62,011 nt of DNA from an uncultured Alphaproteobacteria bacterium (GCA_913047365.1 CAJWUK010000002.1:1-62011), one strand, 5' to 3'. Shown: positions 1 through 62,011, counted from the first letter of the stretch. Notes: a model not told the origin generated them from the letters alone. Made by a program: numbers and translations.

Positions 1-17
1 CTATCTGAAATCCGAGC

Positions 18-278
18 TTGAGCTGGCTTGACGATCGTAGGGTCACCCTCCGTTGTTCGTTTGGGGCCCGCCTGCTAACGTTCCCCGTAAGAATAGAACC
101 TGCGGACGACCGGACGAAGTCTCATGCTGAATTATGCCAGTGTGTATATTGCGAGCTGGGCACTCTCCGTGCGAGCGAACTGCCTGTTTCCGGAAGCGCG
201 GAGGTTGACGTCGAACCCGGCGGTATCGGTTCGTTTGAGATCACCCGTGATGGCGCAGCGGTAGGGTCAAAGCTTTAG
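18..278 (+). CDS. hypothetical small protein (86 aa, TTG start; doubtful)
   Basis: Only ORF in the first 330 nt. An in-frame TGA at 6-8 prevents upstream extension. CVYC and C-terminal GSFEITRDG..SK faintly recall SelW/Rdx-fold proteins, but the spacing does not fit. Several rare codons. Confidence 0.2.
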   Translation: MSWLDDRRVTLRCSFGARLLTFPVRIEPADDRTKSHAELCQCVYCELGTLRASELPVSGSAEVDVEPGGIGSFEITRDGAAVGSKL

Positions 279-333
279 ATCAGCAGGTTACCGACGGGTA
301 AAGAAATAAAAGAGATAAGCGCGGGGTAACAGG

Positions 334-1974
334 ATGACGGATTTCGAGAAAACGTTCGATTACATCGTTGTGGGGGCGGGCTCCGCCGGGTGCGTGCTGA
401 CCAACCGGTTAAGCGCGGATGGATCAAACAGAGTGTTGACGCTGGAAGCTGGCGACCGGGACAAAAGCTTCATGATCCATATGCCGCTGGGGGTCGGGCA
501 GGTCTGGCATGATCCGAAGTTCAACTGGTCATACGAATCCGAGCCTGAACCCCATGCCGACAACCGCCGATTGTTTCATCCGAGAGGCAAGGTGCTTGGC
601 GGGTCGTCGTCGATCAACATGATGGCATATGTTCGGGGAAATCATTCAGACTACGACCGTTGGCGACAAAAGGGGCTCACCGGCTGGTCGTTCGATGACG
701 TGCTGCCATATTTTAAGCGGGCTGAAGCGTTTCAGGACGGGCCGGATCCCTATCACGGGTCGGAAGGGCCCTGGAAGATCCAGACTACGGCAGTCCAGGA
801 TCCGATTTTCGATTGCTTTTTCGACGCGGTGGAGCAGGCGGGATACCAGAAAGCGCCGGACTACAACGGGGCGTCGCAGGAAGGCTTTGCCCGGCTGCAG
901 GTGAACGCGGTCAAAGGCCGGCGGCAATCGACCGCTGTCGCCTATTTGCGCCCGGCCATGCAACGCTCGAATGTCGAAGTGGAGGTCCGCGCCCATGTAA
1001 ACAGGGTGATCGTCGAAGACGGCCGTGCCATGGGTATCGAATACACACAGGACGGCGCTGTTCACACCGTTCGCGCCGAAAAGGAAGTAATCCTTTCCGG
1101 CGGGGCGATCAATTCACCACAGTTGCTGCTGCTGTCGGGCATCGGGCCGGGCGATCATTTGTCCGAGATGGGGATCGAACAGGTACACGATGCGCCTGGG
1201 GTCGGGCAGGAATTGCAGGATCATCCGGCCATCGGCGTTGAATACTATTACAAGGGGGATTCCCAATTTCACCGAGACCTGCGGCTCGATCGTCTGACCT
1301 TTCATGTCGCGCGGGTGAAGCTGTTCGGTACTGGCATGGCGGCATCACCGCCATCATCCCTGACGGGTTATGTCAAAAGCCGCCCGGACCTGGAAATTCC
1401 CGACATCCAGATGTTTTTCCGTCCGATGTCGATGTCGGCAAAGCAATGGTTCCCGGGGATTATGCCACCGGCGGAACAGACATTTGCCTGCCGCGCCTGC
1501 CACCTGCGCCCCGAAAGCCGGGGGCAGGTATGGCTGCGATCCGCCGATCCAAGAGATCCGGTAAAGATCCAGAACAATTTCCTGTCCACCGATGAAGACC
1601 GGCGTGTTTTGCGGGAAAGTTTCCGGATCATGCGGAAACTGCTCAAACAGCCCGCCTTTGATGTCGTGCGCGGTGAGGAATTTGCTCCGGGCGCCCATAT
1701 CCCGGACGACGATGACGAGGCCATAGACGCCTATGTCCGCGAGACGCTAAGCACTGTGTTCCACCCGACCACTACCTGCCGCATGGGCATCGATGACCGC
1801 GCGGTGGTCGATGCCGAATGCAAGGTGCGGGGTGTGGACGCGCTGCGCGTGGTAGACGCCTCCGTGATGCCGGATATCGTCGGCGGTAACCTCAATGCCA
1901 CCGTTGTCATGATGGCGGAAAAAACGTCCGACATGATCCTTGGCCGGCAGGCGCTTGCCGCCGAGGCGGCCTGA
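334..1974 (+). CDS. GMC family FAD-dependent oxidoreductase (choline/alcohol dehydrogenase-like)
   Basis: N-terminal Rossmann motif DYIVVGAGSAGCVLTNRLS, GMC signature GGSSSINMMAYVRG, C-terminal active-site region VFHPTTTCRMG. Length of 546 aa is typical. Confidence 0.93.
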   Translation: MTDFEKTFDYIVVGAGSAGCVLTNRLSADGSNRVLTLEAGDRDKSFMIHMPLGVGQVWHDPKFNWSYESEPEPHADNRRLFHPRGKVLGGSSSINMMAYVRGNHSDYDRWRQKGLTGWSFDDVLPYFKRAEAFQDGPDPYHGSEGPWKIQTTAVQDPIFDCFFDAVEQAGYQKAPDYNGASQEGFARLQVNAVKGRRQSTAVAYLRPAMQRSNVEVEVRAHVNRVIVEDGRAMGIEYTQDGAVHTVRAEKEVILSGGAINSPQLLLLSGIGPGDHLSEMGIEQVHDAPGVGQELQDHPAIGVEYYYKGDSQFHRDLRLDRLTFHVARVKLFGTGMAASPPSSLTGYVKSRPDLEIPDIQMFFRPMSMSAKQWFPGIMPPAEQTFACRACHLRPESRGQVWLRSADPRDPVKIQNNFLSTDEDRRVLRESFRIMRKLLKQPAFDVVRGEEFAPGAHIPDDDDEAIDAYVRETLSTVFHPTTTCRMGIDDRAVVDAECKVRGVDALRVVDASVMPDIVGGNLNATVVMMAEKTSDMILGRQALAAEAA

Positions 1975-1996
1975 CAAACAGAGGGGGACAACCGCC

Positions 1997-2515
1997 ATGT
2001 TACCAATGCCCATTGCCGATCACGATGCCATCACCGAGGAACTTGCGGAAACCGGCCGGTATGTGAAGGTCCTTTGGCAAAGCGATGATACGCTGATGTT
2101 TATCGCGCGCGGTCGCGCTTATCGGAGCGAATTTCACATCAATCCGTCCGACGAACACATGACCGTGCTGAAAGGGGAAATGAAGCTCCATTATCGTAAA
2201 CCCGACGGCAGTGAAGATATCGCTGTGCTGAAAGAAGGGGAGACGATCTATACCGCGGCCGGTATCCCTCATTCGCCGCGTTTTCCGGAAGACGCCTTCC
2301 TGCTGGTAGGGGAACGGATGCGGCGGTCGGGGGAGACCGACAGTTTCCAGTGGTTCTGCCCCAATTGCGACGCGCAGATCCATGAGGAGTTTTTTGTCGT
2401 CGACGATTACACTAAGGATCCGGTGTCTCGGGCGTATGACAATTTCTTCGACTCAATCCCGGCGCGCACCTGCGACAAATGCCACACGGTGCATCCCGGC
2501 CGGGATTTCGAATAG
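1997..2515 (+). CDS. 3-hydroxyanthranilate 3,4-dioxygenase-like cupin (divergent paralogue)
   Basis: Cupin metal ligands H-x5-E (FHINPSDE) and GIPHSP. C-terminal rubredoxin-like CPNC...CDKC pair as in bacterial HAAO/NbaC. ATG at 1997 is preceded by GAGGGGGA. The track ORF start at 1940 overlaps the GMC gene. Confidence 0.8.
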   Translation: MLPMPIADHDAITEELAETGRYVKVLWQSDDTLMFIARGRAYRSEFHINPSDEHMTVLKGEMKLHYRKPDGSEDIAVLKEGETIYTAAGIPHSPRFPEDAFLLVGERMRRSGETDSFQWFCPNCDAQIHEEFFVVDDYTKDPVSRAYDNFFDSIPARTCDKCHTVHPGRDFE

Positions 2516-2545
2516 TCCGCTGGTTCAGGAGCAGAGAGAGCATAA

Positions 2546-2950
2546 ATGCCAAAAGAAATCATCACTTCCGCTACGTCTCCGACCACCGGGTTTACGGACA
2601 AGGCGACGCCATCACCTCTGGCCCAGGGCATCCGGTTCGGTAACATGATGTTCGTCTCGGGGCAGGGGCCGCTGAATCCTAAAACCAAGGAGGTGGTGTC
2701 CGAGGACATCCAGGAGCAGACCCGTCAGACCCTGACAAACCTCGAGGGCGTGCTGGCCGCGGCGGGCGCAGATTTCACGAATGTTGTGAACATGCGGGTC
2801 TGCTTGCGCGACACCGTTGATTTCCCGAAATTCAATGAGGCCTTTACCGAATTCATGCAGGGCGAAAAGGTAACACGTACCTGCATCGGCGGCACGCCCC
2901 ACAGAGCCGGCGTCAACGTGGAAATCGACTGCGTGGCGATGTTCGACTAG
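2546..2950 (+). CDS. RidA/YjgF/TdcF family reactive-intermediate (enamine/imine) deaminase
   Basis: 134 aa with typical RidA motifs (GNMMFVSGQGPLNP, NVEIDCVA). 30 nt downstream of the cupin gene. Confidence 0.9.
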   Translation: MPKEIITSATSPTTGFTDKATPSPLAQGIRFGNMMFVSGQGPLNPKTKEVVSEDIQEQTRQTLTNLEGVLAAAGADFTNVVNMRVCLRDTVDFPKFNEAFTEFMQGEKVTRTCIGGTPHRAGVNVEIDCVAMFD

Positions 2951-2959
2951 ACGGCTGGC

Positions 2960-3793
2960 CTAGTAAAACAGCAGGGTCCGGACTTCGATGCTTTCCCGTG
3001 CGGGGAGTGACGGGTCGGCGCCGTTCGGGTCTTCGAAGGCCGCGTGGGCGGTCCAGCGGGCGCGGCCGTCCAGTTCGGAATCGAAGCATTTCAGCAGGAT
3101 AACCTCGTCCCGCTCCATATCCGGGAAATACGTCCAGCGCTGGTTCGCGTTGTAGCTGAGGTTCAAAATGCCGCCGATCCGGTTGCCGTAGTTCCGTTCC
3201 GCGGGGATCATGTCGTTCTCGCCGATGCTGTCCCACGGGCAGATTGCGATGGGATCGGTTTTGACTGGCCCTGTCAGGGGCCGCCAGACATTAATGGATG
3301 TGAAGCGGCGTCCCAGCTTTTCTTCAGCCTCGTCTTTCGGGAGGAGGTCTTTCACCCGCTGGGGCGCAGAACGATCCGTGAAATCGTTGTGGGCGCTGCG
3401 CACCGGATCCCGCACGCCCAACCTTTCACGCTTTTCCGGATCGCCGATGCGAATGGTGTGATCGAAGATCACCACTTCCTTCGCGCTTGTCCGTTCCAGC
3501 AAAAGCTTTTCCAGTTCCGGGTAGTAAATATTGCAGACCTGATCGTCGTCGGCGAAATCAGTGACGGCGGTCTCGTATTCCAGGAACTCAAATCCGTCGA
3601 CCTCCATGTCGAGCTCAGCGGCGATCGGTCGGCCGTCATGGATGGTGACTTCCTTCATCTCGTACTGGCCGGTTTTGGGATCGCTGCGCCCGCCGCCGCT
3701 TTCACTCACCTGTGTGACGGGTGTCTCGGAGGTGGGAATAGTGAACTGAAGCAGTCCGGTAACGGTTTTATCTATGTCCAATGTAGTGTTCAT
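2960..3793 (-). CDS. CmcJ/NvfI family oxidoreductase (non-haem iron oxygenase-like)
   Basis: About 277 aa with conserved HNDFT, VWRPL and W.YFP.M blocks typical of the CmcJ/NvfI family. ATG at 3793 has AAGGTGA 7 nt upstream; the GTG at 3802 given by the track is less likely. Confidence 0.72.
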   Translation of the reverse strand: MNTTLDIDKTVTGLLQFTIPTSETPVTQVSESGGGRSDPKTGQYEMKEVTIHDGRPIAAELDMEVDGFEFLEYETAVTDFADDDQVCNIYYPELEKLLLERTSAKEVVIFDHTIRIGDPEKRERLGVRDPVRSAHNDFTDRSAPQRVKDLLPKDEAEEKLGRRFTSINVWRPLTGPVKTDPIAICPWDSIGENDMIPAERNYGNRIGGILNLSYNANQRWTYFPDMERDEVILLKCFDSELDGRARWTAHAAFEDPNGADPSLPARESIEVRTLLFY

Positions 3794-3980
3794 TGAAATC
3801 ACCTTAACAGCGATTGCCAGAGCAGCATAACTCTCTTTGAAGCCGGAACATTCTGTTTCATCTCTGACGTTCGACCGAATTTATCGAGAAGCTTTCCAAA
3901 CACGATACCTTTGTGCATAATCAAATCTGGAATGGGAGGTAGATATTCGTGTTATGCGGAGACAAGGTACCGTTTAGCAC

Positions 3981-4000
3981 TTATTCTACAAATAGAATAA
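3981..4000. promoter_or_regulatory. perfect inverted repeat TTATTCTA-N4-TAGAATAA, candidate operator in the cmcJ-like/dctQ divergent region
   Basis: 8-bp arms are exact reverse complements. It lies 21 nt upstream of the dctQ ATG in a 227-bp AT-rich intergenic region. Confidence 0.35.
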
Positions 4001-4020
4001 TAAAAACAATTATTTAGAAA

Positions 4021-4533
4021 ATGTTATTAAACCCGAATTCAAAGTATATACAGGGTCCGACCAATGCCCTGGCCCTGGTTGGCGGTGTTGCGATCATCCT
4101 GTTAATGCTGCACGTCGTTGCAGACGTTATGGGTCGTGAATTATTTCGTTTTCCGTTAGAGGGTACGCTCGAGATTGTCTCCTTTTATTACATGGTTGCG
4201 GTAACATTCTTTCCGCTGGCTTACGTCTGCCACAATGAAGGTCATATTAGCGTTGAGTTATTTACGAAAAATCTTCCGAGACGCGGAAATCATCGGCTAG
4301 AGGCCATTCTTCTCCTCATTTCATTTATATTCACACTCTGGTTCGCGACTGAAACATGGAGCCGTGCCCTGGAGAGCTACGCCGAAGGTGAAATGTGGGA
4401 GACGGCGGATGACATGATCTCGGTGTGGCCGAGCAGGTTTATTCTACCGATAGCGACGCTGATGATGGCTATCTACCTATTCTTTCGGATGTTCCATGAA
4501 GCCCGTCTTTCGATGTCAACAAAGACAGATTGA
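4021..4533 (+). CDS. dctQ: TRAP transporter small permease (DctQ family)
   Basis: 170 aa, 4 predicted TM helices. Directly followed by the DctM-type large permease. Confidence 0.85.
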   Translation: MLLNPNSKYIQGPTNALALVGGVAIILLMLHVVADVMGRELFRFPLEGTLEIVSFYYMVAVTFFPLAYVCHNEGHISVELFTKNLPRRGNHRLEAILLLISFIFTLWFATETWSRALESYAEGEMWETADDMISVWPSRFILPIATLMMAIYLFFRMFHEARLSMSTKTD

Positions 4534-4546
4534 GTGAGTGAATTAG

Positions 4547-5860
4547 ATGGAATTCACTGATCTGCAAATAGCGTTTTCGGCGATGGGAATACTGCTCGTC
4601 CTTATCGCCCTCCGTCTACCTGTCGGATTTGCTTTGTTTATCGTGGCCGTTGGAGGTGTTGCGGCACTAAAGGGCTGGGACGTAGCGGCAGGCATGATCC
4701 GAAACGAACCATTTGACTTTGCCGCCCATTGGTCGTTTTCGGCAATTCCAATGTTCCTTTTAATGGGCGCCGTTGCCCACAACTCCGGGATAAGTAATTC
4801 GCTGTTTTATGCGGCTAGGTGTTGGTTTGGCGGGCTCCCCGGTGGCTTGGCCGTCGCGACGAACTTCGCTTGTGCTGGTTTCGCCGCAGCCTCCGGCTCG
4901 AGTACGGCGACGGCGGCGGCTTTGGGTAAAATCAGCGTTCCGGAAATGTCTAAGGCTGGATACGATATCGGATTATCCAGCGGAACCGTTGCAAGCGCCG
5001 GTACACTGGGGGCTATGATCCCACCATCGATCGCTTTTGTGCTTTACGGGATTTTTGCCGAGGTCTCTATAAGCAAATTGTTTATTGCCGGTGTTTTGCC
5101 AGGGCTCCTTACAGCGGGCATCTATGCGCTGATGATCATAGCAAGGTGCAAGGTTAATCCGTCCCTCGGCCCGCCGCTTGAAATCAAAATGTCGTTCATG
5201 GAGAAGGTTATAGCTCTTAAGGACGTATGGCCGCTCCTCGTTTTAATAGTTGCGATAATCGGGGGTCTATACGGGGGGTTGGTTACGCCAACAGAAGCCG
5301 GGGCGTTTGGTGCCTTTGTCGCGGTGGTGATTTCTTTTCTTCAGGGGAGAATGAACCTTCGGGTTCTTAAGGATAGTGTTCTAGAGGCGTTGGCGGGTAC
5401 GGCCAAAATTTTCTGGGTGGCAATCGGTGCCGTCATGTTAACCCGTTTTTTGGCGATGGCTGGCGCAGAGGATTTCCTTAAAGACCTTGTCGGAAGTTGG
5501 GCTGCCGAGCCGTTACTACTCGTCCTTGCGGCTTCATTGATTTACATCGTACTCGGAATGTTTCTCGACCCACTTGGCGTGCTTCTTCTTTCGTTGCCGC
5601 TCCTGCTGCCAATGTTTGAGGCGCTAGATCTTAATTTGATATGGTTTGGCGTTCTGGTTGTTAAATACATAGAAATCGGTCTTTTGACGCCGCCCGTTGG
5701 CCTTAATGTCTATGTCATTAAAAGCGTGGTCGGGCCGGAAGTTTCATTAGAAACAATATTTAAGGGTGTGGGTTGGTTCCTGGTCTGCGAGGTATTGGTT
5801 GTCTTGCTATTGGTATTCTTCCCGCAGATATCCCTATTTCTGCCTTCAATGATGCAGTAG
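4547..5860 (+). CDS. dctM: TRAP transporter large permease (DctM family)
   Basis: 437 aa polytopic membrane protein with typical DctM blocks (GIPMFLLMG-like AIPMFLLMGAV, GTLGAMIPPS). Confidence 0.92.
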   Translation: MEFTDLQIAFSAMGILLVLIALRLPVGFALFIVAVGGVAALKGWDVAAGMIRNEPFDFAAHWSFSAIPMFLLMGAVAHNSGISNSLFYAARCWFGGLPGGLAVATNFACAGFAAASGSSTATAAALGKISVPEMSKAGYDIGLSSGTVASAGTLGAMIPPSIAFVLYGIFAEVSISKLFIAGVLPGLLTAGIYALMIIARCKVNPSLGPPLEIKMSFMEKVIALKDVWPLLVLIVAIIGGLYGGLVTPTEAGAFGAFVAVVISFLQGRMNLRVLKDSVLEALAGTAKIFWVAIGAVMLTRFLAMAGAEDFLKDLVGSWAAEPLLLVLAASLIYIVLGMFLDPLGVLLLSLPLLLPMFEALDLNLIWFGVLVVKYIEIGLLTPPVGLNVYVIKSVVGPEVSLETIFKGVGWFLVCEVLVVLLLVFFPQISLFLPSMMQ

Positions 5861-5908
5861 GAAAATTAGTAGTACCATAATTTAAAATAGATCAACGAGG
5901 AGGGAAGC

Positions 5909-7069
5909 ATGAGTTTAAGAAAATTAGCCGTCGCCATAGCTGGAGCTGCGTTTATTCTGGCCGCAATGCCAGCAAAAGCAGATAAGGCTTACGTATACGG
6001 CCAATGGCTACCACCGAAGCACAATGTCAATTTATGGGGCCTGAAGCCGCTGGTAAAAGAACTGGGTGATAAAGGTATCAAATGGAAACTTGTTACCGGC
6101 GGACAGCTTTTTAAAGCAAAGGGAACGCTTAAGGGCGTTGGGAACAGAACTGCCGAGGCAGGTCTAGTCGTTCCGAGTTACCATCGAACGCAGCTTAAAC
6201 ACGCTTTCATTATTTCCGATCTTCTCATGATTGGCCGGAATGAGCTCATTATGAATGGCGCGGCTCACGAAACCATGATGCTTGAGTGCCCGGAATGTAT
6301 GAATGATTACAAGAGACAAGGCCTTATTTACTTGGCCGGTTATGGGGTCGGCGGTTATTCGATGCTTTGCCGAACAATGGTCACGAAATACACCGATATT
6401 AAGGGTTTGAAGATCCGAACTACTGGTGCATTGGGGCGTTGGGCGAAAAAGCTTCAGGGAATTCCGGTTAGTATGTCGATGAGTGATACGCCTGAGGCAA
6501 TTAAACGAGGTAATATCGACTGTATCGCCGGTCCGGTGGCCTGGCTTAAGTCTTATCCTATTGTAGATAGCATTAAATCAGTCCTGAATTACGGTCTTGG
6601 ATCCTACTCCGGGCTTGGCCTTTTCGTCATGAACCGGAAGGCGTGGGATGCATATTCAGATAAGCAGAAGCGCACTATGTGGGATGCGATGCCAGGAACC
6701 ATTGCCCGGACAGTGATTGATGGGTATGTCGGTGATGATTTGATCTCTCGTCAAATGGCGAAGAAACAAGGGATCAAGATCACTAAGACCGGTGCAAAAA
6801 TGCTGGATATCTGGAACGAGCACAAAAAAGGAGAGGTCGCCCTCGCCGTAAAAAATGCCTCCAAGATGAAAGCGAAAAATCCCCAATCGATTGCCGACAA
6901 ATTTGTGGCAAACGTGAAGAAGTGGGAGAAAATCATCGCAGATGCCGGCTTGGAAAACGCAATTGCAAATGCAACGCCGGAGCGCTCAAGCCTCGCCAAG
7001 GCTTCAGCGATATACAAGGGCCTGATGATCAAGCATATTTATTCTAAGATTGATCCAACCAAGCTTTAG
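5909..7069 (+). CDS. TRAP transporter substrate-binding protein (DctP-like, long form)
   Basis: Signal peptide (AAFILAAMPAKA), 386 aa. Third gene of the Q-M-P array. SD GAGGAGGGA lies upstream. Confidence 0.8.
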   Translation: MSLRKLAVAIAGAAFILAAMPAKADKAYVYGQWLPPKHNVNLWGLKPLVKELGDKGIKWKLVTGGQLFKAKGTLKGVGNRTAEAGLVVPSYHRTQLKHAFIISDLLMIGRNELIMNGAAHETMMLECPECMNDYKRQGLIYLAGYGVGGYSMLCRTMVTKYTDIKGLKIRTTGALGRWAKKLQGIPVSMSMSDTPEAIKRGNIDCIAGPVAWLKSYPIVDSIKSVLNYGLGSYSGLGLFVMNRKAWDAYSDKQKRTMWDAMPGTIARTVIDGYVGDDLISRQMAKKQGIKITKTGAKMLDIWNEHKKGEVALAVKNASKMKAKNPQSIADKFVANVKKWEKIIADAGLENAIANATPERSSLAKASAIYKGLMIKHIYSKIDPTKL

Positions 7070-7088
7070 AATACTACTCTAGAACAGG

Positions 7089-7120
7089 AAAAAGGCGGTC
7101 TCTTGAGACCGCCTTTTTTT
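7089..7120. terminator. bidirectional Rho-independent terminator
   Basis: AAAAA-GGCGGTCTC-tt-GAGACCGCC-TTTTTTT between the convergent TRAP SBP gene and the PaaK-like gene. The T-run overlaps the stop codon of the minus-strand gene. Confidence 0.85.
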
Positions 7121-8456
7121 AGTCTCTTCTGTCTATAACCCTCTTGCTTTTTAGAGTGTCTCCGGGGGCGTAGATTTTTTGGGCATCCGAGAATTCTATT
7201 TCGGGGGTGACGCCGGTTGCCGCTTTAATTTTCTCCGCGATATTAGGCGCTTCGCCAGCGATCCGAATTCTTAGTCGGTCCGGGGATAGAGGATCGTCCG
7301 GGTTCTGCCTCTCTACTACCATCTGGTATTCACTTACCGAAGGTTCCGCCAATAGGATATCCTCCATCAAGGCAGGGTTAACGAGCATTCCCCGGATTTT
7401 GAGCAGAGAGTCCATACGGGTGGGTGTTTCTATTAGGCGGTCGGTTGACGATCCACAATGGGGGCAGGGTCCGTCGGCCAGAACAGAAATGTCGCCCAGT
7501 GCATAGCGCAACAGAACCGTGCCCCGCCGGTCCAGATGGCTCAGCAGTACCATTCCTCGTTTCCCGGGGGACAGTGGTTGGTGGTTTTCGGGGTCGACGA
7601 TGCTGATATGGAACTGATCCGGCGCGGGATTGTGAAACCCGGATCCCGGCACGCATTCAACCATGCCGCCCTGCATTTCCGTTGCCCCGTAGGAGATGGA
7701 AACGAATACTTTATTCGCCCCAAGGGTTGAAAGACGATCAGTAAAATCCTTGCGCAGGGTTTCGGGCGCGGCTTCGCCGGTGATAAAGACGTGTCTCACT
7801 GAGGAGAAATCGGCGCCCAACTCTGCCGCCCGGATAAGGACGCGCCGAACGTAGCTCGGGACACCCCAAAGGATCGTCGCACGATGGCGTTCGACCAAGC
7901 CAATCACGTCGTCCATCCCGCTGCCATGACCGAAATGTTCGGACGGGTTACCGGGCAGGGTGTTGATGACAGGTATTTTCAGGGCGGCGGCCGCGTGAGG
8001 AACCCGGGCATACGCGCCGTGCGGCCAGACGGTTAGCGGAAACAGGTTTGCGATAACATCATCGGCATCAACGCCGCGAAGGCGCATCATGCCTTCCTGT
8101 ACCGAGAGGATCCGATAGAAATCATAGGCGGTGGAATAGAACGGCGTTGGCTTTCCGGTGGTCGTCCCTGTGGTGTGCATGACATCCCATGTAGCGGCTT
8201 CTTCCGGCGACAGCCCGTTGGCTTCCAGCCGGTAATCCTCGGGGGAATTCATGTAGTCTGTTTTGGTCGTCACCGGCAGTTTCGAAAGATCGTCGATGCT
8301 TTGCAGATCGTTGCGGGATAAAGCCTCGGTTTTCGTCAGTTGGCGGTAGGCGGGGTGACGGTCAAAAACGAGATCCAGGGTTGCCGCAAGCTGGGCGTTA
8401 CGGCGGTTTCCAATAACTTCCGCGGGGGCGAAAACGATATGGGGCGACCGGTCCAT
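7119..8456 (-). CDS. phenylacetate-CoA ligase (PaaK)/coenzyme F390 synthetase family adenylate-forming enzyme
   Basis: P-loop-like TTGTTTGKP, YGATE, GD, and the PaaK-type C-terminal domain with CPHCG. Start is ambiguous: ATG 8456 (GAGGG 3 nt upstream, 445 aa, the usual family length), versus ATG 8531 or TTG 8540, which abut or overlap the divergent gene start at 8533. Confidence 0.85.
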   Translation of the reverse strand: MDRSPHIVFAPAEVIGNRRNAQLAATLDLVFDRHPAYRQLTKTEALSRNDLQSIDDLSKLPVTTKTDYMNSPEDYRLEANGLSPEEAATWDVMHTTGTTTGKPTPFYSTAYDFYRILSVQEGMMRLRGVDADDVIANLFPLTVWPHGAYARVPHAAAALKIPVINTLPGNPSEHFGHGSGMDDVIGLVERHRATILWGVPSYVRRVLIRAAELGADFSSVRHVFITGEAAPETLRKDFTDRLSTLGANKVFVSISYGATEMQGGMVECVPGSGFHNPAPDQFHISIVDPENHQPLSPGKRGMVLLSHLDRRGTVLLRYALGDISVLADGPCPHCGSSTDRLIETPTRMDSLLKIRGMLVNPALMEDILLAEPSVSEYQMVVERQNPDDPLSPDRLRIRIAGEAPNIAEKIKAATGVTPEIEFSDAQKIYAPGDTLKSKRVIDRRD

Positions 8457-8532
8457 AGGCCCTCGTTGCTTGGGGTTGTTCAGGAGCCTACCAGATGTAT
8501 CCTGATCTGAACCAGCCACGAACTGATCCATT

Positions 8533-9987
8533 ATGGCCAATCTCGCCTCTCTTCTCGACCATCAGGCAATTCGCAAGCCCGAACACCCCGCTATAATCGA
8601 AAACGGGGAAAGCGTGTCCTACCACGACCTGGCCGTGCGCGTCCGACAGTGGGCGGGTGCACTGGAAAATGCCGGCTTAAAGGCGGGGGACGTTATCGCG
8701 GTTGGGCTGACCGACAGCGCAGATCATATCGTTATGAATTGGGCGGTAGCCCGGATGGGCTCCGTTATTCTGCCCGTCGATCACCGCTGGACCGATGCTG
8801 AAAAGGCAAATGTCATCAAGGGTTTCGGTGCAAAGGCTCTGATTTCCGAGAGCGGTGAGGGACCGCCTGAAATGACAGTTTGGCTAAACGATGATTTCCG
8901 TGCCAAAGCTGCCGCAATTGATCCGGACCGCTCTTTTCCGGAAGACGACGACCTTCCCGTAGTCCTGTCACTGTCTTCCGGTACCACCGGAAGACCCAAG
9001 GGCCCGGCGCTTTCCCATCGCCAGATGCGTGCCCGCTGGTTAACGCAGCTTGTTTCGTTGGGGTTTACCGAGCGGGACCGGTATTTGTCCGCGACACCGT
9101 TATATTTCGGAGGCGGACGTTCATTCACGATGAGCGCAAACTGGTGCGGCGCGACCGTTATCATGTTTCCGCCGCCTTACGAGCCGGAGGCACTTATATC
9201 TGCAGCCGGGGAACATAAGGCGACTACCACGCTGTTGGTGCCCACGATATTGCGTCGTCTGCTGGCTCTGAAGGACGAAGACGCGCTGCTTTTCGAGAAT
9301 TTACGGCTAATGCTGTGCACGGGCTCGATTTTGCATCAGGAGGAACGGGAACAGGTTATTCGTTATCTCTGTCCTGATTTCATCAACTACTACGGATCGA
9401 CAGAAGGCGGCGGCGTGTCGATTTTGGCGAGCGATCACGGCCTGGAAGCCGCGGGATCCGTAGGGCAGGTGGTTTTCGGTACGAACGTGGAAATTGTTAA
9501 TTCAGATCATTACCCCGTCGACAACGGGGAGGTGGGGCTAATTCGGTACAAGGGAGACGGTGTGGCCTCCGGGTTTTACAAGGATGCGGAAGCAGACCGC
9601 GAAGCCTACCGCGATGGCTGGTTTTACCCCGGCGATCTGGGCCGTTTCGATGAAAACGGGTTCCTGTTCCTTGCTGGACGTTCGAAAGACGTAATTATAA
9701 GGGGTGGTGCGAACATTTACCCGGCGGAGGTCGAGGCCGTTCTGCTGAGCCATCCCGATGTGGAGGACGCTGCCGTGGTTGGCGTTCCGTCAAAGGAGAT
9801 GGGAGAGGAAATCATCGCATTCGCGACAGGCGCCGCCGATGCCGGGACGCTGGACGCATATGTTCGCGACCGAATTGCCTCCTACAAAGTGCCGAAGGCC
9901 TTCGTGATGTTGGAGGCGTTGCCGAAAAGCGGTCTCGGAAAGGTCCAGAAAGAAGCGCTGAAAAAAAACGCGGAAAATTTCCTATAA
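8533..9987 (+). CDS. class I adenylate-forming acyl-CoA synthetase (AMP-binding)
   Basis: AMP-binding signature LSSGTTGRPKG, YGSTEGG, GD.G, and a C-terminal K in the GKVQK motif. Confidence 0.92.
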   Translation: MANLASLLDHQAIRKPEHPAIIENGESVSYHDLAVRVRQWAGALENAGLKAGDVIAVGLTDSADHIVMNWAVARMGSVILPVDHRWTDAEKANVIKGFGAKALISESGEGPPEMTVWLNDDFRAKAAAIDPDRSFPEDDDLPVVLSLSSGTTGRPKGPALSHRQMRARWLTQLVSLGFTERDRYLSATPLYFGGGRSFTMSANWCGATVIMFPPPYEPEALISAAGEHKATTTLLVPTILRRLLALKDEDALLFENLRLMLCTGSILHQEEREQVIRYLCPDFINYYGSTEGGGVSILASDHGLEAAGSVGQVVFGTNVEIVNSDHYPVDNGEVGLIRYKGDGVASGFYKDAEADREAYRDGWFYPGDLGRFDENGFLFLAGRSKDVIIRGGANIYPAEVEAVLLSHPDVEDAAVVGVPSKEMGEEIIAFATGAADAGTLDAYVRDRIASYKVPKAFVMLEALPKSGLGKVQKEALKKNAENFL

Positions 9988-10854
9988 ATTATACAATTTC
10001 AATGCATTATCTCTAAGAACTTTACGCTTTGCTGCAGGTTTCCACTCGATATCCTGAATGTCATCCATGGCTCGTTCGGGATCGACGACAGGCCAGTCGG
10101 TTCCAAACATCACCTTGTCCTGTCCGAAACTGTTCATGTAGTGCTTCGTTGCCTCGGGCCAGTGTTTAGGCGCATACGCATCGAGCCCGATATAAACGTT
10201 GGGGTGCTTCCAGGCGACGGAAATCATCTCCTCGTACCATGGATAGCCGATATGTATGCCAACTAGTTTTAGATCGGGAAAATCCATGGCGATCCGGTCC
10301 AGGCAGATCGGACGTCCCACGCTTGGAAGCCGCCGGTGCGGGTTGTAGACGAGGCAATGGCCGACCTGCATTTGGATCGGGATATCCAGTTCGCAGCATT
10401 TTGCATAGAACGGGTAGTATTTTGCTGCATCCGGTGCTTCGTCAAACCAGTGCGGGTATAGATGGGCGCCGACAAAGCCCAATTCGCGGACCGCATGCTC
10501 AATTTCTGCCAGGCTCTCCATGATTTTTGACGGGTCTACCCCGATAAGCCCGGAAAACCGATGCGGATGAGCCTTTATCAGTTTGGCGATATAGTCGGTC
10601 GGGACGTGAGCTGAACCTTGAATGCGAAGATCGCCCGACCGGGAAGCGATCAGGAAGGATCGTTCGATCCCGCAGTTGTCCATCAATTCAATGTAGGCCT
10701 CGACCGGGACACCGTCGCGGTACTCTTCTTTTACCCGGACTTTCTTTCGGAATTCCTTGTCGGTGGACATCCATCCGTTTTCAAGTGTTTCCGGCGTAAA
10801 TGCATTGCAGACGATATCGATTGCGCCGTAATTTTCACCCGCGACTTCGGTCAT
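9982..10854 (-). CDS. amidohydrolase_2 family protein (ACMSD/decarboxylase-hydratase type)
   Basis: 290 aa with the C-terminal FGTDWP motif typical of amidohydrolase_2. ATG at 10854 is preceded by AAGGAGA. The stop overlaps the convergent ACS stop by 6 nt. Confidence 0.85.
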   Translation of the reverse strand: MTEVAGENYGAIDIVCNAFTPETLENGWMSTDKEFRKKVRVKEEYRDGVPVEAYIELMDNCGIERSFLIASRSGDLRIQGSAHVPTDYIAKLIKAHPHRFSGLIGVDPSKIMESLAEIEHAVRELGFVGAHLYPHWFDEAPDAAKYYPFYAKCCELDIPIQMQVGHCLVYNPHRRLPSVGRPICLDRIAMDFPDLKLVGIHIGYPWYEEMISVAWKHPNVYIGLDAYAPKHWPEATKHYMNSFGQDKVMFGTDWPVVDPERAMDDIQDIEWKPAAKRKVLRDNALKLYNL

Positions 10855-11062
10855 TGTTGTCTCCTTGATCTGAGGCAAGGAATATCCCGAATAGGGCAGT
10901 CTGCAAAGGGTCGGGGCCGGCAAATCTCAGACGAATTATTTTTCCATTCTGTAGTCTCCGGGACCAACATTTTGTGATTAACCATTGGGCCGGATTTTCT
11001 GTCGGTTAAAAAAAATTTGTAGACCTGAGTGAACACCTTTTTTAGGGCTCCAATCTATGGTA

Positions 11063-11080
11063 GTAATGTTATAACATAAC
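11063..11080. promoter_or_regulatory. Fur-family (Zur-type) box GTAATGTTATAACATAAC
   Basis: Perfect 12-bp palindrome ATGTTATAACAT, extendable to 18 bp with one mismatched pair. Lies 78 nt upstream of the COG0523 start. The core matches the GTTATxxATAAC-type Zur operators known for proteobacteria. Confidence 0.6.
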
Positions 11081-11154
11081 ATTTTGGCTCTTGGGTCCCA
11101 TGGGATCCAAGAAAGCCCACCAATTCGTAACAGCAAATTGGGAAAACCAATTCC

Positions 11155-12369
11155 ATGAATGCCATCGACCGCCTTCCTGTCACTGTTCTGTCCGGCTTTC
11201 TCGGTGCCGGAAAGACAACGTTGCTTAATCGCGTTCTTAACAATCGCGAGGGACGCCGCGTGGCGGTAATCGTAAACGATATGTCCGAAGTCAATATCGA
11301 CGCAGACCTCGTCCGCGCCGACACAGAACTGTCCAGAACCGATGAAACTCTGGTCGAGATGTCCAACGGCTGCATCTGTTGCACGCTTCGAGACGATTTG
11401 CTTGACGAGGTTCGGCGTTTGGCGGGAGAGGGAAAATTTGACTATCTGTTGATTGAGTCGACGGGCATCTCCGAACCGCTTCCCGTGGCAGCGACTTTTG
11501 ATTTTCGTGATGAGGACGGGATCAGTCTCTCAGATGTAGCTCAGCTCGATACAATGGTCACGGTCGTTGATGCTGTGAACCTGTTAAATGATTATTCCAG
11601 CCACGATTTTCTTCGAGACCGTGGCGAAGTCATGGGCGAAGAGGATGATCGCACACTCGTCCACCTTCTGACCGACCAGATCGAGTTTGCTGACGTAGTG
11701 GTATTAAACAAAATTGACGATGCGACACCCGATCAGGTGGATGCGGCGCGGAAAATCATTCGTAGCCTGAATGCTGACGCGCGGATCATAGAGACCAATC
11801 ATTCGGACGTACCCGCAGAAAGAATTCTGAACACGGGCCTATTTGATTTTCAGAAAGCGCACGAGCATCCGATGTGGGCAAAGGAATTGTATGGATTTGC
11901 AGACCACATACCGGAAACCGAGGAGTATGGCGTTTCCAGTTTTGTCTACAGGGCGAGGCAGCCTTTCGAGCCGGCGAAGATAAATGCGTTGCTGAATGGT
12001 GATTTGCCGGGGGTCATAAGGGCAAAGGGCCACTTCTGGATTGCGACAAGACCGGATTGGGTGGCCGAGTTCTCTCTTGCCGGTGCACTATCAAACATTT
12101 CTCCGCTGGGAACTTGGTGGGCGTCCGTTCCGGAAGAAAACTGGCCTGAGGATGAACAGGCCCTGGCGTATGTGAAGTCCTATTGGCAGGAGCCCTGGGG
12201 CGACCGACGGCAGGAAATCGTCTTTATTGGCGCGGGTATTGACTGGCCTTCTCTCGAGGCGCGCCTCGACGAATGTCTTCTGCCAGAAACTGTGGCATCG
12301 GATACCAGCGGACTTCCCGATTTCCCGGACCCGTTTCCACTTTGGCGGCGGGCCGAGGAGGCGGCATGA
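11155..12369 (+). CDS. COG0523 family GTPase / zinc metallochaperone (ZigA/YjiA-like)
   Basis: Walker [13 protein letters not shown], metal-binding GCICCT (CxCC), NKID switch motif. 404 aa with the C-terminal CobW_C domain. Confidence 0.92.
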
Positions 12370-13025
12370 CGTTTATTCAAGAATTGATAGAAAATAGTTA
12401 TGCCCCGGGCGTGACCGAGACGCAGGTAGGAGAAGGACTTTCCGCGATCCATCGATCGAATTGCGCTGCCGTTGTTTGGCGACGCCACCTCGCTCCCTGC
12501 TTTCAACACTGGATCGATATGCTTAACCCAGAGCGTTTGCCACGCGCCAGGGTCATCCTGAGGTCGGAAGATGTTTTGGACGCCGTGACACAAATTTGCG
12601 AGGCATCCGGTACGCCCGACTGTGCTCAACGGGCCATGCTTATCGAGGATACTTCCACGTTAGCAAGGATTTTTTCTAACCTTGTTCAGTCCCCGTATTT
12701 AAGGTTGCGGTATGATGTGGTCGCTACCGATGCCTGTCGGAAGTTCCATATAGACATGGTTAAGGCTCGAATTATCTGCACCTACAGGGGACCGGGCACA
12801 CAATACCGATTTCTCGAGGACGCCAGGAAAACCGATACACCAGTTTTCAGCGTAGAGACCGGCGAGCCTATATTGTTGCGGGGCAAGCTGTGGCCGGAGA
12901 GCCCTGATGTCAGGCTCAGGCACCGCTCTCCGCCAATAGAAGGGACCGGACAAACGAGGCTCGTGTTGGTTCTTGATCCGATTATGGATCCGGATTCCCA
13001 CTCGGAACAAAAATTCCTTCACTGA
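12366..13025 (+). CDS. DUF1826 domain protein
   Basis: ATG overlaps the COG0523 stop (ATGA). 219 aa with an HID....R..CTY.GPGT block as I remember for DUF1826, a family recurrently next to Zur-regulated COG0523 genes. The track start at 12273 lies inside the upstream gene. Confidence 0.6.
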
Positions 13026-13271
13026 AGTTTCGATTGCCCGGCATCAGTCAATCTCAATAGGTAGTATGTCGCCGCGCCATCTTCACTGGATATCTTAGAG
13101 CTTACGAATTGTTTATCGAGTGCCGGAGTGGCGCGTCTTTTGCGTAACGCACTCTCCGGGTCTTAAAAGTTATGTTTTGTTGCGGTGTTAACCGCAGCAT
13201 TCGCAGCCGGCATGGCCGCAGCCGTCGCCGGTATTGTGACCGTCGCCGCCAGGCGGCGAATTGATCGCACT

Positions 13272-13640
13272 CTATTGTCCCAGGTCAGGAAAAATATGTT
13301 GACCGGCTTCGTCCAGTTGAAGGGGATAGGCGGCAATGACCTGATCTATATGGAGGGCCCCATACAGGTGAGGGAAAAGAATGCCGCCCCGCGAAGGCTC
13401 CCATTTCAGCGCGTCTCCCAGCGAGTCTGCCTCAATCTGAAGCAGGACCAGATCCTGTATGCCCTCTAGGTGGAGGGCCGCGGTTTCCCTGACCTGACCG
13501 GCGGTAGAGAAGTGAATGAAGCCGTCCCGCTGGTCCAGTTCAGAACCGTGGTATCGGCCAGTTTCTATCGCATTTTCCCAGTCTTTCTGACGGCAAAAAT
13601 GAAAGACGTAGGTTTTGTCGGGCCTGATATCGGCGGGCAT
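13272..13640 (-). CDS. DUF952 domain protein
   Basis: Family hallmarks W..A...G.Y, DGFIHFS, DLVLL.I, LKWE, FPHLYG. 122 aa from ATG 13640, typical size. The track start at 13724 adds 28 non-conserved residues. Confidence 0.8.
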   Translation of the reverse strand: MPADIRPDKTYVFHFCRQKDWENAIETGRYHGSELDQRDGFIHFSTAGQVRETAALHLEGIQDLVLLQIEADSLGDALKWEPSRGGILFPHLYGALHIDQVIAAYPLQLDEAGQHIFPDLGQ

Positions 13641-14098
13641 CGTTAAATAACCATCTGTTAATGACGGAATTGTGTTCAGGTTTAACTTGTCCCTTAGGAA
13701 TAGGCCTTTCGTATCATGTTTCAACGCGAAAGGCGGATCCGAGTATGCGTCTGAAATTAATTCATCCGATTTTTTGTTATGGTCGCGTTCGGCGGCAATT
13801 GGCCGTTTCTGTATGTTTCAGGAAAAAACGACCAACCGGATAAGGCCGCCAATGCTGTGAAGGATGCCGTTGAACGGGGAATTGATGCAGCGACCGCGGA
13901 GCAGGCGTACCGTGAGTAAAAGTGGGACACGCACGTGCCGGCACCACCTGTTTTTTTGAAAATGCGTGCATCAGTGTTCGTTGGTGTTCCTTGAGCCTGG
14001 GGCAATCCGGCATAAACGCGATCTTCTGATATCCAGGCCTTGCCGGATGAACGGCGGTACGCTTTAAACCCCGTAGTTCCGAAATTCCGGTTTTTGTT

Positions 14099-14962
14099 AT
14101 GAAATATCCACCGCCCCCGCATCCGGCCCCGACAAAGCCGGCCTTCGTTCCCCCACCCGGCGCCTGCGATGCCCACGTGCATGTTTTCGGGCCGTCGGAC
14201 CGGTTTCCCTATCATCCCAAGACCACCTATACCCCGGTGGATGCGCCAAAGGAGAAATTGCGCGCGCTGCACGGACACTTGGGCTTCGACCGCTCCGTTA
14301 TTGTGCAGGCGACCTGTCATGGTACCGACAATGCTGCGACACTAGATGCCATTGCCACGTCAAACGGGGCCTGGCGCGGCGTTGCGATCGTTGATGAAGA
14401 CTTCACCGAAAAGGATTTCGAGGTACTGCACGATGGCGGCATCCGGGGTATCCGGTTTAGTTTTGCCCGCCATCTCAGCGGTCCGCCTAATTTTGATAGG
14501 GTGCACCGCATTGCCGAGCAGATAGAGGGTTTGGGTTGGCATCTGGTCATATACATAGAGGCCGACGACATCGTCGAATTCAATTCGGATTTGCGCAAAT
14601 TTAAGTTGCCGGTGGTGTTCGATCACATGGTCCGGGTGAAGGTGGCCCACGGATTGGATTCCGCGCCGTTTAAACTGCTACTCGACTTTATGCGAAATGA
14701 AGATGTCTGGGTAAAAATTTCCTGTGCCGAACGCCTGACCCAGCGGGGCGCGCCCTATGATGACGTGGTGCCCTTCGCCCAGGCGGTTATCGAAACAAAC
14801 CCCGACCGCGCCCTTTGGGGGACGGACTGGCCCCATCCTAATCTGTGGGAAGGCATGCCGGATGACGGCCATCTGGTTGACATGATCCCGCGCTATGCGC
14901 CGGACCCGGCCATCCGGCAGAAATTACTGGTCGATAATCCGTCTACCCTTTACGGATTTTAA
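14099..14962 (+). CDS. amidohydrolase (2-pyrone-4,6-dicarboxylate lactonase LigI-like)
   Basis: CDAHVHVFGP...FPY...YTP.DA, VIVQATCHGTDN, RGIRF, VVFDHM, WGTDWPHP. This is the characteristic LigI-type amidohydrolase_2 layout. Confidence 0.86.
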   Translation: MKYPPPPHPAPTKPAFVPPPGACDAHVHVFGPSDRFPYHPKTTYTPVDAPKEKLRALHGHLGFDRSVIVQATCHGTDNAATLDAIATSNGAWRGVAIVDEDFTEKDFEVLHDGGIRGIRFSFARHLSGPPNFDRVHRIAEQIEGLGWHLVIYIEADDIVEFNSDLRKFKLPVVFDHMVRVKVAHGLDSAPFKLLLDFMRNEDVWVKISCAERLTQRGAPYDDVVPFAQAVIETNPDRALWGTDWPHPNLWEGMPDDGHLVDMIPRYAPDPAIRQKLLVDNPSTLYGF

Positions 14963-15888
14963 ACCGGCATCGTCTGTTTTCCCCCTTCTCGGGTCGGGAT
15001 GCCGTTGTCGAATTCCATTGTTCTCCATCGCCATGCATCACCGGCACTGTCGACATAGCCGGCCGTCTGGCCCGGAAAATGCGCGGGAATGACGATGGTG
15101 TCGGTATCGGCGACGCTGGCCAGGATCCGTTTTCGGCTTTCCGCCGCCTCTTCAGGCGATGGGCAGAAGCATGTGCTCCAGTCCGGTTCGACGCATTGGA
15201 GAGCGTGGTGCATCATGTCGCCGGTAAAAATGGCGTGGTCCGATTTCGACCGGAAATTGACGCAGACCTGGCCCGGGGAATGACCGAAGGCAGGAGTGAG
15301 CCAGATACCGTCTTCCAGTTCAAAATCAGCTTCCACCAGTTTGGCTTGGCCTGCCTCGACGACCGGGAGGCAGCTATCTTCCCAGACGACGGAGCGCCGT
15401 TCGTTGCGTTCTTCTTCCAACGCCATCGCCTCCCAGGCTTCGTACTCTTTTTTGCCGAATATGTAGGTCGCGTTGGGAAAGGTGGGAACCCATTTGCCGT
15501 TGATCAGCCGGGTATTCCAGCCGCAGTGATCGACATGCAGATGGGTGCAGAATACGTAGTCGATATCTTCGAACTGCAATCCGTGAGCGGCGAACCCGTC
15601 GAGCCACGGCTGCTTGGAATATTCCAGAGCCGGACCGCGCAGGGGCTTGTGGTCGCCGACGCAGGTATCAATCAGAATGTTGTGTTTTGGCGTCCGCACG
15701 ACGAAGCTCTGATAAGTGATGACCAGTAGATCCTGCGCTGCGTCATAGACCTCCGGCGACATTTTCTTCAGATGGGCGAGGGCGGTTGCCTTGTCGGCGG
15801 TGGGAAACATCACTGTCGGCGCGCGCCAAGGACCTTCGCGTTCGATGAAACTGGATACCAGAATGTCGCCGACGTGAAACGCTCGCAT
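14959..15888 (-). CDS. MBL-fold metallo-hydrolase (lactonase-like)
   Basis: HxHxDH motif in FCTHLHVDHCGWN, with downstream H and D ligands (GHSPG, TGD). 309 aa. Confidence 0.88.
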   Translation of the reverse strand: MRAFHVGDILVSSFIEREGPWRAPTVMFPTADKATALAHLKKMSPEVYDAAQDLLVITYQSFVVRTPKHNILIDTCVGDHKPLRGPALEYSKQPWLDGFAAHGLQFEDIDYVFCTHLHVDHCGWNTRLINGKWVPTFPNATYIFGKKEYEAWEAMALEEERNERRSVVWEDSCLPVVEAGQAKLVEADFELEDGIWLTPAFGHSPGQVCVNFRSKSDHAIFTGDMMHHALQCVEPDWSTCFCPSPEEAAESRKRILASVADTDTIVIPAHFPGQTAGYVDSAGDAWRWRTMEFDNGIPTREGGKQTMPV

Positions 15889-15990
15889 GAAGATCTCTCC
15901 CTGTGTTGGGACAAAGGATAACGATCACAAAGGTCTCTGGCGATATCTGCGGCGTCGGCGTAGCATTGGGGGGCAGATCAGGAGAAAACC

Positions 15991-17211
15991 ATGGATACAG
16001 GCCTCGAACCGACCCGTGAGATACCGGTCAAGGAAATCACAACCCAGACCGACACCCGAGATATTCTTGCCCACTGCAAGTTCCAGGGCGAGAAATATAA
16101 CTTTGACGACATCGTCATCGTCGATACCGATGCCCATCACATGGAAATCGAATCCTGGCGCGATATCTGTAGCTATATCGAGGACGAGGTGCAGCGGCAG
16201 ATGGCGCTGGATCATATGGTTAACCGCACCGGCAGCCCGCCCTATGGAATTAACGGCGATCTGGCGCTGCGCTACCAGGACATCGGCGGGCGTGTTCCGC
16301 ATCAGGCCAAGCTGGGCGAACCGGTGGACGATACTAGTGTTCATCGCGACGTCACGCTAATCCGGCGTGCTATCGACTCATTCCATCTGGACTACATGGT
16401 TGTGTTTCCGACGCCGATGCTGAACCTCGGTATGCACCCGCAGTTCGACATGGAGGCGCTGCTCGGCCGTGCTTACGATAAGTGGTTCTGCGAAAACATC
16501 CTGCCCATGGATCCGAAGATGAAGACGATGCTGTTCGTCCCGTTCAACGATCCGAAAGCCGCGCTGAGAACCGTTGAGGAACTGGGTGATCATCCAGATG
16601 TGGTCGGTTTCATGATTACGTCGGTGCGTCACAAGCCGGTCCATCACAATGATTACATGCCGCTCTACCGAGCGATGGAAGCCACCGGAAAGCCGCTGGG
16701 CTTCCACGCCGGATACAACTGGGCCGATCCGTCGATGGCGCAGATCAACCGGTTTGGCACCATGCACGCGTTGTCGTTCGTGTGGTGCAACGTGGTTCAT
16801 ATGAGCAACTGGGTCATGAACGGCATGCCGGAACGGTTCCCGGGTCTGGATGTAATCTGGATCGAAAGCGGCCTAGCCTGGGTGACCTGGCTGATGCAGC
16901 GACTGGATCATACCTATCTGATGCGATCGTCCGAAGCGCCGATGTTGAAACGTCTGCCCAGCGAATATATGGCGGAGATGTTTTATACCTGCCAGCCTAT
17001 GGAAACCGATCACCGCGAAGCGTTAGAAGTCACCCTTAAGATGATCAACGCCAAGGACCAGCTTCTATATGCGTCCGACTGGCCGCACTGGGATTTCGAT
17101 GCGCCGAGCGTGATCTGGGATTTGCCTATACTGGACGACGATGCCAAGAAAAACATCCTGGGCGAAAACGCCTTGCGTTTGTTCGGGCTGGACCGTCCCA
17201 CGGGAAAGTAA
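15991..17211 (+). CDS. amidohydrolase_2 family protein (406 aa)
   Basis: DTDAHH metal motif, ASDWPHWDFD near the C-terminus, SD CAGGAGAAAA upstream. Divergent from the MBL gene. Confidence 0.85.
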   Translation: MDTGLEPTREIPVKEITTQTDTRDILAHCKFQGEKYNFDDIVIVDTDAHHMEIESWRDICSYIEDEVQRQMALDHMVNRTGSPPYGINGDLALRYQDIGGRVPHQAKLGEPVDDTSVHRDVTLIRRAIDSFHLDYMVVFPTPMLNLGMHPQFDMEALLGRAYDKWFCENILPMDPKMKTMLFVPFNDPKAALRTVEELGDHPDVVGFMITSVRHKPVHHNDYMPLYRAMEATGKPLGFHAGYNWADPSMAQINRFGTMHALSFVWCNVVHMSNWVMNGMPERFPGLDVIWIESGLAWVTWLMQRLDHTYLMRSSEAPMLKRLPSEYMAEMFYTCQPMETDHREALEVTLKMINAKDQLLYASDWPHWDFDAPSVIWDLPILDDDAKKNILGENALRLFGLDRPTGK

Positions 17212-17483
17212 TTCAGTCCTGACAATGGCAATTGCCTCATTTACGTCAGTTTCGGCATTCATGGCCTTCAATTCTCCGAATTCTTGAGCGGGAAGTGTCT
17301 TTAGAATTAGCGTTTTCGGACTAGTTGATGGGTTTGAAAGTCATTAATCCGGCCAACCCCAGGTATTTGGGGAAGCCTTCACCTTAATCCGGGGCACTGT
17401 TACCGAAAAACCCCCGGAAAACAAAAAGACCTCTGTTTAACACCGCTATGAGAGTGAACGCGCTCTTGTAGCCTTACTGACGT

Positions 17484-18380
17484 CTACTGCGCTTTCTGCT
17501 TCCGGTGCCGGTTTTCCGCCTGCGCAATCCATAGTCCGGATGCGAAAATCATCGCGCCGCCGATCCAGACAAAAATGTCGGGAATTTCGGCGAAAATGAA
17601 ATAGCCGATGATCGCCACCCAGATGAGGCGTACAAAATCGATTGGCATGACCACATTTGTGGGCGCAAGCTTGATTGCCAGGTTCATGGTCAGATGTCCC
17701 GCGGTGCCAAACGAGCCGATCAGCGCCAGCCAGGCCAACTGTTCCCAACTCGGCCATTCCCAGACGAATAGGGCGGGGATCAGCGACAGCGGCGTCATGA
17801 ACAGAACCATGTAGGCGGTAATTGTGACCGTTGAATCTGTCTTGCTGAGATTCTTTATGATGATGACAGCGCTGCCCCATGTCAGGGCTGACAGCAGAGC
17901 AAGGATGGGACCGAGGGTGATGGCTTCGAAACCTGGGCGTAAAATGACAATGGTTCCGAAAAAACCGAGAAAAATTGCGATCCACCGCGCAATCCCAACG
18001 GTTTCACGGAAAAAGAAAATTGCCAGTAATGTCGCGAAGATCGGCGCGGCGAAGGATAGCGCAATTGCCTCCGCCAATGGCGTGATGGAAATCGCATAAA
18101 AGAACGCGATCATAGAGCCAATATTCAGTGCCACGCGTCCGAAATGAAGCCCGAGACGGTTGGTCTTCAGCGGTGCCAATCCGTGCCGGAGGAAAAACGG
18201 AAACAGCGCAACCAGTCCGAAGAAATTCCGGAAGAACACGATCTCGAAAGGGTGCATGTCCGCGCTGACATGTTTGATGGTCGAGTGCATCCCGGAAAAC
18301 GAGAGCGTCGCGAACAGCATGAGCGAGATTCCCCGCAAACGGTCGTATTGCGGATCCGTAAAAAACGCGGGAAGGGGCAA
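17484..18380 (-). CDS. DMT superfamily transporter (EamA/RhaT type)
   Basis: 298 aa, 10 predicted TM helices in two EamA repeats. 4 nt downstream of the ACAD gene. Confidence 0.88.
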   Translation of the reverse strand: MPLPAFFTDPQYDRLRGISLMLFATLSFSGMHSTIKHVSADMHPFEIVFFRNFFGLVALFPFFLRHGLAPLKTNRLGLHFGRVALNIGSMIAFFYAISITPLAEAIALSFAAPIFATLLAIFFFRETVGIARWIAIFLGFFGTIVILRPGFEAITLGPILALLSALTWGSAVIIIKNLSKTDSTVTITAYMVLFMTPLSLIPALFVWEWPSWEQLAWLALIGSFGTAGHLTMNLAIKLAPTNVVMPIDFVRLIWVAIIGYFIFAEIPDIFVWIGGAMIFASGLWIAQAENRHRKQKAQ

Positions 18381-18384
18381 ACGG

Positions 18385-19542
18385 TCAGCCGTACTGGTTC
18401 AGGACGTGCCGCTGCAGTGCGTGTTTCAGAATTTCTTCGGGACCTTCCGTAATCATGAAGGACCGGGAATCCCGCCACAGCTTTTCGATGGGGAAATCTG
18501 TGGTAAGGCCCATGCCGCCGTAAATCTGCATGCACCGGTCTGCTGCCTCGAACGCCTTTCGGTCGCCAAGATATTTGCACATGTATGATTCCCAGCGGAT
18601 ATCCCCACCGTCGTCGTATTTACTCGCGGCTGAATAGATCATAAGGCGCATCATGTGCAGATCGGCATAGGTATCGGTTAGCATCCACTGGATCGCCTGG
18701 CGATCGGCTAGCGGCTTGCCGAAGGTGACGCGGTCCTTAGCGTAGGAGGCACCCAGTTCGAGGCACCTTTCCATGGTGCCGATGCCGATGGCACCGTGGC
18801 GGATACGTCCCATGGTGATCCATGTCTGGGCCATGCGGAAACCGTCACCCTCGTTGCCGACCAGGTTACTCTGCGGCACGCGAACATCGTCGAAAGCCAT
18901 TTCGCAGGGCTGGTCGTCCATCATGGTCTGTTGCTTGCGCAGTATCTGCACGCCGGGCGTGTCGGCATCGACGATGATGCATGAAATGCCGCCTCTGGTG
19001 CCTTTCTCGGGATCAGTGACGCAGATGACCTGAAAGAAATCGGCAGTATCGGCACCGGTGATAAACCTCTTGGAGCCATTGATGACGTAATCGTCACCAT
19101 CTTTCACGGCGTTGGTTTTCATGCCTGCAGGATCGCCGCCGGCATCCGGCTCAGTCTGTGCGAAGCCGGGTTTCAGTTTTCCTTCAATGCAGGGCTTCAG
19201 ATAGCGTTCTGTTTGTTCCTCGTTCGCGAAACCGGCGAGTAGGGGACTGACATCCGGGCCGAAGATCCATCTCTTGCGCCGGGGGAAGGCTATGGTGCGC
19301 CCGGTTTCTTCCCAGATGATCGCGCGGGCCAGTAGTCCCATGCCAAGCCCGCCGAGGCTTTCTGGTACGTCGACGCCCCAGATGCCCAGTTCCTTCGCTC
19401 GCGCCTCCAACTTTTCGCGGACGTCCGGTACCATTTCCGGGCCGTCGTAGGCCTCCCGTTCTATGGGAATGACCTCGTTGTCGATGAAACGCCGCAGCGT
19501 CTCCCTCAGCATCCGCAGTTCTTCGGGAAGTTGGTAATCCAT
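18385..19542 (-). CDS. acyl-CoA dehydrogenase
   Basis: 385 aa from MDYQLPEEL with GGAG 8 nt upstream. ACAD blocks (EPDAGGDPAGM, INGSKRFIT, QIYGGMG) are present. The remaining 318 codons of the 703-aa track ORF are antisense to the GST gene. Confidence 0.92.
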   Translation of the reverse strand: MDYQLPEELRMLRETLRRFIDNEVIPIEREAYDGPEMVPDVREKLEARAKELGIWGVDVPESLGGLGMGLLARAIIWEETGRTIAFPRRKRWIFGPDVSPLLAGFANEEQTERYLKPCIEGKLKPGFAQTEPDAGGDPAGMKTNAVKDGDDYVINGSKRFITGADTADFFQVICVTDPEKGTRGGISCIIVDADTPGVQILRKQQTMMDDQPCEMAFDDVRVPQSNLVGNEGDGFRMAQTWITMGRIRHGAIGIGTMERCLELGASYAKDRVTFGKPLADRQAIQWMLTDTYADLHMMRLMIYSAASKYDDGGDIRWESYMCKYLGDRKAFEAADRCMQIYGGMGLTTDFPIEKLWRDSRSFMITEGPEEILKHALQRHVLNQYG

Positions 19543-19677
19543 GGTTCGCTCCGTGGGTCTCTTATGTCTTGGCGATGATGGCGCAAGCGCTGCGGACTGT
19601 CTATCTGCCCCGCCTTTGACCCTGCGTCCAGTAGCCCTATTATCGCCCCGACGAATTTCTATTTGAGGAACCGCATC

Positions 19678-20652
19678 ATGGGCATGGTCATCGACGGCCG
19701 ATGGATCGACGACGACGAAAAATATCGAAACCCTCAGGGTGGTGCTTTCGTGCGCGCCGAATCCGTTTGGCGGGATTCGATCTCCGCCGACGGATCGTCG
19801 GGGTTCAAGGCGGAACCGGGGCGCTATCACCTGTTCCTTGCACCATCCTGCCCGTGGGCGCATCGGACCCAGATCATCCGCCGCTTGAAGGGTCTCGAAG
19901 ACGTGATCTCGGCCACGCTGTCGGACCGGCCGCGAGTGCGCAGCTGGGCCTATACCCAGGGCATTGACGATATCCAGCCGGGCGACAGCGGTGTTCTGGA
20001 ATTGCACGAGGTCTATATCAAGGCCGATCCCAACTACACCGGCCGCGTGACTGTTCCGACCCTGTGGGACCGGGAAAAGAAGACCATCGTGAACAACGAA
20101 TCCTCCGAAATTATCCGGATGCTGAACACCGAATTCGATGAATGGGCGGCCAACGATCTGCCCGATCTGTATCCGGAGCCACATCGTTCGCGCATCGATG
20201 AGCTGAACGACCGCATCTACGAGACTGTGAACAACGGGGTCTACCGCTGCGGTTTCGCAAAAACGCAGGAAGCCTACGAAGAATATATCGGCCCGATGTT
20301 CGAGACATTTGATTATCTCGAAGACCTGCTGTCCAAGCAGCGCTACCTGGCCGCCGAACATCCGACCGAGGCGGACTGGCGCCTTTTCGTCACCCTGATC
20401 CGGTTCGATTTCGTCTATTTCAGCCACTTCAAGTGCAACATCCGCCGTATCCAGGATTACCCCAACCTGTGGAATTACACTCTGGACCTTTACCAAACCC
20501 CGGGCGTGGCCGAAGTGGTCGACATCGCCGGCATCAAAAAAGGCTACTACGGGGGACAGTCAAACGTGAACCCGACCGGCATCGTTCCGACGGGACCGTT
20601 CATCGATCTGACGGTGGCGCACAAACGGGATCAGGTGAAGAATGCGGCTTAG
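19678..20652 (+). CDS. yqjG: glutathionyl-hydroquinone reductase (Xi-class GST, YqjG/ECM4 family)
   Basis: Diagnostic CPWAHRT active site, RYHLF, and RVTVPTLWD blocks. ATG at 19678 has GAGGAA 7 nt upstream. Confidence 0.88.
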   Translation: MGMVIDGRWIDDDEKYRNPQGGAFVRAESVWRDSISADGSSGFKAEPGRYHLFLAPSCPWAHRTQIIRRLKGLEDVISATLSDRPRVRSWAYTQGIDDIQPGDSGVLELHEVYIKADPNYTGRVTVPTLWDREKKTIVNNESSEIIRMLNTEFDEWAANDLPDLYPEPHRSRIDELNDRIYETVNNGVYRCGFAKTQEAYEEYIGPMFETFDYLEDLLSKQRYLAAEHPTEADWRLFVTLIRFDFVYFSHFKCNIRRIQDYPNLWNYTLDLYQTPGVAEVVDIAGIKKGYYGGQSNVNPTGIVPTGPFIDLTVAHKRDQVKNAA

Positions 20653-20763
20653 GGATAAGGTTGCTCGTCCGACAACGGGGGTAGACGACACCCAAGATCA
20701 GCCCGATCCTCGTTGGTGATAACCCGAAGAAAATTTGGCGGATCAACTACCATGGCTAAATTC

Positions 20764-21921
20764 TTATATTTCGTCGGGACCGGGCTCCAAACCCAGGGCC
20801 ACACGGCCATACGTTAGGCCGCACCGATCCCATCCGATTGCAATGTGATTGCTCCCCGCTTTGACGTCTCGATAAAATCTTTGAAAGGCTTCACTAAGAT
20901 AAAGCCCATGCGCGCCAGACGCCTCGAAAAGCCTTTCAACGGCTCTCTTTGATAGGGTGCAGGCGTAAGCGGTATCACGGCGCATTCTGGCGCGCATTTC
21001 TGTCGAAAGCTTACCTACGCTTCTCATGCCTGATGTCGCATCACTGGCAATTCGTAGCAGCAACACCCTGGCAAGATCGATTTCTGCTGAAGCCTCTGCT
21101 ATGCGAAGTTGGATACTTTCTCTCTCGGCGACGGGATTGCCCTGTTGTTTTCTAGCTTTGGTGAATTCGATATATTCTTCCAACGCTCCCTCGGCCGCGC
21201 CGACAACGACCGATGCCAAAACGGACGGCGGCACCGATAGATAGGGCGTAGCATAGATCTTGTCGTCATGAGATGACGTTCCAGGTGCCGTCCCAGCCCG
21301 CTGATCTGTTCTTAAAATGACACGATGGTTCGGAACGAACTCATCCTGCAGCGAGATATGGTTACTGCCTGACCCGGTGATCCCCATGGCATGCCAGGTG
21401 TCTTCGATGGCAAAATTCTCTGCCGGCACAAGGCATAAGTGATGAACCGGCTCTCCTGACTTTGCGTCGGGCATCATGAAACCAACCTCCGCCCAGGTAC
21501 CATCTGCAACACCACTCACAAAGCCCCATCTCCCGCTGACGATGATGCCGTCATCCGTACGCTCGCCTCTACCACTAGGTGCCACCGCAGAGACAATCAG
21601 CTGATCGGGGTTTTCACCCCACACTTCATCCTGCGCCTGTTCCGGAAACATTGTGACGTCCAGGGCGTGTATCGAGTAAACCGCCGCGACCCAGGCTTGA
21701 GATCCATCACCTTGGGCCAATGCCATGATGACGGATAGCACGGTTTCCCAATCTGTTTGATGCCCGCCGTAACGCTTGGGTTGAATGGTTTTTAAGATGC
21801 CCGCTTCAATAAAGTTATCGACGGTTTCTCTTGGGGTTTGCCTAGCGATCTCGGCGTCACGAGCACGCTCCCTCAAGAGCGGTTTGAGCGCAATGGCCTT
21901 CTCCACAAGATCAAGATTCAT
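20764..21921 (-). CDS. ACAD-fold flavin-dependent monooxygenase (HsaA/HpaH-C2/DszC-like oxygenase component)
   Basis: 385 aa. N-terminus (A...R..P.E....IEAG...QP.R.GG) and overall layout match two-component monooxygenases of the acyl-CoA-dehydrogenase fold. No catalytic-base Glu context of true ACADs was recognised. Confidence 0.75.
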   Translation of the reverse strand: MNLDLVEKAIALKPLLRERARDAEIARQTPRETVDNFIEAGILKTIQPKRYGGHQTDWETVLSVIMALAQGDGSQAWVAAVYSIHALDVTMFPEQAQDEVWGENPDQLIVSAVAPSGRGERTDDGIIVSGRWGFVSGVADGTWAEVGFMMPDAKSGEPVHHLCLVPAENFAIEDTWHAMGITGSGSNHISLQDEFVPNHRVILRTDQRAGTAPGTSSHDDKIYATPYLSVPPSVLASVVVGAAEGALEEYIEFTKARKQQGNPVAERESIQLRIAEASAEIDLARVLLLRIASDATSGMRSVGKLSTEMRARMRRDTAYACTLSKRAVERLFEASGAHGLYLSEAFQRFYRDVKAGSNHIAIGWDRCGLTYGRVALGLEPGPDEI

Positions 21922-22265
21922 CCAAAACTACCTTTTCATTCAAAAATTGGGGAACTAACAGTAGCTGCGAACCGTTAGAGTACCGTGGAGTAAGTACAGA
22001 CTGAATGCATCAGTACGGCTTTACAAGTTCAGATGGGGTCCGTTGTTAAAGCGGGGTAGCAGAGCAGTTCACTGTGGCGGTGGAGCTTAGAAACACAGGT
22101 TTATGAGCGTTAAGGGTCATGCCGCAAGATCCTGCACCCTTTATAATAATTCGATTTGTTAAACAAATAATTTGTAGTGCATCCGGGCGGAAGGTTCCGG
22201 TCAAGCGGGCTTCTATTTTTTAATCCCCCTCAGATCTTGGAATAATTTGACGAAGCCTAGGCGTC

Positions 22266-23357
22266 TCATGTCCTGATGGCGGGCCGGTCGATAGCGACGG
22301 CTTTCACCATCGCAAAAACATTAGAGCCCGGTTCGATTTCCAGTTCGTGCAGCGACCTTCGGGTAATCTGCGACCAGATTGTTGCGCCGCCGACATCGAT
22401 GGAGACTTCGGCCTGAGGGCGTTCATCGTCCGAAACGGCAGTGACCCGGCCTTCAAAGACGTTCAGGACGCTGACGTTTTTAGGGCGCGATGTTGCCAGA
22501 CTGACATCCCGAGCACGGACGCGGAGGCGGAGCCGCGTGCCTTTTTCCAGCCCAGTGGCGACCACTCGAAACTCGCCGCCCGCGAACGACAGTCGCGCGA
22601 TGCCGGCATCCACTCCTTCGTCCTTCACCCATACCGGGATGACGGTACCGGGGTCACCGGCGCCTGTTACACGGATGAGATCCGGGCGGTTCATGACGTC
22701 TTCCACCGGTCCGGAAGCCGCAACACCACCATCGACCAACAGCACCATCTTGTCTGCCAGTTGGAGGACTTCTTCGACGGCGTGGCTGACATAGATTGCC
22801 GGAATACCGAATTCTCGCTGGGTGCTCTGGATGAAGGGAATAATCTCCCATTTTCGTTCCGCATCCAGCGCAGCTAATGGCTCATCCATCAGTAACAACC
22901 GGGGCGAAGACAGAAGGGCACGGCCAATGGCTACACGCTGGCGTTCGCCGCCCGACAACTGGTGGGTTTGCCGGTCAAGCAATTGTTCGATGCCGAGCAC
23001 TGCGATGACATCATCGAATTTTGGCGCGTCGTTGCCCTGTTTCTTTCGGCGCCGGGTTCCGTATTCCAGATTGCGCCGCACATTCATGTGCGGAAAAAGC
23101 CGCGCGTCCTGGAAGACATAACCGATCTGCCGATCCTGCGCCGGAACCTGCAGCCGGCTCGCGCTGTCGAAAAGCGTCTTGCCGTTCAGGACGATTTTCC
23201 CGGTGTCGGGGGTCATTAGCCCGGATAGCATCTGGACAATGCTGGTTTTGCCTGCGCCTGACTTGCCGAAGAGGGTGGTAATGCCGTTGCCGGCCTCGAA
23301 CCCTGCATCCACGGTGAAGGCGCCAAGATTTTTTCTGATATCGACTGTTATACTCAT
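22266..23357 (-). CDS. modC: molybdate ABC transporter ATP-binding protein with C-terminal TOBE/Mop domain
   Basis: Walker A GKSGAGKTS, LSGGERQRVAIGRAL, Walker B LLLMDEPL, plus a ~120-aa TOBE tail. Overlaps modB by 4 nt. Confidence 0.92.
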   Translation of the reverse strand: MSITVDIRKNLGAFTVDAGFEAGNGITTLFGKSGAGKTSIVQMLSGLMTPDTGKIVLNGKTLFDSASRLQVPAQDRQIGYVFQDARLFPHMNVRRNLEYGTRRRKKQGNDAPKFDDVIAVLGIEQLLDRQTHQLSGGERQRVAIGRALLSSPRLLLMDEPLAALDAERKWEIIPFIQSTQREFGIPAIYVSHAVEEVLQLADKMVLLVDGGVAASGPVEDVMNRPDLIRVTGAGDPGTVIPVWVKDEGVDAGIARLSFAGGEFRVVATGLEKGTRLRLRVRARDVSLATSRPKNVSVLNVFEGRVTAVSDDERPQAEVSIDVGGATIWSQITRRSLHELEIEPGSNVFAMVKAVAIDRPAIRT

Positions 23358-24049
23358 GGTCCCGCGATCCTGCGGCGAACCCGCCGGGCGATGATTTCAG
23401 CGGCAACCATTGCGGCGAAGGCGACGGTGACAGAGATGATCATGAGCCTCAAGGCACCGCCTTCCTCGCCCGGTATCTGGGCCAGGGAATACAATGCCAG
23501 TGGCAGCGTTGTTGTCTCACCGGGAATAGAGGACACGAAAGTGATAGTTGCGCCGAATTCACCCAGCGCGCGGGCAAAGGCAAGGATCGTTCCGGCTACG
23601 ATCCCGCTGCCACTCAGGGGTAGGGTTATCGAAAAAAAGACGTCGACGGGGCCGGCTCCAAGAGTACGGGCCGTCTGTTCCATCCGCCGGTCAACGCTTT
23701 CGAGAGAAAGACGAATGGCACGGACCATCAACGGAAATGCCATCACGGCGGCCGCGATGGCCGCGCCCTGCCAGGAAAAGCCGACCGTGATACCCAATGT
23801 ATCGTGGAGCCATGAGCCCAGGGCCCCGTTTTTTCCCAGCAGTAACAGCAGCATATAACCAACAACGACGGGCGGTACGACCAACGGCACATGGATGATC
23901 GCATCAATCAACACCTTGCCGGGAAATTCCAAACGGGCAAGACACCAGGCGGTGAGAATGCCGAAGGGCAGGCTGATGCCGACGGCCCAGAAGGATACCT
24001 TTAGGCTGAGCTGAAGCGCTTCCAGTTCTTCGGGGGACAATGAAAACAC
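23354..24049 (-). CDS. modB: molybdate ABC transporter permease
   Basis: 231 aa, 5-6 TM helices, EAA-type loop (ARTLGAGP). Positioned between modA and modC. Confidence 0.92.
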   Translation of the reverse strand: MFSLSPEELEALQLSLKVSFWAVGISLPFGILTAWCLARLEFPGKVLIDAIIHVPLVVPPVVVGYMLLLLLGKNGALGSWLHDTLGITVGFSWQGAAIAAAVMAFPLMVRAIRLSLESVDRRMEQTARTLGAGPVDVFFSITLPLSGSGIVAGTILAFARALGEFGATITFVSSIPGETTTLPLALYSLAQIPGEEGGALRLMIISVTVAFAAMVAAEIIARRVRRRIAGP

Positions 24050-24061
24050 GAGGTTAATCCG

Positions 24062-24817
24062 TCATTGGGTAACGAAGCCAAGGTGGCGATAGATTTCGCG
24101 GGCCTCGGGAGAGGACAGATAATCGAGAAAGTCGGCCGCTAATTCCGCCGCCGGTTTGGTGGCCGCTATTTCATAGGCGATGGGAGCGTGGAGTTGTTGC
24201 GGAAACACTTTGAGAATTTTTAAAACTTTTCGCTGCAACGCATCGGAAAGATAAACGATCCCCAATGTTGCTTCATTGCGCTCAACCAGAGCCAGGACGA
24301 GGCGGACATTCTGGGCCCGTGCTGTTTTTGGTCCAATGGTTGTCCAAAGGCCCAATTTTTGGAGAGACTGCTTTGCGTAGAGGCCCGCTGGTACATGGCG
24401 GGGATCGCCCATCGCCAATCGGTTTCCGCCGGATAGGATGCGTGGCAGGTCTTTCTTTACATCGAAGGGGACCGAAAAGTTCAGATCATTAGACGCGATC
24501 AATGCGAGCCGATTGCGTAACACGGTTTTACGGGTATTCGGTGCGATCAGATCCTTCTCCATTAAAAAATCAATCCAGCGGTTGTCTGCGGAAAGAAAAA
24601 GATCAGCAGGGGCACCGCTTTCGATCTGACGCGCGAGAGCGCCGCTGGATGCAAATACCGTGCGGAGACGGTTCCCCGTTTTTTTTTGCCAGTCCCGCTC
24701 CAGTTGTCCCACAAGCTGAACAGTACTTGCCGCGGAGAACAGTGTCAGTTGATCAGCGGCGTTTGCCGAGAAAGAGATTGTTAGGCTAAGGGTGGCCGCA
24801 AGATAAACGGAGCGCAT
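24062..24817 (-). CDS. modA: molybdate ABC transporter periplasmic binding protein
   Basis: Signal peptide ending SANA/AD. ModA blocks (FASSG.L..QI..GAP.D.F.SA, P..VP.G.YA). 251 aa. Confidence 0.9.
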   Translation of the reverse strand: MRSVYLAATLSLTISFSANAADQLTLFSAASTVQLVGQLERDWQKKTGNRLRTVFASSGALARQIESGAPADLFLSADNRWIDFLMEKDLIAPNTRKTVLRNRLALIASNDLNFSVPFDVKKDLPRILSGGNRLAMGDPRHVPAGLYAKQSLQKLGLWTTIGPKTARAQNVRLVLALVERNEATLGIVYLSDALQRKVLKILKVFPQQLHAPIAYEIAATKPAAELAADFLDYLSSPEAREIYRHLGFVTQ

Positions 24818-24818
24818 T

Positions 24819-24846
24819 TTCGTTATATACCACCGGATATAACGAT
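24819..24846 (-). promoter_or_regulatory. ModE-type molybdate-responsive operator (Mo-box)
   Basis: On the minus strand: ATCGTTATATC-CGGTGG-TATATAACGAA. Inverted CGTTATAT arms match the published proteobacterial consensus ATCGnTATATA-N6-TATATAnCGAT. It ends 3 nt before the modA ATG. Confidence 0.7.
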
Positions 24847-24861
24847 TGGACAGAAGTGGTT

Positions 24862-25953
24862 TTAACTATCAAGTTTTGCCGCCTGTGACATGAGACTGTC
24901 GAGTTTATCCTCAATCACAGACCGTTCGAGATCGTGGGTAATGAACACGATACGGGAACGCCGATCATCATCCGGCCATTCGGGCAGTTCGGCGGGATCG
25001 TGGAACATGTGCTGAACGCCGTGTACGGCAATCGGGTTTTCGCGCCCGGCGATATTCAGAATGCCCTTAATCCTAAGGAGCTTTTCCCCGTGCTGCCCAA
25101 TGAGGATACGAACCCATGCAACAAAAGCTTCCCAGTCGATCGGCTCGTCGCGGGTCATACAGAACGCAGCGATGCTCTCATCGTGGCGGTTTACGTCATT
25201 ATGATGGTGGTGGTCGTGGCCATCGTGATGATGGTCTTGTGCATCCGGCTTGTAAGCTTCTTCCCGTAGCCAGCGCCGGACATTGATGGATTTGGTTTTG
25301 GGGTCGTAAAGGCCGGTATCAAACAGTTTTTTGGGGGCAATGTCTCCCATGACCACCCGTTCCCGGGGCGCGCCGGGGTTAAGCGCGTCCAGACGGTCTT
25401 CCAAAATCTCCAGGTCTTCGTTTTTTGCGAGATCGGACTTTGTGATGACGAGCCGGTCGGCGACCGCGGCTTGTTTAACTGATTCTGAATGACGGTTTAG
25501 TTCGCCTTCAGCATTCACCGCGTCCACCGTCGTGATGATGCCGTCCAGGGCGAAACGGTTGGAGACTACCGGTGCGTTCATCAGAGTATGGATGATCGGC
25601 GCGGGATCGGCGAGGCCGGTGGTTTCGATTAGAACGCGGCGGAAATAAGGAACCTCCTCCTTTATCCGCTTGATATACAGTTCAGACAGAGCATTCACCA
25701 GGTCGCCCTGAATGGTGCAGCACAGACATCCGGCATTCAGCAGAACCGTGTTGTCGTCGATCCGTTCGACCAGCTGATGATCGAGCCCTATCTCCCCGAA
25801 TTCGTTGATCAGGACGGCGGTCTCGACCATGTCGGGATGTTTGACCAGCTTGTTTAGTAGCGTCGTCTTGCCGCTGCCAAGGAACCCCGTAAGCAGGGAT
25901 ACCTGCACGGGTTCGGTATCGATGGCGGGGGTTTCGGTCTCAGCCATTACCAT
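24862..25953 (-). CDS. COG0523 family GTPase metallochaperone with His-rich insert
   Basis: GFLGSGKTTLLN, GCLCCT, TKSD, and the His-rich stretch DAQDHHHDGHDHHHHNDVNRHD before the CobW_C domain. The start overlaps the metC stop by 8-14 nt. Confidence 0.9.
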   Translation of the reverse strand: MVMAETETPAIDTEPVQVSLLTGFLGSGKTTLLNKLVKHPDMVETAVLINEFGEIGLDHQLVERIDDNTVLLNAGCLCCTIQGDLVNALSELYIKRIKEEVPYFRRVLIETTGLADPAPIIHTLMNAPVVSNRFALDGIITTVDAVNAEGELNRHSESVKQAAVADRLVITKSDLAKNEDLEILEDRLDALNPGAPRERVVMGDIAPKKLFDTGLYDPKTKSINVRRWLREEAYKPDAQDHHHDGHDHHHHNDVNRHDESIAAFCMTRDEPIDWEAFVAWVRILIGQHGEKLLRIKGILNIAGRENPIAVHGVQHMFHDPAELPEWPDDDRRSRIVFITHDLERSVIEDKLDSLMSQAAKLDS

Positions 25954-27115
25954 TCAGGCGATTGAAGCCCTGCTGCAAATCCTCGATTAGATCGTCCGGA
26001 TCTTCCAGTCCTGCATGGATGCGGATCAACTGACCATGGTCTTTCCATTCGGTTGCGGTCCGGTTGGCGGCCGGATTGGCTGGCATGATCAGACTTTCGT
26101 ATCCACCCCAGCTCGCGCCCATGGCATACAGTTCCATGCCGTCGAGCATGGCGTCGATACGTTCCTTCTCGAATTCGTCCTTCAGTATGATGGAAAACAG
26201 CCCACTGGCGCCGGTGAAATCACGTTTCCAAATGTCGTGGCCAGGGTGCTCTGGCAGGGCTGGGTGAAGCACGCGGTCGACCTCCGGCCGCTCCTGAAGC
26301 CATTGAGCAAGCTTGATCCCAGTTTCCTGATGGCGGTCGAGCCGGATTTTAAGCGTGCGGAGACCCCGCAGCGCCAGGTAAACATCATCCGGCCCGGAAT
26401 TCGCACCCAGGACTGCAGCAGACGGGCGCACACGATCCCAGTGTTCCTCGTTTGTCGTGATCAGGCCCATCATAACATCAGAATGGCCCACGATATATTT
26501 GGTTGCGGCCATCGCGCAGACATCGACGCCGTGTTCGAACGCCTTGAAATAAATGCCGGCAGACCATGTATCGTCGCAGATAACTACACAGCCCGCCTTG
26601 TGTGCTTCTTCCGCGATCGCCGGAATGTCCTGCATTTCGAAGGTCTGAGAGCCCGGCGCCTCCACATAAACGATTTTGGTGTTGTCCCGGATTAGATCCT
26701 TGATGCCGGCGCCGATGGAAGGGTCAAAATAGGTGGTTTCAACGCCGAACCGCCCGATGACGTTGTCGCAGAAATTTCTCGCCGGGCCGTAGACGCAGTC
26801 GACCATCAGCACGTGGTCACCCTGTTCCAGATAGGCCAGCATAGCCGCGTTGATCGCGGCAAGACCCGACGCCACCGCAACCGACCGATATCCACCGGAA
26901 ACCGCGGCAAACGCTTCTTCCAATGCGTCGTGGGTTGGCGTCCCGTGACGGCCGTAAGTGTAGACGCCTGGCTCCCAACGTTTGCCGCGCCGGGATTCCA
27001 TTTCGGCGACGGTGCCCCAGGCAATGGTGGAGGCGTGATAGACTGGCGGATTGATGATGCCGTGATTGGCGTCGGGGTCGCGTCCCTTATGGACGATTTT
27101 TGTATCTTCTTTCAT
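25940..27115 (-). CDS. metC: cystathionine beta-lyase (Cys/Met-metabolism PLP enzyme)
   Basis: 391 aa from MKEDTKIVHKGRD. PLP-lysine motif ATKYIVGHSDVMMG and C-terminal RIHAGLED. The 421-aa track ORF start has no support. Confidence 0.85.
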   Translation of the reverse strand: MKEDTKIVHKGRDPDANHGIINPPVYHASTIAWGTVAEMESRRGKRWEPGVYTYGRHGTPTHDALEEAFAAVSGGYRSVAVASGLAAINAAMLAYLEQGDHVLMVDCVYGPARNFCDNVIGRFGVETTYFDPSIGAGIKDLIRDNTKIVYVEAPGSQTFEMQDIPAIAEEAHKAGCVVICDDTWSAGIYFKAFEHGVDVCAMAATKYIVGHSDVMMGLITTNEEHWDRVRPSAAVLGANSGPDDVYLALRGLRTLKIRLDRHQETGIKLAQWLQERPEVDRVLHPALPEHPGHDIWKRDFTGASGLFSIILKDEFEKERIDAMLDGMELYAMGASWGGYESLIMPANPAANRTATEWKDHGQLIRIHAGLEDPDDLIEDLQQGFNRLNGNG

Positions 27116-27168
27116 GGCTCGCTTACGCAGGTTTCGGGCGGGAAGGCGGCACCATATACGGGGTGGTG

Positions 27169-28011
27169 CTATGTTTCCACCGGCGTGTCGGCTCGGCTGC
27201 CCCATTCGGTCCAGGACCCGTCATAGATTGCAACGTCGTCCCGTCCAATAAGGTGCAGGCCAAGTGCCAGCACACAGGCGGTGATTCCCGATCCGCATGT
27301 CGTGACAATGGGCTTGGAGGTATCAAGGCCGGCCTCATTTATTCGGGCGGAGAGTTCGACCACGTTTCGCACCGTGCCGCTGTCAGGGTCGATCAGTTCG
27401 TTGAACGGCAGGTTCAGGCTATTAGGAATATGGCCCGACCGGCATTCAGGCCGTGGTTCGGGATCAATGCCGCTAAAACGGCCGGGGGAACGTGCATCCA
27501 GCAACTGTTCGTCGCCGTTGTCGATGTTTGACCGCACTTGATCCAGCGACCGCAACATACCGGCATTAAACCGGGCGCTGAAGGACGTTTCTTGGATGTC
27601 GCTGGACTTATCGGCGTTAACAGGACGGTGTTCAGCTTGCCATTTTACCATCCCTCCGTTCAGCAGGGAGACATTGCCGTGGCCGAAGGCGCGCAGGGTC
27701 CACCATACCCTTGGGGCGGTCATCATCTTTGCGTTGTCGTAGATGATAATGTGGTGATCATTCGAAATTCCGAGCGCGTTCATGTGCCCTTCGAAGGTCG
27801 CTTCGTCGGGCATCATGTGAGGCAAAGACGAGCTGGGGTCAGAAATTGCATCGATATCCCAAAATACGGCGCCGGGGATGTGCGCTTCCTCGAAATCCTG
27901 TATCCCCGTGCGGTCGACATTGGGCAGGTACCACGTCGCGTCGACGATCCGAATGGCGGCGTCATTGAGATTTTGTTCCAGCCAGTCTGTTTCAACGAGG
28001 GCATTCACCAT
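27169..28011 (-). CDS. sseA: 3-mercaptopyruvate/thiosulfate sulfurtransferase (tandem rhodanese)
   Basis: Two rhodanese domains, active-site loop CGSGITACV, HIPGA motif. 280 aa. Confidence 0.9.
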   Translation of the reverse strand: MVNALVETDWLEQNLNDAAIRIVDATWYLPNVDRTGIQDFEEAHIPGAVFWDIDAISDPSSSLPHMMPDEATFEGHMNALGISNDHHIIIYDNAKMMTAPRVWWTLRAFGHGNVSLLNGGMVKWQAEHRPVNADKSSDIQETSFSARFNAGMLRSLDQVRSNIDNGDEQLLDARSPGRFSGIDPEPRPECRSGHIPNSLNLPFNELIDPDSGTVRNVVELSARINEAGLDTSKPIVTTCGSGITACVLALGLHLIGRDDVAIYDGSWTEWGSRADTPVET

Positions 28012-28014
28012 TGC

Positions 28015-28272
28015 CTATTCTCCATTTTGACTCCGAATTTTTGAACGGTTCGTTTCCGGCAACGATGAGAAACTGTTAAACAGCACGGCCTCGTTACGGA
28101 TCGGTTTGTAGGGACGCACGCAGACCGGATTACTGCGTCCGAGCAATTCGCGAGAAATTTCATCGGCCCAGTTTCCGTCGAAGCGACGATGGTCGGGGCG
28201 AAACGATCCCAGTTTCGAATAGCCATCAGGGAACCGTTTGCGATTGAAAATTTTGACGTCTTCGAAACTCAT
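28015..28272 (-). CDS. hypothetical protein (85 aa)
   Basis: ATG 28272 lies 7 nt after the AKR stop, and the stop lies 3 nt before the sseA start. Codon usage looks like that of its neighbours. No family recognised and no clear SD. Confidence 0.45.
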   Translation of the reverse strand: MSFEDVKIFNRKRFPDGYSKLGSFRPDHRRFDGNWADEISRELLGRSNPVCVRPYKPIRNEAVLFNSFSSLPETNRSKIRSQNGE

Positions 28273-28279
28273 GGCGGCG

Positions 28280-29263
28280 TCACAAATCCACGGTCCACAT
28301 CTGGGCGTTCGGATAGCGGTTGCCAGCGGTGAAATCCGGCGGAATGGAATCGTGCAGTTCCTTGAGCTCTTCGGGTGAAAAATCGATTTCCGTGGCGGCA
28401 ATGTTCAGGTTCAGATGTTCGACCCGCTTGGTGCCCGGGATGGGAATAATGTCATTCCCCTGCGCCAGCACCCAGGCCAGAGCGACTTGGGCCGGGGTAC
28501 AGCCCTTGTCTTTGGCCAATGCTTCGATCGGTGCAATCACAGCAACGTTGTGTTTCAGGTTATCCCCCTGGAAGCGCGGGTGATCGCGGCGACGGTCTTT
28601 TTCCGCCATATCTTTGTCTTCCTTGATCGCGCCGGTCAGCATACCGCGGCCGAGTGGGGAATAGGCGACATAGGTGATGCCCAATTCACGGCAGACAGGG
28701 ATCTGATCGTTTAGCGCAAACTGGGTCCACAACGACAATTCACTTTGCAGCGCCGAAATGGGGTGAACCGCGTGGGCACGTCGGAGTGTTTCGGAAGAAC
28801 ATTCCGAAAGACCAATTGTGCGAACCTTTCCTTCTTTCACCAGGTCCGACATTGCACCGACAGTGTCTTCGATGGGTACTTCCTTGTCGACCCGATGCTG
28901 GAAATAGAGATCGATTACGTCGGTTTGAAGGCGCCGCAAACTGGCTTCGCAGGCTTCGCGTACGTATTCCGGCCGACCGTCAGCGCCTCGTTCGGGATCT
29001 TTCGCATATATGTTGCCGAACTTGGTTGCCAGCAGAACGTTGTCACGCCGGTTGGCGATAACCTTACCCAATAGGGTCTCATTCGAGCCTCCGCCATAGG
29101 CGTCGGCGGTATCGATAAAGCTGACGCCGTTATCGATGGCGGCATGGATAGTGGCGATCGACTGGTCTGCGTCCGCTGGACCGTAAATACCGGTCATGGT
29201 CATGCAGCCGAGGCCGATTTCGGAGATATCGAGGTCGCTGTTGCCGAGTTTGCGAATTTTCAT
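28280..29263 (-). CDS. aldo/keto reductase
   Basis: 327 aa from MKIRKLGNSDLDISEIGLGCM. AKR catalytic context (D..Y.....E, LYFQHR) and C-terminal IPIPGT.   The track start at 29419 adds 52 Arg/Pro-rich residues. Confidence 0.9.
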   Translation of the reverse strand: MKIRKLGNSDLDISEIGLGCMTMTGIYGPADADQSIATIHAAIDNGVSFIDTADAYGGGSNETLLGKVIANRRDNVLLATKFGNIYAKDPERGADGRPEYVREACEASLRRLQTDVIDLYFQHRVDKEVPIEDTVGAMSDLVKEGKVRTIGLSECSSETLRRAHAVHPISALQSELSLWTQFALNDQIPVCRELGITYVAYSPLGRGMLTGAIKEDKDMAEKDRRRDHPRFQGDNLKHNVAVIAPIEALAKDKGCTPAQVALAWVLAQGNDIIPIPGTKRVEHLNLNIAATEIDFSPEELKELHDSIPPDFTAGNRYPNAQMWTVDL

Positions 29264-29539
29264 CTGTGGGCTCACTTTCTTGTGCAGATTTACATCCTTC
29301 TGGCGGGGCGCGGAAATAATTGTTTCAGCGATCAAGAACACTTCCTTCGCTGTTGACCTGTCAGTATTCCTCGGTCGGTGCGGAGTGGAGAGAGTATTAG
29401 ATCGTTTATTTGGCGGCAAAGCGTCTCGGAGATCAGGATGCTGCCAACTTCATCGCGTTTTACCCGTTGCCTGTCAGGTTGCTATATTCGGGTTTGTACT
29501 TGGGTATCAACACCCCGACATATCGGGAGGAATGAAAGA

Positions 29540-30382
29540 ATGCCGTATGATGCCATTACTGTGAAGAAATGTTCCCCGCATATCGGGGCGGAAATTGGCG
29601 GTGTGGATTTAACCGGCGCGCTGGGCAATGCAGAAGTGGAAGAAATCCACACGGCCCTGAATGAATTCGGGGTGGTCTTTTTTCGGAATCAAAAACTGAC
29701 CCCGGAATTGCAGGACCGGTTCGTCAGATATCTGGGCGAACCGCATGTCCATGTGGGTGGCAAGAGCACGGCCTCGAAACCCGTAGACGGGTACCCGGCG
29801 CTGCGGAAACAGCATTTCAATGAAAATTCCGCCCGTATCTCGGGTGAGGCCTGGCACACCGACCAGAGTTGTGCCGAAATTCCTCCCAAGTATAGCGTTC
29901 TTTACCAGGAAATTATTCCGCCGGATGGCGGGGGCGATACCATGTTTCTCTCAGCGGCTAAGGCTTACGAAGAGCTAAGCGAGAGCATGAAGGAGTATCT
30001 GGACGGCAAGACAGCTTTTCATAATGCCGATGCGGCCTTCGATGCTTCGGTCACTAAAAACAACCAGGAAACACATCTGGTCGCCGATCATCCGGTCGTA
30101 ATCACACACCCTGAGAACGGGCGCGAAGTGCTTTACGTCAATCCATATTTCACGCGCCACATAAACGGTATTCCGGAGGACGAAAGCCGGGCAATTCTGG
30201 AATTTCTGTATCAGCACCAGCAGCGGCCCAACTGGACACTAAGGTTCAACTGGACCGATCACACGGTCGCCTGCTGGGATAACCGCGCGGTTCAGCATTA
30301 CGCCATCTGGGATTACTGGCCGAACGAGAGGCTAGGGTATCGCATGTTCGTCGGCGGTACGGAAAGGCCGTCGCGGGTCTGA
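29540..30382 (+). CDS. TauD/TfdA family Fe(II)/2-oxoglutarate dioxygenase
   Basis: 280 aa from MPYDAITVKK (SD GGGAGGAA). H-x-D facial triad WHTDQS, GGDT, distal His and Arg (W.N...QH.A). Confidence 0.9.
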   Translation: MPYDAITVKKCSPHIGAEIGGVDLTGALGNAEVEEIHTALNEFGVVFFRNQKLTPELQDRFVRYLGEPHVHVGGKSTASKPVDGYPALRKQHFNENSARISGEAWHTDQSCAEIPPKYSVLYQEIIPPDGGGDTMFLSAAKAYEELSESMKEYLDGKTAFHNADAAFDASVTKNNQETHLVADHPVVITHPENGREVLYVNPYFTRHINGIPEDESRAILEFLYQHQQRPNWTLRFNWTDHTVACWDNRAVQHYAIWDYWPNERLGYRMFVGGTERPSRV

Positions 30383-30528
30383 TTTTATTGGGTACTGCAG
30401 GACAGGAATGTCTGTTCCCGAGTAAAAGCATACTTTCCCTGATCACTTACGGCAGTTGTGTTGAGTGCCCGTAAATCCAAAAGAGAAATGTGCGATACTG
30501 TTCCGATCGAGAAAACTGCATGAAACCC

Positions 30529-30984
30529 TCACCAATACCTCCCCGTACTGCCGATCACGGCATTCCCGAGTCCAATCAGGAGGTTTACCGTTACCAGAAT
30601 GCGTATTTGGTTGAGGTTGGCGCCGGCGGTCGGAAAATCCTGTAATTCGACGGCGGCCCTGAAGCGCTTGTAGGGCGCGAAATACAGATGCAGATAGATG
30701 GCGATCATGATCCAGCCGATGCCGTGCATAAGATGCGCATGCAACGGCATATTCGATAGTCCGCCCCAGATACTGAAAATCATCCAGTAGCCGGTTAACG
30801 GCAGCAGTATCACGGCCATCCATACCCAGGGAAAAAACTTCTGGAACACCCGGCTCCACAAGGGCGCGCGTACCGGCGGGTCCAGTTCGCCGGCCGCCAG
30901 GCGAAGCACCATGATTGCGAAAAACATGCCGCCGACCCAGACGACGGCGGTGAGAAGATGGATGGCTAGGGCGACTGAGGTCAT
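30529..30984 (-). CDS. CopD-like integral membrane protein (151 aa)
   Basis: 4 TM helices. N-terminal HLL.AVVWVGGMFF motif as in short CopD-domain proteins. Start chosen at MTSVAL (30984). Confidence 0.55.
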   Translation of the reverse strand: MTSVALAIHLLTAVVWVGGMFFAIMVLRLAAGELDPPVRAPLWSRVFQKFFPWVWMAVILLPLTGYWMIFSIWGGLSNMPLHAHLMHGIGWIMIAIYLHLYFAPYKRFRAAVELQDFPTAGANLNQIRILVTVNLLIGLGNAVIGSTGRYW

Positions 30985-31068
30985 GACTTTGTGGCTCGCT
31001 TGATCGGTGGCAGGGGGTGCATTACGTTCCGCGCACATCCTAAAGCGTTCCTTTCGAAAGATCACTTC

Positions 31069-31911
31069 ATGAAGTTCACCGGTACCGATAATTATGTCGC
31101 CACAGACGACCTGATGACCGCCGTCAATGCGGCAATCACTCTTGAAAGGCCGTTACTGGTGAAAGGCGAACCCGGCACCGGGAAAACCCTGCTGGCCATG
31201 GAGGTTGCGGAAGCATTGGGGATGCCACTTTATGAATGGCACATCAAATCCACCACCAAGGCAAACCACGGCCTGTACGAATATGACGCGGTCTCGCGTC
31301 TCAGGGATTCCCAACTTGGCGACGACCGGGTGCAGGACATCAACAACTACATCAAGCGCGGCATGCTGTGGGAGTCGTTTGTCTCAGACAAGCCGTCGGT
31401 TCTGCTGATCGACGAGATCGACAAGGCAGATATCGAATTTCCCAACGACCTTTTACGCGAACTCGACCGCATGGAATTCTATGTCTACGAGACACAGGAA
31501 ACGGTGAGTGCGATCAACCGGCCGGTCGTCATCATCACGTCAAATAATGAGAAGGAATTGCCGGATGCATTCCTGCGCCGCTGTTTCTTCCATTACATTC
31601 GGTTTCCAGATGAGGAAACCATGGAAAAGATCGTTCACGTACATTTCCCGGACATCAAGAAGCGGCTGTTGAAAGAAGCCCTTGAAGTCTTTTTTTCCAT
31701 CCGGGAGGTCAACGGCATCAAGAAGAAACCGACGACGTCCGAGTTGCTGGACTGGATCAAGCTTTTGCTGGCGGAAGACATTGATCCCGAGGTGCTGCGC
31801 GGCGACAGTACCAAGGCCATTCCGCAGTTACATGGTGCGCTGCTAAAAAACGAGCAGGATGTTCACATGTTCGAACGACTGGCCTTCATGTCCCGGCGGC
31901 AGGACGGATAG
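31069..31911 (+). CDS. MoxR-class AAA+ ATPase (CbbQ/NorQ/CoxD-like, 280 aa)
   Basis: Walker A GEPGTGKT, Walker B LLIDEIDKA, sensor/arginine-finger region LPDAFLRRC. ATG at 31069; the track start at 30991 overlaps the divergent gene. Confidence 0.9.
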   Translation: MKFTGTDNYVATDDLMTAVNAAITLERPLLVKGEPGTGKTLLAMEVAEALGMPLYEWHIKSTTKANHGLYEYDAVSRLRDSQLGDDRVQDINNYIKRGMLWESFVSDKPSVLLIDEIDKADIEFPNDLLRELDRMEFYVYETQETVSAINRPVVIITSNNEKELPDAFLRRCFFHYIRFPDEETMEKIVHVHFPDIKKRLLKEALEVFFSIREVNGIKKKPTTSELLDWIKLLLAEDIDPEVLRGDSTKAIPQLHGALLKNEQDVHMFERLAFMSRRQDG

Positions 31912-31926
31912 CGGGGCTGCGGCGCC

Positions 31927-33117
31927 GTGTTCGTCGATTTTTTTTACCAACTGCGCGAAGCGCGAATTCCGGTCACCATCCGGGAATTTCTGACCTTTCT
32001 GGAAGCGCTGGATAAAGACGTTGCCCGGGGCAACATAGACGAGTTCTATTTCCTGTCCCGAGCCTCACTGGTGAAGGACGAACGGTTTTTCGATACGTTC
32101 GACCTGGTTTTCGGGAACTTTTTCCAGGGCGCGATGAACAAGACCGAAGGTCTGCTTGAGGAATATATTCCTGAGGACTGGCTGCAGGGTGTTGCCCGGG
32201 AAATGTTCAGCGAAGAAGAAATCGACGAGATGAGCTTCGAAGAGCTTATGGAGGAGCTTGCCAAGCGGCTTCAGGAGCAGGACGGGCAGCACCATGGTGG
32301 TAATCGCTGGATCGGTACCGGCGGCACATCACCGTTCGGGAACTCAGGGCAGAACCCGAGAGGGTTTCGCATGGGCGGAGAGGGCGGCGGCAAAAGCGCC
32401 ACGAAGATGTGGCAAAAAAGGGATTTTCGCTCGCTACGGGGCGAGACGGAGATCGGCACACGAAACATGAAGATGGCGCTACGGCGTCTGCGCAAATTCG
32501 TGCGTGAAGGTGCAGAAGATGAATTCGACCTAGACGAAACGATCAAATCGACCGCCGACCGCGGCGGGATGCTGGACATCAAGATGCGTGCCGAACGTAA
32601 GAACAAGGTCAAGGTACTGACCATGTTCGATATCGGCGGTTCAATGGACAGCTTTATCCGGATTTCGGAAGAGTTGTTCTCGGCTGTCCGCACCGAGTTC
32701 AAGTACCTGGAATACTACTACTTTCACAATTTTCTGTATGAGCGGGTATGGCGACAGAACCGGCGCGGATACAACGAATGGATACCCACTCACGAGGTCA
32801 TGAACACCTACGGATCTGACTGGAAAGCCATCTTTGTCGGGGATGCCACAATGAGTCCCTTTGAAATCACTGAAGTAGGCGGGTCCATCGAGCACTGGAA
32901 TGAAGAGGCGGGAGAGCTCTGGCTTCGACGCTTTCTGGCGACCTATCCGGATGCTGTCTGGTTGAACCCGGTGCCGCAGGAAAGGTGGATGGCGACCCCG
33001 AGTATTCGGATGACGTATCAATTATTGGAGGGTCGAATGTTTCCACTGACGGTCGATGGACTGGATGCCGCAATGAAACTTTTGCGGCAGGGACGTCAGG
33101 CGGCGAGCCGCCATTAA
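31927..33117 (+). CDS. VWA domain protein, CoxE-like partner of the MoxR ATPase
   Basis: CoxE-type N-terminus (FF.QLR.A.IPV...E...FL.AL). C-terminal VWA with MIDAS-like D.GGSM (FDIGGSMD). 15 nt after the ATPase gene. Confidence 0.85.
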   Translation: MFVDFFYQLREARIPVTIREFLTFLEALDKDVARGNIDEFYFLSRASLVKDERFFDTFDLVFGNFFQGAMNKTEGLLEEYIPEDWLQGVAREMFSEEEIDEMSFEELMEELAKRLQEQDGQHHGGNRWIGTGGTSPFGNSGQNPRGFRMGGEGGGKSATKMWQKRDFRSLRGETEIGTRNMKMALRRLRKFVREGAEDEFDLDETIKSTADRGGMLDIKMRAERKNKVKVLTMFDIGGSMDSFIRISEELFSAVRTEFKYLEYYYFHNFLYERVWRQNRRGYNEWIPTHEVMNTYGSDWKAIFVGDATMSPFEITEVGGSIEHWNEEAGELWLRRFLATYPDAVWLNPVPQERWMATPSIRMTYQLLEGRMFPLTVDGLDAAMKLLRQGRQAASRH

Positions 33118-33159
33118 ACTGGCACCCACTACTTCGGATATATATATTATATTTTCACC

Positions 33160-33522
33160 ATGACCTTCTTGCGCCTCCAGAAACAAAGGATCGGACTGTT
33201 CCTTGCGGTCTTTCTGGCGATGGCTGCAGCATCTCCTGGATTGCTGGCGGCGGCGAAGGGGATACAGGTTCAGGCTCTGATATGCTCGCCGAACGCCACA
33301 AAAAACCCTATCGACGATAAACCGGCATTTTTGCCAGAAGACCATTGCCAGATTTGTCCGATAGGATCGTTGGAAAAACTGGCCGCTTTACGCGTTGGTG
33401 CGGTGAACTACCTCAAGTCACAGCATATGGTGTCTGTAACGGTATTCCGAAGTGAGCGGCTCAGATGGTTTAGGGCAGAGTTGTTCCCTGTCCAGGGCCG
33501 TTCACCGCCTGCCCAAATCTGA
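33160..33522 (+). CDS. DUF2946-like secreted protein with HCxxC motif
   Basis: Signal peptide, 120 aa, EDHCQICP motif. This family is characteristically adjacent to PCu(A)C copper chaperones. Confidence 0.6.
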   Translation: MTFLRLQKQRIGLFLAVFLAMAAASPGLLAAAKGIQVQALICSPNATKNPIDDKPAFLPEDHCQICPIGSLEKLAALRVGAVNYLKSQHMVSVTVFRSERLRWFRAELFPVQGRSPPAQI

Positions 33523-33571
33523 ACTCTATTTCGCCGGAAAGCCGGCATCATTCAGATTTGGAGAGAGAACT

Positions 33572-34102
33572 ATGAAATCACCGATTGCAGCGGCGGCGCT
33601 TTTGGCAGCCATGTTCGGGTTTTCGACCGCTGTCTATGGCCATTCCCACAAAATGAAACACGGGAACCACGGCGCCCATACGATGGGAGGGGTAAAGGTT
33701 ACGTCGGCCTGGGCGCGGGCGACGCCTGGTAAGGCGAAAAACGGCGCAGCCTACGTGACTATCGCAAATGATGGCCAGCACAAGGACAGGCTTGTGGCGG
33801 TAAAAGGATCCGCCGCAAAAAAGATCGAAATTCACACCCACCTGATGGAAAAAGGAATTATGCGGATGCGCCGCGTTGAAGGAGTTGACGTTCCCGCTGG
33901 CGGCACGGTGACGTTTAAGCCGGGCGGTCTTCATTTGATGCTGATGGGGCTGGAAGAACCGCTGAAGAAGGGCGGTTCGCTCTCGCTCACCCTTATTTTC
34001 AAAAAAGCGGGTGAGGTTGCGGCTAACATCCGTATTCTTAGCGTAGGCGCGATGGGTGCCAAGGGCGGCCATGGACATGGTGGGCACTCGTCACATAAAT
34101 GA
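33572..34102 (+). CDS. periplasmic copper chaperone PCu(A)C (DUF461), His-rich termini
   Basis: Signal peptide. H-x-M...M...H-x-M copper motif (IHTHLMEKGIMRM...GGLHLMLMG). His-rich HSHKMKHGNHGAH after the signal peptide and a GGHGHGGHSSHK tail. SD GGAGAGAG. Confidence 0.88.
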   Translation: MKSPIAAAALLAAMFGFSTAVYGHSHKMKHGNHGAHTMGGVKVTSAWARATPGKAKNGAAYVTIANDGQHKDRLVAVKGSAAKKIEIHTHLMEKGIMRMRRVEGVDVPAGGTVTFKPGGLHLMLMGLEEPLKKGGSLSLTLIFKKAGEVAANIRILSVGAMGAKGGHGHGGHSSHK

Positions 34103-34160
34103 GCCACTTGCCTCCTTGAAAGCGGCTACCTTATTTCTCTGGATAAATTAGGAGGCCGAA

Positions 34161-34628
34161 GTGGACCGTCCTAGAATTTCTGGGTTTCTCGTGCCATTAA
34201 TGCTGGCTTGGCCGTCTGGGGTGTCTGCCCATGGACTGGATATCCTGTCCGGCAACGCTTTGCCCGTAAGGGCCGGCGGGGATACCGCCGTCTATCTGAC
34301 CATCGGCAACGAGGCGTTCCATAACGAGCGACTTATTGGCGCGACTAGTGAAATCGCTAACAAAGTGGAACTCCACGCTGACCGGGACGGTCGGATGGTG
34401 CCCGTAAACGGCATCGAAATTCCTTTAGACGACCGCATCGACATGCGCCAGACAGGACATCACATCATGCTGATCGGAACGAAATCCGATCTTACGGTCG
34501 GCAGTGTCCTAAGGCTGCGTCTGCAGTTTGGAAAGAACCGATTTCAGAACGTCATGGTCCGGGTCGGTAAGGGAGGTGCACCCGCTGCAGCAAGCCCCGC
34601 TCCGCAGGGCGGAGGGCACGGGAAATAG
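34161..34628 (+). CDS. second PCu(A)C-like copper chaperone paralogue
   Basis: GTG start with AGGAGG. Same fold blocks (AVYLTI.N......L......IA..VELH......M.......I......GHHIML.G), but no N-terminal His-rich segment. Confidence 0.8.
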   Translation: MDRPRISGFLVPLMLAWPSGVSAHGLDILSGNALPVRAGGDTAVYLTIGNEAFHNERLIGATSEIANKVELHADRDGRMVPVNGIEIPLDDRIDMRQTGHHIMLIGTKSDLTVGSVLRLRLQFGKNRFQNVMVRVGKGGAPAAASPAPQGGGHGK

Positions 34629-34631
34629 GCG

Positions 34632-35156
34632 TCAGCTTCCCGGCTTTCCGGGGTTTTGATATCCGCAGGACGGGCAAATCCGAAGCGACGCATCGCCGTA
34701 ATATTCCTCGAATACCGGCGGCAGGTCTCGGACAAGATCGGTCACTTCGACCTCGCGGCGGTGGACCTTGGTGTCACACTTCTCGCAATACCATTCGAAC
34801 GCATCCAGTTCACCCGGCTGGCGAATGCGTTCGATGACCAACCCAACCGTATCGGCCGGCCTTTGCGGCGAATGGCGGGTATGGGCCGGCAGCAAAAGCA
34901 CCTCACCTTCCTTGATTGGCACGTCCTTTGGTTTCCCGTCCTCTATGATGCGGAGCATCATGTCACCCCTCAGCTGATAGAAGAATTCATCGCCAGGGTC
35001 GTCATGATAATCGGTTCGGACATTGGGGCCGCCGACGACGGTCACCATGAATTCGCCGTCTTCCCAGATTTGCGCGTTACCGACCGGCGGTTTCAAGACT
35101 TCGGCATGATCGTCGATCCAGTTCATCAGATTCAGGGGTAGGGGGCTGGTCATCAA
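34632..35156 (-). CDS. 3-hydroxyanthranilate 3,4-dioxygenase (canonical bacterial HAAO/NbaC type)
   Basis: N-terminal LNLMNWIDDHAEVLKPPVGNAQIW. Ligands H-x5-E (YHDDPGDE) and HSPQR. Rubredoxin-like CEKC...CPSC. 174 aa. Confidence 0.92.
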   Translation of the reverse strand: MMTSPLPLNLMNWIDDHAEVLKPPVGNAQIWEDGEFMVTVVGGPNVRTDYHDDPGDEFFYQLRGDMMLRIIEDGKPKDVPIKEGEVLLLPAHTRHSPQRPADTVGLVIERIRQPGELDAFEWYCEKCDTKVHRREVEVTDLVRDLPPVFEEYYGDASLRICPSCGYQNPGKPGS

Positions 35157-35178
35157 TAGTCTCCGCTGGATATTCCGT

Positions 35179-35586
35179 TTATTCGTCGCAAATTGCGGTG
35201 CATTCTACCTCGATATCGAACTCCCAAGGCCACGAACCGACGGTTACAAACGTGCGCGCCGGAGGATTTTTGGGAAAGAACTTGCGGTATTCCTCGTTGA
35301 TGGAGTCGAAATACCCTGAATTTGAGCAGTAGACGTTCACCTTTACGACCTGGTCCAGGGAGGATCCAGCTGCTTTCAAGGCGTCCCGCACGTTTTGCAG
35401 GGATTTGCGGGTCTGCCTTCGGATATCGCCCGTTACCAGCTTGCCGGTCTTGGTATCAAGCGGCGGAAGTCCAGAGACGAAAACGAAACCGTTCGCCTTG
35501 ACAGCGGGCGAGAGCGGGACCTTCCCCTTCTTCAAGGCTTCCGACATACCGGGCATATATACACATTCTTTTTTCGATTTGGCCAT
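35179..35586 (-). CDS. RidA family deaminase (second copy, paired with HAAO)
   Basis: 135 aa, RidA blocks (ANGFVFVSG, FDIEVECTA). SD GAGGAA upstream of ATG 35586. 22 nt upstream of the HAAO gene. Confidence 0.88.
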   Translation of the reverse strand: MAKSKKECVYMPGMSEALKKGKVPLSPAVKANGFVFVSGLPPLDTKTGKLVTGDIRRQTRKSLQNVRDALKAAGSSLDQVVKVNVYCSNSGYFDSINEEYRKFFPKNPPARTFVTVGSWPWEFDIEVECTAICDE

Positions 35587-36093
35587 TAGGTGTTCCTCAG
35601 GTCATGTATTCGGTGCGGTAGAAGTAGTCGAGCAGAGCATTGATAATGGTATCAATTATACGACCTTTGGGTATACAGGCGCCATCTCGCCCGTGTTCCG
35701 GGGAGTAAGGATACCGATCCTGCGCAGGGCATAGGGTGCAGGTTCCCGGTTGCCAGGATACAGAGCGAGGGAATCCCGACGGTCCGGGTCGATAAGCTCG
35801 GATCAGCACGAGCGCCTCATCATCCGTATTTTTTTGGTGGGTGCTCCGATTTTTTTGCAACTGGACACCCTAAATCGGGTCCGGGCCAGGGCGAGAAGAT
35901 TGTCGGGCATGTCAGAAAGATATGCGGCGCTCACTTGCTTGGCCAGACCGGAAAATTGCCCATTATCCAGGGCTATTGGTCAATGGAAGGGCTTGAGCTT
36001 AATATTTCACTGCCGTTTTAGGGTTTAAGGGCGGCACAGATTGAATAATTAAGGGCGTATAACGCACAAATAGATTTTAAATTGAGGTTTCTG

Positions 36094-36855
36094 ATGATTA
36101 ATAAACTTACAGCGTCGTCTTTTCTGTTTTTATTCTCAGTGTTATCGACTTTTCCAGGTAATGCGGCCGCAGAGGCTATCCGTCATGAGGTCTCATATCC
36201 TACCGGACAGGGTCCTTTTCCAGTGGTGATCACCCTTCATACCAGCGGCGGGTATGAGCGCACTAGAAAATGGATAGAGAACTTTAAAAGCAAGGTGTGG
36301 AATGATGCTGGTTACGCAGTATACGCACCGGATTTTTTTGAACGGCACGGCCTGACACCTCGGGGGCGTATGAAAACGTTTTCCCGTTATAGAAAAGATA
36401 TAGAAAAAGAGCTTTTGGATATCGTTAGGATTGCAAAAAATGACCCGAAGGTTGACCCAAGAAATGTCTTCGCTGTGGGATTTTCAAATGGTGGTTTTTG
36501 GGCGAGTTTTCTTGCGGGAAGCGGGAGGATAAATGCAGGCGCGTCTCATTACGGAGTGTGGAAGGCAAACTTTGGGAGAGAAATCATCAATCCCTACCCT
36601 ATGAAGTATTTCTCTAGCGCTAGCTCGCCCGTCTTGGCACTTCATGGCGCGAACGACGGCACCCAAAAGATACACCATGTCGAAGAGGCATGGACTTGGG
36701 CGAGAGGTAATGGTGGCAAGCTGATTACTCACATTTACCCGGATGCAGACCATGCCTGGGACAGCAAGGGCAAGTATTTTAATGCCTGGGATTCGAAGGT
36801 TAAGGAAGATGCCTTTAACCGAACGCTGGCATTTTTCAAAAATCACACACGCTAA
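36094..36855 (+). CDS. secreted dienelactone hydrolase family alpha/beta hydrolase
   Basis: Signal peptide, nucleophile elbow GFSNGG, C-terminal DHAW. AT-richer codon usage than the flanks. Confidence 0.8.
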   Translation: MINKLTASSFLFLFSVLSTFPGNAAAEAIRHEVSYPTGQGPFPVVITLHTSGGYERTRKWIENFKSKVWNDAGYAVYAPDFFERHGLTPRGRMKTFSRYRKDIEKELLDIVRIAKNDPKVDPRNVFAVGFSNGGFWASFLAGSGRINAGASHYGVWKANFGREIINPYPMKYFSSASSPVLALHGANDGTQKIHHVEEAWTWARGNGGKLITHIYPDADHAWDSKGKYFNAWDSKVKEDAFNRTLAFFKNHTR

Positions 36856-36982
36856 GGTCGGATGCCAAAGAATAGGTGGTTAGGTGATCTTTAAGTCGGG
36901 GACCATTCGCGATGATCGCTGGTTGTAGCTATCATTCCCCAAAAGGATAGTTGATTATCGACCTCGAGCGGGGTGCCGACCG

Positions 36983-38899
36983 GTGATAGATAAATATGAG
37001 ACGTTTATGCAGCAGCTGGGGTTTATTTCTGCCCTGGTTCTTGCTGTGGGAGCGATTTATGGGGCTGGGCCATTTCCATTTATAGAGCAGGGCGTTCGCC
37101 TGGGAGGGGCAATTGGTGCAGCTGTTATCGTAACGCTTACCCTGAAGCCACTCGCAAAGGAATTCGGCAGAGGTGACGTAGCACGGCGGACGGTATTTTG
37201 GTTGATCGATACTACGTTATTAACCTGTTTTATTTTCACTTTATTCAATTTTGCAGAAGTTTACGAAAGTATGTGGGATGGCGTAATTATCCTAGAGACA
37301 CCCACGCTTGCCGTTGGATGCTTCGGAGCATTAGTGGTAATCGAAGCAGTACGGCGGACCTTCGGTGTGATCCTGCCAGTTATCTGCATACTTATGCTTT
37401 TTTACGCTCATTATGGCGATCTTCCTGGGATACTAGGACACAGGGGTTTTACGTTCGAAGAGGTTGTTGAAGTCACATGGTATAGTTTCTCGGGCGTATT
37501 TGGGCGCCCGACCGACATTGTCTCTTCGATTGTTCTAATCTTTATAGTCTTTGGTGCCATGTTGGAGGCAACCGGCGCTACCGGAATTTTATTGAAAATT
37601 GCGACCGTAATTACCGCCCGGATTCGTGGCGGAACGGCACATTCTGCAATTGTCGCCAGCGCGCTTTTTGGCACAATCTCGGGGAGCCCCGTCGCAAATG
37701 TTGTGGGGACGGGGGTTTTCACGATCCCAATGATAAAAAGACAGGGGTTTGGCAATTCCTTTGCCGGTGCGGTGGAGGCAGCGGCCTCCTCAGGCGGGCA
37801 ATTTACACCACCGATCATGGCTGCCGTTGCGTTTATTATGGCGGAATTGATCGGGTTACCATACATCCAGGTTGCAATTTGCGCTGCAATTCCGGCTCTT
37901 CTTTATTATGGCAGCCTTTTTGCCAGTGTTTATGCGGAAGCCGTTCGCCTCGGCATTCAGCCATTGCCAAAAGACCAAATCCCAAAGCTTTCAGCAAGGG
38001 ATTGGCTTGAGTCTTCGAGGTTTTTAATCCCCCTGATCGTTGTCGTAGCGGTGCTTTTCGCTGGCCGGTCTGCAGCGTTAGCGGGTTTTTCCGCATTGGC
38101 AGCCGCTGTCATAACCGGCTTCGTAATCGATTGGATGTTACGTGGCGGTGAAGATCAGCGGCGGCTTGGATTAGGGGCGCTTTTCGATGCCCTCCGAAAG
38201 GGCGGGGTACAATGCGCTCAGATAATGGTTGCCGTGGGTTCGATTGGCATAGTCATAGGTGTGGTCAGCCTTACAGGCGTCGCCGGTAATTTTGGGGCGC
38301 TTGTATCAGAGCTTGCAGAAGGTTCGTTATTTGTCGCACTTTTGGTAACGGCGGTGGCCTGTTTACTACTTGGTATGGGGCTCCCCACTCTTCCTGCATA
38401 TCTCTTTATTGTTCTTTTTGTCGGGCCGGTGATCGGAAATCTCGGAATCCCGGCGCTTTTGGTCCATATGTTCGTTTTGTATTTCGGCGTTTTGTCTAAC
38501 GTTACGCCGCCTGTCGCTATCGCAGCCTATGCCGCCGCGCCGATCGCCGGATCAAATCCTATGTCGACCGGGTTTAATGCTCTGAGGCTCGCCGCGGTTG
38601 GCTTTATTATTCCTTTTGTAATGATTTATTACCCGTCTATCAGCATCGTAATTGATTTCAACTGGGCAGAGTTTTTATGGATATTGGCTAGGATGCCCGT
38701 CGTGATTTGGCTTGTGGCATCGGCATTGATTGGGTGTGACGCTAGGCTTCTCAGGCCCCATGAACGAGCATTAAGAGCAACCTGTGGACTGATAATGTTG
38801 GTTGAGTTAATGCCAGTCCAAATAGCGGCCTACATAATCGGGATATTTTTGATTATAGCGCACCGGCGATATGGGAACCCTCCTCGAGGTGCAAGCTAG
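36983..38899 (+). CDS. TAXI-type TRAP transporter fused (DctQ-DctM) permease
   Basis: 638-aa polytopic protein with DctM-like core blocks. Followed by a TAXI solute receptor. Start is GTG 36983 or ATG 37007. Confidence 0.88.
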   Translation: MIDKYETFMQQLGFISALVLAVGAIYGAGPFPFIEQGVRLGGAIGAAVIVTLTLKPLAKEFGRGDVARRTVFWLIDTTLLTCFIFTLFNFAEVYESMWDGVIILETPTLAVGCFGALVVIEAVRRTFGVILPVICILMLFYAHYGDLPGILGHRGFTFEEVVEVTWYSFSGVFGRPTDIVSSIVLIFIVFGAMLEATGATGILLKIATVITARIRGGTAHSAIVASALFGTISGSPVANVVGTGVFTIPMIKRQGFGNSFAGAVEAAASSGGQFTPPIMAAVAFIMAELIGLPYIQVAICAAIPALLYYGSLFASVYAEAVRLGIQPLPKDQIPKLSARDWLESSRFLIPLIVVVAVLFAGRSAALAGFSALAAAVITGFVIDWMLRGGEDQRRLGLGALFDALRKGGVQCAQIMVAVGSIGIVIGVVSLTGVAGNFGALVSELAEGSLFVALLVTAVACLLLGMGLPTLPAYLFIVLFVGPVIGNLGIPALLVHMFVLYFGVLSNVTPPVAIAAYAAAPIAGSNPMSTGFNALRLAAVGFIIPFVMIYYPSISIVIDFNWAEFLWILARMPVVIWLVASALIGCDARLLRPHERALRATCGLIMLVELMPVQIAAYIIGIFLIIAHRRYGNPPRGAS

Positions 38900-38991
38900 A
38901 TAGCGCAGTTAGAGTTGTTGAGTGACACAGTCATTTATTTGTGATGAAGTTTAAAATATCTAATTAATAAAGGCGTAATAGGGAGATAAAA

Positions 38992-40086
38992 ATGAGGTTT
39001 TTGAATAGTAAACCCTGGTTGTCCAGCCTTGGTACAATGGGTGTTATGGCTTTGATCGTCTCTGGGCCGGAGGCCATTGCTGCGGACAAGCGGTATACTT
39101 TGGGGAGCTTGGGACCAGGAACAACACCGTTTTTGGTTAATACGGCCTTTGCAAAGGCCGTCAATAAGTATGTCCCCGGGCATAACATCCAAGTTTCCGC
39201 TGTCGGCGCTGCGACAAAGCATTGTGTCCTTCTGTCAAAGCGGCGCATGGATTTCGCTATGGGTGCCCAGACGATGTACCGCCTGATGGCTTTTGGTTTA
39301 GGGCCGTTCAAAAAGGTCAAGGACGGCCTTGGGATGACAAAAAAGATATCATCAATGTTTTCATATCCGATCGGTGTTTATCACGGGGTTGTTTATGAAA
39401 AATCGGGCATCAAGTCCTACAAGGACATAAAGGGCAAAAAGGTGTTTATCGGCCCGCCTGCCGGTGTTGCGACCCGAAATATGCGCCTCATCATTAATGC
39501 AATGACCGGTTACTTGCCTGGAAGGGATTACACTCAGGTAAAAATGGGCTGGGGTCCTGCGGCGCAAGCCTTCCAAGATAGAAAATACGATGTTTGGATT
39601 GTACCGAGTGCGGCCCCGTCGCCGGCTATCACACAATTGACGCTGACAAATAAAATCAGACTTCTGAATCTTGATGAGTCGAAGTTCAATCATCCATCTT
39701 GGAAAAAATATGCTTCGCAGCCGGCGAGATTTCTTAAAAAATTATCGCCAGATATTTACGGAGAAAACCTGGTTAATAAAAAGCCGATACTGACTACCGG
39801 CGCCTACGTTGGGATGACCGTAAGGTCCGATATGGACCCTGAGTTGGTTTATCAAATGATGAAGGCTTTCTGGGATAATATAGGTGAAGCACACGCTATG
39901 TCGGTCCAGTTGAAGGAGACCCTGACGCTCAAAAACGCCACGGTCGCTCTGGCAGGGGATCCGCACCCAGGAGCAGTTAAGTATTGGAAGGAGCGAGGTG
40001 TCGAGATTGTGAAACCTCTTAAATACACGGTCGCGGATGTTAAAAAGTTTAAAGCAAAGATGGCCGCCAAAAAGAAAAAGAAATAG
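38992..40086 (+). CDS. TAXI family TRAP transporter solute-binding subunit
   Basis: Signal peptide, TAXI N-terminal block (YTLGSLGPGTTPF) and the GAVKYWKERG C-terminal block. Unusual poly-Lys tail KKFKAKMAAKKKKK. SD GGGAGA. Confidence 0.88.
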   Translation: MRFLNSKPWLSSLGTMGVMALIVSGPEAIAADKRYTLGSLGPGTTPFLVNTAFAKAVNKYVPGHNIQVSAVGAATKHCVLLSKRRMDFAMGAQTMYRLMAFGLGPFKKVKDGLGMTKKISSMFSYPIGVYHGVVYEKSGIKSYKDIKGKKVFIGPPAGVATRNMRLIINAMTGYLPGRDYTQVKMGWGPAAQAFQDRKYDVWIVPSAAPSPAITQLTLTNKIRLLNLDESKFNHPSWKKYASQPARFLKKLSPDIYGENLVNKKPILTTGAYVGMTVRSDMDPELVYQMMKAFWDNIGEAHAMSVQLKETLTLKNATVALAGDPHPGAVKYWKERGVEIVKPLKYTVADVKKFKAKMAAKKKKK

Positions 40087-40115
40087 CGACCTAAAATAAA
40101 GTTAGTGAAACGGAA

Positions 40116-40154
40116 ACAACGCCGCTGGGACTATTCCCAGCGGCGTTGTTTTTT
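40116..40154 (+). terminator. Rho-independent terminator of the TAXI-TRAP operon
   Basis: ACAACGCCGCTGGG-actatt-CCCAGCGGCGTTGT followed by TTTTTT. Confidence 0.88.
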
Positions 40155-40250
40155 CTCTTAAATAAGTTTCTCGAAAGTTAGAGCTGTTAAATGGGTGGGA
40201 AGCGAGGAACCTGCTTATCCGCTCTGACCTATAAGTTTGTGAATTCTCGT

Positions 40251-40301
40251 ATTAATCCGCCACTTTCCAGCAATATGAGCGCTGGTAAGTGGCGGATTAA
40301 T
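40251..40301 (-). repeat. perfect 15-bp inverted repeat (long hairpin) abutting the displaced tRNA-Asn 3' fragment
   Basis: ATTAATCCGCCACTT-N21-AAGTGGCGGATTAAT, with a nested CCAGC/GCTGG stem in the loop. It sits 2 nt beyond the 43-bp repeat, where the native downstream hairpin of the tRNA would be. Confidence 0.7.
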
Positions 40302-40303
40302 TT

Positions 40304-40346
40304 GCTCCTCGGGAGGGACTCGAACCCCCGACCCAGCGGTTAACAG
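40304..40346 (-). repeat. 43-bp direct repeat = 3' part of tRNA-Asn (att site, distal copy)
   Basis: GCTCCTCGGGAGGGACTCGAACCCCCGACCCAGCGGTTAACAG is identical to 44701-44743 (anticodon loop through the first C of CCA of the intact tRNA-Asn), in the same orientation. No tRNA 5' half follows. Confidence 0.9.
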
Positions 40347-40466
40347 TTGGAGTACCCGTACCCCTTCGATATATATTTTGTTATTCGTTTTCGCTTAAAT
40401 TATTGAAAACACGGGCTAATAATACGCCTTTATGGTAGGATACTGCCTGTTGAGCAATGTTTGTGC

Positions 40467-40488
40467 TGCTAACTTTATGCTAACTTGG
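40467..40488 (+). repeat. tandem 11-bp-phased TGCTAACTT motifs (candidate arm-type integrase sites, int-proximal arm)
   Basis: TGCTAACTTTA-TGCTAACTTGG. The same motif pair, in the same orientation, occurs at 44632-44652 in the opposite arm. Confidence 0.5.
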
Positions 40489-40531
40489 GTCGCCCGCTAA
40501 AACTGCCTGACCTTCGATCTAGGGGGGGCGC

Positions 40532-41131
40532 ATGGCAAAATTCACAACAAAGCGCAAATCGACCGGGCGACGTTTGATGCGCCGGACGGCAAGCAATGCA
40601 TTCTCTGGGACCGTGTAGTACCTGGGCGCGGCCTTCGCGTTTTTCCGTCCGGGGTAAAATCGGTCGTGCTGTCCTGTCGCGTCAATGGCCGAGCTCATAT
40701 CGGTACGCTCGGAATCTATGGCGTGGAAATGAAGCTGGATCAGGCCCGCATAGAGCCCGGAGAGTGGAGGGCAAAGGCCCGGAAGGGCATTGAACCCTCT
40801 GGAGAAACGAAAGACTAGCAATGCGCGCGGCAAGTCGCTGTGAGATCTCTTGGGTGAATACGTCCAGGATCGGAAGAGGCATGGCAAGAAGACGTGGTCC
40901 AAGGATAAGCGGCGGTTCGAGCTTGACGTTCCTTCAAGGCTGAAAGCGCGCCCTGCCTGCGATGTGACCCGTGCGGATATTCTGGCCCTCCGTAAGGCGG
41001 CTTCCCATGCACCCTACCAGGCGAATCGGACTGTCGAGACGATCCGTCACACCTTCAACCTTGGCGTGGATTGGGGTTCCGGTCTGAGGATAAACGACAA
41101 CCCCGCCCACGGCATAATCGTGTATCCTTAG
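40532..41131 (+). pseudogene. tyrosine integrase (P4-like, DUF4102 N-terminus) remnant: frameshifted, internally stopped, catalytic domain missing
   Basis: Frame a: MAKFTTK. Frame b from ~40552: AQIDRATFDAPDGKQCILWDRVVPGRGLRVFPSGVKSVVLSCRVNGRAHIGTLGIYG..LDQAR...KGIEPSGETKD then TAG. Frame c (40850-41131): KKTWSKDKRR....ITRADILAL....PYQANRTVETIRHTFNLGVDWG...DNPAHGI then stop. No R-H-R-Y catalytic domain follows. Confidence 0.85.
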
Positions 41132-41222
41132 GAAGACGCAAACTTATTGTTTGCGGATAGTAACTGGGGTTAAGGGCGGAAATGAAACGATCTGACGCGT
41201 GACGCGCTTCGAACCTACATTT

Positions 41223-42794
41223 ATGCGTTCGATTCTTTTCGGCTTTTCGGCGGTCAGCTTGGCATTTCTGCCCGTATGGCACAGCTTATTCTCTCGTCGG
41301 GGAACGGTCTTCGACAGTCCCTTTCTTTCTAACCACCTTCAGTTAGATGTGACAGGCCAGCTTGATTACATGGCGGGCCTAACGTTAATGGTCACATTGT
41401 CTATCTTTGTAGGGGGCACCATTGCCTTAGTCGCATCCCGTTCTTCAATCCTAGCACGAACAATTATGCTCGGTGGTGCCCTGGCACTGCTGCTGTTCGG
41501 TTTGAACGCGGCTCGCGCTCACTATCTACCGTGGGCCAGTTTGTCCAACATCCTTGTATTCGCGAGAGAGGAGACCCTTCTATTTTCGGCGATGCTGCTG
41601 GTTGCGTTGGCTCTGTTAGCGGGACTTATCTTTTTTCTCAACGAGCATCTTATTCGAGCGGTCCTCATCGGCTTACCCGTTGGTGCGATTATATTACTAA
41701 ACGTGATTGCCGCGGTTTTGGTTCTCGGCAAGACCAGTTTCGTAGTGGAGAAGGGCGCGCTAGCAACGCGATTTGCCGAAATTCCGCAAAATCGGGTTGT
41801 CTGGATTATTTTCGATGAAGCAGATTACCGGCTTCTTTTTGAAAACCGGCCCGACGGGCTGGTGCTTCCCAATTTTGACAAGCTGCGCCGATCGGGCCTA
41901 GAGGCAAGCCAAGCGGTTCCCCGTGGCAGATCCACCATCGTGACCATTCCGGCTCTGATCCACGGCCGCCCCATTTCAAGCGCATCCTTTCAAGAGCGCG
42001 GGCTTGTGCTCACCTCTGCTGAGACCAATTCAGCCTGGTTCTGGCAAGACAAAGAAAGCATTTTCGAGGAGTTGCGAATGAAAGGGCTGAATGCCGCTGC
42101 GCTCGGTCAGGAATTTATCCCGTATTGCCGCATAATGCATCGGGTGCTCAACCAATGTTGGGAGATGGGCCGGAACTGGGAACCGGGGTCGGATTTTTTC
42201 CACACTCGAATTGATGATTTTTTGTTGCGGCTTGCGGCCTATATTCCAGTATTGAACAGGAAGCTGCGGCCCGAACTGTTTGATTCTGGCATCACGTATG
42301 AGCATTTCCTTTCAGGAACCCTCAGCGCGATATCTGACCGCACGCTAGCATTGACGTATATTCACTGGAACGTACCGCATACGCCCTACATATGGGATCG
42401 ACGGTCTAAGAGTTATATCAACGCTACGGAAAAACCTTCGAGATATTTCGATAATGCGGCCTATGCCGATATGTTACTGGGCCAGGTGGTAGGGCATATC
42501 TCGAAGTCGGGCCTTGCCGACCGCACCGCTCTAATTATCTCTTCTGACCATAGTTGGCGCCGTTCGGCGAAACAGCATGATGGAATCCTGGATTTCAGGG
42601 TGCCGTTCATTGTTAACTTCCCTGGCCAATCGCGGCCTATAGATTTTTCTGAACCCTTCGATACAATCGTGACAAGAAAACTGGTTGCTGAGATTCTCAA
42701 GGGCGACGTAAATACAGCTGAGCAAGCTGCTAGGTTCATTCGCGCAAACCGCGTATTGCCGAAACGTTCTGCACCTCAAATGACCAAAAAATGA
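41223..42794 (+). CDS. polytopic membrane alkaline-phosphatase-superfamily transferase (LtaS/EptA/OpgB-like sulfatase-fold)
   Basis: About 5 N-terminal TM helices followed by a soluble domain with VWIIFDEADYR, a GRSTIVTIPAL (Ser/Thr nucleophile context), HWNVPHTPY and IISSDHSW metal-ligand blocks. No sulfatase C/S-x-P-x-R motif. ATG 41223 (track GTG 41199 is possible). Confidence 0.7.
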   Translation: MRSILFGFSAVSLAFLPVWHSLFSRRGTVFDSPFLSNHLQLDVTGQLDYMAGLTLMVTLSIFVGGTIALVASRSSILARTIMLGGALALLLFGLNAARAHYLPWASLSNILVFAREETLLFSAMLLVALALLAGLIFFLNEHLIRAVLIGLPVGAIILLNVIAAVLVLGKTSFVVEKGALATRFAEIPQNRVVWIIFDEADYRLLFENRPDGLVLPNFDKLRRSGLEASQAVPRGRSTIVTIPALIHGRPISSASFQERGLVLTSAETNSAWFWQDKESIFEELRMKGLNAAALGQEFIPYCRIMHRVLNQCWEMGRNWEPGSDFFHTRIDDFLLRLAAYIPVLNRKLRPELFDSGITYEHFLSGTLSAISDRTLALTYIHWNVPHTPYIWDRRSKSYINATEKPSRYFDNAAYADMLLGQVVGHISKSGLADRTALIISSDHSWRRSAKQHDGILDFRVPFIVNFPGQSRPIDFSEPFDTIVTRKLVAEILKGDVNTAEQAARFIRANRVLPKRSAPQMTKK

Positions 42795-42985
42795 AAAAAT
42801 TTGCAGCTGGCTTTCTGATCATGATAGCGACAAGCAACCCTTCCTACGCCTACGTCGATCCCGGGTCGGGGGCATTTCTTCTGCAGATCCTCGCCGCCAT
42901 CGGCGTCGGGGCACTATTTTACATGCGAAAGGCCCGGGAGTTCGTCAAACAGCTTTTCACCCGAAGAAAGAGGAAAGACCGGTAG
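42791..42985 (+). CDS. small membrane protein (64 aa)
   Basis: ATG overlaps the upstream stop (ATGA). N-terminal hydrophobic segment, YVDPGSGAFLLQ motif, second TM helix, basic tail RRKRKDR. Confidence 0.6.
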   Translation: MKKFAAGFLIMIATSNPSYAYVDPGSGAFLLQILAAIGVGALFYMRKAREFVKQLFTRRKRKDR

Positions 42986-43006
42986 AACGATACGGTTGCA
43001 TTCGCG

Positions 43007-44443
43007 ATGGATGATAGGTTTCCAATGCCGTCCTTCCGCGATCCGGACGGACGGATTGTCATTTTAGACGGCCGCGTGTTGCGGTTCATGCGTCGTGGCG
43101 CGCCGGAGATGCTGCGCGGCTTTTCCGAAACGAAATCGGGACGCCGGCTGATCGACTCCGGAAAGATACAATCCTGGCGAACGGTCAATCCGGAAGACCC
43201 GGTCGTTCAGGAGGTGTCGGCGGCGGCCCCGGGAGACGCATCGGCGAAAGGTTGGACCGACGTCATCGAGCACGAACGGGTGCCCTTTGCCACTTATGCA
43301 CATGAATGGCCTGCCGCGATGTTGGCGGAAGCAGCAAAGCTGACGCTCGAGATTGCCCGCGACCTGCTGGAAGACGGCTACGGACTGAAGGACGCGACAC
43401 CCTATAACGTCCTTTTCAAAGGTGCGCGTCCGGTTCACGTTGACGTCTTGTCGGTCGAGAGGCGGGATCCGAGTGATCCCATCTGGTTGGCCGAAGTGCA
43501 GTTCCTTCAGGCGTTCCTGCTTCCGCTTCTTTCGGCACAAACCTTCGGAGATGCGCCCCATCGTCATTTCCTGATGAGCCGGGGCGGTGTGACGGCGGAA
43601 ACGCTGTATAGAAAAGCCGGGATTTTGCGCCGGTTCAGCCCGTCGTTTCTTGGGTTTGTGTCAATGCCGGTCTTGCTATCCGGGATGGCTGAAAAAAGAG
43701 AGCAGACGCTTTATAAACCGCGCCGCGTCGATCCCGCCCGCGCCGCCTATACCGTCCGTTACCGGATCAAACGGTTAACCCGTGCCATTGACCACATGTT
43801 TCCCGCGCCGAAAAAATCGGCCTGGTCGGATTACGAAGCGACGCGGGGCTACGACAAAGGTGACCTCGCCATCAAGGAAGCGTTCGTGGTCTCGGCCATC
43901 GAACGGTTCTCGCCCACGCGGGTTCTCGACCTCGGCTGCAACAAGGGCCAATACAGCATTATGGCCGCTGAACGGGGTGCAAGCGTAGTAGCGTGCGATT
44001 TTGACCCGTTTGTTGTCGGAAAATTGTGGCAAGTGGCCAACGCGCGCAGTATCGACATCCTGCCCTTGGTCGTGGATCTTGCGCAGCCTGCTCCGGCCCT
44101 GGGTTGGCGTAATGCTGAATTTCCTTCCTTTCTGTCGCGCGCTCGCGGCAATTTCGACTGCGTGCTTGCCCTTGCTATCATTCACCACCTGCTAGTGACC
44201 GAGCGGGTGCCGATGAGCGAGGTGGTTGAGCTGATCGCCGATATGACACTCGATATTGCGGTGATGGAATATGTTTCGCCGGAAGATCCCAATTTCAAAC
44301 GTCTTTGTCGCGGCCGTGACGCGCTTTATGCACACCTGACTGAAGAAGCCTTTGTTTCGGCATGCCAAGCGCGGTTCGAGCTTGTCGATCGGCGCACCCT
44401 TGAAACGGGAAATAGAACGCTTCTCCTGTTTAAGCGCCGCTGA
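43007..44443 (+). CDS. two-domain class I SAM-dependent methyltransferase (478 aa)
   Basis: C-terminal Rossmann motif I VLDLGCNKGQYS with acidic post-I (ACDFD) and ALAIIHHL. A ~270-aa N-terminal domain (FRDPDG...HERVPFATYAHEWP...LKDATPYNVLF..ARPVHVDVLS) recurs in an uncharacterised methyltransferase family as far as I recall. Confidence 0.75.
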   Translation: MDDRFPMPSFRDPDGRIVILDGRVLRFMRRGAPEMLRGFSETKSGRRLIDSGKIQSWRTVNPEDPVVQEVSAAAPGDASAKGWTDVIEHERVPFATYAHEWPAAMLAEAAKLTLEIARDLLEDGYGLKDATPYNVLFKGARPVHVDVLSVERRDPSDPIWLAEVQFLQAFLLPLLSAQTFGDAPHRHFLMSRGGVTAETLYRKAGILRRFSPSFLGFVSMPVLLSGMAEKREQTLYKPRRVDPARAAYTVRYRIKRLTRAIDHMFPAPKKSAWSDYEATRGYDKGDLAIKEAFVVSAIERFSPTRVLDLGCNKGQYSIMAAERGASVVACDFDPFVVGKLWQVANARSIDILPLVVDLAQPAPALGWRNAEFPSFLSRARGNFDCVLALAIIHHLLVTERVPMSEVVELIADMTLDIAVMEYVSPEDPNFKRLCRGRDALYAHLTEEAFVSACQARFELVDRRTLETGNRTLLLFKRR

Positions 44444-44631
44444 GAGCCAACAAAATTGCAGCCGACGTCGCGCTTTGCGCCTTGATCGAATTTTCCGATT
44501 GTCGGCCTTGGGTCAAAAGCGTCCCTAGCCAATCCGCACAAAATTCTTCTGCTGTGAGGGTTGAAACGGAATTGCCGGTGATTCGTACAACTCGGACAAC
44601 ACAGTCATCGAGTACCAAATTTCGTCGTTTT

Positions 44632-44652
44632 TGCTAACCTGTTGCTAACTTG
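44632..44652 (+). repeat. tandem TTGCTAACCTG-TTGCTAACTTG (candidate arm-type sites, tRNA-proximal arm)
   Basis: Two 11-bp units, 52-68 bp from the att core. A third GCTAAC lies in the adjacent hairpin (44680-44685). Confidence 0.5.
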
Positions 44653-44659
44653 AAAAGCG

Positions 44660-44690
44660 AAAGGGTTAACGCCTGAAACGCTAACCCTTT
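44660..44690 (-). terminator. hairpin downstream of the intact tRNA-Asn (island-borne)
   Basis: On the minus strand: AAAGGGTTAGCG-tttcagg-CGTTAACCCTTT followed by CGCTTTTC. 12-bp stem with one mismatch. Confidence 0.5.
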
Positions 44691-44698
44691 GCTAGAAT

Positions 44699-44774
44699 TG
44701 GCTCCTCGGGAGGGACTCGAACCCCCGACCCAGCGGTTAACAGCCGCTTGCTCTACCAACTGAGCTACCGAGGA
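44699..44774 (-). tRNA. tRNA-Asn (anticodon GTT), CCA encoded
   Basis: The reverse complement, TCCTCGGTAGCTCAGTTGGTAGAGCAAGCGGCTGTTAACCGCTGGGTCGGGGGTTCGAGTCCCTCCCGAGGAGCCA, folds as a cloverleaf. Anticodon loop CTGTTAA, T-loop GGTTCGAGTCC. 76 nt. Confidence 0.95.
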
Positions 44775-45015
44775 TCAGTGAGCGCAGGGCATATAACACC
44801 GGATGAAACCGGTTTCCAGTCCCATTGTTAAAAATATCCGCGATAGAATTTGGATTTTCGTAAATATGCCTGGCCGAAGGTTCGCTATACTATCCCCGTA
44901 TGGGCTCCGGCCTGTTCCACGAGGTCGTAAACATCGTTTTTTGAGACCTTATGAACCCCGGTTTTGGCCCGCTACCTGCGGTAGGACTTCCTATAAGTTC
45001 GGAAATGATCGGTCT

Positions 45016-45864
45016 TTAAGCAGCTACGGGGGAGCTCTTTCCGTCAAGCTGGACCCTGTAACCTGATCGAATATTGGGTAAGTAATCAGAAATTGCCATG
45101 TGTTGAGTGCATCTATTATCCCAGAAGGCGATGGAATGGGGTCGCCACCTAAATCTGAAAGTCCATTCCGGTCGAGTACAATGTCTAAATAAAAATTCTA
45201 AAATGGCCTTACTTTCTTGCTCAGAAAGTTCATTGATTTTCATTGTAAATACTTCGTTTACGTATATTAATTTTTTCCCGCTTTCCGGGTGTTTTACTAC
45301 TATCGGGTGGTCGGCGTTTGGGGTTCCCTCACCGAAGGTTGGAACGCCGTCATGGTGGGCAGTGAGACCTTCTAAATAAGTCTTCATTCTGCTTGAAAGT
45401 GCGTCGTAAGCGGCATACATGCTGGAGAATAGTGTGTCACCACCCCCATTAGGTGGAAGTGTGTGGTTGTATAAAATGCTCCCGAGGGGCGGTACCGCAG
45501 CGCAGGACTGATCGGTATGAAAAACGTCGCCTGATACCCGGGGGGTATTTTCGTCGTAGTGAAATTTTCTTACGCGGGGATCATCTGTTGTGCTGCTTAT
45601 CGTGGATTTTCCTACGTGTGCACCGAGTACTCCGAAATATTCCGCTAAACGTACATGGTCCTCGAAACTGATTTTTTGATCTCTAAAGAAGATTACCTGA
45701 TATTTTATGAATGCCTCTCTCAACTCTTCAGTAGAGCGATTGCTGAGGGGGCGCGTCAGGTCAATTGATCCAATTTCAGCTCCGATATTTGGAGAACATG
45801 GAATTACTGAGATTGCAGAAAATTCAGTGTCTTGACCTGATAGGTCCGAACCAATGATTGTCAT
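45016..45864 (-). CDS. TauD/TfdA family Fe(II)/2-oxoglutarate dioxygenase (second copy, strongly AT-rich)
   Basis: FHTDQS (H-x-D), GGDT, W.PHS.AFWDNR..QH blocks. 282 aa. Some 60-nt stretches are below 30 % GC. Confidence 0.9.
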   Translation of the reverse strand: MTIIGSDLSGQDTEFSAISVIPCSPNIGAEIGSIDLTRPLSNRSTEELREAFIKYQVIFFRDQKISFEDHVRLAEYFGVLGAHVGKSTISSTTDDPRVRKFHYDENTPRVSGDVFHTDQSCAAVPPLGSILYNHTLPPNGGGDTLFSSMYAAYDALSSRMKTYLEGLTAHHDGVPTFGEGTPNADHPIVVKHPESGKKLIYVNEVFTMKINELSEQESKAILEFLFRHCTRPEWTFRFRWRPHSIAFWDNRCTQHMAISDYLPNIRSGYRVQLDGKSSPVAA

Positions 45865-46136
45865 TGCCGGCGTTCCTAAAATTCTAGAGCAGATAAGGTA
45901 ATAAATTAATCTTATTCTAAATACATATTAACTCAAAATAAGTATCAGATATCATTAGGGGCGAGCTTAGGGTCGGAAAACATAGAAAGATTATTGTTTT
46001 ACCGCGATTTAGATCCTCTGGCTGTACTGTGGCATTGTTGTCCGGTTTTACAGTTCCAAAGAAATTGCGAATATTTGTATGCAACCGTATGTTTTTTGGA
46101 TGTTTCTGAACTCGTTTGTGGGAGAGCGAAGTGGTT

Positions 46137-47114
46137 ATGGAAAGCTCAGAGGATAGGGTTGAGGCGCTGCGTAAAGCCAACAATCTTGAAGACCTATATG
46201 CCGCTCTTACACCGCTCGACATGACACCCGGCTGGATAGAGAGAAAACAGCCGATCTTGTGGGAGCAGCCAGATACTCCGTTTGAGGTCATGCACTGGCG
46301 TTATGAAGAATGTAAGGCAGCACTTGATGCTGCGGGTCGCCTGATTAATACCGATTTGGCAGAACGCCGGAATTTGATTCTGCGTAATCCTGTTGAGGGA
46401 AACAATATCGCTACCACCAAGACCTTAATAAATGCCTACCAAATGATCCTTCCTGGGGAGGAGGCCAGAACCCACCGGCATGCCCCACATGCATTGCGCG
46501 TGATTATCGAGAGCGAGGACTCGTTCTCCGTCGTAAACGGTGAAAAGCACCCGATGGAGACGGGAGATATTGTTTTGACGCCCGGATGGTGCTGGCACGG
46601 GCACGGGCATGATGGCGACAGATCCGCGTATTGGCTGGATGGGCTGGACGTTCCCCTTACGCATCTTTTGGAACCTATGTTTTTCGAAGAACATCCGGAG
46701 GGTTTTGCGCCGGTGGAACGGGTAACCCCGGATTCACCCTACCGGTTCACCTGGGAGTCAATTCAAAAGCGAACGGAGCAGGCTGATGCTGACCCGGAGG
46801 GGCATTTCGGCCGGCGGGTTCGCCTGGAAGCGGACGAAATGCCGACAATCGGTATCTATGTCGAAAGGCTCGAAGCGGGGCAGACAACAAGAAAGTTCCG
46901 CCATTCCGCCAATGTGGTCTACAGCCCGATGATGGGTAGCGGTACCAGCACTATCGACGACAATGAGATATCCTGGAGCAGGGGAGACACCTTCACAGCC
47001 CCCACCTGGAATTGGATTGAACACCGTGCGCAAGAAGACACGATTATGTTCGCCATGACCGACGAATTCCTGATGCGGTTCGCCAACTACTACCGGTTTG
47101 AGGCGGCCGCCTGA
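46137..47114 (+). CDS. gentisate 1,2-dioxygenase-like bicupin
   Basis: GDO hallmarks THRHAPHALRVIIES, GDIVLTPGWCWHGHGH, YWLDGLDVPL. ATG 46137 (track start 46116 is also possible). Confidence 0.85.
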   Translation: MESSEDRVEALRKANNLEDLYAALTPLDMTPGWIERKQPILWEQPDTPFEVMHWRYEECKAALDAAGRLINTDLAERRNLILRNPVEGNNIATTKTLINAYQMILPGEEARTHRHAPHALRVIIESEDSFSVVNGEKHPMETGDIVLTPGWCWHGHGHDGDRSAYWLDGLDVPLTHLLEPMFFEEHPEGFAPVERVTPDSPYRFTWESIQKRTEQADADPEGHFGRRVRLEADEMPTIGIYVERLEAGQTTRKFRHSANVVYSPMMGSGTSTIDDNEISWSRGDTFTAPTWNWIEHRAQEDTIMFAMTDEFLMRFANYYRFEAAA

Positions 47115-47135
47115 TTTAGCGGACTTCAATGGTCA

Positions 47136-47969
47136 TTATTTCGGGAGGTCGCGGGTTTCTATGTGGATCGACCGCTGCGGGTATGGAATCGTAATTCCCG
47201 CTTCGTCGCAGGCCTCTTTTAGGTTCTTGTTCAGATTGAAGAAAACCGTCCAGTAATCGGCCGTTTTAACCCAGACAAGAACGTAAATATTGACTGAACT
47301 GTCGGCCATTTCACCGACGACGTATTGCGGTTCGGGATCGGAAATCACCAGTTCTTCGTTTGCGACGACCTCTTTCGCGGTGTCGATCGCTAAATCGATA
47401 CTATCGCCATAGTCGATTCCAAGTGTGATTTTCACCCGCCGCGTCGGATTGCGGCTGTAATTTGTCAGCGCGCCACCCCATAACTGGCTGTTCGGGGCTA
47501 CGATGAAGACGCCATCTGGTGTTTTCAATTCGGTCGTGAAAAGCCCCAGGCTCACAACCGTGCCGCCCAACCCACCGCATTCGATAAAATCGTCTATTCC
47601 GAACGGCCGAAAAATCATCAGCATGACGCCCGCGGCAACGTTAGACAAAGTGCCCTGTAGAGCCAGACCAATGGCGAGACCGGCGGCGCCAAGAACGGCC
47701 AGAAAACTGGTCGTCTGCACGCCGAACTGCTGCAAAACCGCAAGTACGGTGAAAATGACGATGGTGTAGCGAACGATGCTCCCAAAAAACTTTTGAAGCG
47801 TCATATCGATGCGCTTCGAGTTGGAAAGCGCCCGTTCGGTTACATTTTGCGCCCATCCAGCCGCAATCCATCCGACGATCAGGATCGCGATCGCACCGAC
47901 CACATCGATACCGAATGTCGTGATGATCGTGATCACCTGATCCATTATTTCACTTGTATTTTTGTCCAT
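47136..47969 (-). CDS. small-conductance mechanosensitive channel (MscS family)
   Basis: 3 TM helices, pore-helix block GAAGLAIGLALQGTLSNVAAGVMLMIFRPF, and the beta domain. Confidence 0.9.
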   Translation of the reverse strand: MDKNTSEIMDQVITIITTFGIDVVGAIAILIVGWIAAGWAQNVTERALSNSKRIDMTLQKFFGSIVRYTIVIFTVLAVLQQFGVQTTSFLAVLGAAGLAIGLALQGTLSNVAAGVMLMIFRPFGIDDFIECGGLGGTVVSLGLFTTELKTPDGVFIVAPNSQLWGGALTNYSRNPTRRVKITLGIDYGDSIDLAIDTAKEVVANEELVISDPEPQYVVGEMADSSVNIYVLVWVKTADYWTVFFNLNKNLKEACDEAGITIPYPQRSIHIETRDLPK

Positions 47970-48055
47970 CGAGGTACTTGTACCCTGCTAAATTTCTAGC
48001 GAACGGTTCGTGCGTAAACCTTATTTAAAATTGATTAATCATAAGGTTGGAGGAA

Positions 48056-49252
48056 TTATTTCACGTGTTTGTAGAAGGAAACGTAAGATAAAAGCGCCGC
48101 TATACTGAGAATTAGCATCAGCAACCCGAATGGGACAGCGGTGCCGTCGTGAAGTATGCCGATGGCAAAGGCGGCGATGGCACCCGCTGTGGTCTGATAA
48201 AAGCCAATTGCGGAAGACGCCGCGCCCGCCGTTCGCGGAAAGGGAGCGACAGCAGCGGCCATTGACTGAGGATAATGGAGACCATGTCCGAACATCCAGA
48301 CAAAGGCGGGCAGGGCGACGGCGGGCCCGGTCTTGATGCCAAGCCAGCCGAATAGAAAAATCGTGCCTGCGGCGAAAATGGCGATGCTGCTTCCGGAAAT
48401 TATCAGTTTATGCGGGCCCAACCGTGTACCAAACCGGCCTGCGAACCAGGCTCCGATCATGAAGCCACCGGATCCGAAAGCGAAATAGATACCGCCCATA
48501 TCCGGGCTGATGCCGTAGCCGTCCACGAGCACCAGCATGCTGCCGGCCAGCCACACGAACATAGCCGCATACATCAGCAGGTTTGAAACGCAGTTCAGCG
48601 CGAAAACCGGGTGCGGCGTAACTTCTAGGTAGGTTTTGAACGTCGAAGATAGACGGAGAGTTGTCGGCGCGTCTTCCGGACGGGATTCCTTTAAAATAAC
48701 AAACACAGCGGCAAGAGTGACAACGGCATAGACGCCACAAAAATAGAATGACGCTTCCCAGCCGTACCAGGCGACTAGGAATCCGCCGATAGCCGGGGCG
48801 GCGATTGCCATGATGCCAAAGGCCGACATCACATAACTCATCACGCGGCGAGAGCCTTCCACCCCATAGAGATCACGGATCACGGCCCGCGCCAGGGCGG
48901 GGGCGGCGGATATAGATGCACCTTGCAGCAAGCGGCCAAGGAGTAGGGTTTCGAATGTCGGGGCAAATGCGCAGAAAATCGTGGCGACCGCATAAAGAGC
49001 CATTGAGACCAGCAAAACGGGCCGTCGCCCAAACCTGTCGCCAATCGGCCCGTAGACGAGTTGCATGAAACCGAATGCGAAGACGTAGACGCTGAATACA
49101 AGATTGGCTTCGCTGGTCGTGACACCGAAAAAATCTCTCAACGCAGGAACACCGGGGGCAACGGAGTCGGTGCTGAAGGGGTTCGCGGCGACCAGAAGCG
49201 TGAGGACAGCCCCGACGGCAATTGCGCCGGGAAGGGAAGTATCTTGTTTCAT
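48056..49252 (-). CDS. MFS transporter (Bcr/CflA drug-resistance subfamily-like)
   Basis: 12 TM helices. MFS motif A GPIGDRFGRRPVLL. 398 aa. Confidence 0.88.
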   Translation of the reverse strand: MKQDTSLPGAIAVGAVLTLLVAANPFSTDSVAPGVPALRDFFGVTTSEANLVFSVYVFAFGFMQLVYGPIGDRFGRRPVLLVSMALYAVATIFCAFAPTFETLLLGRLLQGASISAAPALARAVIRDLYGVEGSRRVMSYVMSAFGIMAIAAPAIGGFLVAWYGWEASFYFCGVYAVVTLAAVFVILKESRPEDAPTTLRLSSTFKTYLEVTPHPVFALNCVSNLLMYAAMFVWLAGSMLVLVDGYGISPDMGGIYFAFGSGGFMIGAWFAGRFGTRLGPHKLIISGSSIAIFAAGTIFLFGWLGIKTGPAVALPAFVWMFGHGLHYPQSMAAAVAPFPRTAGAASSAIGFYQTTAGAIAAFAIGILHDGTAVPFGLLMLILSIAALLSYVSFYKHVK

Positions 49253-49270
49253 GGATTTTCCAAACCGTGC

Positions 49271-50572
49271 TTAGCCGCGTTTGTCGATAAAACGCTGCTG
49301 CTTAACCTGGTTCTGGAATTCCTGTTCCAGCGTTCCCGGTCGAAGCAGGTCGATTTGGGGCGACAATTCGAAGGTTTCCTTAACCGCAGCTGCGAGAGAC
49401 TTGGCGGTTTGGTCCGCATCGGCCGACCCGCGCAGTTCGATTGATATACGGATGGCGTCCAGGGTCTTGGTTTCTTCCACCTCAACCTTGAAATCGCTAA
49501 TTTCAAGGCGACGGTGCATGAAATTTTCGAAATCCGCATGTGTGATGTTGATCCCTCGGACTTTGAAGAAGCCGGATGTCCGCGCCGCATGCCGGATCAT
49601 AGGATAGACGGAGAGGGGTCCTTCAGTTTTTCCATGGTCGACATAGCTTACGTAGTCACCGGTTTCCCACCGAAGAAACGGTGTCATTTCGGTATTCCAG
49701 TAGGGTGTCATGACAAGGATGCCGTTCTCACCCTCTTCGACCGGTTCGCCAGAGTTTTCGTCAACAACTTCAAGGTCAAACATATCGGTCCAGTAATGCA
49801 TGCCGTCGTGGCAGTCGGATTCGCTCGCCATGAAGGATCCTTCGGTACAGCCGAACTGGTCATACAGTTCCGCACCCCAAAGGGCTTCAATCCGTTCCCG
49901 CTTCCCAGCCGATACGGGCTCGGCTGCTGTTAGAAAGGTTTTGACCGAGCTGTCCGCCAGATCAAAACCCATACGCTCGGCGACTTCGGCAAGCTGAAGA
50001 CCGTAACTTGCCATACCGCAGAAGACAGAGGGTTTAAGCGTACGTATCAACTCAATCTGCATTTCCGAAGGAGTGGAGTTGCCGGCACCGCACCAGTTAA
50101 CCCCGATACCCATTTGCTGAGCTGTTCTGCAGTACAAGTGTCCAACCGGGTGAATGCCAAGGGGAAAGGAGACGTGTGCCATTTCCCCAGCCATGATACC
50201 GGCGGCTTCCCAGGACCGTCGAAATCCTTCCCGGGCGAGCCGCAGGTCATTCATCGTTCGCGGATAGAACAATGGCTGGCCTGTCGATCCGCCGGAACGC
50301 CAGAATTCGATAATGTCAGTGGTGGGACGGATACAAAACTCTTCTTGAAAGCGATCCGCCGGGATCTTCCGCAGTTCGTCTTTGGTGAGAAGTGGAATTT
50401 TGGCCCATTCTTCGGGTTCGTGGATGTATTCCAGGTCGATCCCATCCAGTTTTCTCGCAAGAAATTTCGATTGTTTCGCCCTTTCGACGGCACGCCGACG
50501 GCCAATTTTGCGAACCTCTTTTATCGCGTCCCGTGAGGCCGCGGGAAAGGGGATCTCCGGCGTGTCCCACAT
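49271..50572 (-). CDS. phenylacetate-CoA ligase (PaaK) family adenylate-forming enzyme, second copy
   Basis: SGGSTGQP P-loop analogue, YDQFGCTE, GD.V, FKVRGINI blocks. 433 aa. 3 nt after the upstream ACS stop. Confidence 0.88.
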   Translation of the reverse strand: MWDTPEIPFPAASRDAIKEVRKIGRRRAVERAKQSKFLARKLDGIDLEYIHEPEEWAKIPLLTKDELRKIPADRFQEEFCIRPTTDIIEFWRSGGSTGQPLFYPRTMNDLRLAREGFRRSWEAAGIMAGEMAHVSFPLGIHPVGHLYCRTAQQMGIGVNWCGAGNSTPSEMQIELIRTLKPSVFCGMASYGLQLAEVAERMGFDLADSSVKTFLTAAEPVSAGKRERIEALWGAELYDQFGCTEGSFMASESDCHDGMHYWTDMFDLEVVDENSGEPVEEGENGILVMTPYWNTEMTPFLRWETGDYVSYVDHGKTEGPLSVYPMIRHAARTSGFFKVRGINITHADFENFMHRRLEISDFKVEVEETKTLDAIRISIELRGSADADQTAKSLAAAVKETFELSPQIDLLRPGTLEQEFQNQVKQQRFIDKRG

Positions 50573-50575
50573 CCT

Positions 50576-52216
50576 CTAGTCCTCTGTCCGCTCGCCGAGT
50601 TCCTTCGCCCGTTCACGAAGGATGAATTTCTGGATTTTTCCGGTGGATGTTTTTGGTAGCGGTCCGAAGACAACGGTTTTTGGTACTTTGAAGCGCGCCA
50701 TATTCTCTCGGCAAAAGTCGAAAATCTCTTCGTCGTCACTTTCTTCGCCTTCTTTCAGGGTAACGAATGCGCAAGGGCTTTCACCCCATTTTCGATCGGG
50801 GCGGGCGGCTACGGCGGCTTCAAGAACCTTTGGGTGTTTGTAGAGAATGCCTTCGACCTCGATAGACGAAATATTTTCTCCGCCTGAAATAATGATGTCC
50901 TTCGACCGGTCTTTTAGTTCGATGTAGCCGTCTTCATGCCAGACACCCAGATCACCCGAATGAAACCATCCGCCGGCAAAAGCATCCTCGGTGGCCTTGG
51001 GGTTTTTCAAGTAGCCCTTCATGACGTCGTTTCCGCGCATGAATATCTCGCCCATGGTTTCACCATCATGGGGCACGGGTTCCAACGTGTCAGGATCGGC
51101 AACCATCAACCCCTCCAGAACGTGATACCGAACGCCTTGTCTGGCTTTCAATGCCGCGCGGTCGGCCTCGGGTTTGTCATCCCACTCAGAATGCCATGCG
51201 CTGACGACAGACGGTCCATAGGTTTCTGTTAGCCCATACACGTGGGTCACGTTAAATCCTTGGCTTTCCATTGCCTCGATCACGGCCGCCGGCGGGGCTG
51301 CCCCGGCGGTCATGGCTTCTACAGTGTGGCTGAACGGTTTGCGCTGACTGTCGGGCGCGTTGGCAATCATGTTCAAGACGATCGGTGCGCCGCAAAAATG
51401 GGTTACGCCGTATGAGGCGATCGCATCGAATATAGGTTCCGGCTCCACGCGTCGCAGGCAGATATTGGTGCCGGCCAGGGCGGCGATGGTCCATGGGAAG
51501 CACCATCCATTGCAATGAAACAGTGGCAGGGTCCAGAGATACATCGGATGCTGCTGCATGCCCCAGACCATCAGGTTCCCGATAGCGTTAAGAAAGGCGC
51601 CGCGATGATGATAAACAACGCCCTTCGGGTTTCCGGTAGTCCCGGAAGTGTAATTCAGCGAACAAGCAGTCCACTCGTCCTCCGGCCACTGCCAGGCGTA
51701 GTCCGGGTCCCCGCCGTGGATAAACGCCTCGTATTCAATCTCGCCTACAAGTTCGCCCTCTTCATACAACGCGTCGTCGACGTCGATGACAAACGGCTTG
51801 TGTTCAAGCTGGGCGATGGCACCCTTTATCGTTTCCGAGAACTCCCGGTCGGTGAGAATTACTTTCGCTTCACCGTGCTGAAGGATGAATGCGATGGCAT
51901 CTGCATCGAGCCGGACGTTCAGCGTATTCAGAACCCCACCCATCATCGAAACGCCGAAATGGGCTTCCACCATGGCGGGTACGTTGGGCAGCATCGCGGC
52001 AACGGTTTCTCCCCGCTTCAGGCCATGATTTTCAAGCGCACTAGCTAGACGTCGGCAACGGGCATAGGTTTCCGACCAGGTTCGGCGAATGTCGCCGTAA
52101 ATGACCGCCGTTCGATTGGGGTAGGTTGCCGCTGACCGTTCGATAAAACTGAGCGGTGTTAGCGGCTGAAAATTGGCGGGGTTTTTGTCCAGATTAGTTT
52201 CGAAGGGATTGGCCAC
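50576..52216 (-). CDS. AMP-dependent acyl-CoA synthetase (medium-chain/aromatic acid type)
   Basis: YTSGTTGNPKG, YGLTETYG, WFHSGDLG, SKDIIISGGENI, TSTGKIQK. GTG start at 52216. Confidence 0.92.
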   Translation of the reverse strand: MANPFETNLDKNPANFQPLTPLSFIERSAATYPNRTAVIYGDIRRTWSETYARCRRLASALENHGLKRGETVAAMLPNVPAMVEAHFGVSMMGGVLNTLNVRLDADAIAFILQHGEAKVILTDREFSETIKGAIAQLEHKPFVIDVDDALYEEGELVGEIEYEAFIHGGDPDYAWQWPEDEWTACSLNYTSGTTGNPKGVVYHHRGAFLNAIGNLMVWGMQQHPMYLWTLPLFHCNGWCFPWTIAALAGTNICLRRVEPEPIFDAIASYGVTHFCGAPIVLNMIANAPDSQRKPFSHTVEAMTAGAAPPAAVIEAMESQGFNVTHVYGLTETYGPSVVSAWHSEWDDKPEADRAALKARQGVRYHVLEGLMVADPDTLEPVPHDGETMGEIFMRGNDVMKGYLKNPKATEDAFAGGWFHSGDLGVWHEDGYIELKDRSKDIIISGGENISSIEVEGILYKHPKVLEAAVAARPDRKWGESPCAFVTLKEGEESDDEEIFDFCRENMARFKVPKTVVFGPLPKTSTGKIQKFILRERAKELGERTED

Positions 52217-52490
52217 GATAATCGTCCCAGATTGCGTTTCGTAGCGTCGCAGAATACGGAGATCGGCGCGCAGAACAAGAAGTTCAGATGCATGTCGCTG
52301 CTTCGGATGCTGCCGAACTAAACTTGGGCCGAATTAATAAACTGACTGCAACAGGGCTTCAGTAAAGGCTGGGGGATCCAACCATGCATAATTCAACCCT
52401 GCTTCAGTTATTGGTGCGTGAACCTTTTACGTTTATCCAGAATTTGTCGCCGGCTGCCGCCTGCAAATTGGTGCCTGTTCAATCCATCCG

Positions 52491-52622
52491 TTAGAAGATG
52501 AGATCGTATAAAAGGAAGCCAAACAAGAAAACTCCCACGACGAAACAGACGGTTCCGGCGAGCTGGTTTTTCTCCCGCAGGGAGATGAGCCATTTAATGT
52601 CCCTGGCAAATCGTATGTTCAT
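52491..52622 (-). CDS. possible 43-aa membrane peptide
   Basis: The ATG lies 10 nt after the LLM oxidoreductase stop. MNIRFARDIKWLISLREKNQLAGTVCFVVGVFLFGFLLYDLIF has one clear TM helix and C-ending codon bias. No SD, and below the ORF-track cutoff. Confidence 0.3.
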   Translation of the reverse strand: MNIRFARDIKWLISLREKNQLAGTVCFVVGVFLFGFLLYDLIF

Positions 52623-52632
52623 TTTTTGTGTG

Positions 52633-53706
52633 TCATTTCGTTAGAATTTCGTCACGAAGCAGGGAAATCGCTTCCGCGTAATCCGGTCCAAGCTTTGCAA
52701 AGCAGACCTGATCGAAATCCAGTGTTTGGGCCGTATCCATCAGTTGTTTGATCTGGTGCTGACATTCTTCAGGGCTTCCTGCCACGAAACAGCTTTTGAC
52801 CGCTTCGTCAGGTACCAGTTTCGATGCTTCCGGCACCGTTGCGCCGTTAGAGAAGGCTTCTTCCAATGTGTCTACAAGCGACGGTTCGACGCCGGCGACA
52901 AATAGCTCTTCATCGGAGAAACCCATATCACGGAGCGTCGGCAGAATGTGGCTGACATAGGGTTTGGCAAATTCCAGTGCCCGTTCCCGATCATGTGAGA
53001 TGGAAACATTCAGTTCGCAGGTGTCGTACATGGACTTGGCCGGCTGCGACTCGGAGGCGACGGCTCGCGAGGGCCCCAATATTCCTTCCAAGCGTCCGGA
53101 TTTTGCCAAGGGTATGTAATATCCACCGATCAGTATCCCATCCATAATTTCGCCAGCAATTTTCAGATTTTTGGGACCGCCGCCGCCCGAATAAAATCGT
53201 ACTGGCGCACCGGGCGAAAAATTCAGTTTGAATTCGCGTTCCGGGTTCAGATGAAAATATTTGGCTAGATGGGGGTAGTCCCTGAAATATGTGCTGTCGC
53301 CCGCAAGCAAGGTATTTACCGAGGACACGGTTTCCCGAATTATCGTCAGAGGTTTTTCCGCCTCGACCTGTTTGCCGGCTATCATGCTTGCGCCGCGTGC
53401 GATGCCTACACTGAATTCGCGACCGTCGGTTAGTTCGGTAATCGCGGCAATTGTATCCGCCAAGTCCACCGGATTTCGGAAGTAGGGAACCATAATGGCC
53501 GTACCCAGACGGATTGGCACAGAGGACGCCATCGCGGCAAGAACGACGAACAAATTGCGGTAGGTAAGGTTGTCATTTACCCAGACCTGGTCAAAACCTT
53601 TCGCTTCAGAAAGTGCGGCAAGTTTTACAAGTTCAGGGACCGAATAGTGGTTCGCTATGTGAATTGTAAATTGCAGTCCCAAATCGCCTTTGAACTTTGT
53701 TTTCAT
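52633..53706 (-). CDS. LLM-class (luciferase-like) flavin/F420-dependent oxidoreductase
   Basis: 357 aa TIM-barrel family pattern (GFDQVWVNDN, G.A.MVPYFR.P). Size is typical. Confidence 0.8.
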   Translation of the reverse strand: MKTKFKGDLGLQFTIHIANHYSVPELVKLAALSEAKGFDQVWVNDNLTYRNLFVVLAAMASSVPIRLGTAIMVPYFRNPVDLADTIAAITELTDGREFSVGIARGASMIAGKQVEAEKPLTIIRETVSSVNTLLAGDSTYFRDYPHLAKYFHLNPEREFKLNFSPGAPVRFYSGGGGPKNLKIAGEIMDGILIGGYYIPLAKSGRLEGILGPSRAVASESQPAKSMYDTCELNVSISHDRERALEFAKPYVSHILPTLRDMGFSDEELFVAGVEPSLVDTLEEAFSNGATVPEASKLVPDEAVKSCFVAGSPEECQHQIKQLMDTAQTLDFDQVCFAKLGPDYAEAISLLRDEILTK

Positions 53707-53865
53707 TTTTCGGCCTGCCGGATTTCTGGATATAATCGAGGCGTCCGAGGCCCCTTAGATTTACGTTCAACGAAAAATGTGCCATCCACGCGACGGAGGC
53801 TCAAGCCAACAAATTCAAAATTCGTCAATGGGATTTCTGGATAAATGCGTTTTTGATTGAAATAT

Positions 53866-53939
53866 TGGAGGCCCGGACCAGATTCGAACTGGTGTACACG
53901 GATTTGCAATCCGCTGGATAGCCTCTCTCCCACCGGGCC
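53866..53939 (-). tRNA. tRNA-Cys (anticodon GCA), CCA encoded
   Basis: The reverse complement is GGCCCGGTGGGAGAGAGGCTATCCAGCGGATTGCAAATCCGTGTACACCAGTTCGAATCTGGTCCGGGCCTCCA. Anticodon arm GCGGA-TTGCAAA-TCCGT, T-loop GTTCGAATC. 74 nt. Confidence 0.95.
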
Positions 53940-54142
53940 TAGTAACGACACTATCGCGAGGCCGGCTATATAGGCTTGGGGGCAGGGTCGGTCAATATTT
54001 GCCGCAATGACGAGTATGATATTGTCGGACATTGCGCTTTGATTTAGTTAACGTGATGTTAACCATGCCCGATCAACCTGCCGATCGCGGCTACGAACCT
54101 CGGATTACGGGGAATATTAATTTTAATCGGACAATCGTCAAC

Positions 54143-54802
54143 ATGACCGATTTCAGTTCTTTACGCCGAACCATGGTCGATACCCAGCTTCGGACCAACA
54201 AGATCACGGACGAGCGGATTCTGACTTCAATGCTGGAAATTCCCCGGGAACTTTTCGTACCAGAGGAAAAGGCTCCACTAGCCTATATCGACGAAGATAT
54301 CCAACTAAGTGGAGGACGGTGTTTACCTGAGCCTATGATCATCGCCCGCCTCATTCAGATGGCGAAAATTTCATCCGATGACGTAGTGCTAGATGTAGCT
54401 TGCGCTACTGGATATTCGTCAGCCGTTGTTGGCAGGATTGCCACTGCAGTTGTGGCTCTGGACAGTCATGCGGAGCTTGCTGCCGCGGCGACAAAAAACT
54501 TGGCCAGCCTGGGTCTGGACAACGTCGTGGTGGAAACTGGGCCTATTGAGGCCGGATGGCCGGATCAGGCGCCGTTTGACGTCATATTGATCAACGGCGC
54601 GTGCGAAAAAGTTCCGGACGCCCTATTGGAGCAACTTTCCGACCGCGGGCGTCTTTGCGCGATAGACTGCGGGGGCGACGGTCCCGGTGTTGCCCGAATC
54701 TGGAACAAGACGGATGCTGTGGTTTCAAGCCGTGTCGTCTTTGATGCAAACGTGCCTCGTTTGCCCGAATTCAATCGACCGAGGAGTTTCTCCTTTCAAT
54801 GA
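54143..54802 (+). CDS. pcm: protein-L-isoaspartate O-methyltransferase
   Basis: 219 aa from MTDFSSLRRTMVDTQLR. R..F.P block and SAM motif VLDVACATGYSSAV. Conserved position before tolC in alphaproteobacteria. Confidence 0.85.
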   Translation: MTDFSSLRRTMVDTQLRTNKITDERILTSMLEIPRELFVPEEKAPLAYIDEDIQLSGGRCLPEPMIIARLIQMAKISSDDVVLDVACATGYSSAVVGRIATAVVALDSHAELAAAATKNLASLGLDNVVVETGPIEAGWPDQAPFDVILINGACEKVPDALLEQLSDRGRLCAIDCGGDGPGVARIWNKTDAVVSSRVVFDANVPRLPEFNRPRSFSFQ

Positions 54803-56172
54803 GCTGTATGACGAAAATAGGCGTGATAGCCGTGGTCGCCGCTACAGTCGGGATATCGGGACCCGTATCAACTCAAAGCCTCGAAGAAACACTCGTCCGA
54901 GCTTATGAAGGGAACCCGACACTTAAATCTGAAAGGGCCCGGTTGAGGGCGACAGACGAGCGTGTCCCTCAGGCCCTTTCCAACTGGCGTCCGACGATAT
55001 CGGTTTCCGGCAGTTATGGCTGGGAACGAAATGATGCGACGACGACCGGGCCGCAAGCGAAGGAGGCGGATATTACAGAGCCGCTCTCCGGGTCACTGAC
55101 GATTAGGCAGAATCTCTACCGCGGCGGGCGAACCAGCGCCGCAACGAAGGAAGCGGAAAACAACGTTAAGGCCGTTCGCTCTCGGGTATCCGTAGTAGAA
55201 CAGTTGGTCCTTCTGAGCGCGACAACGGCTTATGCGGATGTAGTCCGCGATCAGGCAGTTCTGGAACTGAATAATAACAATGAGCGCGTGTTGCGCAGGC
55301 AACTGGAAGCAACGCGGGACCGTTTTCGCGTTGGAGAGGTAACGCGGACAGATGTGTCTCTGGCGGAATCTCGGTTATCTCGGGCCCAGGCGGACCGGAT
55401 AGCCGCAGAGGGTAGTTTGACGGGATCCCGGGCATCGTATGAAAACGTTGTTGGTGTTGTGCCGGGCACTCTGAAATTAGCAAAGCCGCTGTCGGATCTG
55501 CCGAAAACGCTCGCCGAAGCCGTCGAACTAGCAAAGAAAAACAATTTCACCGTGCGTCAGACCCGTTTTATCGAGCGCGCGGCGGAAAACAATGTGCAGG
55601 AAGTCGCCGGGGAATTGCTGCCAACGTTTTCGTTAAACGGATCCCTGTCTACAACCGAAGAGGCCGTGAACCGAAAAAGCGATTCGCAGACCGTGACGGT
55701 TACCGCGCAAGTTTCGATGCCGTTGTATTCCTCTGGGAGCGTGGCATCCCGCGTTCGCGAAGCAAAGCAGGTGGTTTCTCAGCGGCGTGACGAGTTTAGC
55801 CAGGCGGTGCGTGATGCGACCGAAGCCGCAAGCAGTGCCTGGCAGGCATTGGAGACGGCGAGGGCGCAGATCCAGGCTTTTTCGGCGGCCGTCAAAGCGG
55901 CCGAAATTGCGCTCGAAGGCGTTCGGGAAGAGGCAAATGTCGGTTCACGAACGGTTCTTGATGTATTGGACGCCGAGCAGGAACTGCTGGATGCCCGCGT
56001 CGGGCTGGTCCGGGCGTTGCGCGATGAACTTGTTGCGACCTACCGGTTGCGACAGGCGGTCGGTGAACTGACGGCCCAAAAACTGGGTCTTCCGGTGGTA
56101 ATCTACAACGTTGAAACAAACTACCGACGTGTCCGAAACAAATGGTGGGGGCTGGGAATTGACAAGGAATAG
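54799..56172 (+). CDS. tolC: TolC family outer membrane efflux protein
   Basis: Signal peptide. SLEETLVRAYEGNPTL start of the mature protein, and two repeat halves with coiled-coil segments. ATGA overlap with pcm. Confidence 0.9.
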   Translation: MSCMTKIGVIAVVAATVGISGPVSTQSLEETLVRAYEGNPTLKSERARLRATDERVPQALSNWRPTISVSGSYGWERNDATTTGPQAKEADITEPLSGSLTIRQNLYRGGRTSAATKEAENNVKAVRSRVSVVEQLVLLSATTAYADVVRDQAVLELNNNNERVLRRQLEATRDRFRVGEVTRTDVSLAESRLSRAQADRIAAEGSLTGSRASYENVVGVVPGTLKLAKPLSDLPKTLAEAVELAKKNNFTVRQTRFIERAAENNVQEVAGELLPTFSLNGSLSTTEEAVNRKSDSQTVTVTAQVSMPLYSSGSVASRVREAKQVVSQRRDEFSQAVRDATEAASSAWQALETARAQIQAFSAAVKAAEIALEGVREEANVGSRTVLDVLDAEQELLDARVGLVRALRDELVATYRLRQAVGELTAQKLGLPVVIYNVETNYRRVRNKWWGLGIDKE

Positions 56173-56269
56173 GCGCAACTAGCCCGCGGCGTTTGTTTTT
56201 GTTTTCTATCCGTTAACCAAGTAACGTGAAGTCACGCTAACCAATTGCCTTAGTGGGGACCACCGGTCC

Positions 56270-56887
56270 ATGAGCGACCAGAATTCGCAACAAGAACCGT
56301 CAATGGAGGAAATTCTCGCCTCTATCCGGCGAATTATATCCGAAGACGTGGATGAAGAGGGCTCGGCGGCGGAAAAAGCCGTTGAGGCTTTTGAAGCGGA
56401 ACCGAAAATTGGTGACGAAACTATCGCCGATGATCTCGTTGCGGAAGAGTCGGAATATGAAGAAGAGGTCCTCGAACTTACCGACGAGGTGCAGGACGAC
56501 GGTACCGTCGTGAATTTAAAGACTGGTGAGACGCTTGACGAGGACACCCAGCAGACCGAAGAGGACGATCCACACCGGGAGACCGGACTGGTTGATGAAA
56601 TCACCACTTCCGCGTCGGCGGCTGTGATCGACGAACGTTTGGTTTCACAGACGGCGGGGATAGATTCTGTATCGTCGCTGTCGGCTCTGGCCGCGGCTGT
56701 AGATGATCACCGCCGCGCGTCCGATCCCAGCATCGGACCGCGGACAATAGAAGACCTGGTTAAGGAAGTGATGCGACCAATGATCAGGGAATGGCTGGAC
56801 GACAACCTGCCGGCACTAGTTGAACGCCTGGTTGGCCGAGAGATAGAACGTCTGACGCGGGAAGCGGAAGACATCTCGCAGCGCTGA
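56270..56887 (+). CDS. popZ: pole-organizing protein PopZ (DUF2497)
   Basis: N-terminus MSDQNSQQEPSMEEILASIRRIISED is nearly identical in pattern to Caulobacter PopZ. Acidic low-complexity linker, conserved C-terminal R.MIREWLDDNLP.LVERLV.REIERL. Confidence 0.9.
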   Translation: MSDQNSQQEPSMEEILASIRRIISEDVDEEGSAAEKAVEAFEAEPKIGDETIADDLVAEESEYEEEVLELTDEVQDDGTVVNLKTGETLDEDTQQTEEDDPHRETGLVDEITTSASAAVIDERLVSQTAGIDSVSSLSALAAAVDDHRRASDPSIGPRTIEDLVKEVMRPMIREWLDDNLPALVERLVGREIERLTREAEDISQR

Positions 56888-57003
56888 AACCGTCATTGCG
56901 CTCACCGAAGCGAAGCGCCATAAACCAGTTTCCAATTTAACTTAGGACAGGGCTGCGGAGATAGCATCGTGATCGCCGCGCGCGCCCGGCACGCCGTTCG
57001 ATC

Positions 57004-59676
57004 ATGACGATGGATAAGACCTACCGGCCTGACGAGGTCGAAGACCGCATTTACGAAAAATGGGAAGACGAAGGCGTCTTTGGCTGTGGCCACACCCGAA
57101 CCGGCGACGCGGGCGGTGATTCCTTCTCTATCGTCATTCCCCCGCCGAACGTTACCGGCAGCCTGCATATGGGGCACGCGCTGAACAACACGCTGCAGGA
57201 TATCCTGAGCCGGTTCCAGCGGATGCAGGGTTGCGATGTGCTGTGGCAGCCGGGCACGGATCACGCGGGCATTGCGACCCAAATGGTTGTCGAGCGCCAA
57301 CTGGCGGAAGACGGCAAAACCCGGCACGACCTGGGCCGCGAAGCCTTTATCGATCGCGTCTGGGAATGGAAAGCGGAATCGGGTGGTACGATAACCGGTC
57401 AGCTTCGTCGTCTGGGAGCTTCGTGCGATTGGTCACGAGAACGCTTCACCATGGATGATGGCTTGTCTGCAGCTGTCAGGAAGGTTTTCGTCACGCTGCG
57501 GAAGGAAGGCTTGATATATCGGGATAAGCGCCTGGTGAACTGGGATCCTAAGCTGCATACGGCGATCTCCGATCTTGAGGTCGAGCAGCGAGAAGTCAAC
57601 GGGAATCTCTGGTATTTCAAATACCCGATCGAAAACCAAGACGGAAAATTTATTACCGTCGCCACCACCCGACCCGAGACAATGCTCGGCGACACGGCGG
57701 TTGCCGTTCACCCAGAAGACGAACGATATACCGATCTGGTTGGTAAAAATGTGGTTCTCCCGATTGTCGGTCGGCTGATCCCGATTGTTGCGGATGAGTA
57801 TTCCGACCCAGAAAAGGGCTCCGGCGCAGTCAAAATCACACCGGCGCATGATTTCAATGACTTCGAGGTCGGGCGTCGGCATGAACTGCCCATGGTTAAC
57901 ATCTTCGATATTGACGCGAATATAAACAATGAGGCACCGGAACATCTTCGCGGACTGACCCGGGAAGACGCGCGTAAATGCGTGGTTGAGGAAATGGACG
58001 GCTTGGGTCTGCTGGACAAGATGGAAGACAACCCAATGACGGTTCCTTACGGTGACCGGTCCGGCGTTGTCATCGAGCCGCGATTGACCGATCAGTGGTT
58101 CGTTGATGCGGCGGTGCTGGCGGAGCCTGCCATTAAGGCCGTTGAAGACGGCAGTATCCAGTTCGTCCCCAAGCATTGGGAAAACACCTATTTCGAATGG
58201 ATGCGGAATATCCAGCCGTGGTGTATTTCTCGTCAGATATGGTGGGGGCATCAGATTCCCGCCTGGTATGGCCCGGATGGTGAAATTTTCGTGGAGCTTA
58301 CTGAGGAAGAAGCTCTCGCGGCTGCCGATGCCCATTACGGAAAAACAGTCGATCTGATCCGTGACCCCGATGTGCTCGATACTTGGTTTTCCTCCGCTCT
58401 ATGGCCGTTTTCGACACTAGGCTGGCCGGAAGAAACGCCGGAACTGGCGCATCACTATCCAACAAGCGTCCTGGTTACGGGTTTTGACATCATTTTCTTC
58501 TGGGTCGCCCGTATGATCATGATGGGTATGCATTTTCGCGATGGCGAAGTGCCGTTCCGCGATGTCTACATCCATGCCCTGGTAAGGGATGAAAAGGGTC
58601 AGAAAATGTCCAAGAGCAAGGGCAATGTTCTGGACCCGTTGGAACTGATCGATCAGTACGGCGCCGATGCGCTGCGCTTTACCCTGACCGCATTGGCGGC
58701 GCAGGGAAGGGACATCAAACTGTCAGCCGGGCGGATAGAAGGATACCGAAACTTCGTCACCAAGATCTGGAATGCGGCCCGGTTTACCCAGATGAACGGT
58801 TGTGCGCCTGTTGCCGATTTTAATCCATCCGCCGTTCAGCTGACGGTGAACAAGTGGATCGTCGGAGAAACCGCGAAAACTGGTGCCGATATCGTGGATG
58901 CCCTGAACGGCTACCGGTTCAATGATGCGGCGCAGGCGTCCTATCGTTTCGCATGGAACCAGTTCTGCGACTGGTATCTGGAATTCACAAAGCCTATCCT
59001 GCAGAACGGCGATGCGGCGGCCCAGGCTGAAGTCCGCGCGACGACATCGTGGGTGCTGGATCAGTTATTAAAGTTCCTGCATCCGATCATGCCTTTCGTG
59101 ACCGAAGAACTCTGGCTCCAGCTTGCGCCGAAAGGCGGCCGGGCCGGGATGTTAATCGATGCCGCGTGGCCTGATCTTCCGGATACGCTCCGCGCTCCCG
59201 ATGCCGAAGAGGAAATGAACTGGGTAACGCGGATTATTGGGGAGATCCGAACCGTCCGATCCGAGATGAGCGTTCCGCCGTCCGCTGAACTGCCTGTTTC
59301 CATCATCGGTGCGTCGGCGGAAACGGCAAACCGTGTAAATATCCACGAATCGCTGGTAATGCGCCTCGCGCGTCTGTCGGATATTGCGCTGACGAACGAG
59401 GTCCCGCCGGGTGCGCTACAGATTGTTGTTGATGAAGCGACGGCGGCACTACCGATTGGCGATTTCGTCAATGTTGAACAGGAAGTCGCGCGGCTGAACA
59501 AGGAGATACAGAAGATTGATTCCGAAATCGGCAAGATTAAGAAAAAGCTTGGGAACGATAATTTCTTGGCGAAAGCCCCGCCGGAAGTTGTTGAGGAACA
59601 GCGTGAGCGTGCCGCTGATTACGAGCAGTCGCGCACCAAATTTTCCGAAGCGTTGGAACGTCTTTCCAGTCTTTGA
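57004..59676 (+). CDS. valS: valine--tRNA ligase
   Basis: HIGH motif ([11 protein letters not shown]), KMSKS, CP1 editing domain, C-terminal coiled coil. 890 aa. Confidence 0.97.
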
Positions 59677-59887
59677 CGGGGCGTCAGGAATGACGTCGGG
59701 ACTCATCAGCGGATCCTAGGACATTTGGACGTTCTCGAAATCAGATCGGTAGGTTTATCAAAGATGACAGCCTCGCGGCTGCGGAAGACTTCGCCTATTT
59801 TCGGCTTATGAAGTCTTTGTCCTTTACCATTTTGCTTTTTACTCTGCCGGGATAAGTAGGCTAGGCGATAAAGGAGGACAAAGCGGT

Positions 59888-60787
59888 ATGAGCATTATCA
59901 GGATCGGCACATCGGAGCGGGGCGGGACCTTCTGGACCGAGGGCGAGGCCATTGCTTCCTTGGTTCAGCGGGAAACTGGCATCGAGTCCCAAATCCTGGA
60001 GGCTGGTCAGGCCAGTATCGAGAACGCAAGACGGCTGGATGAAGGCCTCATAGATCTTGCCTTCATGGCATCCAACTGGATTGGGCGGGCGTCGAAAGGT
60101 GAAATTCCTTTCGAGCATGAAATCGATATTCGCGTGGTTGCGCCGGCAAACGCGGGCGCGATGTTTTTTATTACCCGCGCGGACAACGAATTGCTGAACG
60201 TGCGTGACATGGTGGGCAAACGCGTTTCCATTGGGCCAAAAGGCAGCGGGATGGTGCAACACATCCATACGATATTCGGTGTGCTAGGTATTTCCTTCGA
60301 CGATTTCACGCCTGTCTATTTATCGTTCGAAGACGGCGGAAAAGCATTGGAAGCGGGAGATGTGGATGCCCAGTGGCAATGCCCGTATCCAAACGTAGTG
60401 ATGCGGGATATCAGCGAACGGACCGATGTCCGAGTGCTGGAGTACAACCCCGATGATCTTGCCGATCTCTTGAGGAGCGTTGATTTCTACCGACCGGCCG
60501 TCATGCCGAAAGGGTTTTTCAAAGGCGTGAATGCCGATACCGAGCAGGCTGCGGTAGTGAACATTATCGCTGCACACGCCCGATCGGATGCAGAGACCGT
60601 TCATGCCTTTGTGACTACTATGTTGAATAGCTTGGACGAGCTGGCGGAAATCAATCCGCTATTCATCGGATTGGGAGATGTCTTTGACCGCTTGAAGAGC
60701 GTTGGCGCATCCTCTCTAGAATTTGGGGGAACGGCGCTTCATCCCGGCGCTATCCAAGCGTACAGGGATGCAGGATACCTGTCCTGA
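59888..60787 (+). CDS. TAXI-family solute-binding-protein homologue without signal peptide
   Basis: TAXI blocks (IRIGTSERGGTF, GPKGSG, HPGAIQAYRDAGY). SD AAAGGAGGA. The N-terminus starts directly with the mature-domain block. No permease gene is adjacent. Confidence 0.8.
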   Translation: MSIIRIGTSERGGTFWTEGEAIASLVQRETGIESQILEAGQASIENARRLDEGLIDLAFMASNWIGRASKGEIPFEHEIDIRVVAPANAGAMFFITRADNELLNVRDMVGKRVSIGPKGSGMVQHIHTIFGVLGISFDDFTPVYLSFEDGGKALEAGDVDAQWQCPYPNVVMRDISERTDVRVLEYNPDDLADLLRSVDFYRPAVMPKGFFKGVNADTEQAAVVNIIAAHARSDAETVHAFVTTMLNSLDELAEINPLFIGLGDVFDRLKSVGASSLEFGGTALHPGAIQAYRDAGYLS

Positions 60788-60879
60788 TTGTTGGTGTCGC
60801 TGGTCGAATACAAACTAGGCAGGACCGTCCAGCGGGACTATTGTCCCCCGACTTTTGACTTTCCAGACAGGAGCTATCA

Positions 60880-62011
60880 ATGCCCGACGGGTCGGGCGTC
60901 GCAAAGGACGTCGCAAAGAAAGCCGCTTCGCTGAAGAAGCGCCGTTTTAACAAGAATAAGCTGCCCAGCCGGCATACGACAGTGGGCCCCGAACGGGCGC
61001 CGCATCGTAGCTATCTCTACGCCATGGGGCTGACCGAAAAAGAGATCAATCAGCCGCTGGTGGGAATTGCAACCTGCTGGAACGAAGCGGCACCGTGCAA
61101 TATTTCGCTGTCACGACAGGCGCAGGCCGCCAAGAAAGGCGTGAAGGCTGCGGGTGGGACGCCGCGCGAATTTACGACCATCACCGTGACCGATGGCATC
61201 GCCATGGGTCATGAAGGAATGAAATCATCGCTGGTGTCGCGGGAAATCATCGCGGACTCGGTTGAACTGACAATGCGCGGTCATTGCTACGATGCGCTGG
61301 TCGGCCTCGCAGGGTGCGACAAATCCCTTCCAGGAATGATGATGTCGATGGTGCGCCTGAACGTACCGTCGGTTTTCCTCTATGGTGGCACGATCCTCCC
61401 GGGCAAGTTTCAGGGCAGGGACGTCACCGTCGTCGACGTGTTCGAAGGCGTCGGCCAGTACGCGGCCGGCAACATGAGCGCCGCCGAACTGCAGGAACTG
61501 GAAAGCGTGGCGTGCCCGTGCGAAGGGTCTTGCGGTGGACAGTACACGGCGAACACAATGGCCTGCGTGGCGGAAGCCATCGGCCTCGCGCTGCCGACAT
61601 CTTCCGGTGCGCCCGCAGCATATAAATCCCGTGACGAAATGGTGCGGGCTTCCGGCATCGCGGTCATGGATTGCCTGGCAAAGAACATCCGCCCGCGCGA
61701 TATCGTGACACGGGAGTCGCTGGAAAATGCGGCGGTTGTTGTGGCCGCGACCGGCGGGTCGACCAATGCCGGTCTGCATCTTCCGGCAATTGCCCATGAA
61801 GCGGGGATCAAGTTTACACTGGATGACGTAGCGCGGATCTTCAAGAAAACGCCGTATCTGGCCGATCTGATGCCGGGCGGAAAATACACCGCGACCGATA
61901 TGTACCGCGCGGGCGGCGTACCGGTGGTCATCAAGGAACTGCTGGATAACGGTCTGCTGCACGGCGACTGCATGACTGTGACCGGGAAAACCCTGAAGCA
62001 GAACCATGCCA
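60880..62011 (+). CDS. ilvD: dihydroxy-acid dehydratase (5' 377 codons; runs off the window)
   Basis: The open frame runs from ATG 60880 (SD CAGGAG) to the window end. Contains SRHTTVGPERAPHRSYLYAMG, GIATCWNE, ITVTDGIAMGHEGM, and CDKSLPGMMM (Fe-S ligand region). Not in the ORF track because no stop is reached. Confidence 0.95.
   Translation, partial: MPDGSGVAKDVAKKAASLKKRRFNKNKLPSRHTTVGPERAPHRSYLYAMGLTEKEINQPLVGIATCWNEAAPCNISLSRQAQAAKKGVKAAGGTPREFTTITVTDGIAMGHEGMKSSLVSREIIADSVELTMRGHCYDALVGLAGCDKSLPGMMMSMVRLNVPSVFLYGGTILPGKFQGRDVTVVDVFEGVGQYAAGNMSAAELQELESVACPCEGSCGGQYTANTMACVAEAIGLALPTSSGAPAAYKSRDEMVRASGIAVMDCLAKNIRPRDIVTRESLENAAVVVAATGGSTNAGLHLPAIAHEAGIKFTLDDVARIFKKTPYLADLMPGGKYTATDMYRAGGVPVVIKELLDNGLLHGDCMTVTGKTLKQNHA

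Follow-up and report, generated by a model that had tools for sequence, protein, structure and literature searches.

The stretch of DNA analysed here (the window, 62,011 nucleotides from an uncultured Alphaproteobacteria bacterium) carries an intact tRNA-Asn(GTT) gene, which was found by both ARAGORN and Rfam (Rfam tRNA, 68.5 bits) where the sequence-only reading of this DNA had placed it, and a displaced copy of the 3′ part of the same gene on the far side of a truncated integrase gene and three cargo genes (Table 1). Positions 40304-40346 are identical to 44701-44743 over all 43 nt, with both copies in the same orientation, which bears out the exact tRNA-derived direct repeat proposed earlier; allowing one mismatch lengthens the repeat to 48 nt (40299-40346 versus 44696-44743). 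On the tRNA strand, the 43-nt repeat starts with C32, where the anticodon loop begins, and ends with C74; the 48-nt block starts at the same base and reaches four nucleotides past the CCA (AATT). The tRNA copy reads GAGCCAATT and the distal copy GAGCAAATT, such that CCA is changed to CAA in the latter. When a 31-nt part of the repeat was sought with up to three mismatches, it occurred at only two places in the window, where shuffled sequences gave an expectation of 0. The distal copy had been described as having no tRNA 5′ half after it, and indeed no decayed 5′ half was found beside position 40346, where only 3 of 31 bases matched in register and the local alignment of the 5′ half scored lower than shuffled sequences did on average. 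In the displaced fragment, strains L001 and L004 have an extra C>T at 40328, and the intact gene had zero SNPs in any strain.

Table 1. Features at the tRNA-Asn locus, in window coordinates.
Feature	Position	Strand	Basis
Ancestral terminator-like hairpin, chromosomal rather than part of the element	40251..40301	-	21-nt inverted repeat, fold, conservation in L010
Displaced tRNA-Asn 3′ fragment, attR core	40299..40346	-	Identity with 44696-44743; no adjacent 5′ half
P′ arm of attachment site and integrase upstream region	40347..40531	+	DNA homology with L050
Tandem arm-type repeat TGCTAACTT-TA-TGCTAACTT, 11-bp spacing	40467..40487	+	Two motif occurrences in window
Tyrosine-integrase pseudogene	40532..41131	+	Pfam domains; similarity to P0121, P0271
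Truncated integrase/cargo junction, presumed deletion or replacement breakpoint	41132..41198	+	P0121 similarity ends at 41128; ORF from 41199
Cargo gene 1, 531-aa membrane protein	41199..42794	+	Pfam Sulfatase, E = 4e-11
Cargo gene 2, 64-aa small membrane protein	42791..42985	+	Conserved in L027, L028, L030 cassettes
Cargo gene 3, 478-aa protein	43007..44443	+	Pfam and NCBIfam methyltransferase-domain matches only
P arm of attachment site, between cargo and regenerated tRNA	44444..44695	+	Collinear with L043 P arm
Second tandem arm-type repeat TGCTAAC-CTGT-TGCTAACTTG	44632..44652	+	Same orientation as P′-arm repeat
Element-borne hairpin after regenerated tRNA-Asn	44660..44690	-	RNA fold; equivalent in L043
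Regenerated intact tRNA-Asn(GTT); attL core 44696-44743	44699..44774	-	ARAGORN, Rfam

Hairpins accompany both copies of the tRNA 3′ end. The hairpin next to the displaced fragment (21-nt inverted repeat, 95% complementary; strong fold for 40240-40346, z = -5.2) is kept in the related metagenome-assembled genome (MAG) L010 at the same position, directly after an intact tRNA-Asn; it follows closely on the original 3′ end of tRNA-Asn and belongs to the chromosome. The region 44640-44774 folds into the cloverleaf and a strong stem-loop of ~14 bp with a U-rich stretch behind it (z = -4.7). This second hairpin, which has a counterpart at the same place in L043, is the predicted replacement terminator for the regenerated tRNA-Asn. 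A simple scan for promoters and terminators gave nothing above background.

The related MAG L010 represents the empty site, with a TAXI gene, the conserved hairpin, an intact tRNA-Asn and a TauD gene. Its tRNA-Asn is directly joined to the counterpart of the 40301-40251 hairpin region, exactly as had been predicted for an uninterrupted target. Every same-species metagenome contig spanning a junction (8/8) was occupied, and no same-species empty-site contig was recovered among exact-protein look-ups. The informative empty site was present in one relative only (L010), in whose lineage precise excision is equally possible.

The integrase remnant begins at an ATG 185 nt past the distal repeat, at the distance given by the sequence-only reading. 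Its lesions comprise a 2-nt insertion after codon 5 (∼40547), a frameshift at ∼40794-40800 and an in-frame TGA at 40841-40843; strain L001 is without the 40794 frameshift. The remnant ends after the equivalent of residue 196 of a full-length integrase of ∼445 aa, and because the gene is cut off there the catalytic domain is missing. That domain (PF00589, with the active-site tyrosine) is absent across the whole 62-kb window, as had been claimed, and no second integrase was found in the window; it is present in the relatives P0121 (residues 205-417), L039, L040 and L043. The remnant contains the Pfam domain Arm-DNA-bind_3 (PF13356; 31.1 bits, cut-off 27, E = 2.6e-7), which is 62-66% identical to residues 5-93 of P0121, and a match to Phage_int_M that is below the cut-off of 27 (19.6 bits, E = 1e-3), with a core-binding stretch 77% identical to residues 84-196 of the intact P0121. 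It thereby shows the N-terminal arm-binding (PF13356) and central core-binding (SAM-like) domains of P4-type integrases. Over 193 aa, the remnant matches residues 6-196 of intact relatives at 75% (P0121) and 79% (P0271), and 99% of its length could be aligned, at ∼31% identity, to the N-terminal halves of proteins annotated as site-specific integrases. A word-indexed protein search returned no match for the reconstructed 195-aa remnant, and a search with the 94-aa arm domain as query matched P0121. A weak arm-domain-like tblastn match at 4960-5082 fell inside a DctM permease ORF and was discarded as chance.

The non-coding arms on either side of the islet resemble those of related elements. 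The segment 40304-41107 aligns at 75% over 813 nt with the DNA of L050 that leads from a tRNA-Asn fragment to an intact integrase gene, and the P′ arm region is collinear with L047 and L048. The P arm is non-coding and preserves the order seen in L043, namely the tandem repeat, TTGAAA, the hairpin, AATT and the tRNA 3′ end. The window contains exactly two instances of the pattern TGCTAAC-N4-TGCTAACTTG (40467-40487 and 44632-44652), where 0.05 would be expected, and the window's version of the repeat (TGCTAACTT twice) is found once per arm. The tandem repeat is presumed to be the binding site of the N-terminal arm-binding domain of the integrase. The repeated motifs noticed earlier in both arms are therefore real, and they are conserved family-wide (see below). 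SNP density in the P′ arm reached up to 59 per kb (strains L005 and L006) versus 2-3 per kb in the TAXI gene next to it, and the arms and integrase remnant carried more SNPs per kb than the cargo (1.3 per kb in cargo gene 1).

Relatives of the integrase were found in four contigs, three at 75-85% (L047, L049 and L050, with the gene of L049 split into two ORFs) and one at 47% (L048, from a close relative of the host, with an intact integrase of the clade). In each of them a tRNA-Asn 3′ fragment precedes the integrase gene by 150-280 nt, and all four fragments stop at the window's ...GGTTAACAG boundary; the chromosomal context is different in each of the three contigs that include upstream sequence. 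Site-specific integration at the anticodon loop, as the sequence-only reading had it, is supported by integrases that adjoin tRNA-Asn fragments with the same boundary. The more distant relatives L039 and L043 show the same layout at tRNA-Ala(GGC). A tandem 9-10-mer with an exact 11-bp spacing precedes the integrase gene by 25-75 nt in 6/6 distant relatives, and a tandem repeat with this spacing likewise stands upstream of the integrase in L047, L048 and L049. The 9-mer varies with the integrase: TGCTAACTT is shared by the window and L050, where it stands twice upstream of the closest intact integrase gene, TGCGGACTT by L047 and L049, and TGGTGACTT is found in L048.

A complete element of 8.7 kb was found in L043, with the P arm, hairpin and tRNA in the window's order and the tandem motif in both arms (240-263 and 8722-8745). 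An attP-like junction (P arm, core, P′ arm) adjoins this integrated element, which is evidence that members of the wider family accrete in tandem or form circles. In L047, an intact integrase gene is followed by an HTH_17 gene. The domain order is arm-binding, core-binding and catalytic in the intact integrases P0121, P0271 and L039. Neither the window nor L043 showed any conjugation genes, plasmids yielded no blastn match to the complete islet, and the pattern of tRNA core plus arm repeat was not found in viral contigs. The sources of the clade formed by P0121, P0271 and P0272 are exclusively uncultured marine and other environmental metagenome contigs, and to our knowledge no member has been studied experimentally.

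Three cargo genes had been reported between the repeats, and three intact ORFs were found, encoding a sulfatase-family membrane enzyme, a small membrane protein and a 478-aa methyltransferase. The product of cargo gene 1 consists of an N-terminal hydrophobic region and a sulfatase/alkaline-phosphatase-superfamily domain and is 38% identical to that of the first gene of the L028 cassette. Cargo gene 2 encodes a conserved AY(V/I)DPGSG motif and had no family match in Pfam, NCBIfam, PHROGs or PADLOC. Cargo gene 3 combines an uncharacterised N-terminal domain of ∼280 aa with a C-terminal class I SAM-dependent methyltransferase domain; it has >2,000 homologues, with best non-self matches 53-55% identical, and its AlphaFold model (pLDDT 87.8) retrieved only a generic methyltransferase fold with Foldseek (ChlM, WbdD, NodS). 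Sequence searches of the PDB with the cargo returned only weak matches, to sulfatases and LtaS for cargo gene 1 and to WbdD, and NCBIfam, PHROGs and PADLOC assigned no specific function to the cargo beyond generic methyltransferase-domain matches. The cassette may possibly serve in cell-envelope modification. Homologous cassettes lie without an integrase in ordinary chromosomal neighbourhoods (L027, L028/L029 and L030-L032). The proximity of the L028 cassette to a TauD gene was considered as conserved synteny with the window and rejected as coincidence, the two TauD proteins being only 33% identical.

Cargo of a composition different from the chromosomal flank on the left had also been claimed, and this stood in part. 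The islet (54.0% GC) differs from its low-GC immediate flanks (45-49% GC) but equals the window mean and thus does not stand out from the genome. GC and GC3 of the cargo fall within the distribution of genes in the window, the tetranucleotide distance ranks 38 of 116, and a compositional island signature based on GC, GC3 and tetranucleotides was tested for and not found. The lack of contrast points to a similar donor or an old insertion.

We interpret the interval 40347-44698 (4.35 kb) as the decayed remnant of a small integrative element in tRNA-Asn, with a probability of roughly 0.9. This interpretation builds on what was observed directly: the 43-nt repeat, the uninterrupted locus in L010, the truncated integrase gene, the tRNA-Asn genes targeted by its intact relatives, and tandem arm repeats that are conserved in the family. 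A tyrosine integrase with an N-terminal arm-binding domain, as in the P4 type, would have joined an attP to the chromosomal tRNA-Asn gene. The attP would have contained its own version of the 3′ part of tRNA-Asn, and the crossover would probably have lain at or 3′ of the anticodon loop, a position that the sequence confines to the identity block. The element would have completed the chromosomal 5′ half to a working tRNA by supplying the 3′ part, beginning in the anticodon loop, together with its own terminator hairpin, and the original 3′ part and its hairpin would have been displaced by 4.4 kb. The integrase gene would later have lost everything from residue 197 onward, to judge from where the remnant ends, probably alongside an adjacent excisionase-like gene and other element genes, and the remnant would afterwards have collected frameshifts and a stop codon. 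Left over would be attL, attR, the arm-type repeats and the intact three-gene cassette, in an islet that is probably unable to excise by itself and fixed in the sampled population.

The same-orientation repeat could in principle be what remains of a tandem tRNA-Asn gene duplication, since such duplications occur and would yield repeats of this kind, with ordinary chromosomal genes between the copies. Because no decayed 5′ half lies next to 40346, this explanation is excluded for practical purposes. The search for such a half was a check proposed with the sequence-only reading, and it came out against duplication, as do the integrase remnant and family-typical arm repeats that fill the interval, the one tRNA-Asn directly between both outer neighbours in L010, and the four contigs with related integrases whose fragments end at one common boundary. 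A separate question is whether the cassette belonged to the element from the start or arrived later by separate recombination that substituted it for the 3′ half of the integrase gene and all other element DNA. Since its homologues sit in chromosomal contexts without an integrase, it may not be the original cargo; in intact relatives the integrase gene is moreover followed immediately by HTH_17 or other genes, and the breakpoint lies no more than 70 nt upstream of the cassette start. On the other hand, the cassette occupies precisely the space from the integrase remnant to the P arm and reads in the same direction as the integrase gene. One internal deletion within a larger element accounts equally well for the arrangement, and no second repeat pair, transposase or junction scar was found. 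We treat late arrival as a tentative and somewhat doubtful proposal.

Whether the islet is also immobile was judged separately. The earlier statement that it is fixed in place agrees with the occupied state of all eight junction contigs; however, attL, attR and the arm repeats all have intact sequences, and excision by a related integrase in trans is therefore possible. The islet would then behave like a cis-mobilizable element without an integrase of its own, movable when a related element provides a P0271-type integrase in trans or integrates beside it in tandem. The unbroken core repeats (43/43) and the two intact arm repeats, which equal the 9-mer upstream of the closest intact integrase, speak for such mobility, as do the attP-like junction next to the integrated element of L043 and the intact clade integrase at a tRNA-Asn fragment in the host relative L048. 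Against it stand the eight occupied junctions, the look-ups that returned no empty site, the substitutions gathering in the P′ arm, the mutated distal CCA and a window devoid of any second integrase. We consider mobility of this kind improbable.

As a decayed remnant, the islet can be compared with several known systems. Sublocation classes within tDNAs were reportedly introduced by Williams in 2002. Islander catalogues tDNA-integrated genomic islands (Hudson, Lau & Williams 2015; PMC4383910), among which the 'A' class, with att sites centred on the anticodon loop, accounts for 2083/3919 islands (PMC4383910). The islet resembles these islands in that its ends are marked by a regenerated, intact tRNA gene and a displaced fragment of the same gene, on the same replicon and in the same orientation. 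[quoted passage not shown] A tyrosine-integrase gene inside and an uninterrupted target site in a related genome (L010) are further points of likeness. Unlike Islander islands, the islet is very small (4.35 kb) and its integrase is a truncated pseudogene; because this pseudogene is without a catalytic domain, the islet would not pass the Islander integrase filter and is not 'putatively active'.

Arm-DNA-bind_3 (PF13356), formerly DUF4102, characterises integrases of the P4 and CPS-53 IntS type. Intact relatives of the islet integrase share the three-domain order of these enzymes, and the tandem repeats in both att arms of the islet are consistent with arm-type sites; in contrast, the islet retains only the first two domains, in a gene that adjoins the displaced fragment and reads inward. 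CIMEs are cis-mobilizable elements defined relative to the ICEs that mobilise them (ICEberg 2.0, PMC6323972). The islet is similar in having lost integration and transfer genes and in having attL and attR that look intact in sequence, but no conjugation genes were seen in it or in related elements. Integrases of enterobacterial asn-tDNA islands (Yersinia HPI/ICEKp, GI-E492) use an attB that begins at the T-loop, with short repeats (bioRxiv 10.1101/2020.11.02.365908). The tRNA-Asn(GUU) target, the downstream placement and the tRNA-derived direct repeats are common to both, whereas the islet block of 43-48 nt starts at the anticodon loop and not at the T-loop, and host lineage and cargo are unrelated.

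The islet is an ordinary, well-preserved mobile-element fossil of a well-known kind and reveals no new principle. Its value lies in offering a fully bracketed case of a tRNA-targeting integrative element decaying into a fixed islet, and in documenting a clade of arm-binding tyrosine integrases that is so far unstudied, comes from uncultured marine Rhodospirillaceae-like bacteria and targets the tRNA-Asn anticodon loop, with more distant relatives targeting tRNA-Ala. Should the islet prove mobilizable after all, integrases of the P0271 type from sister elements could be spreading a very widespread, uncharacterised cassette among marine alphaproteobacteria. The 9-mer repeats, which vary with the integrase sequence, provide ready pairs for tests of arm-site specificity.

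The reading of the interval 40347-44698 as an integrative islet at tRNA-Asn is supported, with corrections concerning its composition and its fixation in place. Positions 40304-40346 and 44701-44743 were identical at 43/43 nt, and the repeat extended to 48 nt with one mismatch (40299-40346 and 44696-44743). A 31-nt portion, searched with ≤3 mismatches, was found only at these two sites in the window; shuffles expect none. On the tRNA strand, the repeat runs from C32, where the anticodon loop begins, to beyond the 3' end, and its proposed derivation from tRNA-Asn was borne out by ARAGORN and Rfam. The working gene ends in ...GAGCCAATT, and the distal copy in ...GAGCAAATT, its CCA mutated. A tandem duplication of tRNA-Asn was excluded as the source of the repeat because the 5' half is missing after 40346, as the sequence-only reading had held: in-register comparison matched 3/31 bases, and the score of the top local alignment fell below the shuffle mean, so the sequence there is not a decayed 5' half.

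The empty site that had been predicted, with tRNA-Asn followed directly by the 40301-40251 hairpin region, is present in a relative. Genome collections were scanned once using the TAXI protein as query, yielding uncultured Rhodospirillaceae and Pseudomonadota MAGs. One of these, L010 (JAYZFO010000024.1; TAXI protein 88% identical to that of the window), carries in order the TAXI gene, a hairpin homologous to 40251-40301, an intact tRNA-Asn (4686-4761), a homologue of 44775-44850 and the TauD gene, the hairpin adjoining the tRNA-Asn with nothing between. Since the L010 tRNA has CCA and then AATT, the distal copy, together with the terminator-like hairpin beside it, is evidently the original chromosomal tRNA-Asn 3' end, and the C>A in its CCA was, by this comparison, acquired after displacement. 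The regenerated tRNA-Asn is now trailed by another strong hairpin, located inside the islet. A second insertion/deletion difference between the window and L010 lies next to tRNA-Asn (45865-48083): the genes for a cupin-domain protein (46116-47114) and an MscS-type channel (47136-47969) are missing from L010, where the homologue of window 48084 onwards begins within about 200 bp after the TauD gene.

The integrase remnant was confirmed 185 nt inward from the distal repeat, at an ATG at 40532 followed by a match to Pfam Arm-DNA-bind_3 (E = 2.6e-7), with Phage_int_M below cut-off. When a reconstructed 195-aa sequence of the remnant was used as query, 99% of its length aligned to the N-terminal halves of plasmid-borne, 390-400-aa site-specific integrases (∼31% identity). 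The arm domain, used as query in an exhaustive profile search, recovered P0121, an intact 443-aa integrase, to residues 6-196 of which the remnant corresponds at 75% identity (79% with P0271, another intact relative). The P0121 catalytic domain spans residues 205-417; no trace of an integrase catalytic domain was found across the whole 62-kb window, in keeping with its claimed loss. Decay of the remnant is evidently still ongoing within the species, since strain L001 is without the 40794 frameshift and residues 6-196 are readable there in one frame.

Features of the islet and of related contigs (window coordinates unless a contig is named)
Feature	Position	Remarks
tRNA-Asn(GTT), intact	44699-44774, minus strand	ARAGORN and Rfam agree
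Lesion: 2-nt insertion after codon 5	~40547	from comparison with L047 and L050
Lesion: frameshift	~40794-40800	
Lesion: TGA	40841-40843	glycine at P0121 equivalent
Lesion: similarity to intact integrase ends	after 41128	
Cargo 1		531 aa; hydrophobic N-terminal region, sulfatase/alkaline-phosphatase-superfamily domain
Cargo 2		64 aa; membrane protein with AY(V/I)DPGSG motif
Cargo 3		478 aa; class I methyltransferase in C-terminal part
Three-gene cassette	41199-44443; L027 2-2636; L028 6177-9422; L030 7816-11038	
Arm repeat TGCTAACTT		window and L050 (integrase 79% identical)
Arm repeat TGCGGACTT		L047 and L049 (75%)
Arm repeat TGGTGACTT		L048 (47%)
Arm repeat TGGTCACTT or TGGTAGCTT		distant clade
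Integrase of L047		P0121
Integrase of L049		82-85% identity with P0121; gene in two separate ORFs
Integrase of L050		P0271
Integrase of L048		P0272; 47% identical to the window's remnant
Occupied-junction contigs		L001, L002/L035, L003, L004, L005, L006, L036, L037

Close integrase relatives were taken from a search with P0121, limited to those whose contigs could be fetched. In four contigs (L047-L050) a tRNA-Asn 3' fragment with the identical boundary ...GGTTAACAG precedes the integrase gene and is followed by the P' arm. Three of them (L047, L048 and L049) have the host terminator hairpin and AATT ahead of the fragment, in three different chromosomal contexts; L050 begins within the fragment and matches window 40304-41107 at the DNA level (75% over 813 nt). 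Among the distant relatives (L039-L044; 41-49% identical), L039 and L043 have the equivalent layout with a fragment of tRNA-Ala(GGC). The 8.7-kb element in L043 is apparently complete: it carries an intact integrase together with weak HTH_17, HTH_91 and DUF4238 genes, and its end consists of a P arm with tandem repeat, hairpin and tRNA, in the order of window 44632-44774. The shared layout fits class 'A' of the tRNA attachment sites, the one centred on the anticodon, to which 2083/3919 Islander islands belong (PMC4383910). The islet is a degraded member of a well-known element type, from an unstudied integrase clade, and adds no new principle.

Positions 1-124 of L043 (8.9-kb contig) duplicate its own P arm and tRNA-Ala core (8722-8859; ∼97% over ∼108 nt) just ahead of the P' arm and integrase gene, forming an attP-like junction beside the integrated copy; the arrangement reflects either two related elements in tandem or an assembly that mixes integrated with circular forms. 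L048 derives from a close host relative: its positions 1-3624 match the AAA/VWA_CoxE block at window 31429-34565 (87-92% protein identity), and a few kb downstream, in the region 9080-10713, an intact same-clade integrase lies behind the tRNA-Asn fragment, with different genes in between. In the host lineage, insertions seem to recur at the tRNA-Asn region.

The repeated motifs reported from both arms were recovered: TGCTAAC-N4-TGCTAACTTG occurs twice in the window (40467-40487 and 44632-44652; 0.05 expected by chance), once per arm and in shared orientation. In every relative, a tandem 9-10-mer with exactly 11-bp spacing precedes the integrase start codon by 25-75 nt, its sequence varying in step with integrase relatedness. 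These repeats behave as would be expected of arm-type sites, to which the integrase N-terminal domain is predicted to bind. A short box, TGGTAGGAT, at 40434-40442 and at about 133-141 in L050, stands ∼25-30 nt upstream of the tandem repeat; it is conserved between the two although the P' arm has otherwise diverged, and an accessory protein may act there.

The cargo consists of three ORFs in one orientation, which occupy the stretch from the remnant to the P arm. Their composition had been described as distinct from the chromosomal flank, which holds for the adjacent genes, to which low GC is confined, but not for the window: islet GC (54.0%) equals window GC, cargo GC and GC3 are within the range of window genes, and the tetranucleotide distance ranks 38/116. 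The methyltransferase has >2,000 homologues, many from Acidobacteriota, the best non-self matches being 53-55% identical; its N-terminal 280-aa domain is without structural match. Curated families, defence models, solved structures and fold matches yielded no specific cassette function, and the first protein, with its LtaS/EptA-like layout, suggests that the cassette may modify the cell envelope. That the cassette was a later arrival, replacing a lost part of the element, rather than its original cargo, we regard as a possible but less likely alternative. In all contexts inspected (L027, L028/L029 and L030-L032) the three genes occur together in ordinary chromosomal surroundings without an integrase, and in L047 the gene after the intact integrase is HTH_17, not the cassette. 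The cassette is conserved into distant genomes, with gene order altered in L030.

Exact-protein look-ups with the flanking TAXI and TauD genes retrieved contigs from Tara Oceans and other marine metagenomes, which matched the window at 98.7-99.97% identity. The claim that the element is fixed in place stands insofar as all distinct same-species contigs over one or both junctions, from several samples, were occupied (8/8); immobility itself was inferred, and both attachment sites and arm repeats appear undamaged. A related integrase acting in trans might therefore excise the islet, in the fashion of a cis-mobilizable element (as defined in PMC6323972), although this seems improbable. In L001 the remnant had 10.5 SNPs per kb, compared with 1.3-2.1 per kb for the two large cargo genes; the P' arm of L005 and L006 reached 59 per kb, whereas their TAXI gene had 2-3 per kb. 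This pattern fits a recombination module under relaxed constraint and a cargo under purifying selection. Across the P' arm (40347-40531), L005 and L006 differ from the window at ∼6% of positions (TAXI gene, 0.2-0.3%) and both contigs terminate inside or just past it; the divergence may stem from neutral decay, or from recombination with another variant of the element in those populations.
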